A stretch of 64,000 nt of DNA from Takakia lepidozioides (Eukaryota; Plantae; Bryophyta). Below are positions 1-64,000 of the stretch, piece by piece. The stretch lies in assembly GCA_030704615.1 (NCBI GenBank), contig CM060733.1, forward strand, positions 28,086,001-28,150,000, read 5' to 3'. Position 1 is the first letter of the stretch. Each line of letters opens with the position of its first letter. Made by a program: the position numbers and the translations under genes. The notes under the pieces were generated by a model. That model did not search any database. It was not told the origin of the DNA and saw only the letters and a list, made by a program, of their open reading frames with translations.

Positions 1-14
1 ATTGGGCGACGAGG

Positions 15-3000
15 TTGGCGTTCGATGTTCCTCTTCAACTGGGGAGTTGGGAGGGACGTGAGAACTTCACCGTCTGCGAGATCGATGGAGTGGATCTCAT
101 TTTGGGGATGACCTTTTTGAGCAAATCCGGAGCGGTCATAGATGGCCGCAAGAGGGTAGTCATGCTGCCATGTTGGAATGGTGGCGAGGTCTTACAAGTT
201 TCGGAAACGCCCAAACCCGTGGGAGGGCGAATAAAACTGCTGTCAACAAGGGAGTGGGCCGTGGAGGAGCACACACGAGCCCCAGTTTTTGCTCTACATT
301 AGAGAAGTGAAGGGAGAAGGCGATGGAGAGCCGAACCCAGATTGGATCAAGGGGATTTTGGAGAAATACCATGATGTGATGCCGGAGGATTTGCCAAGCG
401 GCTTGCCACCGCGCGAAGAGGAGTTGACCACAAGATTGAGGTGATACCGGGATCGGAACCGCCTGCCAAGCGCCCCCTACCGGTTGAGCCACAGAGAGTT
501 GGTCGAGCTGAAGACCCAGCTCAAGGATCTAATGTCAAAGGGGTACATCCGGCCGAGTAAGTCACCCTACGGAGCCCCGGTGCTATTTGCAGACAAGAAG
601 GATGGGACGCTGCGGATGTGTGTCGATTACAGGGCTCTGAATAAGGTGACTATCAAAAACCGGTACCCTTTGCCAAGGATCGACGACCTTTTTGATCGGT
701 TGGCAGGAGCAAAGTATTTCAGCCGGATCGATCTGCGCTCCGGCTATCATCAAATTCGAGTGGCGGAAGGAGATGAGGAGAAGACCGCGTGCAGGACAAG
801 GTATGGTTCATATGAGTTATTGGTGATGCCTTTTGGGCTCACCAATGCACCAGCGACATTTAGCATGCTAATGAACAGCCTTTTCCAAGAGTGGTTGATG
901 ACTTTGTGATCGTGTACATCGACGACATCTTGGTGTATTCGAAAACAAGGACTTTGTGATCGTGTACATCGACGACATCTTGGTGTATTCGAAAACAAGG
1001 AGGGCCACCTGGAGTCACCTCAAAAGGGTGTTCCAGAAATTGCGAGAAGGGAAGCTGTATGCCAAAGCTTCAAAGTGCGAATTCGGGGTCAGAAAAGTGA
1101 GTTCCTGGGGCATGTGATTACACAGGATGGGATCAGAATGGATGACAGGAAGGTGAGGGCAATTTTGGACTGGGAGCCTCCGACTTCCCGTCCCGGGAGT
1201 GCGATCCTTCCTAGGACTTGTCTCCTATTACCACGGAAGTATGTGAGAAACTTTGCCAAATCGCGGGGGCCGCTGTCAGACCTTCTGTGTAAATCTAAAG
1301 TCTGGGCATGGAACACCTTTGTGGCCAAGCTTTTGGGCTGAATTGAAGCAGCGGATGGCGGAAGCTCCAGTCTTGAAAATCCCGGAGTTCGATCGTCCGT
1401 TCGAGATACATACAGATGCGTCGGACTTCGCGATTGGGGGTGTACTGATGCAAGATGGACGACCACTGGTTACGAAAGTAAGAAACTGAATGAAGTGGAG
1501 CCCAGTGGCCGACGCACGAGAAAGAGATGAAGGCGGTGGTGCCACTGTCTTGAGCTTTGGCGCCACTATATTGGTTCCAACCGGTGAGGTGTTCACGGAC
1601 AATGTCACGGTGAAGTATTTTGCCACGCAGCCCAAGTTGTCCCCAAAACAACTTAGGTGGCAAGATACTTTGGCGGTGTTCGACGTGGATATCCAGTACA
1701 AACCGGGACGAGACAACGTGGTGGCCGATGCTCTAAGTAGAAGCGCAGCAGCTCTTGTTGGTGTACAAGGGCGAGACGGCGCTCCAAAGGAAGATCCGGA
1801 AGGCTTGCCGGAAGGATGAGCTGCTGGCGAAGTCCGTGATGCAGGACTTGAGGATGGGGGTTAAATCGCAGTTCCACTTACAAAATGGACTGCTCCGGTA
1901 TAAGCAAAAGCGTCTTACTTGCCGAAGGGAGGGATCAGAGATAGCCTCTTGAGAGAATGCCATGATAGCCCGCTTGCGGGCCACGGCGGAGCCAAGCGCA
2001 CTGCGGCACTCTTGAAGAAAGAGTTTTCTGGCCCAAACTGAGGGAGGAGGCAGAGGAGTATGTCAAGACATGCACCACATGCAACAAAAAAACCGGAGCG
2101 AGTACAAAAAGCAAGCGGGGCTGTTTACAACCCTTGCCGATTCCAGAGGGGACTTGGGAAAGCGTCTCGATGGATTTCATGACTGCTATGCCGCTTGTCA
2201 AAAATTCGATGCAATCATGGTGGTGGTGGATAGGTTCAGTAAAATGGGCCATTTCATCCCCACCAAAGAGACGGCAACGGCGCAGGAGACATGGCGACTT
2301 TACTTTGCCCACGTCTTAAAGCATCATGGAGTCCCGAAGGATATTGTCTCGGACCGCGATCCAAAGTTTACGAGTAAATTTTGGAGGACACTTTGGAAGA
2401 AGATGGGACGAGGCTGAAGATGAGCACCGCCTTCCGACCTACGACCAACGGCCAAGCAGAAAGAGTGAATTCCGTAGTGAGCAGATCTTGCGGAATTACG
2501 TGTCGGCAGACCAAACAGACTGGGTGGAACACTTAGACGCGGCAGAGTTCTGATTATAATTAATAAACACAGAACACTCCGCAACGGGAGAGTTTCTCCT
2601 TTCGTATTGGTCTATGGAAAAGCACCTCTGTGCTGACAAGTTGGGCCGCCCAGGACGTTGAGGAACCGGCAGTAGCGGCGGTACTGGAAGAACGCGAGCG
2701 TTGTTGAAGCTCGCAAAGTACAACATTGCCAAAGCTAGGAAACAGTATGAAAGGCAGGCGAATCGGAAGCGGAGGGAAGTGAAGTTGCAGGCACGGAGGT
2801 CTGGTTGAACATCAAGAATTTCCGACTACCTCCGGAAGTGAATCCGAAGTTCGTACCTCCGTATGTGGGACCCTTTCACATTCGGAAGGTTATGAATGAG
2901 GATGTGTATGAATTGGAGCTGCCGGCAAACAGCAAGGTGCACCCAGTATTCCATGTCTCCATTTTGAAGCCTTACTTCAAATATGAAGCGCGTCCGAATC

Positions 3001-3237
3001 GGCATCAAGTGTTACGTCCGCTACCTGTGCTGTGGATCATGAAAATTGAACCTGAGTACGAGGTGGAGGCAGTTTCTTAAGTCGAGGAGGTTCAAGAACC
3101 GAGAAACGGAGTATCTCGTCAAATGAAAGGGCTATCATCATGTGGAGGCATCTTGGGTGCGTGCCTCAGAAATGGGAAACGCATCCGAGGCGGTTGTAGT
3201 TTTCGAAGGGCAACCTCAAAAGCGGAAGAAGCGTTGA
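15..3237 (+). pseudogene. Frameshifted pol (PR-RT-RH-INT-chromodomain) of family A
   Basis: The domains are spread over many short ORFs in different frames (15..302, 484..909, 1075..1341, 1253..1489, 1490..1819, 2070..2417, 2805..3080). Confidence 0.93.
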
Positions 3238-4135
3238 TGGGGACATCAACCTTGGAGCGTGGGGGGGGAAATGCATGCTTAGCCCGGCTTAGCTAGCTTA
3301 GGAATCCGATTGCAAAAACTTGTATTGTACAAAAAATTGTTATAAAGGAAATGGGTTCCAAATTTTGTGCGTCCTATTTTGTTTGGAATGGTGATGCATG
3401 GTGTGGTTGGCTGTGTGTAGAATGCATGCTAGCTTACAAAAGTGGGAGAGGTAAATTGGGTTAATCGTGTGTTTGCGCAGTGCCGAAATCGGGTGACTCC
3501 CATCCAAGGGGCAAAGAAACTTGCACCTTCTTTGGGAGTTCACGTGCTAGTGCGCACCTGGCGCATGCGCATACTATAACTACGCTACCGAGGGGGTTGC
3601 TTGTAGTGCGGGCTAACGCGGAAGCTACGGCTTCCGTTCACGTACTATAATCGTGTAGCCTCGGGACGAAGTCGTAGTGCGGCTTCGGCGTGTTCCCGTA
3701 CCTCAGGCCAGCATTCCAAGGCGGACCCAATTGTAGTGATTGGGGCGCACGGTTGATTCAAGGTTATCTTCCTAGTCAAAGAGGGTTCCAGGTGAACCCT
3801 TGCTCAAGGTGAGGCAAAAGGGGAATGCAGAGCGGTCGCAAGCAATGTTGTTGCAGTAAGGCGATTCGATCCTCGGGGAGCGTTCCTTGGCCTTGAAGTA
3901 GGCCAAGAAGAGTGCACTGAGAGGAGCTGGAGAGGCTCCACCCTTGGCCGGGACTTGGAGGAAGTCGGCCGAACTAGCTAGTGAGAGTAGAGTCAAGTGT
4001 GGGGTTTGGTTCTTTGCCATGGGACGCCATGGTACGGAAACAAACTCCTTGATGTGGGATGCCACAACTTGGATGTTCGTTTCTACAAAATGGACAAGTC
4101 GATGAGGACATCGACTCCCTGTTGGTAGGGGTGTG

Positions 4136-4870
4136 TATCGCGGCCCTTTGCCTTGAGGGCAGGGGGGTCGGGACACATAAGGGGCTGCCCCTGTGGTGGG
4201 GGCAGCGCCAGCGATAGGTATGGGGGGGCTGAAGCACCCTTGAGTGCCCAGGCACTCAAGGAGGCGGAGGCGCTCACTAGGTGGAGCCCGCACACCGGGT
4301 TGCGGTGGGGGTGGGGGTGGCTCCACAAGGGGTGGTGGTAGCTTAGCGGGACTTAGTGGGGGTGGCATAGGACTCACCATGGGGGCGGAGACCTCGTGGT
4401 GGGAGTCGTGGGGAGTCTTGGGACTCATCACGGTCCATAGGGGCCGTGGTGAGTGGGCCAAGACTCACCGTGACTCATCACCGGGAGTCGAGGGTTTTCG
4501 TGGTGGTTCGCCATAAAATGGCATGGCTGGTTGTGAAACCCCCGCAGACAGCTACAGAAGTATATATAAGGGGAGTAGTGACCCCGAGAACGGTGCAAGC
4601 CCGTTGGTGACCAAAAACTAGTGAGTAAGCGAGCGAGCCGGAAAGCGACCAAAGAGTGGGGAGCTGTTCCGGACTGCCATCTACCAAAGGGAATTCCACT
4701 AGGCCCAAATAGGTGGAGGGTTTAGTGGGAGAGCGAAGGGGGGACCGTTATGTCCCGGTGAGCAGCCGAAGCTCCAAGTTGGCCTGGCGGCCAGGTTGGG
4801 AGTCAGGCGCGCGCATCAAAGCGAGTAACTATGACTTGAAGGGGAGCTTACCGAAGTGAGGTGCGCGACA
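4136..4870 (+). repeat. 3' LTR of family A
   Basis: Termini T(A)TCGCG...CGCGACA, preceded by purine-rich GGTAGGGG. TATA-like TATATATAAG at about 4561. Homologous to the reverse complement of 27634-28361, which is followed by a tRNA-Met PBS. Confidence 0.9.
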
Positions 4871-5249
4871 CCTCGAGTATTTTATGAGTGTTCGTGTTTT
4901 AAATCGACGTCAAGCAAGATGGAGTATGTCACTAGCAAGGTTTGATTTTGTTATTACCTACCGTCCCGGACATCTTCAAGGAAAACTAGATGCTCTTTCT
5001 CGACGATTGTATCTTGCGCCAAAGGAAGGGGATGCAGCTTTTGACCAACAAAAATTCATTATTTTGAAACCAGCAAATCTCCAATTGAATATGCTATCCA
5101 TGTCCACCTATGACGATGCAGTGATCATAAAGGAGATTTAGGAAGCACTGAAGAGCGACCAATTTGCTACGACACTACGAAGTCAATTAAATCGACCTCG
5201 AGACAATCCACGTGTTACAAACGACTTTGAGTTCAAAGATGACTTATTT

Positions 5250-7876
5250 TGTAGTGTGAATGCAGGGGGGTGACATTGAAATTTTTGTTTTTACTCACTG
5301 AGATTCTGCATTTCTACAAAGGAAGGGCCCTGGTACCAATGTGAAAATAGGTTGAGTTGTCACTGTAATTTATTCCATACATGTTTCTAGGTTACATCAT
5401 GGGAACGATGGGGCACTCTTGGCCAGGATGAAAATGCTCAATTTATTTCATACATGCTATGGGCGGAATTCATCCCTGCCTACAGGTTATTTCATGGGCA
5501 CACTATGCTGATACTTTGCCAGGATGAAAGTGGCTAAGTCATGACCAGACGTATTTTCATCCGGAGGATGAATGGATTACATCCATGCTTACTGGATGAC
5601 TCCCAGGAACGAGGACGAAGGATCCAGTGCCAAGGATGCAATGAATTTGTGATTAACTCTGTTAATGAAACCTAGCACGTTTTCCGTTCGTGAAAATGGA
5701 TGACTTTCATCACTGGCGGTTACCCTAGAAACGCGGGACGAGGAAGACGAAGGGGAAGATGACGGGGGCTCTAAGCAAATGTTGCAAACAGTGGAATTGG
5801 CATGGCATTGTGTCAAGGGCGATTGCATCTACACTGGGGCATTCTGGCTTGCATTAAGGGAAGTTTTAATGTAGAGGATAAGGGCACAGCTTGGTAATCT
5901 GTGCAGCAGGGGAAGCGGTGCCACCATCTTCTTGGTAATGATCAATTTCTGGAGGATATACTTACAGGGAGATCGGTGTGGCATGCGATGGAGCAATCAG
6001 TTAACAGGCGGTGCCGTCGCTGCTATGGTGAATGGGTAGCTTAGGGCTTGCTGGAGGATAATCGTGCAGGGAACAGCTTGGAAGAGTTGTGCTCAAGCCA
6101 GGTGAAGGGAGGCGGTGCTGTCACTAATCTTGTGCACCCACTAGAGCCGCCATTGCCTTGATGAACATGATCATGGGAGGATGAGCTTGCAAGGAAAACG
6201 GCCAGCTGCCAGAGAACAGGGAGGTGGGGTTGCTGGCACAGTCAATGGAGAGTTAGGATGAGGAGCAGCTCGACATAATGAGCATCTGCCAGAGCGAATG
6301 AGGGATTGGCTTGTGGATGGTGACTCAGGTTATCTGTAAATAAGGAGGCAAAGAGTGAAATGTACAAAGCAAGAAGCTTTCAGATGATGACTGTCTTCTT
6401 GTTATAAGATCATATTAGATCTTAGGGTAGATTAGCAGAGATGGTGGGATAGGGTAATTAGTTGGTAAGCGACAGGGTTACTGCCAATGACTGAAGCAGA
6501 GCCGTCACGACTCACTGAACGCTTGAATCGACGAATATCTGAAAGGTAGAGTGGCAGAGCGATGACAGGATCTGACATGCATAGATCTTTGTTTTTACAA
6601 CGTGGCATCCAGACGACAAGAGGAGTTAGGGTAGCTGCTGACAGAGATGGTGAGGTGCCATTTCGGGCAGGCAATCCCACCGCTTCACCTGGAGTATAAG
6701 ACAGCTAAGTTCGTAGATGCATGGCTCTTCTCTCAGACTTAGGAATAGTGGCTTCTTTTTCACTTAGGAATAGTTGTTGTTGCTTGGACTTAGGAGCTCT
6801 CAAGCAAGACTGATGTAGGAGATAAGATTTTGAGAAATGGAATGGAGGTGGTCTGACTTCAAACTAGGGAGATTGTAGAGAGGATGTGAGAGGATGCATA
6901 TGTCCCTGGGGATATTGATTAGAGGGCAGATGCAGTCCCACCATAGTCACTGAGTGTATGATATTTCTTTTGTTTTAGATCAACTGTTTCCACTAGCGTG
7001 AATCTGGACCCAATGTTGCATTGAAGATTGATGTCAAATGTACATGCAATTTTGAGCACAGTAGAGCACAAACCAGTAGGATTAGCTGCCTTTTTAACAA
7101 TAGAAAGATGAGGGTGATGGTGTTTCATTGGAGAACTAGGGTATCCTGAATTTATGTGGCATGCATACATTAGAGGGATGAAGTGGAAAATTATCTTAAG
7201 TTGTTTAGTGTAGTTGCCTTACTGAAGCTGAAACCTAAAGTTTGATCCCAGAATGAAGGATTTAGTTTGGGAACTCTGTTGGTTCAAAGCTGAATGCAAA
7301 AATGTAAGGATGGGGTAGAATGTAGATATAGATAATGGGCTCTTTATCACTGACTGACAGACCTAAATTGTCTCTGAAAGCAATCAGAATGGAGGGCCTT
7401 GTTTGGGAAGAGAGAATGACCAAATAGGGAATGTGGGGCATCCTTGAGATATCAAATCACAAATTTTGTATCTGGTCTTGCTGGATGTGTTGCCTTGGTG
7501 TAATTGCACAGCATGTAGGAAGGGTGCAGTGTTCTACATGATACCCAAGGAATATTTTGTCATACAAGGGTGAGAAAAGAAATCTGGAGAGCTGCACAGA
7601 AACAGGAAGAACGAAGGGATAACCAGTTGTAAGCTGAGAGATAGAAATGGAGAAGCTTCCCAGTCCCATCCATGTTTTCTCTTCCGCTGCGGCATGGATG
7701 AGGGCATCTGGTCTCTGGTTACGAACAGTAAAGGGTCAATGATTGAGGATAGTGAGTTAGGGTAGCAAACTTGTCTTCACTAGGGTGTAGTGAGCTGGGG
7801 TAGCAAGCTTCTTTGCATTACGAACCAGATTTAGATTTTTACAGAAGGGATTCATGCCCTTCTTTTTCACACTACA
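5250..7876. mobile_element. 2.6 kb insertion with TGTAGTGTGAA...TTCACACTACA termini and ATTT 4 bp TSD (solo LTR or non-autonomous TIR element)
   Basis: Perfect 11 bp terminal inverted repeat. ATTT at 5246-5249 and 7877-7880. Excision restores GAC TTA TTT TAT TTC AAT GGA in family B pol. Confidence 0.88.
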
Positions 7877-8938
7877 ATTTTATTTCAATGGACTTCTCTA
7901 TGTACCTCCAGGACCTACACGACTTCGAATTCTTCAAACATGGCATGAAGCTGCAGGACATTTCGGCTTCAACAAAATAATGGAATTGATATCCAGGGAC
8001 TATTGGTGGCCGCAAATGTGGAAACTCGTGAAAGAATTTATAAAATCTTGCGACACGTGTGCTAGAGGGAAGGGACCACGACATCGACCTTACGGCCTTC
8101 TTCAACCATTACCCATTCACAAGGGTCCATGGTCATCCGTGTCTATGGACTTTATTACGGACCTTCCAATCTCCAAGACCACAGATTCAATCCTAGTTAT
8201 TGTAGATCGTTTTACGAAGATGACACATTTCATTCCGACGGTTACCGGCGAGGAAACTGCAAGACTCTTCCTTAAGAATATTTACCGCATTTATGGACTC
8301 CCGAAGGACATCGTATCTGATCGATGACCACAGTTCATATCAAATTTCTGGAGGGGATTATTTCACATATTGGATACTAAGATCAACTTTTCTACAACTA
8401 ATCATCCAGAGACTGATGGTCAAACCGAACGTGTAAACCAGATTTTGGAGCAGTATCTTCGCTGTACGATAAATTATCACCAAGATAATTGGACGGACCT
8501 TCTGTAATTGGCTGAGTTTGCCTACAACAACACTATACATTCTTCGACCCAGCAAACTCAATTTTTCTCCAATTATGGTCATCATCCTCGAGCAAACCCT
8601 TTCCACATGAAGACTGTTGGAAACCCTGCTGCAGAAAACCTTGCTACTCATCTTGCTACGATTCACAAGGAGCTTACATTCCACCTCGCAGAAGCTCAAA
8701 AACGATACAAGGAGTATGCAGATCAACGTCGCCAACTCCAACCCCAGTTCAAGGTCGGAGATTGTGTGTGGCTTCTTCGACGGGACATACAAACCTCGTG
8801 ACCATCAAAGAAGTTGGATTATCAACGCCTGGGCCCATTCAAAATTATTCGACAAGTAAATCCGGTCAGTTTTCGGCTTGAACTCCCACGAAGTATGCGC
8901 ATCCATCCAGTCTTTCATGTTTCATTAATGGAGTTGTA

Positions 8939-8968
8939 AACCCTATTTTAACTAATTCTGGACTTTTG
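8939..8968 (+). repeat. Left TIR AACCCTATTTTAACTAATTCTGGACTTTTG
   Basis: Reverse complement of 23276-23305 with 3 mismatches. Confidence 0.92.
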
Positions 8969-9299
8969 GCTTAAATCCGGACCAAACTTAATATGTATTT
9001 GAATTAAAATTAATTCAAATGTTAATAATGTCTTGGTTAGTAATATGTGATTGAACTTTGTGAGATTACAAGTGATGTCATACTTGCTTCAAAATGTAAC
9101 ATATAAGATGTCCATTTGACATTGAAGTGTTTGTGAAGTTGCAGTGTAACTGAACAATTCATTGAACGTCGATTGGGAAGTCGAATGATGTAATATTACA
9201 TTATGTTACGGTGGCCAGGCACAAGGTATAGGCCAAAGACAAGCTCAACATGGCCAAGGACGCGGAGGTCAGGGTGTTGACCAAGGCATGAACCATAAC

Positions 9300-10994
9300 G
9301 GACTCATTCCTCCAGCTATGGTACAGCCTTCTGCATGACTCTTGATGCCTCAAGTGCAAATCAAGCGCCCGCTTATGTGCGACCTGTTCGGAACTCATCT
9401 TAATCGACTTCTTGATCAAGTCCTTGAACATCTCGCATTCTGTGCACTTAGCAAAGGTGCTTCATGTTTTCCGAACCTCCACGTTAAGAAATATTCGATT
9501 CCGTATACGGCTTAGCTGGCTGCGAGACTCATTTCAAACCGAGCAGTCTGTTTGTCTGCACCCCAACTCCCCAATAATGTCAACGTCCACTGGGCAGTGG
9601 AGGTTCTACAAAATGGAAGAACAAGAAAACATGATGGCATCAAAAAGAATAAAATCATCCACAATATTTTGAAAAACGAAAGGGGACAACGAATAAAAGT
9701 CACCTCGTTAGACTCCTCTCGAATTCTTTTCCAGTTCATTTCGGGTGGCAAAATTCTCAAAGTATCCTGACGTCCCTCTCCAATGCAACGTGTTTTGTGA
9801 GGCATAAGGTCAGTATTGGCATTGATAATAGACATAATATTCCCCTCTGCCTGGAGTGTCCCTGGTCGCGGCCGCTTGACGCCACGATTTCCGTGGAAAG
9901 ATGACAAATAGCCCTCTTTACTGAGCTTTTTGTACTCCATGTACGTTGACCTTCCAATTCCGTGTATTATCCACCATGCTTTCTCACAAACATCAACACC
10001 TTCTATCGTAACATATCACATGCGCGATGACCCATCCATAATGTGAAGTCGTTTTGAAACATTCAATCCAAGTTCTCTTCTCTCATCGAATGACGAACCC
10101 CAAAATGCAGTACAAATTGCCAAGGTTTTTCTCCAATCAAAATACTGACAGCACTGAAGCTTGCACCAAGGTTTGCTGCTCACCGACCTCACTTCATCCA
10201 AAAGTAAGATTTTTCTTTCAGTTTTTTGAGTCCTCCATATTGGATGGATTCTTCTTCCTAGTAAAATGCATGTATGTTGCTTTCAATACGCCTGTACCAT
10301 GGTCATCATTCTCCATGTCACTGCATGATCGTAGGAAATTTTCGAGATCAACGGAGAGTATCCGGCCATTTTCAAGAAGTCTTGTTTTTGTTAACAGCCA
10401 TTTCACAATCGACATCAGTGAACCGGACTCTCCAGAGATTGTTCTGGTGACCAGAACCCCAACATCGTCCTCTCCGAGTTTGTCATTCAGAATGATCTCG
10501 TTAGGAATGCATGCCTGCATTCGGCCTTCGAACAAGGCGTTTCCGTCCTCCCCAAGAAGAAGACACTGCAAGTTTCTCCAACAATCTCTCCCCAGACCTG
10601 CAAGCAGATCCCCTTCAGTCTCACCGTTGGACAGAATATCATTGCTTTCAGTGCTTTGACATTGATAATCACTATCTTCTGTGATGGAATGACATCCTGG
10701 GTTTCTTAGGGATGCTGAATCCACAGTTTCATGCGTGCGAACAAAGGACACGTCCCACACAACTGGAGTCCCAATCACCTCCTTCAATGTGTCAGCATCC
10801 ATGTGTCGATAAGACAGAGGACAGGAGCTGAATGCGTCATCACAAAAGATCAGGGTAACTGAAATGGTGGACGAACACAAGTGGTGTCCGTGGCAAGTTC
10901 CATCCCTAGAAACATTCAGGCAATCTCCTGAGGCAACAACTGAAGGAGATCCAGGAAGCGACAGAAACACACTTTGGCCTACTTGGAACCCCAT
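9300..10994 (-). pseudogene. Truncated transposase-like gene: two tandem Tnp1/En-Spm-associated-like domains plus a C/H-rich N-terminal half; catalytic core absent
   Basis: Reads MGFQVGQ..CHGHHL..TLKEVIGTPVVW, then WCKLQCCQYF, VCEKAWWIIHGI, FHGNRG, DLMPH. A GT-AG intron spans 9556-9703, followed by FAKCTECE..HLRHQESCRRLYHSWRNES and then unrelated sequence. Frameshift at about 10215 and an in-frame TGA at 10016. The family call is from motif recall. Confidence 0.7.
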
Positions 10995-11499
10995 GAAGTT
11001 AGTAACCTCCACTGGGCAGTGGAGGTTCAGTAAAATCCTATTGCAGGATTGAAGATTAACTGAAGGAAAGAACGTCGTGCCACCGAAAGGAGAAACTTTA
11101 AGTATAACTTTTTCGACGGTTTAGAATGAGAAAAACAATATGGATTGAAAAAGTAAAGTCAATGTTTGGATCTACACTGGGACTGATGAAACACATTGGA
11201 ATTAAATTGGAGTATGAAGGCGGAGTATAGACTACATCGATCTGAACTGTCAGATGAAGTCACAAATGCCAACCTCCACTGGAGAGTGGAGGTTGGATGA
11301 TATCTGTTGATGAAATCAACCACATGGATGAACAATGGATAATGAAGAAGCCCTCTATAGATGAAAAATTGATTCTATGGATGGATGAATATTAATGTGG
11401 CGACTGCCCAGTGGAGGTTTGGGAGTAACTTTAGACAAACAAAAGGAAGTTTAGCTGGTGCACATGGAGAGTACACAAAAAAATGAGAATCATACTATC

Positions 11500-13320
11500 C
11501 TACGTGAGAAATGTGCAGTTGACATCTGAGACTAAGGAAGCAGGGAGAGACTCAGAGGCTGCTTCAGAAGTACCCTATGGGCAGAGTGGTGCAGGACAGA
11601 CAAAGAGATACACGTTGTCCAGAGAGGTGCAGGATGTCCAGAGAGGTGCGTGAGAGAAAAGCAAGTGAGAGGTTCAAAGTGGGAAGTTGGTGTTGTGTGG
11701 AGTCGGACGTTATATAGAGGTGACATGTAATTTTCATCTTTGAATCGCTCCAATGGCAGTGTGGTATGCTTTCTCTCCCGGATCGATTGTGGCCACCGTG
11801 GATTAAGGCGGAATCGAACGGCTTATTTCATTCGCGAAATCACAGTTTCATTGAAAGTGTGCACAATTTTCCATTTATTGACAGCAGCCATTGTCACATT
11901 AATTATGGAACAAACGATAACAGCCGCGATCAGACTGAATTCTATCGTACTTGTACGTTAGTAGGACTACAAGTCTGGCATCATAATCGTGCGGCTCTGA
12001 CAGCAGACTATGGAATAAGCGTGAAGGATGTCGATTCTGACAAGTGGCTTGGAGAAATGAAGTCAGGCGGCTAATCGCCACCACTTATTCTGGAGTGCAC
12101 ATTAACAATCGATCATTATAATTAGCTGGGAGGAATCCGGAGGTGAACCATAAAGCACTTTGAGATTGTTCTGTTTATATTTATCGTGTTGTTACAGTGA
12201 ATAAAACACTTGGGCAGGGCGGGGCATTTCATGCCGGTGCATTGCATTGGACAGCGAGAGCGGTGCATTACAGGTGTGCGGAATGCTTTGCCGTGCATTG
12301 CTTGCTTGCACATGTTTAATGTAGGGATGGACCCCTCGTGTCGAGTATCCCTCGATAAATGGGCAGTCCCTATGGTGGCTCTGGACCTTAAATCGAGGAA
12401 TGCCCGACACGAGGGGCCATCTACTATCCTTAAAGCCGTATGTCACATGGCACTTGCGGGTGTTGTCAAGGAATATTGACGCCTGGCGGCTAACAGCCGA
12501 AAGTGATTGTGGACGGCTCATAATGAGACAATGATTATAGAGTGTGAGGAATCCGTAGGTACAGCGCTGTGTCCTCTGGCAGATTGAGTTTGAAACGACT
12601 GCCTAGGCGTGTCACATGGGTGGTCACATGTGCGTTTGGGGCGTGGGTTAAGGTTTGTTGGCATCGAATCTATTTTAAGATTTTTGTAAGCGTGAGGGTT
12701 GCAGAGTCTGATCAATGGCGTCATTACAATCATTTCGTCCTTTTTTCATTCGTCTATCCAGTCGTCTGTCCAAACGTGTATGCATTCGTGGAACAAAAGT
12801 TGAACTAATTTCATCTGTGTGGATGGACAGTATTAATGTTAGTTTGCGTGGATGGGGCAGAACATCCATTTGGGCCGCGCGACCGTTCGATTTTGGACGG
12901 AGGCGATGGTTCAGATTATCCTTGAAGGTCGCTTATAAGGGGTCCGCTCTTTGACCCCAGCCTTTGGGCTTCCCATTTTCTACGCGTAAGCGCTACGCGA
13001 GTGAGAGCTTAACAGTTGAGAGAGGAGAGCGTGAAAGAGAAGAGTTTTGGAGTTCGTTTTGCAGCGACTGGACACTGGAGCGTGGAGAGAAAGAAAGCAG
13101 ACTTGGCCGAGTGCAGAGAGAGGAGAGGGTAAAAGGTGAGAGAGTGAAATAGGCGAAATTTGAAGAGCGGGGAGGAGAGACCGGACAGTGGCGAGTGGAG
13201 ATTGGCGAGTGGAGAGGCGAGAACACAGTGCAATTACCGGCAGGCGGAGGTGCGTAAGAGAGTATCAAACAAAGGACTGTGGTTGCAAGGGCACCAAAAT
13301 GGCCGGCACAAGCAGGTACA
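11500..13320. promoter_or_regulatory. Putative divergent promoter and 5'UTR region between the transposase (-) and cargo (+)
   Basis: TATATA at about 11711 with a CT-rich leader on the minus strand. TATAAG at about 12934 followed by a GA-rich leader (13000-13260), a donor-like CAG|GTAC at about 13315 and a T-rich intron-like tract. Confidence 0.4.
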
Positions 13321-14375
13321 ACATTGAAAACTCCCTCTTTTCGTCTTCTGTTTCATGTTTTGTGTTGGCCTATTCTGAATTCATGTGTTGGCCTGTTCTC
13401 AGTTTTGTGTTGGCCCGCTCTCGATTCATGTGGCCTGTTCTAGATTCAATTCGTTTGGATCCTGCTTCATTCTATGCTACACTGCACTGTCTTCAGTGCT
13501 TCAGTCCGTGCTTCGGTGCACATTAGGTTTTTGTTTCATTGTTTGCTTCGTTGTTTGCTTCAATCCCGTTTCATTCTCTGTCAATTCATTTCACTCCTGC
13601 TCCATTTTGTGCTTCAGTACATTCCCGCGTCATTGCTTCACTATTGTTTTTCAATTCACCGATGGTTTGTAGGGTGGTTTTGTGTGCAATTGGGTTTGTG
13701 TGTGCTTGTTCTGGTCGATTAGGGTAATGGTTTAGGGTGGCGGGAGATTACCGTGGTGGTTGTATTGCTTGTTTTGTTCATTGTGGTGGTTTTTTTAGGA
13801 CAGTGGTTTCGAAAATGCCTGGATGTTTATTTCTCAACCGTTTTCTTGATCCCCAAATCCAGCGTTAGTTTGTTCTTGTCAATCAATAGTTGATGCATTT
13901 CTTCCGATTCAAATTCGATTCTGAATGGAAATTTTCATTTCTTATCCAATTTTGTCGAATTCGGCAATTCTGAAAAAACCACGATAGCCTAGTGTACTTG
14001 TATTCTACAGTAGACATAGGCTAACAGTAGGCTTCGTGCAGGCCAGAGTAGACTATTCGTAGACCCATGTCATGCACATGAGGAACCACAAACTGGAACT
14101 CCATTGCCCAGTGGAGGTTCGCGTGAATTCTGTATGGGGAAGCTGAATGGCATTTTTTCAAAGTAAAGACGAAATCGGATAATTCCGGGAAAATTGAAAA
14201 TCAGTTTGAGACGACGTGGGAACGAGTGATGGAATCATATGTGTAACATTGTAAGTGTGACACATACTTTCCAACGAGACTGGGATACGATAATTGGGAA
14301 CCTCCGCTACCCAGTGGAGGTTCGATATTTCTTTGGGTCAACCAGTTACACACTTTGATTAGTTTTTATGTCAGA

Positions 14376-15154
14376 ATGATAAAGAGGAACGAGGTTGGGG
14401 AACCGGTGTCTGACGATGAGTACAAGACCGCCAGATTAAATTGGAGCAAGAGACGGTGTTCGGTAGATGTGATGGAAGCGGACCATCCAGATCAAAAACA
14501 TGGTGTTTCGGAACCAGATGAAAAATCCAGTTGGGGGTCTACCGAGCCGAACAAAGTGTCTGTCAATGACGAAAATGTGATTGTAGAATCCCCGCGGAAC
14601 GCATCCGAATCTCCGAACAATACACCTGAAGACATCTGTAAGGATTCCCTGGAGGAAATAAGAGAAAGCGTTCATGTAAACAATGATGTCAACGGATCTC
14701 CTGCCTACTCCCAAGATTATCCGAAATACATCCCTTTAGACTATTCCCCGGACACATTGGCGGCGATACGAGTAACCGTTTTTGGATATCCAGCATCTCC
14801 GGGTTACTCGCCAGCATCTTCTGAATCCACAACAGGATCTGAAGGATATTACCCTCCAAACTTCCTCCTGGACACTGCAACGAGGGGGGAGTCCTGGAAC
14901 TACTGGACGTCTCCGGATCTCTAGGATACTCCCCTGCGTCTCCTGATAGTATCACCGGATCCCCAAAATATACACCTCCAGACTATTCACCTGATACACT
15001 CAGAGAGATAAGAAGGAGTATTCTGTGGGTATACAATCTAGAATTGTCTGAATATAGTGCGAGAAGTTCCTTAGTATATTTTGGACGAATTAGGTTCGAA
15101 GATTTCTATTGTAGATTTGTCATGTTTCAGGATGATGTACTCAATGGCTCCTGA
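14376..15154 (+). pseudogene. Cargo ORF with three ~40 aa Y-S-P-rich repeats (Pol II CTD-heptad-like), one frameshift
   Basis: SPAYSQDYPKYIPLDYSPDTL; SPGYSPASSESTTGS; after a frameshift at about 14885-14920, GYSPASPDSITGSPKYTPPDYSPDTLREIRR. Confidence 0.6.
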
Positions 15155-15326
15155 GCCTCATTTTCATTAAAGTTTTTTTCTACAACATTTGTAAAATATG
15201 GAGGATTTCCCATTTGATTTAGAAAGCCTCGTACATACAAACCTCCACTGTCCAGTGGAGGTTCTCATTTCTGGAATGATGGATGCTAGTAAGAGAGATC
15301 CTGTTATTTGATTATCTAATGAATTT

Positions 15327-18300
15327 GTGTTTGGTTGTAACAGAAGACATCCTACACCACCAGATTGCGTCCCGGGATTGATTGGAGATATTTGTGGCGC
15401 ATTTGTATGCCGGAAGTCCTCACATTTCAAAACTGAGCATACTGCAATTTTTGAGCTTAACCCAGAGGTGACAGATTGGGGTATCGTGCCTGTCAGTACA
15501 CCTCCTGATCACAAACTGTCTTTTCATTACAGAAGTCTTGGAGTAATAACAGACTTAAAATACGCAGAAGCTCTCGATATAGAGCTTGAATCTGAAGAGG
15601 AAAACCCGATGTTGGTTTTGTTCCTGCAGGAGGATGCGAGAACCCCCAGGACGTTCGGTTTCAAAGTGGAGGTGGGTCGTCTGAACAAGTCGTTGATGAG
15701 TGAATGCGTTGCACTGGGTTTTAGATTTCCAGACGAGGGCTCAGTATTTACCAACGTAGGTTTGTCGAGGGCCTGGAGTATTTTTCTGGATCTTCTGCAC
15801 GCAATGGGGAATGACATTCGCAAGAAGCGAGCACTACAGGAAGCATCAAAGCAGAAGAAGGGAAAACGCAAATCGTTGACAGCCGGCAATGATGACAATG
15901 AGACCGGGACTTCCGCAGGTAAGAAGAAACAGAAGGAGGATCAGGATCCAGCATTGATGTCAGATAACAAGAGACCTAAAGCTGGGGAGATTTTTGACAA
16001 GGAAAAATGCGAGAAGATGGAGGAGAGGCTCACGAAGGAATACAATGATGTATTTCCATTCGGATTTGAGAGTACCTTCATTGTGAAGGTTTCCATGATG
16101 GAACTAGCTCCAAGGAGCATGGTTTACAGGCCGTTAAATATCAAGCATAAGGATGAAGTGAAAGCGCGACTCTTCCAACTTCATTTGTTCGACTCCAAAC
16201 ATCCGGTGTATCTTGCGCCAATCAACCCTTCCAATCCAGAGAAGATTGCTGCATCGCGACCGAAGCAATGGAAGGAGATGGACGTATCAAGGTTCTTCGT
16301 AATTGGTAGACAACACACCATCGTGGCAGCAAATGTAATGGACTTCATTTCCTCCCAGACCTCTCTTTTAACGAACCTCCACTGGGCAGTGGAGGTTGGT
16401 GTTGAACTACAAAATTGGATATGTCCCCACACTTTCAACTCTCTCATCCATTTTACATTAACTGTAGCAGGAACTTCTCGAGGATCTTGCCGACAGCAAA
16501 CTGAAGGAGTACTACCGTGAGTGGCCTGCGAAGATTGTATGGTCTATCGATGAACAAAAGCTCCTGAAGTTGTCAAAGCTCCTCAACGATTCCAATAAGG
16601 CGCAAAAGTTTGATACAACAATGCCGGAGAAAGTTGAGCATGCGCAAATGTTATTCAACCTGAGGGGGAAGCCAAAGAAATACAACGATCACACCACCAA
16701 GTCCGAGACGAAACAATGGAAGGTATGCATTTATGGAATCAAAATCTACTATTCACATTCATTTTATGCTAAAGAATACTTCTGTTGTCGGAGTGACAAC
16801 TAATTTATCCCTAGATGAATGTGCAGGAGTTCATGTTTGCCTGTCATTTGATACTTGAAATGGGTAGCATTAAGGAGGCAATGGTCCTGGTACTTTGCGA
16901 CGACGACGTTTGGGAAGATCTGGGAAGATGTTTTCAAAAACTGGGAGCAGGGAAAGCTACTCGACCCACTTGGGATACAGTACAAGGGTGAACAACAACA
17001 GCTCACGAAATCTGCTATCGCAAAGCTGCAAGGGTTGAACAGATGGCAGCTGATAAAAGTTGTGCAGAAAATCCTAGACCTGAAATTGACCATTCGAGAT
17101 TACAAAGGTCAAGACAAATCAATTCAAGGCATGAACAAGTACATAGACGACATGAAAATGCGCCGGTTTATTGTCGACGATGTGATGGAAGTGTTGGGGT
17201 GGCCTCATAGGAGCAAACAGTGCACGGAACCGTACACTAAGGACGAGTGGCGTGAAGTGAAGAGAAAGTACCACTTCAATAAGGCAGAGTTCTCAACATT
17301 TAAAGACAAACAAGGGACGGATTACATCCAAAGCAAGATCAAGATGAACATGGAGACAAAACCACTCACGGCCGCTTTTGTTAAGTACGTCTCCTCCATC
17401 AAGAAAGCTTATGAGGATAGAGAGGATGCCATGGGGATTATTTCAGCGAGTTTCAAGACTCATTACGCTATCAAGGGTGGAGAAACATAAATTCGCCGAT
17501 GCCAAGTCCCGTCTGCAACTCGCACCGAAGAAACGGTTTGACAACATAGCGATGGTGTTCGTCAATACAGTTTCTGAAGACGACTCTATCGTATTTGAGT
17601 CCAAGGATTATGTGAACATACTGAAGGCCTTTGTGGCTCAGAAAATGAACACGAGTGCTTTTGTTTTCTTCTCGACGCAACCGTCCTCGGCCAATCTGGT
17701 CTCCTACATCCAAAATGGTCCCGGAAGAACATCATATCTTGTCCGTCAGGGATTTTATGTTCCGGGAGAGTATGAAAATATTTACAAAAACAGCACGAAG
17801 ACTTTCTCTCGGACTGTACTGTGCCTGGACTATGTTTTTCCAGCGACACCTGAGGAGATGCAGAATCCGGACGAGCACATCTCCATCGTACTCTTAATCG
17901 AGCCAATACAGCCGATTCTGGAAGGGCCTTCTGAGAAGCCATGAGCTTTTGAAGAAGAGTGCATGACTTACAATCATGAGCTACGAGCTGACACATACGA
18001 CTATTTGGCCTCCCTGTTTTGTCGAGACGGGATGTCCGCTGTCAACATCTTCGGAGGTGTGATGTTGACGTACGCCCTTCATGTAAGTGTAAAACCTTTT
18101 TGCATTTTATATACGAATTTTACATTTTTGATCCAACACGTCCTCTGTTTTACTGACTGGGTTTATCTGCAGGCAAGAAACATTCGAGTGCTTGACATCA
18201 ACCACTCAACCAAAAAAAAATTTGCAAAGGAAAAGTTGAAGCGAATTTTAAGAAGCTTCAAATTGAGAATGACAATGTTGTTGAAGAGGTTGACGGCGGA

Positions 18301-18480
18301 GACGATGATGAGGATGAGGAGGAGGAAGATGAAGACTTGGAAGAAGGAGGCGGACATTCCGAACACGGAGAGGAGGACGAGGGCATCGATGGTAACGGGG
18401 ACAACGAGGGCCACGATGGTGACAATGCTGACCGTTGGGAGGCTGGACACCTAGATATGATTCAGGACTTCAGAACTTAG
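15327..18480 (+). pseudogene. Spliced cargo gene: basic NLS-like stretch, ParB/Sulfiredoxin-like domain, helical region, degenerate N4C/N6A DNA methyltransferase-like domain, acidic tail
   Basis: VYRPLN..V..; FFVIGRQHTIVAA (compare GGQHT/DGxHR); WPAKIVW..LSKLLN after intron 16335-16470. Further GT-AG introns at 16723-16827 and 18083-18171. ELRADTYDYLASLFCRDGMSAVNIFGG..ARNIRVLDI resembles beta-class MTase motifs X-I-II. D/E run at 18280-18430. Several frameshifts. Confidence 0.6.
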
Positions 18481-18699
18481 TCATAGTTTGGTATTGAGAA
18501 CATCACCCAAGACGTTGTGGTGTGGTCCACAAGGTCGTGCTTCTGGATGGGGATTCGTCGAGTTCAAGCGAGAGAACTAAGAGTAATCCTGCTTCACCAT
18601 CAAGGGGTGCGGAGGCGAGCTCAATCGAGGTGGGCGGCAATATTGTTGGGAGTGCAGAAGACCGGTTCAAACTTGTAGAAGGGGACGAGCCGGCGCCAA

Positions 18700-18895
18700 T
18701 GTCCCCGTCTCCCGCCAAAGAGAGGGTAGAGAGAGCGAGAACAAAGAGCCCGTGTCCCACAAAAGACAACGGACACAGAGGAAGGACTAAGAGCCCGTCC
18801 CCCGCAAAAATGGACAGTGGTGACAGAGGCGGGACTAAAAGCCCGTCTCCCAAAAAAAACAGTGGAGGCAGAGGCCGAACTCAGAGCCCAACTCA
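18700..18895 (+). repeat. Coding tandem repeat (~45 bp x4) encoding RGRTKSPSP-like units
   Basis: RARTKSPCP, RGRTKSPSP, RGGTKSPSP and RGRTQSPTH in ORF 18522..18944. Confidence 0.8.
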
Positions 18896-19439
18896 CTCTC
18901 AAAGTGTCTCCCAGCATGTCAATTTAGATGTAGGTAACAAATGACACCTGGAGATTTATGGTGTCTTTAAGCAATATAAAGGGGACAAATTGTGTGTATT
19001 GCATCTGGTTGTGTTCTGGTTGTGATTTGCCAATACCTGATCTGTATCTTGATATTCCCACCTTCTTGAACTTTACATGTGACTGATGGTAAGAAATCTT
19101 GTATAGATCCATGAACGGAAATTGGAGGAAATCGCACAAACCCGGACAGAATCCATCGCGACTCAAACAGTGAGGAGGCAGGTGGACTTAACAATAAGGG
19201 CCGGCTCAACTGATCCGGTCATACAAACAACCTCCACTACCCAGTCGACGTTGTGAGATGGAGGAGATGTGTCGGAGATGGTCGTTGCTCACCGCGAAGG
19301 AAAAGAGAGCGAGCAGCAACACCAGCAAATTCGAAATCCCTCCCCGAAACGGGTATACACCTCATAACCATCTTAGCTATGTTCTTCTTTTTCCTTCTTC
19401 TAGTTTTCAAAATAAATTAATTGTTCTGTTATTCCACAG

Positions 19440-20173
19440 GATGATATGATTCACCCTCCAATCGACTATCACAAATCTGTGAACCCACAAGATTGGTATC
19501 ACCTCTCTGAGGGACCGAAAGGATGTCGACCAGGATACTACGTCCTGGTTCTTGATGTTATCTTGGTGAGGTTTACCTCCGAGATGGCCCGAGATCCCCT
19601 CCCGCAACCCATCCTTGTGTGTGCGCTGGAAAATTCAAGCTTGCAGTCCAAAATGGGTTGGACGACTTCTTGAAATGGGTCCTTAAGCATTTTAAGGTCT
19701 ACTTTTGGAACACTGGACCGTTAGAAAATGTCCTGGATATAGGGCTGGCTTTGTTTGGAAGAAGGTTTTACAAGGCCAGGGAATTCAGCAATGAGAATTG
19801 CGTGAAGCATAGACAGACGTTCAGTGCCGAATGGCCCAAATATCCGAAAGCGCCAATATATCTTAAACGTCTCTACGACCTTTTCACTGTAGACGACCCT
19901 GTAGCGTACAAATCAAACACACTTCTTATCGACACTGTAGAAAATATGTATAATTCGTACTTGAACCCAAAGTCAATCGGTATCTTCCTTCCAAAATATA
20001 AAGCGCTCGTCGACCCATACAAGGACAGGTTTCTTCTGGATGAACTCAAACCGCACCTGGAAGAGTTGCGGTTATCCGGAAAAGACGCTGATATATTCAA
20101 CGTGGAAAAACCCATAGGATGTCCACTGTATAATGACCCAAAGGTCAAATGCCTCTTGCTATGGGATTTGTAG
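19440..20173 (+). pseudogene. FCP1/NIF-type HAD phosphatase-like domain, copy 1 (frameshift at about 19625)
   Basis: YVLVLDVILV; GLDDFLKWVLKHFKVYFWNTG; IYLKRL; SNTLLIDT..YLNP. Preceded by a splice acceptor at about 19439. Confidence 0.72.
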
Positions 20174-20349
20174 TGGCAGGTTTATCTTAGAAAACAAAAA
20201 TTTCATGACGCTTCCTTGGAACAGATTGAAATGTAGATGGCTGCTCTTGATTTTCCTGAACCTCGACTGTCCAGTGGACGTCTCCAAATGTCAACCTGTC
20301 CTTGGTTTATCTTGATTACTACCTGAGTGGATGTATGAATTTCTCACAG

Positions 20350-21080
20350 ATTACGCACCAGTTTGTCCAGTTGGGAAATGATTGCACTTGATAATATTTG
20401 ACCTGAACGGAGTTTTGTGCAAAGTCTTGAAGCACCATAAGAGCTACAGTGTCCCCCGAATGTCCGAGACAGACTATAGGATACCAGCTCTTGTTGGATT
20501 TCGACTTGTCTATAGGCGGGAAAAATATCGTGAGATGTGGACAGAGTTGAACAAACATTTCCGTCTAGGTATATGGAGCTGCATGATGTACAAGAACTTG
20601 CAGCCTATCCTGGACTTTATGCTTCGGGGTCTTTCTCAGCCGGAATTTGTTATTTCTCAAGAAGATTGTATCTCTTGCCCTACTTCTGTCCACCCTCAAT
20701 TTATATCAAGATACGACCCGCCGAGTCTGTTCTTGAAGCCATAGATGACGGTCTGGCAAAGATTTGGTGGTCAGTATAATAGGAGTAACACTCTACTCAT
20801 TGACGATTCTGCTATTAAGTGTGTGTTGAACCCGCCTAAATCCTGTCTGATTCTAAAATCGTTTGAATCCGTTGAGACGGACTCTTGCTATCTCCAAAAG
20901 GTTCTTCAGAAATATTTGCTTGAAATGAAGAAATCTCGCACCGTTTCCAGTTATCTTAGGGAAAAGAGGATAGGACTCAAGCCTTGTCAGAATGTTTCCA
21001 CCGATCCCAAGTTTAAGCCTCTCCTGGATTATGTTGATGATTCTAATTACGGGAATCTCCAATATGATGCTTCAAAATAA
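20350..21080 (+). pseudogene. FCP1/NIF-type HAD phosphatase-like domain, copy 2 (one in-frame TAG at 20742)
   Basis: LIIFDLNGVLC; VYRR; HFRLGIWSC; SQEDC; LFLKP; YNRSNTLLIDDSAIKCVLNPPKSCL. ORFs 20382..20744 and 20745..21080 are contiguous in the same frame. Confidence 0.85.
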
Positions 21081-22682
21081 AGATTTTATTGATCAACCAC
21101 GTCTGTGATTCAATGTTTATTTTTGATTGGTTTTTTTAAAGGTTGTATTGTTTTTCTATAAAAAGTTGTGTACTGTGATTTCCTTTTCAATCTGAATTGA
21201 CATGGAATTGTTTGCTATTTCCTAGTCTCATTCATGCGTTTCTCCACCCTATACCATCCCGATCCTCTGAGATACATGCCTTCTCCGAAACTCGTCTCGG
21301 GGGCTTCTTCCGATAACCTCCCGTTTCTGTACATTGACCTTATAAGTTCGTTTCTGCAGGTTCATGGCGATGCTGCTGATGCCAACTTCTTATCGAGATC
21401 TCCATTGGAATCCTCCATATCAGAAATTCGTCCACAGAGGGACAACAATTACACTACTGTTGAGATTTCTGTCATCGACAGTGAAGCATCATCCAGGGAC
21501 TTGGCTTCCCTTCAATTGCACGACCCACTTCTTCAGTCCATTCCTGAAAAAGATGTTCTGTCGCATGATCGTTTAGGATTGAATGTCGAAGATGGAAGCC
21601 AACTTGACAAATGTGTAGGGGATTTCGTGGACCTCACTCCACAATCCTCACCCTCCATGTTAAGTGTCAAGGGTCAGAAATCTACCTCGAGAATGTCATC
21701 CGATGAGGAAACGGCTGAGGCTGCGGCTCCGCAACACACTGTTGCCTCTCTTCCCTCCTTCTCTCCCCAACATGAAGGTTGGACAGCCCAAATCAGAAGG
21801 AGTCAGGTAAATTACTTATATCTGAATTCTAACTCGTCCTTTTGTTTTCCTTAGTACTGGGTATGATGTTCTTGTTTTACTCCAGGCCAGAAAATCTGCG
21901 AATTGTGACCTTCCTGTCAAACGACGTCTTCATTCGAAATCTGTTCCGAGGTAATCCCTTCATTACGTGTGAATTCCATTCAGGATGTGGAGTGCTCAAG
22001 GGACAATTTCCATTCCGTTCCCCTTCTCCGCAACCCTTTCGACGAGGACAAGGACGAGACTTCAATTGCAACTTCTTGGCTTCCCGACCCTGCAGTATTG
22101 GCGCAATAATCTGCATCGAGGAAGCGAAATAGGGCCCCCAAACCATTTCCATCTCTTCTACAAATCAGTTCCACCAGAGAAAAGTCCTTCGTCAGAGACA
22201 AAACAAACTCAAGGAAGAAGAGGAATACCTCGGATATACCGGGGTATCGTCAAAACACGTCCGTTCGAATGTCAAGCTCGCCAGCGAGACTTTCCAATAA
22301 GGCGACATCGGTATTATTCGATGTCATTTCTCCACTTTCTTCTCTTTTCTGTTCGTTTGGTTATGCACTAATTGCCTCCATCTTTTCTCAACAGGCGGGT
22401 ATGCAACACGATACCTTCATCAATTTCCCTCCGTACAAGGTACTTTCCTGAACCTCCACTTGGTAGTCGACGTTCCTCTTCTTAGCAATATTAACCCTCA
22501 TCTTCAAACATTCCAAGCCCACAACATTGTGCAGTATTTTGCCATTTTCTACACAATCGTGTTGATCTTCCAAACACTCAATCATTCTGGGTCGTGTATA
22601 TTTTTTATGGTAGAAACACTAATGTCAGTGTGTGATTAACCTGCTCAGGATAACTTTGTCTCTCATCCTTTACATACAACAG

Positions 22683-22895
22683 CGGGGAAGAGGAAACATA
22701 TGTTGTTAATTTTGAGTGTCAACGGACTCCTCTGCTACCGGCCACCCCCAACCGGCGGTGAACTGTTTAAGGAGAAATTTCGTTTCAGGAATGTAACACT
22801 TCAAGTTCCTGACAGACCGTTTGTGGTGCCTTGGCTTGGAGTCTTGGAGTTTCTGGACCTTGCATTGAAGCATTTTCACGTGGCCATTTGATCTC
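22683..22895 (+). pseudogene. FCP1/NIF-type HAD phosphatase-like domain, copy 3 (3'-truncated)
   Basis: LLILSVNGLLC..GVLEFLDLALKHFHVAI*S aligns with the N-terminal halves of copies 1 and 2. Confidence 0.72.
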
Positions 22896-23275
22896 AAATA
22901 AAATATGAATGTTTCATATCATCAATCAGATCCCGATAGACTCGTTTTTTCCATGTTGTCATGTTCATCACATGCCATCATTGTTTAATATTTGGTTCTG
23001 CCATTATTCCATATTTGTTTGTGTATGTCATTTTGGATATCGGAGCTCTCATCATTGTTTGATTCATTGCATCCCCCCATTCCTTTTAATGAATGTCAAC
23101 TTGGCAGATTCATCTAAGACGACAATACATACTTGTATTTTTGCGTAGAATGTGTGGAGGATTACATAATTTGTTGTTATATAGTGCACAAATAGTCAAA
23201 TAATTATAGATATATCTCTTTATTTCTATTATAGATTATAATTATTCATATATCTTGTATTATTTCTGGACCAAA

Positions 23276-23305
23276 CAAAAGTCTAGAATTAGTTAAAATA
23301 TAGTT
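23276..23305 (-). repeat. Right TIR
   Basis: CAAAAGTCTAGAATTAGTTAAAATATAGTT, the inverted partner of 8939-8968. Confidence 0.92.
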
Positions 23306-26300
23306 TGTATCATCCATCGAATATTCCAGGGAGAGTCTCCGTACCACCTCCATCAATCGAAGTCAATCAGGAAATTGAGTATGAAGTCGACGAAGTCCTA
23401 AACTCTCGCATCAAGTATAAACGTCTTGAGTATTTCATACATTGAAAAGACTACGACATTAGCGAACGAACGTGAGAACCTTCATCCAACCTTGCCAATG
23501 CATCTGACAAAGTCCAAGAGTTTCATCAACGATATCCAGCTAAGCCCCGAGCTACACGTCAATAAGACGTCACAACGATGATGTCAGCCAAGTTAGCTTC
23601 AAGGTGAAGACTCCACATTCAATGTACCTGATACACGCTAAGGAGGGAAGAGCACCACACATCAGTATATATAACTACACTTCCAGTACTCTTGCATCTT
23701 GTATTGGCAGTATGGAGTCACAGGAACCAGATACATTGGAGTTGTCGCTTACCCAGCTACCAGATCAGCCGTTCCGACTCTCACGATCTTCAACATCACG
23801 CCGACGCTCTCGAGACGATGGGCCATCAATGCAACACGTACTTCCTCGTCCGGACCCTGTATGACGGCAAGTGGAGCCTACTCGAAGTCTGATAATTCTG
23901 TTGGAGGTTGGTTCTTCAAGAGTGCCGCGGTGCGCTTGGCTCCACCGTGGCCCGCAAGCGGACCATCGTGGTATTATCTCAGGAGACTATCTCTGAGCCC
24001 TCCCTTCGACACGTAGAGACGCTTTTGCTTGTACCGGAGCAGTCCATTTTGCAAGTGAAACTGCGATTTAACCCCATCCTCAAGTCCCGTATCACGGACT
24101 TCGCTATCTTATCTTTCCGGTAAGCCTTCCGGATCTTCCTTTGGAGCGCCGACACATAATTCCGCAAGATTTGCTTCACCACGGAATTCACTCTTTCCGT
24201 TTGGCCGTCCGTCGTAGGTCGGAAGGCGGTGCTCATCTTGAGCCTCGTCCCCATCTTCTTCCAAAGTGCCCTCCAAAATTTACTAGTAAACTTTGGATCG
24301 CGGTCCGAGACAATATCCTTCGGGAGTCCATGATGCTTGAAGACGTGGGCAAAGTAAAGTCGCCCCGTCTCCTGCACCGTTGCCGTCTCCTTGGTGGGAA
24401 TGAAATGACCCATTTTATTGAACCTATCCACCACCACCATGATTGCATCGAATCCTTGGCATAGCAGTCATGAAATCCATCGAGACACTTTCCCAAGACC
24501 CCTCTGGAATCGGCAAGGGTTGTAACAGCCCCGTTTGCTTTTTGTACTCGCTCCGGTTTTGTTGGCATGTGGTGCATGTCTTGACATACTCCTCGGCCTC
24601 CTCCCTCAGTTTGGGCTAGAAATACTCTTTCTTCAAGAGTGCCACGGTGCGCTTGGCTCCACCGTGGCCCGCAAAGCGAGCCATCGTGGTATTCTCTCAG
24701 GAGACTATCTCTGATCCCTCCCTTCGACACGTAGAGACACTTTTGCTTGTACCGGAGCAGTCCATTTTGCAAGTGGAACTGCGATTTAACCCCCATCCTC
24801 AAGTCCTGCATCACGGACTTCGCTATCTTATCTTTCCGGTAAGCCTTCCGGATCTTCCTTTGGAGCGCCGTCTCGCCCCTGTACACCAACATGAGCTGCT
24901 GCTTTCTACTTAAAGCGTCGGCCACCACATTGTCCCGTCCCGGTTTGTACTGGATATCCACGTCGAACAAAATACTTCACCGTGACATTGTCCGTGAACA
25001 CCTTCACCGGATTGGAACCAACATAGTGGCGCCAAAGCTCAAGGCAATGCACCACCGCCTTCATTTTTTTTTCGTGCGTATGCCACCGTTGCTCCACTTC
25101 ATTTAGTTTCTTACTTTCGTTAGCCACTGGACGTTCATCCTGCATGAGCACACCCCCAATTGCGAAGTCCGACGCATCTGTATGAATCTCAAATGGACGG
25201 TCGAACTCCGGGATTTTTAGGACTGGAGCTTCCGCCATCCACTGCTTCAACTCAGCAAAAGCTTGGCCACAAAATGTGTTCCATACCCAGACTTTGGACT
25301 TACACAGAAGGTCCGACAGCAGCCCCGCGATCTTGGCAAAATTTCTCACATACTTTCGGTAATAGGAGGCGAGTCCTAGGAAAGATCGCACTCTCGGGAC
25401 CGAAGTCGGAGGCTCCCAGTCCAAGATCGCCCTCACATTTCTGTCATCCATTTTGATCCCATCCTGTGTAATCACATGCCCAAGGAACTCCACTTTTGTG
25501 ACCCCGAATTTGCATTTTGAAGCTTTGGCATACAACTTCCCTTCCCGCAATTTCTAGAACACCCTTTTGAGGTGCTCCAGGTGCTCTTCCTTTGTTTTCG
25601 AGTACACCGAGATGTCGTCGATGTACACGATCACAAAGTCATCCAACCACTCCTGGAAAAGGCTGTTCATTAGCGTGCTAAAGGTCGTGGGTGCATTGGT
25701 GAGCCCAAAAGGCATCACCAAGAAGGCGTCCCATCCTTCTTGTCTGCGAATAGCACCGGGGCTCCGTAGGTTGACTTACTCGGCCGGATGTACCCCTTTG
25801 ACATTAGATCTTTGAGCTGAGCTTTCAATTCGACCAACTCTCTGTGGCTCAACCGGTAGGGCTTGGCTAAGTAGTGCACGAAACCTTGACAATTGAACAT
25901 AACTCGGGCTTCCACGGAGTTGTCCGAAGAGTCCATCAGCCGCTTGGTAGAGGCAGTGGTCGCCAAGACTTGCAAGGTAGGCAACTACTCTTGTGAGTTG
26001 TATCAGGAAACTGGCGCCTTGCGTAAAGGGAATCAGTTATTGTTCGTGAGTGGGATAATTTCCGGAACTAACGTGTCGTTGTTGGTGGACGTAGGAGCGT
26101 CGAACTCCTTCATGACACCGGCAACAACACGAAAGTTGGGGCTCCCGACAAGTGACGTGGGGGCCTCTATTGAAGTGCATTCTGCCAAAGGAGAACCACA
26201 ACTGGCGACGAGGTTGGCGTTCGATGTTCCTCTTCAGCTGGGGAGTTGGGAGGGAGGTGAGAACTTCACCCTTTGCGAGATCGATGGAGTGGATCTCATT

Positions 26301-27619
26301 TTGGGGATGACCTTTTTGAGCAAATCAGGAGCGGTCATAGATGGCCGCAAGAGAATAGTCACGCTACCGTGTGGGAATGGTGGTGAAGTTTTACGAGTGT
26401 CGGAAACGCCCAACCCAGTGGGAGGGTGAATAAATCTGCCGTCAGCAAAAGAGTGGGCCGTGGAGGAGCCACACGAGCCCCAGTTTTTGCTTTACATAAG
26501 ACAAGTGGAGGGAGAAGGCGATAGGGAGACGAGCCTAGATTGGATCAAGGGGATCTTAGATAAATACCAGGATGTGATGCCGGAGGATTTACCAAGCGGT
26601 TTGCCACCGCGAAGAGGAGTTGACCACAAGATTGAGGTGATACTGGGATCGGGCTCCCCGCAATTAAAGCACACTCCATCGAAGATCACCTTCTGTCCGC
26701 CATAAGCCGCTGCACTTGACTTTCCTTTCAGAGCACCGGGTGCCGTCTTGACGTGTGAAGGCCCTCCCTTCGATTTCCAAGTGTCATTGTCGCCGCGTGG
26801 CCTATCCCACTTCTTTTCCGGTCGGAAGGAGTCACCCTCCCGCCGGACCTTCTTGTGGTTCAGCTTTGTACGGCCTTGTCTTTCGCCCCTAGGGACATCC
26901 GAGAAACATTCAGCCCTCTCAATTGCCTCGTTCAAAGTCTTAGGTGGCTTCTCCTATAACTTCCGCTTGGCCCATGGGGCCAGTCTCGCCACAAAGTTGA
27001 AGACCATTTCTGGTTCTGCCATGTCCGCGACTTCGAGCAATAGCACATTGAAAGCCTGAACATATCCCCAAATGTCATCCGTTTGCTTTAAATCCCTCAT
27101 CTTGTCCCGGACGAGCCACGACGCGTTCAGGGGCACAAACTGTCTTTTCATAAGTTCCTTGAACCCACTCCAGCTCAAGGTTTCCGGGTTTGGACCTTAG
27201 TCATCAAGGTGTTTCTGCCACCATTGTTGAGCATAGCCCCTCAAATAGGTGGGAGCCACTTCCACCCGATCCTTGTCACTTAACTTGGCCGCCCGGAAAT
27301 ACTGCTCTAGCTCCAAGAGCCAGATGTTGAGTGCCTTCCGATTTCGGACGCCTTCAAAGGTGTCGGGTTCCTTAGGCTTCACCTTAAACTTTGCCTTAGT
27401 GGAAGTGGCATTAGCCGCCTTCAACACGTCTTTCAACGTCCCGCCAAACTGCGCCAGCAACCTTTCCCAAAAGGCTGCTGACATGGGAGACATCTGTTGG
27501 TCTGCCGGAGCCTCCGGGGAGTCCTCGGGCTCCGACTCCTCAGATTCCTCCCGTTCTTGAGCGGCCTTGCTTTCAAAAGTATGAATCGATCTCAAGGATG
27601 ATCACGTACTGAACTCCAA

Positions 27620-27631
27620 GCTCTGATACCA
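27620..27631 (-). promoter_or_regulatory. Primer binding site, tRNA-iMet (TGGTATCAGAGC)
   Basis: Canonical PBS 2 nt inside the LTR end. Confidence 0.92.
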
Positions 27632-27633
27632 AG

Positions 27634-28361
27634 TGTCGCGCACCTTACTTCGGTAAGCTCCCCTTCAAGTCATAGTCACTCGCTTTGATGCGCGCGCCTA
27701 ACTCCCAAACTGGCCGCCGGGCCAACTCGGAGCTTTGGTTGCTCACCGGGACATAACGGTCCCCCTTTACTCCCCCACTTGACCCTCTCTCAATTTGGGT
27801 CAAGTGGAAATTCCCTTTGGTCGATGGTAGTCCGGAACAGCTCCCCACACCTTGGTTGCTTTCCGGCTTGCACGCTTACTCACTAGGTTTTGGTCACCAA
27901 CGGGCTTGCACCGTTCTCGGGGTTACTACTCCCTATATATACTTCTGTGACTGTCCACGGGGGTTTCACAAACAACCATGCCATTTTATGGCGAACCACC
28001 ACGAAAACCCTCGATTCCCGGTGTTGAGTCACGGTGAGTCTTGGCCCACCCACCATGGTCCCATTGGACCGTGATGAGTCCCAAGACTCCCCACGACTCC
28101 CACCACAAGGTCTCCGCCCCCATGGTGAGTCCTATGCCACCCCCACTAAGTCCCACTAAGTCCCACTAAACTACCACCACCCCTCATGGAACCACCCCCA
28201 CCGCAACCCGGTGTGCGGGGCTCTACCTAGTGAGCGCCTCGGCCTCCTTGAGTGCATTGGGCACTCAAGGGTGCCCGCATCTATTGTTGCCACTGCCCCG
28301 ACCACAGGGGCAACCCCTCTCGTGTCCCGACCCCCTGCCCTCAAGGCGAAGGGCCGCGACA
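27634..28361 (-). repeat. 5' LTR of the family A copy
   Basis: TGTCGCG..CGCGACA termini; homologous to 4136-4870. Confidence 0.92.
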
Positions 28362-28397
28362 CAACCTCTAGAGTAGCATGTAACACTTGTCATCTTA

Positions 28398-28765
28398 GCC
28401 CAAGTGTAATATCTTTTATGTATCCGAGTGCGTATCCTATGTCGATGCCCAAGTGCGACCTCTAGTGTAGCCTATGCCGTCGGCCCATGTGTGACAAATT
28501 GAAATCTAAGACCAAGTGCAATTTCCTATGCATCCAAGTGCAATTTCCTATGCATCCAAGTGCGTCTCCTATGTCGAGGCCCATCTAAGCCCAAGTGCAA
28601 TCTTCTATTAATGTATCCAAGTGCATCTCCAATATAGAGGCCCAAGTGTCTAGTGGATCATCTTAACGCAAGTGCAATCTCCTAAGTATCCAAGTACGTC
28701 TCCCATGTCTAGGGTGGCATGTGCCGTTGGCCCAAGTGACCAATATCATTTAAGTCCAAGTGCAT
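28398..28765. repeat. Degenerate minisatellite with core CCAAGTGCAATTTCCTATG(C/T)AT
   Basis: About a dozen CCAAGTG cores spaced roughly 22-45 bp apart; two exact 22 bp units at about 28512-28555. Confidence 0.85.
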
Positions 28766-29626
28766 CAATATATGAAGCAAGCCATATTTAATCATTTTTT
28801 TCCACAGAGCCTACGACCACATTTGAACCGGAGACCTTTCCCTCAATATCTCTCCCGTCGAGGCTCCAATTAACCATTGTCCCAGGAATGCTTTTTGCTA
28901 TTTTCTGTGAATTTCCAGCGATCAAAAGTACTTGGAATTCCACATCTCCCTCACCGCTTGTCCAAAAATCATGAGACCAACCTGGTGCACCCCTCCTCAT
29001 CAAGGGCTTTCCAACGGCACCCGGGCTGGCCCGCGGTTTGGGAGATCTCAACTACGCTACAAAAACAAAACAAACGTCTCCCTTCATATATTAATATTGA
29101 TATTCTCACTCTCTTTCTTGTTTCAAGAAGACATTTTATCCCTTCGATAGGGAATCTCAAACAAACAATCAAATGGAGACTCACAGTCCAAGGCTTCTTA
29201 ACCTAAGTGAGATTATTGTATATTGGTAGGTGATTCTTGTATCATTTACATGTATTTCTATTGTTATAAGTTAGGTCACAGTCTCCATACGTGTGCTAAG
29301 GTGTAACAACTGCAATTGTTTTATACTCCCAATGCACGGTGATTCACATTATTCCCATTATCAAACATCCAAAAAAAAAAAAAACATCCATACTTCTCAA
29401 GATTTTCCTGCCACAATTATATGTGTGTATAATAGTTTTAATGATGGATGAAAATATACATTTTCTCATCATATGTCATTATGTAGTTGATAGAACTTCG
29501 TCTGTCTCTGAGAGCCTTATGTGGGGCTCAGAGTGAGCAAGTCCTGTTGGTGCTTTCCCTCTTGGGCCAGTTCTGACGGCGTATTGTTTCAGGACGCAAG
29601 GTTTCCATCCCATCACATTCCCACTA

Positions 29627-32600
29627 ATGGCCAATACGTCGGCTCCGTATGGCAAGTCTCGCCCACATGTAGTCATAGTCCCTCACCCCGTCTCTGGACA
29701 CTCTATTCCCTTCGTACAATTTGCCAAGCTGCTATGCACATCCGGAATTACCACCAGCTTCGTGAGCACTGACAGTCATATTGCAAACCTCATTCAGGAA
29801 AACCATGGAACTGATGACGGCCTAGACCTGCGATTTGTGACCCTGCAAGACGGCATAACGGGCCCAATGGCCCCCATGTTTTCTGGGGAAGAAAAGAAGG
29901 TGGAGGAAGCAAAACTGGCAAAGCTCCTGGAGGCTCTGATAGTGAATATGATGGAAACCACCACAGCGAGCTTCAAGATAAATCAGCGGTCAGTGCCACC
30001 AGGTGGCAAGCCTTGCTGCATTCTGTCAGACATGTTTGTTTTGGGTTGGACTTCAAAGGTAGCCGAAAAGCTTGGCATTCAAAGTCATGTCCTATTTACC
30101 TCACCAGCGGCATTTTTATCGCTTTTGTTCCAGGTATGAATTCTCTTCTAGCTCTATTGAAAATCTAACAATCGCGATCTGAATGATCCAAATCGGGAGT
30201 AGACATCTGGTCGAGTTGAACAAAAAATTGACAGACGTGGTGCCAGACGGAAGGAAACCTTAACTTGATGAAGAATTGGTGCTTTATACGTCTATGGCAA
30301 CGCGGGCAGTGAAACAGTACTTTTTAGCATGTTTCACACTGTTCTGAGAATGACCGGTTCTATACTAGTAACCTGAAATTCGAAAAGGAGAACGAAATCT
30401 AACTGGACAGGGGTATCCTGGTCAATTCCTAGTCTAAACTTGACATTTTTTTGTGAAAGGGATTGCTAACGGGGATCAGAGCGAACGGAGAGAGAAGAAA
30501 CAAACCAACTCAGCTCTTGTATTGTCCTCGGGTAGTGCAAACAGCTTACAGTACAAAGAGAGAGATCCCGAGAGAGGGAGGAACTTTGCCGAGTACTGTC
30601 GGCATGCCATAACATTGCAAACATGGCATCGTCCGTCCATAGCTATTAGCAACTCTCTAGATAGGCTCTTCACGGGCAGTGCATGGAGTATATAAGGATG
30701 TTTCGCATGCAGGATACAACGTTTTCCTTTTCAGTAGCTGACATATAAGTGCGAATGTGATGGCAGCTCAGAAGGCTCGCAGCTGAAGGGCTGTTGCCTC
30801 CCAGCAATCAGTCGCCCATTTCGTGCATTCCTGGCCTGCCACCACTGAGCCCTGCAGATGTTCCGCAGGGTTTGGATACCGGAAACAATCACCCCGTATT
30901 CACCTTTCTTCTTCGCCATTATTTACCTCTCACAGAGGCTTCAGTGTTCCTAATCAACTCTTTTCATGAGCTCGAAGCTAGGGTGTTTGATGCCCTGCAG
31001 ACCCAAGTCATTGGCACACCGAGTGTGAAGGTCAGTCACTTTCCTTGGTTGTTGATTCTGGCTTTTCAACTTTGTTGCTAGCACATGATTGTTGTGATTG
31101 CATTCAGGGCAATATTTCAAAATAACTTTGCTGACATGTGGATATGGGGGAGAATTAGATTGCCGGGACCCATGTTTAGAACTGCTGGAGCAAATCCTGA
31201 GAATTTAAGTATTTCAGGGGTACCCATGATTCAGGACTGCCCAAACATGCCACACTGCCAATTGGGTTTTAGCTGCAATGCCGCAGTGGCATCACATACA
31301 CACTAATCACCTTTGGTCCTAAGATTAACAAAAAAGGGATTGAGTTATGGTTTATGTGATTGGTATCTGGTTTTAGAGGTGTCAAATGTTCGGACCAAAT
31401 TCCGTAGATACACTAGACCAATTCCCAGTGAGGGTGTAGATCTGCCAGCAGCAGGCTCTGATGCAGGGGTGTCTTTCCAAAAGAGATCGCCAGGAACTAT
31501 TTGATACTCTCTCAGTAAACTTGAGTTGCATTGTTAGGACTGCCTAGAGAGGGCCTAGAGATGACTGAATATCACCACTTCCAAGAAGTTTTAGAGCAAC
31601 ACCATCCTGTGTTGGTTAGATAACATTTCATCATGTTCGGTTGTCACATTGCTTGGTACATGTGGAACGAAATGTTCAAATTCTTCTCATGTTGGATGCT
31701 CCATCCTGGGAGCCAGACTACTTCGTTTATTAGTTCTAAGTTGCAGGTGCTATTTGCAGGCTCGATCCGTTTTGCCCATTGGTCCGTTGCTTCTAACAGA
31801 GCGGCAAGCTTTCCAAAGCCATAAAAAGTTCGATGTGGACATTGTACAAGGAGAAGAAACTCAGAGTGACCCGTGTTTGCTATGGTTAAACACCCAAGTT
31901 CCTTCTTCAGTCATATACGTTGCATTTGGAAGCAAGCCAGCATCGTTGACAGGACCACAAATCCATGAGCTAGCACAGGGGCTTGAGGCTAGCGAGCAAC
32001 CTTTCTTGTGGATACTATGGCAACCCAATGTAGCACCCCCCTTGGCTTCAGAGTTGTTGCTGCCATCGGTCTCTGAATTGCTCCCTCCAGGTGAGAATTG
32101 GCCCACAATCCTAGACTGCGGCTTAGGAAGTTACATCTCATAATATCACATCAAACACACCGAAATTTTTGGAATCACCATCTGAACAACTCATAAGTGA
32201 CCGTCACCTTGTTAGAGCGACATGCCTCACACTTGGAGACATAGGCTAGCACATCATGTTGAGATCCCTTCCAATATTACACTTCTTGAATGCGAGCAAT
32301 GGTCTTCTTGATTCAAAGGAAAAGTGAAAGCGTCCCAACAAAGTATCCAACTGACTCCTCCGTGGTGGGGTAACAAATGTGAGGAAAAGGTGTTAGGGGC
32401 TAAAGAGGGGCTCAAGTTGGGAGGTCCTTTACATACCAACAATCTAATGGGAATATACACCTTGTAGCCGCAAGGTGAAGGGGCTCTTAGTTATGTTGCT
32501 CTGGCTTTTCTATACACCCCACAAAACATCCTTGGCTTGAACCAATAGATGGCCCAGGGGTTAGGGCACACGACTGCCTTATAAGTGGTCGTGGGTTCAA

Positions 32601-35600
32601 AGCCACATAGGTGTATGTTGGATGTCACCCATTATAACCAACCCAGCTACAAAATGGGATAACTGGTGAGTTGAACCGGTTACTCAACGTGTTGGGGACT
32701 TTCGTTGCCCCGGTTACCTCGTTATAATAGTCCTCCCTTTCAGGTGAAGGGACACCATAACCTCGATGGCTTGTGTGTTGAGCAGTAGGCTCTGTAAATT
32801 CATTGGACATTAAAGAAACTTTATCCTTTATCCTCGCTCTTACATCCGATTAGTTACTAACGTCACAAACATTCACATGTTAGCATATCATAGAAGCTTC
32901 AATATCCGTTGTCTATGAAGGAATGCTCCCATTGATGTACCGAGTGCAGTCCCTTGGTCGTTCTATACACATCTCTTCACATTTTGTAGAAGGGTGACAG
33001 TAGTTCCTGCTGCTTTTGAGGATGGCAGTAATGACAAGTTTGGTTTGCATCGACACAGGAAGACTATCAACCATGAAGTGAAAGCATTTGGTTTGATGGA
33101 TTTAATAGTACCTACCACTATATATATTCTGGTGCATGGCAGGTTAGTAATCCAGGATTTATGTGGCAGCAATGTTTCCTAGTAGGACATCGATTAGCTC
33201 ATGAGGAATTGGCCTGCAATAACTCCAGGTTTTGAGGAGCGTGTGAAGGATCGAGGTTTAATCTACACTGGTTGGGCACCCCAGCAGCAAATTCTTAGCC
33301 ACCCAGCTGTTGGCGGCTTCCTTACGCACTGTGGCTGGAATTCTGCACTGGAAAGTATCTGTGCAGGTGTCCCACTGCTCATATGGCCACTGGGGTCAGA
33401 GCAGCATATGAATGCCAGGTTAGATTCATGTTGGTTTGTTTCAGTAACCTAGAATGAGGAATGCACATTACCTTCCACCGTGTTCAGATCGAAAAATGAA
33501 GAGAAATCTAGTGCAGCCAAAGGACACCCAGAGGGCCTGTGGGATAAAGTAGAACAGTAACTTTGGATCCTGAAGGCCTCTGAGAGATTGTACTCATTAG
33601 ACGTTGTTTGCCGTAGCCTTGTGGCCATTGACCCCGCGCCCAGTTTGAGCGGGAACAAAAGGGACAGAACCTACCTCTGTCAGGGGCTGACGTTGGTAGT
33701 AAGACTTACCTTCATATATAGAATTAATCTGGGTTTCCCAGATATCCTCTAGAAATCCCTTCACACAAGCTGCTGTGTGTGATTTGCTCAAAAACTAGGC
33801 CTCAGGAGGGCCTGAGCTTTTTGCTCAGCCTCGAGACTTTCAAAGTTGGTAAACAGGGGTACAGGCACAATTCCCTTGATAGATTTGAAGAGAGCGTCTC
33901 TTTGGTGAGAGAACCCCGGACAGTGTATCAGAAAATGAATACTGTCTTCAGATTGCCCACACAACGGGCAATTGCACTCTCCCTTTCCTCTCTGCTTCTG
34001 TTTGCTGTTCAAAGGTAGGCTTCCTGCCCTGAGTTTAAATTTCAGTCTAGTGCCGAGAGTGGGTAGACCCTTGAGGTCATCCAAGATGTCCTCCCCGATG
34101 TCACTGACTGGAAACAAGTTCAGGGAAGTTTTCTGCCTAACTTCATTTTCATCAGACAATCTCATGGCAACAGACATGGCTTTGGACACTACAGCCTCTA
34201 AGTCAGATTTATCCAGCAGGGTCAAGACTTGCGGATCCAGGTCCAGGTCCTTGAGAATCTCTTCTACTCTCTTCTGCCAGGACTTAGCCTGTTTGACAGG
34301 GAGGTCCTGTTTCCAAGATATAGAGTCGATTAACTTAGGATATCTGGTGTTGGACATATGTTGCAGCTGACCCCACCATCTGACCTTGAATTCATCTCGT
34401 CGGGAGCTTAAGGACGGAATGCCAAACTCACCCCGAACAGCCACATTGGCTGTTTTGGAGCATGCTGACATACACTCCTTAAGCACCCCCACTTGAATGG
34501 ATTCTAGAGACTTAGCCTGGTTGGAGTTATCAACCCATATTGCAGATCCGTACTCCAAGGCAGGTCTAATAACACGACAAAGCATGGTTTTCTTAACCTC
34601 AGAGTTGACCCCTCTGCAGTGGAAAAATTTAGTGAGCCCCAGAGCTTTGCCCTTGCCAGTTTGAACAACTTTCCGGATATGTGCCTCCCAATTGCAATTG
34701 GAGGAAAACTCAACGCCCAGGTAAGTGTAGGAAGGGAGGAGGGATCTCTTGGCTACCCCACTGCCACTTAAGATCACTTCCTCCCTCTCCTCTGTCGTTG
34801 AATGCTACCCCTGCACATTTGCTGACATTAGCCTCTAGCCCCCAAAGGTCAAAGTATCTCTTCGCGCAATCAATCAACTCCTGGAGATTGGTTGGAGTCT
34901 CCCCTATGCCTGCGAAGTCATCCGCAAACATAAGGGCTGGTATGGTGGTATCACCCACCCTTAACCCAAATCCCTCACTTTCCACATCCTCGAGGAGTTG
35001 ATTGATGAAAACATTGCAGAGTAGAGGGGAGTTGAGCTACACCTTGGCCTCTGAGAGAGAGAGTGAGAGAGGGTGGTTGGGTATAGCACATAAGGTTAAC
35101 TGTGGATGGGGAACTTGTAGAGGAAAGCAGAAGAAAGAAAAATATCCCTACCACTTGTAGCCTTCCATGTTGAAAAGTGGTAATCAAGAATTCATGGACT
35201 TTGTGTGGATGGAGAGGAAGGGGATATTGACCTCCCGAAGATTTCCACTGAAGGCAAAGGTTTGAACTTGTGGGCGTCCCTTTTGTAGACATGGTCGAAA
35301 TGGAAAGCATGGTTGGTTATCTTGGCCTTTGTTAGGGACTTGCAAATTCCTACAAGCCTACTGTGGTGTGATAATTGACAGCTTAGTCTGAACTCAAATT
35401 GGTTTGGGTGAGCAAAAATACTCAAGAGGTTGTGATCTCCTTCCCTACAGGAAATAAGGAGGGATAGAGTCAAGCCTCACTTGCTCTTGGGCTAATGTAG
35501 GTGGAATGTGACGTGACATTATTGGGGAATGAACCAAAGCTGGAGTGTTTGCTATTTAACAAATTTCTACCAACTACTCATGTCATCATAGTAAATGCAC

Positions 35601-35994
35601 ATACCTTAACATCAAGCAGGAATTCAATTTTGGGATAGGAATTGACAGTGTGAAGAGAGCAGACCTTTGTCAAGTATGAAACCCAGTGTTGCATTGAAAG
35701 AGCAAAGCAGATACTTTTTGACTGGTTTGATGATACACTTTCCTGTGCTGCAGATTTCTTGTGGATACAGCAAAACTGGGAATGGAGATGCAACAGGGAG
35801 AGAGTGGATTGTATGAGAAGGCAGATATTGAGAGGGCAGTGAGGGTTCTGATGAGAGAGGATCAAGGAGTGGTCATCAGAAGCAGGATGAAAGCTATGGG
35901 AGACCTGGCACGGACAGCCTTTGCGGATGGAGGATCCTCCAACAGGAATTTGGAGGCATATGTGAATGAACTTGAGTCAGGCGTCCCCATCTAA
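29627..35994 (+). CDS. Family-1 UDP-glycosyltransferase, 5 exons (29627-30133, 30767-31030, 31760-32090, 33229-33418, 35754-35994), 510 aa
   Basis: All introns are GT-AG and phase-compatible (1533 nt in total). Catalytic His ([10 protein letters not shown]) and Asp (ILSDMF). PSPG box [45 protein letters not shown]-terminal GGSSNRNL. Confidence 0.93.
32540..32833 (+). mobile_element. Degenerate tRNA-derived SINE in UGT intron 3
   Basis: A-box TGGCCCAGGGGTTAGG and B-box GGGTTCAAAGCC. The head and GACACCATAA are shared with the SINE at 52593. Ends in CTTTATCCTTTATCC. Boundaries are approximate. Confidence 0.55.
33588..35045 (-). mobile_element. 5'-truncated non-L1 LINE (RTE/RTEX/L2-like) in UGT intron 4
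   Basis: [36 protein letters not shown] and C-terminal CPLC..HFLIHCP. 13 bp TSD GGCCTCTGAGAGA at 33575-33587 and 35046-35058. Confidence 0.9.
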
Positions 35995-36799
35995 TATCTC
36001 TTTGCAAGCAGAGTAGTATAAGGTATCAGTAGCTGCAATTGTTGTGTGTGTGCTAGATGAGGTACGTTTTTTTCTCATACATATTCCTCAATATGTATCT
36101 GTCTGAATTGAAGTAGAGAACTGTCATGGCCTGAAATACCTGGGTACCAAGTTGCAGGTTTGATGACAATGCGGGTCAGAGAGGCAAGATAGATAAATCA
36201 AGGACTGGGGATATGGATGGGCAGAGATCATACTAGTGAGGCAGAAGAGGCTTGTGCTTGCGCCATTGTATGGGTCATTTGACTCGGATATTGATTTGCC
36301 TGGAGGTGGGTATCTATGCTGTGAACAGCAGACTCATACCAATTCATTGTGATTGATGGCAGGTTGATGGGATCTTAAATATCAAAAGAAAAACTATTTC
36401 GTCTCAATCCCAGTGTGTCATTGTGTTGTGACTGGATAGTTGTGCCTTCTTCTGTAAATTTGAATAGAATGGACTTGCAAAACTGTGGTGTCAAGCTTCA
36501 GTTCTTGCTATCATGAGCCCTCCTAACAGCATGCAAACTCAACTGAAATGTTTAAGCCACTTTTACCACGATTATCCAACTGTATCATGAGTAAAATTAC
36601 CAAGTTATTCAACCCTTAAGTTACTGTGGAACTAGAAATGAGTTTCATAGAACGTGCGAAGTTCCAGACGATCTCAGTTGTAATGTGTGTGTTCGGGAGT
36701 GTGTGGAGCCTTCGGAGCTTTGGCAGCCACAGGTATTGTGGTGGAGCTTCCCATCTTCACCCTGCAGCAGAAATCATTTTGGTTGTGTGGTATGTTGAC

Positions 36800-39047
36800 A
36801 TTCCTTTCCGCCTGAGCCATTTGTGAAGGTGTCGTTGCAGTGTATGTTACTATTGCATGTCTGTATACTGCTCGTCCAGAGTGTGTCATTGGTTGAATTT
36901 GTGAAATGGGTCTCTCTGATTTCCCTTCATGACCCGAGAGATCAGTTTAATAATGGGTGTCTGTAACCGAATCATGGGCGCGTCTTGCCTTCGTTTTGTT
37001 TCAATCTAGTTCTCACTACTACTCTGATACTAAATCCAGGCAACCGGATTGCCTGCATGCCAATTTCTCTTCCATAAATGTCAGAAAATTATATTGGAAT
37101 ACTTCTCACTTCCCTTTCCTGCGAGTTTATATCCATATAGCCGTGCAAATATCGCGATTACTCTCTGTGTCCATCTGTGATATTCAAAAATATAAGATCA
37201 AACCGATGTGGCATTCTTCCAATACTGTTGCAAGGGTGAGAGGGGGAATCAACCCCTGCTTGCCTCCTGGGAAGAGGTTTTTGTGGCCCTTGATAGGATT
37301 GAATCAACTCGCCATGGCCTTGCTCTATTTGCCACCCTTTCAGCAACATTTTTACTGGGGAGATATGGTGATTGGACTTGGCAAAGGCACTCGACACAGC
37401 AATTGCATACCATAGGTCTGTGAAACGGGCTTTAGCTCTTCAAACTTCTCATTTGGACACATATGGGTCTTGCAGGGACGCTATGACCTATCTCACCATG
37501 CAATGATTCTTATTGTAGTCACTTGTCTGAGGGTCAGACTAACAGGCCTGGGTCACTTGCTACCTATGAGGAGGTCCTACAGTTCTTCTCTTTTTTTCCT
37601 TCTCTTTTACTCCTGAGATGTCCCTCTGAACATGGGTGGCCAGTGACCTCCCCTTCATTTGGTGGGTGAAGCCAAGTTTTCTTTTTAATACAGAATTTTT
37701 TTGGATGTCTGCAGAGGTGTAGCTACCTGTGAAGTGGGAAGATGCAGACAATATGGAAACTCTCAGATGAGTGCCGCCACCAAACTCAATTTTCACTTGC
37801 CTAAAGGCTCAGTTAATGACAGGACTTCGAGGAGTCATCAATTCTGTAGCTCAGGGTTCCAAGTTTGACATCCTTAAAGATCTTCTTGGTAGTGTGTCTG
37901 CCTCCATCTCTTAGTGATCTGCTTAATTGGTCATGCTCTGATGCTCTGTCTGCAGGTACACGTATAGGGGCCAGTCTCCATGGAGATGTGTCCTCCTTAG
38001 TAGAGAACGTCTGCTTTGGAAGACCAGACATGTTTGACAGCTAGTCTGCATGTGGCACTCTGTCCCAGAGCTTGTTTTGGGTCTTTCGATGTGGACTCTT
38101 TTCTTTCTTGTAGTTCGACTTTGTCTGATGAGTCCTCTGGACCTTCCTTGGACGAACTCCTTGAGTTTGGAAGACCAGTTGCAGAGTCGAATTGGTGTAT
38201 GAGGGAAGAGGGAGGGGGATTGGGATGACAAGACCAAGGTAAGTGTGTCACAGTTGATATGGAAGGAAAAGCCAGAGAAGTGGGCATCCGCGCACCCACT
38301 GTTGAGGGATGGATTGGATTATAGTGTTAAGACCCGCTCTAGTCCTGGAGGCCCCTTGAGAGATGGAGTGAGCCTGAAGGAACCCCGATGAACTCCAGAG
38401 ATCCCGGAGCTGACTGAAACCCTTGAAGTCCCAGGCTGAACATCTTTTGGCTTAGTTTTTTTCCAGAGGCGAGGGAGCATTGTTGTTTAGGAACAGATGC
38501 TGTTTTAGAGTCTCTTCGTACGATTCAGGTTCTTTTTTCCTTAGGAAAGGTCTGATTCTAGCCCAGGCATTCCAAATGGTTGTCCATAGAGGGGATCCCA
38601 CCAGCTTGTGTTTGAACCCTTGCGTAATCCAACGGAGTGATGGCTGCCAGCGGGATAATCTTTAGTAGGGAGGGCTGTGACCAAATTGTCAACCACCAGA
38701 AATATCCACCATCCTCCTTCCGGGCCTAGGAACCTAGGGAGCCACTTGCCGAGGAGTGCAGTGACCTGAGTTTTTGGGTCCAAGACCCGAAGACCTCCTA
38801 GTTTCTTTGGGAGACAGATCTGTTTCCAGGATTCCTTTCAACCTGAGCCATTTGTAAAAGTGTCGTATGTTACCATTGCGTGTGTCTGTATGCCGCTCTT
38901 CCAGAGTGCGCCCGTGCGCTCATCAGTTGAATTTGTGAAATGGGTCTCTTTGATTGCCCTTCATGACTTGATAGAGCGGTTTAATAATGAGTGTCAACAG
39001 AATCATGGGCGTGTCTTCATTTTGTTTCAATCTCTAGTTCTCACTAC
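36800..39047 (+). repeat. Diverged ~220 bp direct repeat (36800-37019 and 38831-39047)
   Basis: Shared blocks CCTGAGCCATTTGT, TTGAATTTGTGAAATGGGTCTCT, CCCTTCATGAC, GAATCATGGGCG and CTAGTTCTCACTAC. Confidence 0.85.
38400..38830 (-). mobile_element. L1 LINE ORF2 fragment, same family as 60541-64000
   Basis: WKQICLPKKLGGLGVLDP..LLGKWLPRFLGPEGGWW matches 63735-63860. Confidence 0.8.
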
Positions 39048-39465
39048 GCAAAAACAAAACAAAACAAAACAAACAAGCCAAAGCAATGTGCATGGGCTCT
39101 CTTGCTTTGGCAAAACATAAGAGGAAGGTGAGGGGAAGGGGCATGACTCAACACAACATGCCAATCGGAGCCTTGACACGGTGTAAGGTCCTCTGATCAC
39201 ATTTTCTCCATTGACTTCAACATGTTGCAAAGTCTCTCTCTAAAAGAGAGCTAACAAACAAACTAAGTTACCTCGCTTCATAATGATTGGAATGCAAATT
39301 TTCAGCACATGACAATTTTCAAATTAAAATTTTGGTGCTAGTGGGCCCTTGTCAAGGCCAATAATCAAAGTTTCTTGTCTCCCTTGTTGTCCCTTGTGCT
39401 CCTTAGTTCGCACGGATTCATCTATCGTGTGAACGACACGGGGAAATGAAAAACTGCAAGGGATG

Positions 39466-42400
39466 TGTTAATATCTACATTCTATATATGAGTAAACATA
39501 CAAGTGAGAGAGAGAGTTGATACAGAATAGAAGCGTTGTATTACAGTCTCTAAACATACCTTTACATCTCTTGAGAAGTGTCTCTAGTTTACGAGATATG
39601 AAAGGTTACTTACTACTTGACATACTAATCTACAAACCCTTTAAGGCCAGTCTTGAAACAAAAAACAAGTCTTGGTTAATCAGTTGTAAAGAAAACAAAT
39701 ATAGAGCAGCTCCCATTGTAGAGATCAAGTAGCAATAAGACCAAGTCTAAGAGCACAATATTCATGCTTTGACTTGGTAAGAGATTTAGTAAATATGTCT
39801 GCAACATTCTCATCAGTGTTGCATTATTCCAGCTTCACCATTCCTCGTGTGATCACCTCCCGTATATAGTGATACTGGATTTCGATATGCTTTGTTCTTG
39901 CATGGAATTTATGATCATATGACAGAGCAATACAACTTTGATTGTCGCATCTGAGAATTGTTGCCGTTGATTGTACTTGTCCAACATCACTTAATAGCTG
40001 TCTGATCCATACAGCAGCTTCTGTAGTTGCTTTATATTCTGCCTTTGTGCTTGACAAGGCTATAGTGGGTTGGCGTTTACTACTCCAACTAACAGCCCCA
40101 CCTCCAAGTAAATAAGTGTAGCCAGTTGTGGATTTCCGACTGTCTGGCTCACCAGCCCAGTCTGCATCACAAAAGCCTACCAAAGTAGAAGCATTTCTTC
40201 CTTGTGCAGAATATTGAAGAGCACTTGTCGCTGTACATTTCAAGTATCTAAAGATACGCTTGACTGCTTGCCAATGTATTGGTCCCGGATTTGCGGAATG
40301 CTGAGACACTACCCCCACTGCAAACGCTAAATCAGGACGTGTACAGACCATGGCATAGGTCAAAGAACCAACAGCTTGTTGATATGGTACATGACGCATG
40401 GCTTCCACTTCGTCAGGTGTGTGAGGTGCTTGATCTTTGGAAAGTTTCAGATTGACCACCAAAGGTGAAGCCACAGGTCTGCAATGAGTCATACCAAAGT
40501 GGTCAAGCTTAGCCTTGACATAATGAGCCTGAGTTAGGATCACCGAACCAGCTTGTCGATCACAAATAACTTGTATGCCCAACAAGTAATGAACAGCTCC
40601 ATGATCGGTCATCTCAAAGGCAGTCTGTAATTCACTCTTGGTACAAAGCATAAGTGAGACATTGTCGCAAACCAAAATTGCATCATCCACATATAACGTA
40701 AGTATTAGAAATGAACCAGAATGTCCACGCACATAGACATTAAAATCTGCTCCTGTGCGATGAAAGCCCACTTGGAGAAGGTAAGAGTCAATCCTCTCGT
40801 ACCACGCACGCGGAGCTTGTTGAAGTCCATATAGACTTCGAAGGAGACGACAGACTTGATGTTCATGGCCTACCTTACCGAAGCCTTCTGGTTGATGCAT
40901 GTAGATCTCCTCTTTGAGGTGGCCATGTAAGAATGTCGTCTTGACATCTAGTTGGTCAACCTCCCAATTGTGAATAGCCGCCAGCGCCAAAAGAACTCGA
41001 ATGGATGTGATCTTGACCACAGGAGAAAATGTATTTGTGTAGTCAAGACCTGCAACTTGAGAGTACCCTTTGGAGAGTACCCTTTGGCTACAAGTCAAGC
41101 TTTATAACGCTCAACCGTGCCATCAAGATTCAACTTAAGTTTAAAAACACACTTGCAGTTCACCGGCTTACGGCCCTCGGGTAGATCAGCTAACGCCCAA
41201 GTATTGTTCTTCATTAAGGATTGAAAACTCAGAAGCAATGGCAGCTTGCAAATGTGGAGCATTAGACCTTGTGAGAGCTTCATGATAAGTCAAGGGTTCG
41301 GGCATCATACTAGACTTAGATGGACGCTCGTGAAAATGAAGATATTTGGGATTAGGTTTGACTCTACGACCAAATCTGGTAACTTGTGGTTGATTACCAA
41401 ATGTAAAACCAGAGAGTGCAGGGAAAGGAGGACCAGTGGTAGTTGGAAGTGCATTTGGGACAGAGGGCTGAAGCTCAACAATAGGTAGTGTGTCATCAGA
41501 GAATAAAGGATTATTATATGACATACGACGCTGTAATGGAGGCTCTGTAGGAGAGGAAGATCCAGCAGGATAGGTGGAGGCATTAGTGAGGGGTGGAGTA
41601 TGTGGTAAAGCCACAAGCACAATAGGTGGCGGTGGAGGTGCAGGTGGTGCAAGTGGTACAACAGGTGGGAGGGGATGTAACGGTACAGAAATGTTCCCCA
41701 CTGTTATAGTAGCCTGCTCAGGATCTGGAAGAGAAGAAGCCGACTCCCACTGAAGAGGCCCATCGGATGTAAGAGAAGGTATGTCTTCGTGGAAAACAAC
41801 ATCACGACTGATAACTATCTGTTGAGTTTGAAGATCAAGTAGTCTGTAGCCCTTAACGTCAGTGTGATAGCCTACAAATCGACACTTATGATTTTTGCAT
41901 CTAACTTCTTCCTTTTCTCCTTGGGAATATGAGCATAGGCAATGCAACCAAAAATGCGTAAATGCGTAACTTTGGGTTTGCGGCCTATCCATATCTCTTC
42001 AGGAGTCCTATCGGCTACAGCCTTGGTAATCAATCTATTATGCAAATAGTTAGTAGTAGTAATAGTCTCACCCCAAATACTATTGGGCATACCTGCCGCT
42101 TTCAACATACTTCTAGCTGACTCCACTAGAGTTCTATTTCTACACTCAGCTATCCCATTTTGTTCAGGTGTATAAGGAAATGTAAGCTGATGTTTAATCC
42201 CATGTTGAGTACAATATAATTGAAAAGCTTTAGAAACAAACTCGGAGCCATTGTCGCTCCGTAGGACTTTAAATTGATGTTTAGTTTGATTTTCTGATAT
42301 AACTTTGAAAGACTTAAAGTTGTGTAGGACTTCAGATTTTGCTTTTAGAAGGACAAGAACACTGTATCTGCTATAGTCATCGATGAAAGTATCTAGCTCA

Positions 42401-44145
42401 TCCACGAGATATGGTCTGCATCAGGCCACATACATCCGAATGGACAAGGGCCAAAAGTTTTGTTGTTCTGTTGCCCTCTTTTGGAAATTTGTGTCGTTGT
42501 TGTTTGCCAAAGAGGCAGCCTTCACATAATTTTAATGGGTGCAATGGTATGTTGGTGAGTCCATCAACTACATGAAGCTTCTGCATGAGCCGCAATTTCT
42601 CCAGGTTGGCATGACCATATCTATGCTGCCAAATGGCTGAGTTGTTCAAACTTGGACACAGTCAAGGCCGCACATGGAGGTTCAAGTAACTTTTGCATGC
42701 TGCTTGTAATCTCAGGGCCTGATGTGCCAACTTTATATAGACCATCGTGGGAAACCTCATTCAAGATGATCATCTGTCCACCAAAGCCCTCCAAGATGAC
42801 TTGCTCCTTAGTGAAGGTGATTTTGTAACCGGCAGTGACTACGCGACTCACCGAGATTAAATTCTGACACAACGCTGGGACATGATATACGTCTTGTATA
42901 AGCTTCACGTCGCCAGTCAAAAGTCTGATGGCAATATCTCCTTTGCCATGGATTGAGTGGTGGGAATTGTCACCGAGGTAGACACTATCTCGCGGTGTGA
43001 TATGTGCATAAGTCAAAAACCAATGTCTATGAGAAGTCATGTGATCAGTAGCTCCGGAATCCAAGAGCAAGTCCTTTACAGCAAACCCTCGAGATAACAT
43101 AAATATCTTATGTTCTCGGGTGGCCTGTCCAGACTGAACTTTGGACGCCTTCTCGTCTGCTAGTAGCTTTCGACACTCTTTTTTTTAATGTGCCCCATCT
43201 TATGACAATAATGGCAAGGTCCTTTCCTCCTCTTTCCATCTGGTGTATAGATTGAGGGTTGACTGAGAATGGATGTGTTAATATCACTCCTCTGACCTTG
43301 GTTGACAAGATAACTATTTGATTCTCTTGGAGATCCAGTTATCTGCCTCTTCTGGTTTGGCTTCCTGCCAGCCCAGAATGTCGTGACTCCATCTGTTACA
43401 GATAAGTCACCATTCTTCCTTCTACGAATATCGTCAGTCAATAATTTGGCTGCAACATCTTGAAGGGATAATCCAAGTTGATTACTTAAGGTCATAATTA
43501 TGGGCTCATATGATTCAGGAAGACTACTTAAGAGTGTCTCTACGTTGTCTTCATCTGAATATGTGACCCCCACTGACCCTAGTTGTTCTAAGAGGAGTCT
43601 AAATTCATGAATATGAATAATGTCACTCCCTACTCTCAAACTGTAATTGACATATTGCTTTCTAAGATGACACTTATTTATCATGTCATTTATGTGATAG
43701 ACTCTTTGTAAAGCTACCCAATTCCCATTTGCTGTAAGTGAAGAGGTCGCATGACTGAGACAAGTGTTTTTAACACTATCTATGATTATCAATTGGGCTG
43801 TCTTATCTCTATCTTCCCAATGGACGATGGAACCTACACTAGTCCCTGGTGGATTTGTTACTGATCCACCTGGGGAAGTACTTGAGCTAGGTTTTATTTC
43901 AGTACCTATTACTAAATCCCAGAGTCTTTCTTTTTTTAAAAGATAGGATAATCTAATCTTCCAGGTTTGATAGTTAGAACCATCTAATTTCTTGACGGTT
44001 CTTTGATCAGACGAGGAGGATGCCATTGTGGCGCTGATTATGATTTACTCTTCCTATAGAATTTTAGGACCCTATGTTTTCTGAAGACATTATACATTTT
44101 CTATGGTTCAAAAAACTCATAGAATTTCACGTCTACCTGGGCTCC
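39466..44145 (-). mobile_element. Ty1/Copia retrotransposon, degenerate, lacking the 5' LTR and PBS
   Basis: Gag (KLDGSNYQTW, CHYCHKMGH), protease (LDSGATDHM), GAG-pre-integrase/integrase (HSDVCG, LRSDNGSEF, PEQNG), RT (QLDVKT, LYVDD), RNase H (FCDADWA, ARTKHIE). Probable 3' LTR at about 39466-39707. Confidence 0.9.
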
Positions 44146-44254
44146 GTCTCTCAAAAATAGGCCCCGAATGATAGTCAGCATTCCTTTCTAGATTGAACTT
44201 CTCTGAACGGCGTATTGTTTGAGGACGCATGATTTCCATCCCATCACATCACTG

Positions 44255-44845
44255 ATGGCCAATACGTTGGCTCTATATGGCAAGTCTAGTCATAGTCCCT
44301 CACCCCGACTCTGGACACTCTATTCCTTTCGTACAATTTGCCAAGCTACTAAGCACATCCGGAATAACCACCAGCTTCGTGAGCACTGACAGTCATATTG
44401 CAAACCTCATTCAGGAAAACCATGGAACTGCAGACTCCAGATATGACGGCCTAGACCTGCGATTTGTGAGCCTGCAAGACGGCATAACATGCCCAATGGC
44501 CCCCATGTTTTCTGGGGAAGAAAAGAAGGTGGAGGAAGCAAAACTGGCAAAGCAGGCTCTGATAGTGAATATGATGGAAACCACCACAGCGAGCTTCAAG
44601 ATAAATCAGCGATCAGTGCCACCAGGTGGCAAGCCTTGCTGCATTCTGTCAGACATGTTTGTTTCGGGTTGAAAAGCTTGGCATTCAAAGTCATGTCCTA
44701 TTTACCTCACCAGCGGCATTTTTATCGCTTTTTGTTCCAGGTAGGAATTCTCTTCTAGTTCTATTGAAAATCTAACAATCGCGATCTGAATGATCCAAAT
44801 CGGGAGTAGACATCTGGTCGAGTTGAACAAAAAATTGACAGACGT
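44255..44845 (+). pseudogene. UGT paralogue remnant (exon 1 plus the start of intron 1)
   Basis: Highly similar to 29627-30238, including the upstream leader. Frameshifting deletions at about 44287 and 44671. Cut off by a Copia LTR at 44846. Confidence 0.92.
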
Positions 44846-47800
44846 TGTTAGAATTGAGCAAGAATATGAACAAGAACTAAAGTCTTAGACTAAAGCTAAA
44901 ACTAAAGCTCTCCTCCCAACCATCATACTCTTACAGTTCGACTAGTGGCTTCACCCCCGAGCTTGTACAAGAAGGTATCTAGAAAGTCCTACTTGGTCAC
45001 TTCCACTTATGGTGACCATCCACCTTCTAGCCATTCACCTTCCAAAGGTGAGTTAAACAAGATAGTCTCTTAGACTTCTAAGCCTTTGGCCTTCAAGACT
45101 CTCAGTCTTCTAGATATGTTTAATTACTTCCAACACTCCAACTCAATTAAACCATATCATTGAGCTACTTTGTTTGTCTTTAGAGAAGAGACACCAAGTA
45201 AGGCTGAATACTTCATGTGTTTTGTCTGTGGTAGACTCTTCGTCAAAACATCCGCAACCATATCTCCTGTAGCACAATAGATCATCTTGATCTCTCCCTT
45301 GCATACAACTTCCCGTATGTAGTGATGTTGCACTTCAATGTGCTTCGTCCTTGAATGATACTTCGGATTCTGACTTAGTGCAATCGCACTTTGATTGTCA
45401 CAATAGAGAGTCGTAGGTAGTGATTGGAGATGATCCAAATCTCCAAGCAACTTCCGTAACCAAATAGCCTCATTTGCTGCTTGTGTAATGGACATGTACT
45501 CAGCTTCTGTTGATGACAACGCTGTTGCAACTTGTCGTTTGCTAGACCAAGATACAGCTCCACCTGCTAGGAGAAAACAATGGCCTGAAGTTGATTTTCT
45601 ACTATCAACGTCTCCTGCCTAGTCAGCATCAGCAAACCCCAACAAACTTGGATCTTCCACTCTCTTGTAGAGTAGACCAGAGGTTGATGTTCCTCTTAGA
45701 TATCGAAATATCCTCTTCACTGCTTTCCAATGGGTTTGTCCGGGATTTGAAAGAAATTGTGAGACCACTCCCACTGAATGTGCAATGTCTGGCCTAATAC
45801 AAACCATGCAATACATCAAACTGCCGACTGCGCTTTGATAAGGAGTTTTCCTCATATCTTCTTGCTCTTCTTGAGTCTTAGGTGCCATATCCTTCGTAAG
45901 TTTCAAACCAACTTCGAGAGGAGCTGATGTTGGCTTACTCATCTCCAACTTAAATCTTTGTAGAATTGTTTCAATGTATGGTCGTTGATGCATGAATACT
46001 GTATGGTTCACTCGATCTCTGCTGATTTGAATACCAAGACAGAACCGAATCTCACCCATGTCAGTCATGGAAAACTCAACACTCAACAATGCTTTGGTTT
46101 CTGGCAACAACCTTTGATGATCGTTGGTGACAATGATTGTGTCATCCACATATAGAGCTATGACCACAAATTGTTCTCCCATCTTTTTCACATAGATGTT
46201 TGTGTCAGCAATGCTTTGTTCAAATCTTGCCTTTAAGAGGTAAGCATCGATCCTAGCATACCAAGCTCGAGGACTTTGTTTGAGTCCATACAAACTCTTT
46301 TACATCTTACACACAATATCACTTCCTCCTTGTACAAACCCTTCAGGTTGTCTCAAGTAGATATCTTCTTTGTAGTTCTCCATTCAGAAGTGCGGTCTTA
46401 ACATCCATTTGATGAACTTCGTGATCATGTTGAGCTGCAAGAGCTAACAACACTCTGATAGAAGAAAGGTGAGAAGGTTTCATTGTAATCCACTCCTTGA
46501 ATTTGTGCATAGCCTTTAGCTACAAGACGAGCTTTGTACCGGTAAATAGATCCATCAGCTTTGTACTTCAACTTGAAGATCCACTTGCAACCAATGGCTC
46601 TTCGTCCTGTATGCAACCTAGTGAGTGTCCATGCTTTGTTTTGCATCAATGAATCCAACTCTGAGTTGATTGCTTCTTCCCATTGTAGTTTGTCTGGAGA
46701 GCGCATCGCTTCCTCATATGTAGCAGGCTCAACCACTTGTGATGCTTCTTCCATAGCTTCAATGACACTCATAGATGTAATTAGCCTACTAGGAGCTTTC
46801 TTTTCCCGCTGAGATCTCCTTAGAATTGACACATCTTCAACTTCATCTCTAGAGTCCATATCAACAAGTGGTTCACCAACTTCGATTCCTTGATCAACTC
46901 CATCAAATTGAATACCTCCATCATTTGCTTCAGCCATCTCTTGTATTGGCTCTTCATAAGACTCCTCTTGGAAATGGTGTAATGGCTCTAAGCTCATTCC
47001 CATGTCATCTTCTCCCACTACCCAAGAAGGTATGAAGCCTTCATCAAACACTACGTCCCTACTGTGTTTGACAGCCTTAGTTGTCTTATTGAACAATTTA
47101 TATCCATTCACATCTTCTGTGTAGCCAATGAAGATGCATCTTTCTGATTTGGAGTCAAGTTTCCTTCGCTTCTGAGTAGGGATATGGACATATGCACGAC
47201 ATCCAAAAATCCTACAATGAGCCACAATAGGCTTCTGACCACTCCATACCTCTTCTGGTGTTTTTCCCAACATTGATTTGATAGGTATTCTATTGTGAAG
47301 ATATGTTGCAGTGCCAACAGCTTCTGCCCAAAAATGATTGGAAATATTCACTTCTTTCAACATACTCCTTGCAGATTCTTGTAGTGATCTATTCATCCGT
47401 TCAGCTACACCATTCTGCTCAGCTGTATATGGAACAGTAAGCTGTCGAGCTATTCTATTCTCTTGACAAAACTGATTGAAAGCCTTTGAGATGTACTCAC
47501 CACCATTGTCAGATCTCAAAATCTTAAGAGGCTTTCCAGTTTGTTTTTCTACAAGTACTTTGAACTCCTTGAATTTCTCTAGCACTTGACTTTTCTGCCT
47601 TAGGAAATTCACCACAACCCTCCTTGACAAATCATCAATGAATGTCACAAAGTACTTTGCTCCTCCAAGTGATGTGGTTTGCATTGGCCCGCACACATCA
47701 GAATGTACAATCTCCAATATACTTGTGGCTCTTCGTCCACCATCCTTAGGAAATTGACCTCGATGTTGCTTCCCTTCCAAGCAACCTTTGCATAGACGCA

Positions 47801-49601
47801 TATCGCTCATCTCTTTCAATTGTAGTCCTTCCACAATATGGCTTGAGAGTTGCATCTGTCGCAACTTCTTAATGCTCACATGACCTAATCTTCTATGCCA
47901 CAACTCTGTTTCTGACATGACAGGTGTAGATCCCAACTGTGGTGAAAATGTGGTAAGAGCACTAAAGACATGATGTTGTAATCTATACAAGCAATTATCA
48001 AAAATAGCTCTTGCTACCACAGCTCCTGAGCTATCTGTGATAGTACAACTCTCATCTTGGAATACCACTTTGTATCCCTTTGCAACAATTTGCCTTACAG
48101 ACAGCAGGTTCTTTGTTAAAGTATGGACATGTAGGACATTTTCCACCTCTATGGTTTCCCCTTCATTGAGCATAAGAGAGACTGAGCCTTCCCCACCAAT
48201 GACATGCTTGCTATCTTCTCCCAAAAGAACATATTGTGTAGGTGAAAGAGATCTAGGATAAGAAATGCTCTCTCTCTGAACTCATATGTTGAGATGCTCC
48301 TGAATCAACATACCATACATGCTTCTGTCTAGTAGTGGCTGAGAGAGACACAACAAATAGAATATGATTCCTCTGATGAGTAGCTATGTTCCCTTTACTC
48401 TCTCTACTGCACTCATCTGCAATGCGCTTTCTACAATCCCTTATCATGTGACCAAGTTTCTTGCAATAAAAGCACCTCACTTTGGCTTTTTTGATCTTTG
48501 AGCTAGATTGAGGTTTCTGAAATCTCTGGGACTTCTGAGACATATGTGAAGGGAGTCTTCTATTCAAGAATACTCCAGTCTTGCGTGTGAACAAAGCTCT
48601 GTCTACCTCTGTAGACGTACCTTGACCTTTTCTTCTTGTTTCCTCCTTGAGGAGAAGTCCTATGACAACATCAATAGTTAAGTTGGTTTGTCCTGCTAGA
48701 GACACCACAAAACCATCATAGGATTCAGGTAAGGTTGCCAATAACACCACTGCGGCGTGTTCATCAGTCACATTAGTTCTCACAGAGACTAGTTGATCTC
48801 GCAACACACAAAACAAATTCAAGTGTTGTTCAACTGAGTTTGACTCGGTCATCTTCAGACCATAGAACTTTTGCGTCGTATACACTTGCGATGTGACATC
48901 CTTCGTCTCATATATGCTTGCTAGCTTGTCCCAAACATCCTTAGCATTCTTAGCACTTATAATGAGATGCAACTGATTGTCTCTCAAGCTTGTGATGATG
49001 CTAGCTCTTGCTTTCTGATCTTTCCTATCCCATATGGCTTGGCCAACAATAGTGTCAGGTCTTGGGACTGATCCATCAACCACTCCCCATAGATCTTTGT
49101 CTAGAATGACCATCTCCATCCTAAACTTCCAGGTTTGATAGTTAGCTCCATTGAATCGATTTTCCACTCTCACATCTAATGCACTCGTCATAGACATAGA
49201 AAGAGGATTGCTAGAAGACGACGCTCCAGCCATAATCAAGTTTACTCAATCTCAACTACCAACTCTCACCTAGAGAAGAATGGCTCTGATACCATGTTAG
49301 AATTGAGCAAGAACACGAACAAGAACTAAAGTCTTAGACTAAAGCTAAAACTAAAGCTCTCCTCCCAACCATAGAAGCCACCATCATACTCTTATACTTA
49401 GACTAGTGGCTTCACCCCCGAGCTTGTACAAGAAGGTCTCTAGAAAGTCCTACTTGGTCACTTCCACGTCCACTATGGTGACCATCCACCTTCTAGCCAT
49501 TCACCTTCAAAAGGTGAGTTAAACAAGATAGTCTCTTAGACTTCTAAACCTTTGGCCTTCAAGACTCTTAGTCTTCTAAATATGTTTAATTACTTCCAAC
49601 A
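44846..49601 (-). mobile_element. Full-length Ty1/Copia with two LTRs (44846-45135, 49295-49601) and a tRNA-Met PBS (49282-49294)
   Basis: TGTTAG..CCAACA LTRs. Gag-PR-INT-RT-RH in ORFs 48253..49239, 46425..48224, 45619..46293 and 45157..45519, with a few frameshifts and stops. Confidence 0.95.
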
Positions 49602-52592
49602 AATCGCGGTCTTCTGCACATCATGCTAGACCTGGCTGACATAGTACATATCTTGCCTTTATAAACATTGAGGAATTGTCACAATTGGGTTCCTCTTGGG
49701 TTCATCTTTCATGACAGTGTGCACGCAAGGATTTTTCGATGGAGGATGATGATATTTCGTCGTCATTCTCTCCAAACTCGATGGCCGCACGACTTCTGAA
49801 TTCCCGAAATTTCCTATAGCTTCATTCAACATTGTAGTTGTACAATACATATACATACACTCGGAATGTCAGTTAGCATCCTCTCCGTACCCAGCAAACA
49901 TCTGCGGCGAAGTGTGTCTCCATGGCAGTACCGGCGAATCACTGGGGTTGTCACGAGTCTGTGTAGTCGCCCTCATCCCGACTTCGCAGGCAAATTACAG
50001 GCCTTCAACCTAGATTGTGGGTCTTGGTTACGTGTACGATGTGAGGTAGTCTAGCGATGTAAAGAGGGGGTAGTTGTACGTACACAACCAAATGAGGTCC
50101 AATGCGAGCTCCTCCTTGAAGAGAGGAGCTTTTACTGCTCGTGTCCAGAGGAGGAAATGACGGATTTGTGGTATTATTGTGTGATTGAACTGTTGTACAT
50201 AGCTCATCTTACACTACATTCTCCCATTCACGTCACCATCGGCCTGGAGCCTTCCCGGCTCTTCCTGAAGAGGCAACTGAATCCCGATTAGGTGGTGTGC
50301 ACGAGAGTTATCTCAGCCGACTTTTTGAGTATTTCATGGTCGAACTCATGTTTGAAATTCCCTTGACACAGCGATGGTGGATGGGAGAGAATTCCTCATA
50401 GTTGCTCGTAACATATTTTGCTGCAACCAACTAACGGATATATTGAAACTAAGCCAGACAGGCTAGCATAAGGTCATTACATGATATGTAGTGAATCGAA
50501 AATCTTACTAAGTACGAAAAATCTACTGTGCTAGATATTGAGTGGATCACCGACTTCTATCATACTAAGCTAAGTTGCATTTGGACGTGATAATTTTGGG
50601 AGCGTTCCATCTCGCTTAAATGTCGATGCAGCCCACGCTGAACCCACCAAGGTTGCGCTTTGCATCTCCATTGAGACGAGTAACCTAGAGTTGAACTTGT
50701 ACAGGCCGAAAACAGAGCTGGCGCCTTATATGCCAGCTGCATGCTGGTCTACCAGATTGCAAGACGATGAAAGCTCCTGCAATAGCCCGAGACAGTTCAT
50801 GAATTAGCTATGTCAGTCATGAGCAGTGGGATCGATCGGTAGATGTTTGGCGTTTGGTCCATTCTTCAGCTCCTTTCCAGAAGGCGTAGTCGGATTTCGG
50901 GCGTGCTACCTGCTCACAGCCGTAGCAATTGACTCACTGGTTGCAAACCCCAGCAATGTAATATCCTAAATTCAGGCGCAGACTTAACTTGTGTAAATCT
51001 ATCAAGATTACTAATCCAGCGGACAAGGTATTGTTGAGCTCAACTGACAAATGCTTCTAGAACGATGCTAACAAAACCAACAAGTCAGCAGCGGCTTCCA
51101 GATGTTCGCAGTAAGTGGGCTCTTACAAATCTGACGTCCATCAATCTTGGCATGTTGCCACTTAAAGCGCGAGGCCTCAGAGAACACCGTGAATCTCTAA
51201 AGCGCATTGTGAATTGAGGCCCGACTGCTTGCTGAACGCACGAATCAACCGTCGGTGAATCACTGGATTGGAGACAGCATAGAAGGCGTAGTATGTCTGC
51301 GCGGGCTTCCAGTTATCTCTGAGATTTGAGGGCTGGTCTTCAGGGAGGTGAGCAGCATATGACGGTCGCTATAGTCCGACTCCTTTTCACCAACGTGCAG
51401 CTATGGTTGAGTCGCAGCATATGAACGTGCAACACATCAACAAGCCTTACGCGCCTTAAGCCTTACGCGCAGAAGTGAGTGCAGTGACCAGTCCTGTCGA
51501 AGAATGGACGGTCAGGGGCTTAAACACCTTCCTTGTACGACTCAATTTGCATAAATGTAAGGACAGTAGCAAACAGGTACGCGGCCACAGAACTGAAGAT
51601 TCAACATCTGAGACAATCGAACAATCGACAAGAAGACGAACAAGTAAGAACCACATAGAGCCATAATACAGTGAAACCTTTGCGTGCAGACTTGTACCAG
51701 ATTCACAGACTCGCATACCCAGAGAATACAAATGGAAAGTAAGACATCGGAAGAAGGAAGAAAGAAGGAGCACCTAAGAGTCTCAACCCTTCAGAATGTG
51801 GGTATGCAGAATCCTAACCGCCCGGGCACGTTATGAAGCTTGCTAGAACGATCCCTCTGGCGGCAAAAGGCCACATTAAATCTTGTCCGAAATAACACTT
51901 AAAACACGTACTAGTGGCAGTTAGTAACGCGTACGATACTGTGCATGCGGGGTACAGATCGAGCGTTAGATTTCCTCCAGAGTTGAAGCTTATTAGCCCT
52001 CCGCTCGGGATTGGGAGAATCGCGAGGATATGGATTCTGCCAGCCCACCCTGTGAAACCCAAGCATATGCCAAGGACCTGGTCCAGCTATCTGTACAATC
52101 CATTTACCAAGCTTCCAAGTCTTCACTCTACAGGTTTAGGCTACCCAAATTTTGTGGCCTAGTGTTCAAAGAAAAGCAGACGCACTCCAAGCACTGAGTG
52201 CCTCCATTGCCCTCTACATAATGGCAGCAGCTTACGTGTGGAGTGAGTCCATTAATTCTTCAGACGTACCCAAGCAGTATAGATCCGCCGAAATCTCTTG
52301 TTGGTCTCGTATGGGTAGCTGTATGGTTTAGAAGCTCACAGAGCCTGCCACACAATTTCTAGGTTTCGGAACCGTGGTACCGCAAGATCATCGCTGGGTC
52401 ACGTGACACTGAGCACTTTGCAGCGCGAGACAAGGCTTACTTACACTCCACAACCGCAGACACAACTCGACATGTTTGTTGTTCACAGAATCTACTTACA
52501 AGTGCCCATGAGAGAGAGAAATGACATCTGTTTTGTGCCATCGCAATCTTTGGTGGGTTTTTGGGTTCATGCCTACTCACAGTTGTTAGGCC

Positions 52593-52774
52593 GAGCAACC
52601 AGCATGTAGCCCAGTGGTAAGGGCACATACCCTCTCACGAGTGGTTGTGGGTTCAATCCACCTGTTGGAAGTCATTACGGTGTCCACCTTCCCATCGGAA
52701 GGCAGTAGCCCTATGGGGTCAAGTGACACCATAAGTTACGCTTGCTTCGGCAACGAGTTTACCTTTTTTTTTTT
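52593..52774 (+). mobile_element. tRNA-derived SINE with poly(T) tail and 13 bp TSD
   Basis: A-box TAGCCCAGTGGTAAGG, B-box GGGTTCAATCC and tail TTTACC(T)11. TSD CAGTTGTTAGGCC at 52580-52592 and 52775-52787. Confidence 0.9.
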
Positions 52775-55700
52775 CAGTTGTTAGGCCCACTTCACACATA
52801 ACTTACCATCATGAAATGGGTTGGAGCAGCGTTTTTTTTTTTCATTTAAGAACTTGAGCCATGTTGGCTCTTGGCTGGCCTATGAGGAAGATCAATTGGC
52901 GACTCTATGGCATGTGATTCAAACCGGTGGCTACTGTCAAGAATGTTTGATGAGTTTTATGCAAACTCAACTCATGTAGTGTGTTCGGTTTGTGGGAGCA
53001 ACAAGGGAGGTAATTTTTTCTAAGTAACAACGACACTGCATATTGCAAAACCTAGCACAACTCTGTCACATGGATACAATCCATTGACAAATATGACTAG
53101 GTACTCTTGTCCAAGATCAGCAACTCTGCTCAAAGCCTCGTGTGCCAATGGAGGAGGCGGTGCAAGTATGCTTAAATGGAGGTGCATGACACATATACTA
53201 GGCGGGTAAGCGAAACCTAAATGAGAGTTCCCTCCATAGCTCGACCCCTTGGTGAAAGCCGAAAGAGTTTGAACCTAAGGCTTTGCTCCTTGCGCTGGCA
53301 GTGTGGTAGGGTTTCTACGAACCCCAATGGCATGTGGCTCTTTCCCTGTGCAACAGCTGTACAGGAGCGTCCTCATTGCAGCGACATGATGGCATTAGGG
53401 AGGGCAGCAATGGAAACAATGCCTTATTTTAACCCATAATTCCTTTGTAAATTTCGTGAGGCTAGGATCGAAAAGTGGCAAAATTTTGAGCAAAAAAGAA
53501 AACGCTGGGTTGGAGTCAAAATATTATTTCAACATAGCTCTCCTTGGAACTTGATGTAAAGCGTCCAAGGGTGCAATTGGAAATTATTGACTTTAGCTTA
53601 CCAAGTGCGGCATAGTTTTATGAAAAGACCCAAGTTGGGGTGACTGTACAAATGGGTATAACTGTCCCCAAGAGGAGAAACAACTTGGGTTCTTTCAAGA
53701 GCCGACTGAATTGTAGGGAGAATTTTATGCATTCTGGAATTTTATGATTCATGATGAGAATTTGTTGTTGATGAAATTCATCAAATGGGATGGAAGTGGA
53801 GAACTGAAAGAAAACACCTTCTGAAATATGTTTGTAATAATTAGGGGGCCAGGTATGATTATGGGTTTTTCATCCTTGCTGAGTCCTACATTTCAATTAT
53901 GATACAAAATTTTGTAGCAGAAGGGGGGAAAAAGATATGATGTACTTGATGGCCACTCGGTGCAGGGTCAACTAACTTGCCCGATCTACACAATCTGTTC
54001 CTGCCCGCTACAAATTAACATCAAGCAAGTACAGAGGAATGAATAGATCTTAGTCTGTTTTCTCTACAGATGGAGGCCTCCTCTATCCTCCGAACCGCCA
54101 CATTCATCATCATGTATACCTTTTTGAAAAATCCTGTGATTACGATCTGGGTTCGCCTTCTATCAAAACATAGCAGCCTCCTTACATCAGTAAATTCCTG
54201 CAGTTCGCCTTTAGTTGCGCTAAAGAGATTCCACGGTAATCATAGATTTATGTCGGATATTTTGAGTATTGCCAACCAGAAGTGACTGCTGTCACCCCTT
54301 TCTAATTCTCGAAAGTACCTTCAATGATGCATAAACTTAAGCGGGAAAGTTTACCAAATCATAATTTCGCTGCAAAGCTGGCTGTCATGAACATTCTTGT
54401 ACGTTCAATGAGCACGACGCTGTTCAACTCTAATCTGGAGACCTTCAAAATGATATTGGGGAGTTCTGGTGCTCTCTCTGTATTGTTGGCAGCTTTAGGT
54501 TCGCAAAACTCCTAGACTTATAACAGGCAAGGAGAGAATAGAAAAAAACTGCCTTTGCACATTATGGAGTGGACACATTACAGTACCAAGAGCGTTCTAC
54601 TATGTCGTGTTCATAGAAGCTTATGAGCATCGAAGATGAACGTAGCTCGCTTGGTCTTGTCTCTCCCTGGGCCTAGCACAAATCTGGAAGAAGGTTGAAA
54701 ATTAAGGACAGAAGAACTGGTATCCATCTCAATTCTGGTGGACTTTACAAATTCCTCCAGCTTTTCTTGACGGCCGTCGTTTTAATTCACACGATCTGTT
54801 CCTGATCAATTTCCTGTGCAACCGTGATCAAAATTACGGAGCCCTGGACTAGTTTTAAGTTGGAAACATAATAGCTTGCTTGGACATTTTGAGAGTAATT
54901 TGTGACTTGGGATCTGCTAAACATGTTGACTTGGTGCTGTAGCAACGTGTGCGCAGTATCGTCTCGCGGAGAGCCGACCTCTATGGTGAAGAAGATCGTC
55001 AGTGTGTTTGTCTTCCTTCCTGTCGAAGTTATGTTAAAAGCTTCTTTCTTTCCTTATATCTAAAGGGGCATCTCCTCAAGTGGGGAAGTCTCCGTGCAAG
55101 GCCTCTACGCTGGCAAGTGATACTTAAACTTAAATATATTATACTGTTCAAAACGTGTTCAAATCAATTCCCACAATCGTAACGGAAACCAAAAGAAGGC
55201 ACATCTGTGAGTCTAGAGACTGAGCAAATATTTACAACCCAAGCAAACAATCGGTCGGCTGCAGCAAAATCTCCCATATATTCACAGTAATCGAGTATCT
55301 TCCTGTTGGGCCGATAGCCCGTCAAATGTACAGAGGGCTGACAAAAAGGGATTCAAGGCTCGGAGCACCTCCGAGTTAGAGATTGTCTGTGTGTCTAATC
55401 TACCGAAGCAGTCCGTAAGGACCCACCGCTAGTTCTGTCCTTCTCCCGTTTCCAAAGTTTTCGGTGTCAGATCCTCAACTCCAGCCGGCAGTATTTGAAG
55501 TGCTAAGTACATCACTTCAATATTACAAGTCGGTTTTTTCAAATCGTGGCTGGTACATTGCGAACTTGGAACGGTGGGAAGATCATGATTCATATCTTGA
55601 GCCAAAAGCCTTAAATCTTCAGTGGAAAAAACTATCTTCTGCTGCCGTCCTGGTCTCGTTAACTATTTCCTTACATCATAAAGGACGGGTTTATAGGTTA

Positions 55701-57371
55701 TACTCATCCATCTGTTTCATTGATGAGCCATTGATAAGGCCAGTGTAGGGACTGAGCTCCACTGAGCAAAGGTACAGAGCTGCAGACCATCGTGCACAAA
55801 GAAATGTACTGTGATCCGCAAGACATGTAACCTGTCCACATAAGGATGTCGCTTTCATAAAGCTGTCATTTGGAGCTTGCATGCCGGTTTGCTGAGCTTC
55901 CACTGGCACATCTTTTGCACGGCTATTTAAGCTGCAATATATGAGCCTTCCATATGGTGTACCTTCTCTGGATGGACTTGGTCAAGTTTGATATCTGATT
56001 TGACATGTGCAGATAGGTGATCCATGCAGCCTCAACCAGGCACAAGACTAACATCCATGTGGGCGTTCCGTTCTATTGCAGTTCCTAAACAGTGGCCGCC
56101 ACAAGCTGACAAGGCAAAACACTGCTGCTCTTTACAGACAAAAATGCAACGGCAATTTAGAAGAGAGGTAATCAGTGATTAGGTTTTGGGTGTCAGCTCT
56201 GATCCAATTGTGACAGTTGCAAGATGATTCACATTACACTCTTTCACAACCTCATGGACTGCCAGTTTGTAATATTTTTGTTAGCTTCAACTTCGAAGGC
56301 ACCTATCCTTAAATTTTCAGAATTTTTTGGTGAAGTTCTTGGTCTACCTGGGTAGTGATTTAGTACCATGTGCATGTAGGCCCTTTTGGGTTTTCAATGA
56401 TAATTTCTTTCAAAAATTTCTAACACTTAGAATAGGATGAAATCCACTCATGGGATCCCCTTGAGATTGGGGCTGCTTTGTCTAATTTCACAGCTGCCCT
56501 CTGTTGGCTCATCCATCACCAGCAGCAATTTTGGTACCCTTTGGGAGTCAACGTTCAGAGGATCTTTGGTTGTATTCTGATGCCATCTCATGCTTTTCAG
56601 CCTTTGGCAGCCATAACCTTCTCCCCCTTTGGCTACCATTTGGCTTGGAAAGCCCTCAATCTGGCCTGAGATTTCCAATTTAGAGCTCTTCAATTGGACC
56701 TGGATCAAGAAAGTTATGGTTGAAAGAAGGGGTAAAACCTTAAACCTGGAACTTGTGCAGTCTTTTGTCCTTTATAGCTTCAGATGTTGTATCAACTAAT
56801 CCTGAAAACAATCAAAAGCCACTAGGCAAGCCACATATAAAATGTAGACCTGCAGATTGGGGCAATCCAGAGCTATTCAAAGGTCTTAGTTGTCAGCCAG
56901 GTTCAGGTTATAGATGATGGCATTTTCAATCCATCATACTCTCCTTATTGGCCATGAAGGCTAGTAGAAAGAACAGGTGTTCAAGGTAAAAGTGACAAGA
57001 TCTATGAAGATGCAGCATGTCCCCAGTCCCTCCAAACAGAGAATCCTCAGGTCTTTCTTCTCAAGTATAGGGTATCCCATTATTTTATTGATGTGGTTCA
57101 AAATAGGAAGAAACATTATTTTATCGGTGTGGTTCAAAACAGGATGTTCTTCCTACCTAATGATTTGTGCAACCTATCAACAACTCTGCAATAAGGATTT
57201 CCATGACTTCACACCTGCCATTTCATGATTGTTTAGGAATGGTGATCATCCACATCTGCACCTCCCAGATAATGCAGGTACTGACTGTTACCTTAATTGA
57301 CAGAATTTTTTTGCCCACATTTTGCCCTCGTGTCTGAAGCAGTTCGCTTTCTCTCCCGCATTCTGCATATT

Positions 57372-59945
57372 TCACCAGTAATCTCCACAAGAACAAAACC
57401 CCTCTTGGAAGTGGTGAAAGCGGTTGGCATCCCGTACAACAATTGCTCGCCGAGCAATCTTTGAGATGAACTTGGTGGCCGAGTGGCAGTCACCACACAC
57501 CCTAAGGTTCTTGATGACTCGGATAGGCATCCCAGGAGGCGTGGTAATCAGCCCAAAAGCAATGGCTAGCTTCTCACTGTGGTGATAAAGAGAAATTTGC
57601 TTTCGCTCCTCCTCCACGTCATGCAATACAAAGCGGGTGTCAGGCACGTACCCGGCCTCCTTCATCTGCCCTGACAATCTCTCCAGTTCAGCATGGATTT
57701 CCTGAATTTGTGGATGCAATTTGTCTCCTACAAGGAATGTATGCACCTGGTTGTCAACCTCAATGCAGCTGTGCCCTGGATCCTTTCTGACACCCCTGTC
57801 CCGCATCATTATTCTCACCTTTGCTGTATCATCCCACCTGCCAGCAGCAGCATAGATGTTTGATAGCAGCACATAAGTTGCAGCATCCTGCGGATCACAC
57901 TTGATAAGGCATTTTGCTGCACGTTCTGCCACCTTTACATTGCCATGAACTCTGCAGGCACTGAGCAAAGCCCCCCACACTGCAGCGCCTGGTTCAATTG
58001 GCATACTGTTAATGAAGTCTTCTGCCTCTTCCAATTGCCCTGCACGGCCAAGAAGGTCCACCATGCAGCCAAAATGCTGCATTGTAGGAGTGAGACCATG
58101 ATCTTGACTCATGGAAGTAAAGTAGTGACAGCCTTCATCAACTAGGCCCACATGGCTACATGCAGAGAGAAGACATATGAAGGTGACATTGTTCGGTTTC
58201 AAGCCTTCCTGTTGCATTTGTCCAAATAGTTGTAGGGTTTCCACACCACATCCATGCTGAGCATATCCGGCGATTATGGCATTCCATGAGACCACATTGC
58301 GTACAACCATACTGTTGAGCACTTGGTCTGCATCCTTTATGCTCCCACACTTGGCATACATATTGACAAGGGAGGTGTCGAGAATGATGTCTGGTGCAAT
58401 TCCTGCTCTCACAATGTCAGCATGGATCTCTATGCCCTTTTGCAGGGCTGCCAGACAGGCACATGCATGGAGGATGCAAATGAATGTAACCTTGTTAGGT
58501 GACACCCCTTCCCGTATCATTTGCTCGTAGATTGCGAAAGCCTCCCTACCAAAACCATGCTGGGAATAACCTCCAATCATTGCATTCCATGAGACCACAT
58601 CTCGTTCAGCCATATTATCGAACACCTCTAGCGCATCCTTCATGCTCCTGCATTTGGCATACATATCAACAAGGGAATTTTCCAGATTTATGCATGATGC
58701 AAGTCCAGCTTTCCTGACACTACCATGGACCTCTTTTCCCTTTTCCAGGGCTCCTAGTCTGGCACAAGCATTGAGAGCGCAAATGAATGTGACCTGGCTG
58801 GGTTTTACACCTTCGCATATCATTTGCTCATATATTTCAAAGGCCTCCCCACCATACCCATGTTGAGAATATCCTGCAATCATTGCATTCCAAGAAACCA
58901 CATTCCGTTCAGCTATATTGTCAAACACTTGACGGGCATCTTTAACACTCCCACATTTGGCATACATATTAACAAGGGCAGTATCCAGAATAACATTTGG
59001 CACAATTCCAGCTTTGACGATGTCAGCATGGACCTCTTTTCCCTTCCTGAGGGCTGCTAGGTTGGCACACGCATTGAGAAGGCAAACGAAAGTGACCTGG
59101 CTCGGCTTCACCCCTTTCTGTAACATTTGCCCATACATCTTGAAAGCTTCCCTCCCAGACTCATGCTGAGCATATCCTGCTATGATCACATTCCATGAGA
59201 CAACATCCTGTTCAGCCATACTGTTGAACACTTCATGTGCATCCTTTATACTCCCACATTTGGTGTACATGTTGATAAGGGTATTCTCCAAAATGATGTC
59301 TAGTTCAAATCCAGCTTTCATGATGTCAGCATGGACCCCTTTGCCCTTTTCCAGGGCTCCTAGGCTGGCACACGCATCCACAACAGAAATGAATGTAATC
59401 TTGTCAGGAATCACTCCTTCCCGTTGCATTTGCTCATACATCTCAAAAGCTTCCCTAGCACAACCATGCTTGGCATATCCTCCTATCATTATATTCCATG
59501 TAAACAAATTTCGCTTAGCCATGTTTTCAAACACTTGACGTGCATCCACCACACTTCCACACTTTGCGTACATATTGACAAGGGTGTTCAGTAGAAAGGT
59601 GTTTAGCTTCAGTCCACTTTGAGTAATGTGGGCGTGCACTTGCTTTCCTTCTGCTAGGGCTTTCATTTTGATACACTCCTGCAAGACACATACATATGTA
59701 TTGAAGCCTGCGGTTATGTCTCTTTTGGTCAAAATGTGCAGAGCTTTTTTCAGTTGTCCTGCCTTGCATAGTGTCCTCACATCCTCACAAGTGTCCAGAC
59801 AGTTCTTGTTGGCTCCCTCTGTCAGTCCTTCAAGCAAGGCTGATCGTAGGTTATACTGAAATCTGTCCCCCGCCCATGTTTGACCAGACTCTGTCCTTTG
59901 ACCATACTCTGGGCCATCACCTGATTGTGCTCGACCTTGTATCAT
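57372..59945 (-). CDS. PLS-class PPR protein with E1-E2-DYW (C-to-U RNA editing factor); N-terminus uncertain
   Basis: About 18 regular P/L/S motifs, PG box (KDPGHSCIE), HSEKLA, CGDCH and terminal CSCGDYW. The first in-frame ATG is at 59945, but the frame is open to 60056. Confidence 0.95.
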   Translation of the reverse strand: MIQGRAQSGDGPEYGQRTESGQTWAGDRFQYNLRSALLEGLTEGANKNCLDTCEDVRTLCKAGQLKKALHILTKRDITAGFNTYVCVLQECIKMKALAEGKQVHAHITQSGLKLNTFLLNTLVNMYAKCGSVVDARQVFENMAKRNLFTWNIMIGGYAKHGCAREAFEMYEQMQREGVIPDKITFISVVDACASLGALEKGKGVHADIMKAGFELDIILENTLINMYTKCGSIKDAHEVFNSMAEQDVVSWNVIIAGYAQHESGREAFKMYGQMLQKGVKPSQVTFVCLLNACANLAALRKGKEVHADIVKAGIVPNVILDTALVNMYAKCGSVKDARQVFDNIAERNVVSWNAMIAGYSQHGYGGEAFEIYEQMICEGVKPSQVTFICALNACARLGALEKGKEVHGSVRKAGLASCINLENSLVDMYAKCRSMKDALEVFDNMAERDVVSWNAMIGGYSQHGFGREAFAIYEQMIREGVSPNKVTFICILHACACLAALQKGIEIHADIVRAGIAPDIILDTSLVNMYAKCGSIKDADQVLNSMVVRNVVSWNAIIAGYAQHGCGVETLQLFGQMQQEGLKPNNVTFICLLSACSHVGLVDEGCHYFTSMSQDHGLTPTMQHFGCMVDLLGRAGQLEEAEDFINSMPIEPGAAVWGALLSACRVHGNVKVAERAAKCLIKCDPQDAATYVLLSNIYAAAGRWDDTAKVRIMMRDRGVRKDPGHSCIEVDNQVHTFLVGDKLHPQIQEIHAELERLSGQMKEAGYVPDTRFVLHDVEEERKQISLYHHSEKLAIAFGLITTPPGMPIRVIKNLRVCGDCHSATKFISKIARRAIVVRDANRFHHFQEGFCSCGDYW

Positions 59946-60540
59946 GGCACCTAGCTCTGTTTTCACCCAAGGAGGGGTTGAGCAATCTTCAATCCAGAGG
60001 GCCTCCTTTGTGCGTTTATTTCTGAAGTCTGGTGATCTTGAACTTGTCTGCGGAAACTACCAGTGGGCAGCTGAGCAGCCGTCATCTCAACCATAGCCAC
60101 ACATAACATCCATCAAAGCTGCAAGTGTTTTTCCAGTAACAGGGAAGAACCTTGAACTACCTACTTTCATGCACGGAAGAACAACCTACCAGAAGTAAGA
60201 TTCAGATTTTCTTCTTTTTCAACATTCGAGCAAAATTGTATTTAAGGTAAGCAACTAGAGGTACAATCAAGTCCCCAGACCATCGTCATTCCAGCTTCAG
60301 TCACTATCCTTCATTAACAAACTCTTTCTGATGACAGCCTCACCTTATCAAACCTGTTGTCCCACCACTGTGAAGGGTCTGAGAAGAATTCCTGCCAGAG
60401 TTGTTCTTTGCTCAATGCATGGCCTGCATACAAATGACATCACAAACATCAATCTTTAGCAGCTCCTAGGTAGCCGAGTGTTATTGAGCCTAGCATGGAT
60501 TTTCTGTCCTTTTCTCTCTCTCTGTCCCTCTCTCTTTGTC

Positions 60541-63500
60541 GCACTGGGACCCTGCACCTCTGTTCACCAACTTTCAAAATTTCGAGGCTGAGCCGAAAGC
60601 CCTGGTCCTGTCGGGGTCTAACTGCTGGGAGTGCATCAGGAACGAGGTCCCATGAAAGGAGGTCAAGGGTCCCCTAGACTCTCCGATGCACAAGGTATTA
60701 AGACCCCAGAGAAACACGCAAAAGAGTCCCGTGTCTATACCTTCCTTCGATTTCCCTACAGACAAGGGAGCCGTCACAGCCATCACTTGCGGCATTGCCA
60801 AAGTAAATGCCCATTTCAGCTCCACATCCTGACCGCTTACTCTGCTGCATGATGCGAAGCCTTGCGCCCTTTCGCCGCAAGAAGACGGGGATTTGGGCAT
60901 TGGTACTGCCTGCGAGCTCGGGAGACTGCCGAGGCACGGTGCCATGTGTGCGCTTCCATTAACCAGCCACCCCGAACCGATTTGTCCACTGTTGATGCAG
61001 TTTCTTCCCAGACCGAAACCAAGGCCTCTTTTGGCCTACACTACTGGCCCACAAACAGTGCTGTTTGCGTCCGAGATCAACTCAAAACTTGAAATCTCTC
61101 TCGATTCAAGGATGAAGTATGGCGTCCTGTTTGCACCTGTGGCAAGCTCCGAACCTGGCTAGCCCCTTTGATGCAAACGGAGGCAATAGTGTTTCTCCAA
61201 GAACACAAACTCGATAATAGGAAAATCGCCAGCCTGTCGGATCAGCTCTGGCCCTCAGACGCTGCCTTGGGGGAACCCTCATACGAAGGTTCGAAGGGGG
61301 GCACGGCAATTCTTCTCTCTCCATCTCTCAAACCCTTCCTTTTAGCTGTAGAATCATGGATGCCAGGCAGGATCCAATTCTGCTCTCTCAAGCTCCCAAA
61401 CGCCCCTGAAGCCATAGGGTTCATTAACATCTATGCTCCAACACAGCAGTGGAACGCTCATCCTTCTGGCAACTACTAAACCAAAAGATCGCAACCCATC
61501 CTGCTACTCTTTCTTGGGTGATGGCAGGGGATTTCAATATAGTTGAGAGCAAAACTGACAGAATAGGATCAGGTTCCAGCCAGCTCACTCAAGAAGAACA
61601 AGGACATTGGGAGGAATTGCTTCAAACACACAGTTTCACAGAGATCGATCATCCACCAGCCCACCATGGGGGACTTCACCTTGCCTTCACGTGGACGAAC
61701 AACCGCTCCCTCCAAGACATCTACATGGCCAGGCTAGATCGAATTTATGTCACCCTGGATATCTCGTACGGGACCTCAATTAATCCCCAAGAACCAATAG
61801 CGCAAGGTTTTGACCATGCCTGTGTTTCTGGCATAGTCTCTATGCCAATAGTAAGAAAGAAAGGTAGGGGCATTTATAGGCTCAACTCCAGCCACCTTAA
61901 ACTTCAGTCCTTCAAGCAGGGGCTAAAGAATGTTTGGTCTCAAAACGGAAACTGGATTCAATGCCCAATCCAAAGATTTTAAGCTAAGCTGCTGGCAGCT
62001 AGCAAAGAAAGCCAGACTATGAGTAGACAAATCACGATCGAACAGAAAAGAAAGGTTCAAGCTCTCAAGAAATGTCTAGGAGTCTGCCAAAAAAAGATTG
62101 AAACCGCTTCCTGTGATGAGCATACCTTCCATACTTACCTTGAAGCACGCCAAGAACTTGAATCCTATCAATTCCTTCAAGAACAGAGAATGCAAATGCA
62201 GGCGGGAATAAATTGGTCGGCCAAAGGCGAGAAAACGTCCAAGTATTTCTTTGAGAAAGTCAAACTACGCAAATCTCTTCAAAGATACAAGAATTTTACT
62301 CGGACAACCAGGGCCACTCCACCTCAAATCCTAGGGCTATGTGCAGTCTTGCATTCTCCCACTTTCAGAAACTCTTCCAGGAAGACACCAAAGACCCCTT
62401 GCACCATTCCAAATTGCAGGCATGCTTGCAAGTAGTGCCCCGCAAACTTCAACCAAAAGAATTCTCTTATCTAGGGGAGGACTTCACGGGTATGGAGCTT
62501 CAGGATGCACTGAACAAGATGAACAATAACAAAGCACCTGGCATCGATGGCATGCCAGTGGAGTTCTACAAAGCCCTCTGGTCACACATTGCGGTTGACT
62601 TTGCTGCTCTGGCTAATGCAATTAAAGCCCAGGGCCTGATGCCTCCTTCAATGTCCCATGGAGTCATTTCACTCTTGTTCAAAAAGGGCGACAGAGCTAG
62701 CATAAACAACTACAGGCCAATCACACTCCTCAATGTAGCATACAAGATAATTGCCAAAGCTCCGGCTCTTCGTATCCAGCCCCTTCTCCCTCAGCTTATC
62801 AGGACAGGACAGGCTGGTTTTATTAAAGGCCGAAGGTACATTCTTGACAACATCCTTTTGGCTCAAGAAGCCTCCTCATATGCTTCCAGAAACAACCAGG
62901 CCCTGGCCCTATGGTTGCTAGATTTTGAGAAAGCCTTCGACAAGGTAGATTGGACCTTCCTGCTGGTGGTTCTTCGAAAGACAGGCATCCCAGAAAACTT
63001 TTGTCAATGGGTTCAAATCCTTCTATACCAATCCACTAGCAGAGTCATGGTCAATGGCCATCTCTCCGCTCCTTTTTCTCTCCACAGGTCAGTTAGACAA
63101 GGACGCCCGTTGTCTCCCTTTCTTTTCTTGTTTGTGGCTGACACCCTAGGTTACCTGCTGGACTCTGAAGCTTCGGTGCAAGGCCTCAGGATAAAAAAAA
63201 CCCTAGGTCTGGGCTCCAAATCCAAGTAAAAGACTCTATGTTTGTTGACGATACATTTTTACTACTTGATGCCACCCCCAACACCCTATAGGCAGCCCAT
63301 GATACATTAACCTAGTTCTGTGAGGTCTCCGGCTTCAGGGTCAACTGGAGTAAGACCAATGCAATCTTGGTGGGAGACCTCGCACAATCGGAAATAGGCG
63401 ATAACCCCTCATGGGGGGCTGAAATAGGTCTAATATGGCTGGCATCGGGCGAGTCAACAACACTGCTGGGATACGCTTTTGGTAAAGACCTTACAGAGAA

Positions 63501-64000
63501 CCAAAGAATGGGGCCCATTCTAGCCATGCTCAAGAGAAAATTAACTTACCGGGGATCACGCTTTCTCTCCATTACAGGAAGAGCTTTGGTGGCAAACCAA
63601 GTGCTCGAGGCAGGCATTTGGTACTTTGCCTCCACTTGGGGCCTGGATTCGTTGTTCCTAAACGAGGTTAAAAGATGCGTGAGAAACTTCATTTGGGAGC
63701 AAACTGTTCAACACAGAACAAAAGACCCCAGGTGTCATGGAGGCAAATTGCCTCCCAAAGAAGAGGGGGGGTTTAGGTATCTTGGACCCAGAAATGCAAA
63801 TCCACGCTTTGCTGGGCAAATGGCTGCCCAGATTTCTAGGGCCCGAAGGCGGGTGGTGGAAGCTTCTGGTGGAAGAAAACATAGCATTTACCTCACCTCT
63901 CCTGAGCACTCACTGGAAACAATCCACCGGGTGGATAACCCAGGGATTCAATCACAAATCAGTGGGATCGCCTTTATGGAAATCTATTTGGAAAGCCTGG
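60541..64000 (+). mobile_element. L1-clade LINE, degenerate, running off the window
   Basis: APE endonuclease (FLQEHK, INIYAP, AGDFN, RLDRIY, DH) and RT (KAPGIDG, YRPITLLN, LDFEKAFDKV, RQGRPLSP, FVDD). The 5' boundary is approximate, next to a (CT)n tract. Confidence 0.9.

What the first reader, a model, noticed from the sequence alone, without database searches (positions are those of the whole stretch)
8939..23305. 14.4 kb cargo transposon bundling ParB-like/MTase-like, CTD-like and triple FCP1-like modules with its own palindromic sites
Seen: 30 bp TIRs, a TGTA TSD and exact restoration of the host integrase frame, so everything inside moved as one unit. A transposase-like gene (-) sits back-to-back with about 9 kb of intron-containing cargo (+). 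Known: 4 bp TSDs fit Sola-type DDE elements; FCP1/SCP folds act on phospho-Ser-Pro, including the Pol II CTD; bacterial ParB dimers bind palindromic parS sites. Inference: the cargo looks functionally coherent rather than like random Pack-type capture. It may be a self-recognition or anti-silencing module that binds element-specific palindromes and engages the Pol II phosphorylation machinery. I know of no described plant TE with this combination. This copy is decayed.
Basis: partly seen in the sequence, partly recalled or inferred. Interest (0 to 1): 0.93.

Follow-up and report, generated by a model that had tools for sequence, protein, structure and literature searches.

The report
Giant plant transposon with self-recognition cassette
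This is a decayed copy of an apparently undescribed family of giant plant DNA transposons that, across distant hosts, keep the same set of accessory genes and a family-specific palindromic DNA word, which suggests each family recognises and regulates its own copies.

Summary
Confirmed: 30-bp TIRs (27/30), a TGTA TSD and restoration of the host Ty3 integrase frame. Eleven 24-bp palindromes lie in introns; none lies in the other 49.6 kb. The cargo is not random capture. A complete 21-kb relative from a peat-moss metagenome has similar TIRs, a 4-bp TSD, a full DUF7869 (Sola-like) transposase and the same divergent ParB-like, methyltransferase-like and FCP1-like genes. The modules show purifying selection (dN/dS about 0.3-0.6). 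Three families carry three different palindromes, in upstream arrays and partly in matching introns. Reads indicate many copies in this organism and one spliced transcript from a diverged copy. This copy has lost the transposase catalytic core. Corrections: the ParB fold was not confirmed (language-model and motif leads only); the methyltransferase lacks DPPY; the FCP1 domains lack DxDxT; the CTD-like stretch holds two heptad-like words and was not found in relatives. Pol II engagement is therefore unsupported. Best model: the accessory protein binds its own family's palindromes and regulates the element, like VANC or KorB (about 50%). I found no paper describing it. Other first-reader notes flag the same module elsewhere in this genome.

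The parts
8935..8938 (.). left target-site duplication TGTA
8939..8968 (+). left TIR (30 bp, 27/30 to the right TIR; resembles the TIR of the moss relative)
9297..10978 (-). N-terminal half of a DUF7869/Sola-like transposase, with an intron and frameshifts; catalytic core deleted below about 9297
   Evidence: 37-51% aa identity to moss transposase exons; DUF7869 E 4e-21 in relative L010
9582..9605 (.). 24-bp palindrome in a transposase intron (moss copy L010 has its own palindrome in the matching interval)
11004..11419 (.). three palindromes (11004, 11271, degenerate 11396) in the inferred first intron of the transposase gene
11700..13000 (.). divergent promoter region: TATA-like words near 11712 (-) and 12935 (+), long hairpin 12326-12421
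   Evidence: sequence; hairpin z -7.0; promoter role inferred
13299..13315 (+). inferred first coding exon of the cargo gene (ATG), in frame with the next exon
   Evidence: sequence, GT-AG sites; inference
14096..14322 (.). two palindromes (14096, 14299) in cargo intron 1; other copies carry the more perfect form
14375..15017 (+). Ser/Pro/Tyr-rich exon with a ~33-aa peptide repeat ('CTD-like'); frameshift near 14883 that some other copies lack
15240..15263 (.). palindrome in cargo intron 2
15344..16334 (+). exon with an unassigned N-terminal part, a basic stretch and the ParB/Srx-like core (G-x-Q-H motif)
   Evidence: 19 homologs, about 100 by profile; ParB-like only by ESM features and motif order
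16374..16397 (.). palindrome in cargo intron 3
16471..16722 (+). second part of the ParB-like domain; followed by a 104-nt GT-AG intron whose position is shared with L001 and L003
   Evidence: intron spliced in run X7
16827..18082 (+). helical domain plus beta-class amino-methyltransferase-like domain without DPPY; frameshifts near 16912 and 17487, stop at 17942
18173..18931 (+). acidic stretch and 45-bp repeat encoding Ser-Pro/Arg-rich units
19229..19252 (.). palindrome in the intron before the first FCP1-like domain (moss copies have their palindromes in the matching interval)
19440..20169 (+). FCP1/NIF-like domain 1 (frameshift near motif I)
   Evidence: Pfam NIF E 5e-6
20259..20282 (.). 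palindrome in the 180-nt intron between FCP1-like domains 1 and 2
20350..21080 (+). FCP1/NIF-like domain 2 (motif DLNG; internal stops)
   Evidence: Pfam NIF
21201..22380 (+). low-complexity Ser-rich exons between FCP1-like domains 2 and 3, unassigned
22451..22474 (.). palindrome in the intron before FCP1-like domain 3 (matching position in moss copies)
22683..22909 (+). FCP1-like domain 3, N-terminal part only (motif SVNG, no nucleophile Asp)
23276..23305 (-). right TIR
23306..23309 (.). right target-site duplication TGTA

Best explanation
Shown: a non-autonomous deletion derivative of a family of giant (14-21 kb) cut-and-paste transposons with a DUF7869/Sola-like transposase, ~30-bp TIRs starting AAC, and 4-bp TSDs. 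The family carries a fixed, divergently transcribed accessory cassette: a ParB/Srx-like domain, a helical domain, a pseudo amino-methyltransferase, and two or three FCP1-like domains with non-canonical or dead active sites. Each sequence family has its own 20-26-bp palindrome in upstream arrays and introns. Inferred: the accessory protein binds its own family's palindrome as a dimer. It acts in trans on all copies that carry that word, keeping them transcribed or unsilenced (VANC-like) or tuning the two divergent promoters (KorB-like). The enzyme-derived domains most likely serve as binding or decoy modules rather than catalysts. Protein and palindrome diverge together, which keeps families independent.
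For: Complete 21,084-bp relative with TIR 28/30, TSD TTCA, full transposase and the same gene order. Second relative L010 has the same back-to-back layout. Seven moss copies share one right terminus with different flanks. L001, from another sample, has open ParB-like, MTase-like and NIF frames in order. dN/dS 0.32-0.60 among decayed copies; shared variants rank third > first > second codon position in 7 of 8 modules, and third positions lead by transversions alone in the same seven. Three different palindromes in three families with no cross-occurrence, 0 in shuffles and 0 in flanks. Arrays phased at about 45-50 bp upstream of both genes, with sites in matching introns although the word differs. 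Other copies carry the more perfect palindrome and lack several frameshifts; one spliced RNA-type contig. VANC precedent for motifs in introns and intergenic DNA (PMC5735166).
Against: No binding data. ParB fold not confirmed: no Pfam, NCBIfam or PDB hit, AlphaFold pLDDT 47, no fold match, no profile match to P1/N15-type ParB. No helix-turn-helix was demonstrated. The transposase could be the binder. Only three families have a clear palindrome; in L001 only one perfect site was found and the array was not significant. Deamination of methylated cytosines can inflate dS. The RNA label of run X7 is a guess.
Confidence: 0.52

Rival explanations
1. The palindromes are binding sites of the transposase (its N-terminal part), which activates or assembles cognate copies; the cassette is selected for another job.
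For: Transposases can be sequence-specific activators of cognate copies (bioRxiv 10.64898/2026.08.24.746577, abstract). The moss element has one site near each end. Transposase and palindrome also diverge together.
Against: The palindrome is unlike the TIR. Most sites are deep inside the element and cluster around the cassette. Unchecked notes say the same cassette and palindrome arrays occur with Mutator-type transposases in this genome, which would tie the sites to the cassette.
Confidence: 0.18
2. The accessory protein binds the palindromes but works in transposition itself: it loads, spreads or bridges along the element to compact it and bring ends 15-21 kb apart together, like a ParB-parS complex.
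For: Very large element size; sites dispersed end to end; ParB bridging and spreading are established knowledge.
Against: The CTP-binding GxRR motif is replaced by G-x-Q-H. The densest arrays sit at the two promoters, which fits transcriptional control. It does not explain the MTase-like and FCP1-like domains.
Confidence: 0.17
3. A modification system: an active amino-methyltransferase is targeted to the palindromes and writes 4mC or 6mA to mark self, as in prokaryotic ParB-methyltransferase loci.
For: MTase-like fold by ESM features and weak profile match; ParB-MTase loci in phages (PMC4738411); eukaryotic 4mC enzymes exist (PMC8885841).
Against: The catalytic DPPY-type motif is absent in every member aligned, including the open-frame L001; motif I is degenerate. 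Some other families in this genome are said to have a separate amino-MTase (unchecked notes).
Confidence: 0.08
4. Pack-type neutral capture of host gene fragments, with the palindromes as chance repeats or a nested MITE.
For: This copy is decayed and non-autonomous; FCP1-like domains have host relatives.
Against: Same order and orientation across hosts at 25-50% aa identity, shared intron positions, purifying selection, and sites confined to the elements.
Confidence: 0.03

Closest known systems
Sola superfamily DNA transposons (described 2009; summary in PMC10741241)
   Same: 4-bp TSD, TIRs, DDD-type transposase in relatives; some Sola exceed 15 kb and Sola occur in the moss Physcomitrella. 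Those large elements may belong to this family (inference, not checked).
   Different: I found no description of an accessory cassette or internal palindrome arrays for Sola. That DUF7869 equals the Sola transposase rests on my own knowledge and was not tested against Repbase.
VANDAL/VANC anti-silencing system of Arabidopsis (PMC5735166)
   Same: Transposon-encoded accessory gene; family-specific motifs in introns, intergenic and terminal non-coding DNA; motifs amplified as tandem arrays; peptide repeats in the variable part of the protein.
   Different: Mutator transposase and 8-9-bp non-palindromic motifs in VANDAL; here a DUF7869 transposase, 20-26-bp palindromes and unrelated protein domains; no functional data here.
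KorB of plasmid RK2 and ParB-parS (own knowledge)
   Same: About a dozen dispersed palindromic sites within one mobile element, and a candidate ParB-fold protein encoded in it.
   Different: Eukaryotic, intron-containing; no ParA; GxRR motif absent; fold unconfirmed.
Phage ParB-methyltransferase (ParB-Tls) loci and eukaryotic N6A-MTase clades (PMC4738411)
   Same: ParB-type domain linked to an amino-methyltransferase; inactive MTase domains are known in DIRS1 retroelements.
   Different: No land-plant DNA transposon with this fusion appears in the passages retrieved; catalytic motif lost here; FCP1-like domains added.
Fungal Starships (DUF3723 accessory gene; own knowledge)
   Same: Giant elements with conserved accessory genes; DUF3723 was an ESM neighbour of the ParB-like core.
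   Different: Starships move by a tyrosine recombinase without TIR/4-bp TSD of this type and carry variable cargo.
Pack-MULE / Pack-CACTA
   Same: Non-autonomous TIR element with gene-like interior.
   Different: The interior here is fixed, old and under purifying selection.

Membership tests
Sola superfamily | 4-bp TSD and terminal inverted repeats | tested here: met
   TGTA and TTCA TSDs, TIRs 27/30 and 28/30
Sola superfamily | DDD-type transposase core | tested here: met
   In relatives only: DUF7869 E 4e-21 and three Asp-bearing motifs; deleted in this copy
Sola superfamily | Transposase groups with Repbase Sola1, 2 or 3 | not testable with these tools
   No Repbase; the 2009 paper is not held
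Pack-type elements | Variable, recently captured host fragments evolving neutrally | tested here: not met
   Conserved order and purifying selection
VANDAL/VANC | Mutator transposase with long TSD | tested here: not met
   DUF7869 transposase, 4-bp TSD
VANDAL/VANC | Family-specific motifs concentrated in non-coding parts of the element | tested here: met
VANDAL/VANC | Encoded protein binds the motif and lowers methylation in trans | not testable with these tools
   needs EMSA/ChIP and methylome data
ParB/parS | ParB/Srx N-terminal fold | tested here: inconclusive
   ESM neighbours DUF3723, DUF6551, ParB_N at 0.87-0.90; no HMM, fold or profile match
ParB/parS | CTP-binding GxRR motif | tested here: not met
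   family has G-x-Q-H-[TSM]; true ParBs have GSRRR
ParB/parS | Repeated palindromic cognate site | tested here: inconclusive
   palindromes present; that they are cognate to this protein is untested
Beta-class N4/N6 amino-methyltransferase | Fold and motif order (IV before I) | tested here: inconclusive
   ESM PF01555 0.91; NCBIfam E 0.09; hhalign E 0.0015-0.006, above all shuffles, driven by the motif I region
Beta-class N4/N6 amino-methyltransferase | Catalytic (D/N/S)PP(Y/F/W) motif | tested here: not met
   DTTS, NTVS, SITH, SITN at that position
FCP1/SCP phosphatases | NIF domain | tested here: met
   Pfam PF03031
FCP1/SCP phosphatases | DxDx(T/V) catalytic motif | tested here: not met
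   DLNG in inner domains, SVNG/NVNG in the last
FCP1/SCP phosphatases | Acts on phospho-CTD | not testable with these tools
   best NCBIfam lead is HAD-IIID, far below cut-off
RNA Pol II CTD | Tandem YSPTSPS heptads | tested here: not met
   two isolated words with 4-5/7 matches; not found in five relatives
Starship | Tyrosine-recombinase captain gene | tested here: not met
   DUF7869 transposase with TIRs

The most novel reading that the evidence does not exclude
A eukaryotic ParB/parS-like self-recognition system. A prokaryote-derived ParB-methyltransferase fusion, joined to FCP1-like modules, has become a transferable regulatory cassette used by more than one transposon superfamily in non-seed plants. 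Each family evolves a private protein-palindrome pair to escape silencing or to organise its own copies.
Probability: 0.35. Interest if true: 0.93.

Novelty: new variant of a known kind. Interest (0 to 1): 0.8.

Why it matters
Known transposon anti-silencing regulators (VANC, TnpA) come from flowering plants. This would be an independent and probably old solution built from bacterial-type parts. The cognate sites are long palindromes that differ between families, so protein-DNA specificity and its coevolution can be tested directly by swapping pairs, and moss is an easy host for such tests. It may also explain what fills the unexplained >15-kb Sola elements of mosses. Orthogonal protein-palindrome pairs that act on plant chromatin could be useful tools.

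Tried and rejected
AlphaFold on the L001 MTase exon (single sequence, pLDDT 33) and on the ParB-like alignment (pLDDT 47): unusable; the fold search gave best Z 3.4. Pfam, NCBIfam, PHROG and PDB sequence searches on ParB-like pieces: nothing. Profile comparison with a shallow P1/N15 ParB set: no match; this is weak as a negative. Bacterial genomes, viral contigs, plasmids and phages: no relatives, no palindrome. The CACTA genes beside L004 and the PHD-GNAT gene beside L030 look like neighbours, not parts, so no second transposase type was verified. The L001 palindrome array was not significant against shuffles. A 5-bp TSD (TTGTA) also fits but puts the TIRs out of register; the moss element confirms 4 bp. 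Five paper searches on the combination found no description.
Full report
Observation. The element is real. TIRs match at 27/30, TGTA is duplicated, and removing the insert restores one reading frame of a Ty3 integrase-chromodomain region. A 24-bp palindrome occurs 11 times inside, never in the other 49.6 kb and never in 200 shuffles. All sites fall in inferred introns. Pfam finds NIF (FCP1-like) in two domains; the third is a truncated N-terminal piece. A PPR-DYW gene, chromodomain Ty3 and copia elements and the relatives below point to a non-seed land plant (inference).

Copies in this organism. Contigs of DNA run X1 cover all of 13000-18900 (2,031 laid). Summed depth is about 2,000-10,000 against 41-86 per listed contig, which suggests tens of related copies, though the tool warns this is not a copy number. 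Most depth lacks the extra base at 16912, some copies lack the breaks at 14883 and 18220, and they carry more perfect palindromes at 14098-14104 and 14306. Run X7 (RNA by guess) holds a 5,983-nt contig of a diverged copy in which the 104-nt GT-AG intron 16723-16826 is removed; that joint is not listed in the two DNA runs. Short overhangs from these contigs differ from the window mostly at synonymous positions (read by eye).

Relatives elsewhere. The ParB-like exon found 19 and then about 100 homologs, none with a Pfam domain. L001 has open frames in the order ParB-like, helical plus MTase-like, NIF, and the frame ends at the same W-K intron position as in the window; L003 has W-T at that position. 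Most hits lie on JGI metagenome contigs of 31-34% GC that I recall as peat-moss samples (memory, unchecked). L010 and L022 carry a transposase on the opposite strand, 37-51% identical to the window's remnant and continuing into DUF7869. Joining the overlapping loci L022 and L178 gives a complete element of 21,084 bp with TIR 28/30, TSD TTCA and a TIR resembling the window's. Seven copies end at the same right terminus with different flanks. Homology shows the window's transposase is cut at about 9297 and its last FCP1-like domain near 22909, so this copy is non-autonomous. L027 and L032 have three FCP1-like modules, the L010 group two.

Selection. Among decayed moss copies dN/dS is 0.32-0.60 across modules, and dS is saturated between subfamilies while dN stays near 0.27 for the ParB-like exon. 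Shared variants rank third > first > second codon position in seven of eight modules, and third positions lead by transversions alone in the same seven. Neutral Pack-type capture is rejected.

Palindromes. The moss group has a different ~26-bp palindrome centred on GGCGGCCGCC, eroded by C-to-T changes. L010 has 25 sites; the complete element has 22 inside and none in its 8 kb of flank; five copies have none in 17 kb beyond their ends. They form arrays spaced about 45-50 bp upstream of both genes, and sit in the intervals before the first and last FCP1-like domains, as in the window. L003 has a third word, eight copies upstream and in the intron. No family carries another's word. Kept positions with a changed sequence suggest a protein-site pair that coevolves (inference).

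Domain identities. MTase-like: ESM features of L001 point to PF01555, NCBIfam gives a weak DNA methyltransferase hit, and the family profile matches beta-class viral enzymes at E 0.0015-0.006, above all shuffles. DPPY is missing in every member. ParB-like: ESM neighbours are DUF3723, DUF6551 and ParB_N at lead level, and the order of motifs fits by eye, but folds and profiles failed and GxRR is replaced by G-x-Q-H. FCP1-like: DLNG in inner domains and a conserved Asp-less last domain. CTD-like: a ~33-aa repeat with two heptad-like words, not found in five relatives.

Mechanism. Most likely the accessory protein binds its family's palindrome and controls expression or silencing of cognate copies in trans (0.52). 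Rivals: the transposase is the binder (0.18); a role in compacting or pairing the ends (0.17); an active DNA-marking enzyme (0.08); neutral capture (0.03). Architecture, conservation, selection and site specificity are shown; binding and function are inferred.

Prior knowledge. Sola elements have 4-bp TSDs, can exceed 15 kb and occur in Physcomitrella (PMC10741241), so the transposon itself may already be catalogued. VANDAL/VANC is the closest functional analogue (PMC5735166). ParB-MTase links are known from phages and some algae (PMC4738411). No paper in the library describes this cassette; subscription journals are largely missing from it. Other first-reader notes report the same module many times in this genome, with Sola-like and with Mutator-type transposases; these are unchecked, and I could not verify the Mutator link.

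Method note. Database searches were run exon by exon by reference, and the joined spliced model was left out. One window exon was read with X at stops in local scripts. A majority consensus of moss transposon copies served only for local alignment.

Verdict. A new variant of a known kind (giant Sola-like transposon) with an undescribed, conserved accessory cassette and family-specific palindromes. Interest 0.8.

Noticed in passing
window:12326-12421: Long hairpin (z -7.0 against shuffles) midway between the two divergent promoters; role unknown.
   Followed up: partly
window:18704-18889: 45-bp tandem repeat encoding Ser-Pro/Arg-rich units after an acidic stretch; like the YSP repeat, a fast-evolving part of the cassette.
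   Followed up: partly
window:9474-9482: A lone palindrome half-site near the inferred splice acceptor of the last surviving transposase exon.
   Followed up: no
window:12481-12498: One weak match to the moss-type palindrome in the intergenic region; may be chance.
   Followed up: no
window:16335-16470: In the X7 contig only 26 letters are missing across this palindrome-bearing intron, so it appears retained or differently placed in that copy.
   Followed up: no
window:39824-49600: Nested copia retrotransposons with paired LTRs (about 44850 and 49300; about 29670 and 44290).
   Followed up: partly
window:57372-59966: Intact PPR-E-DYW RNA-editing gene (864 aa).
   Followed up: partly
window:900-1001: Perfect 50-bp tandem duplication inside the host Ty3 reverse transcriptase region.
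   Followed up: no
L004:4300-6050: Large inverted array of telomere-like AAACCCT-type repeats upstream of the cassette in a moss relative.
   Followed up: no
L008:5300-6300 and L016: Further palindrome variants related to the moss word; candidates for tracing stepwise site evolution.
   Followed up: partly
L001:38-340: One perfect palindrome with ~11-bp arms and several degenerate neighbours upstream of the open-frame cassette; not significant against shuffles.
   Followed up: yes
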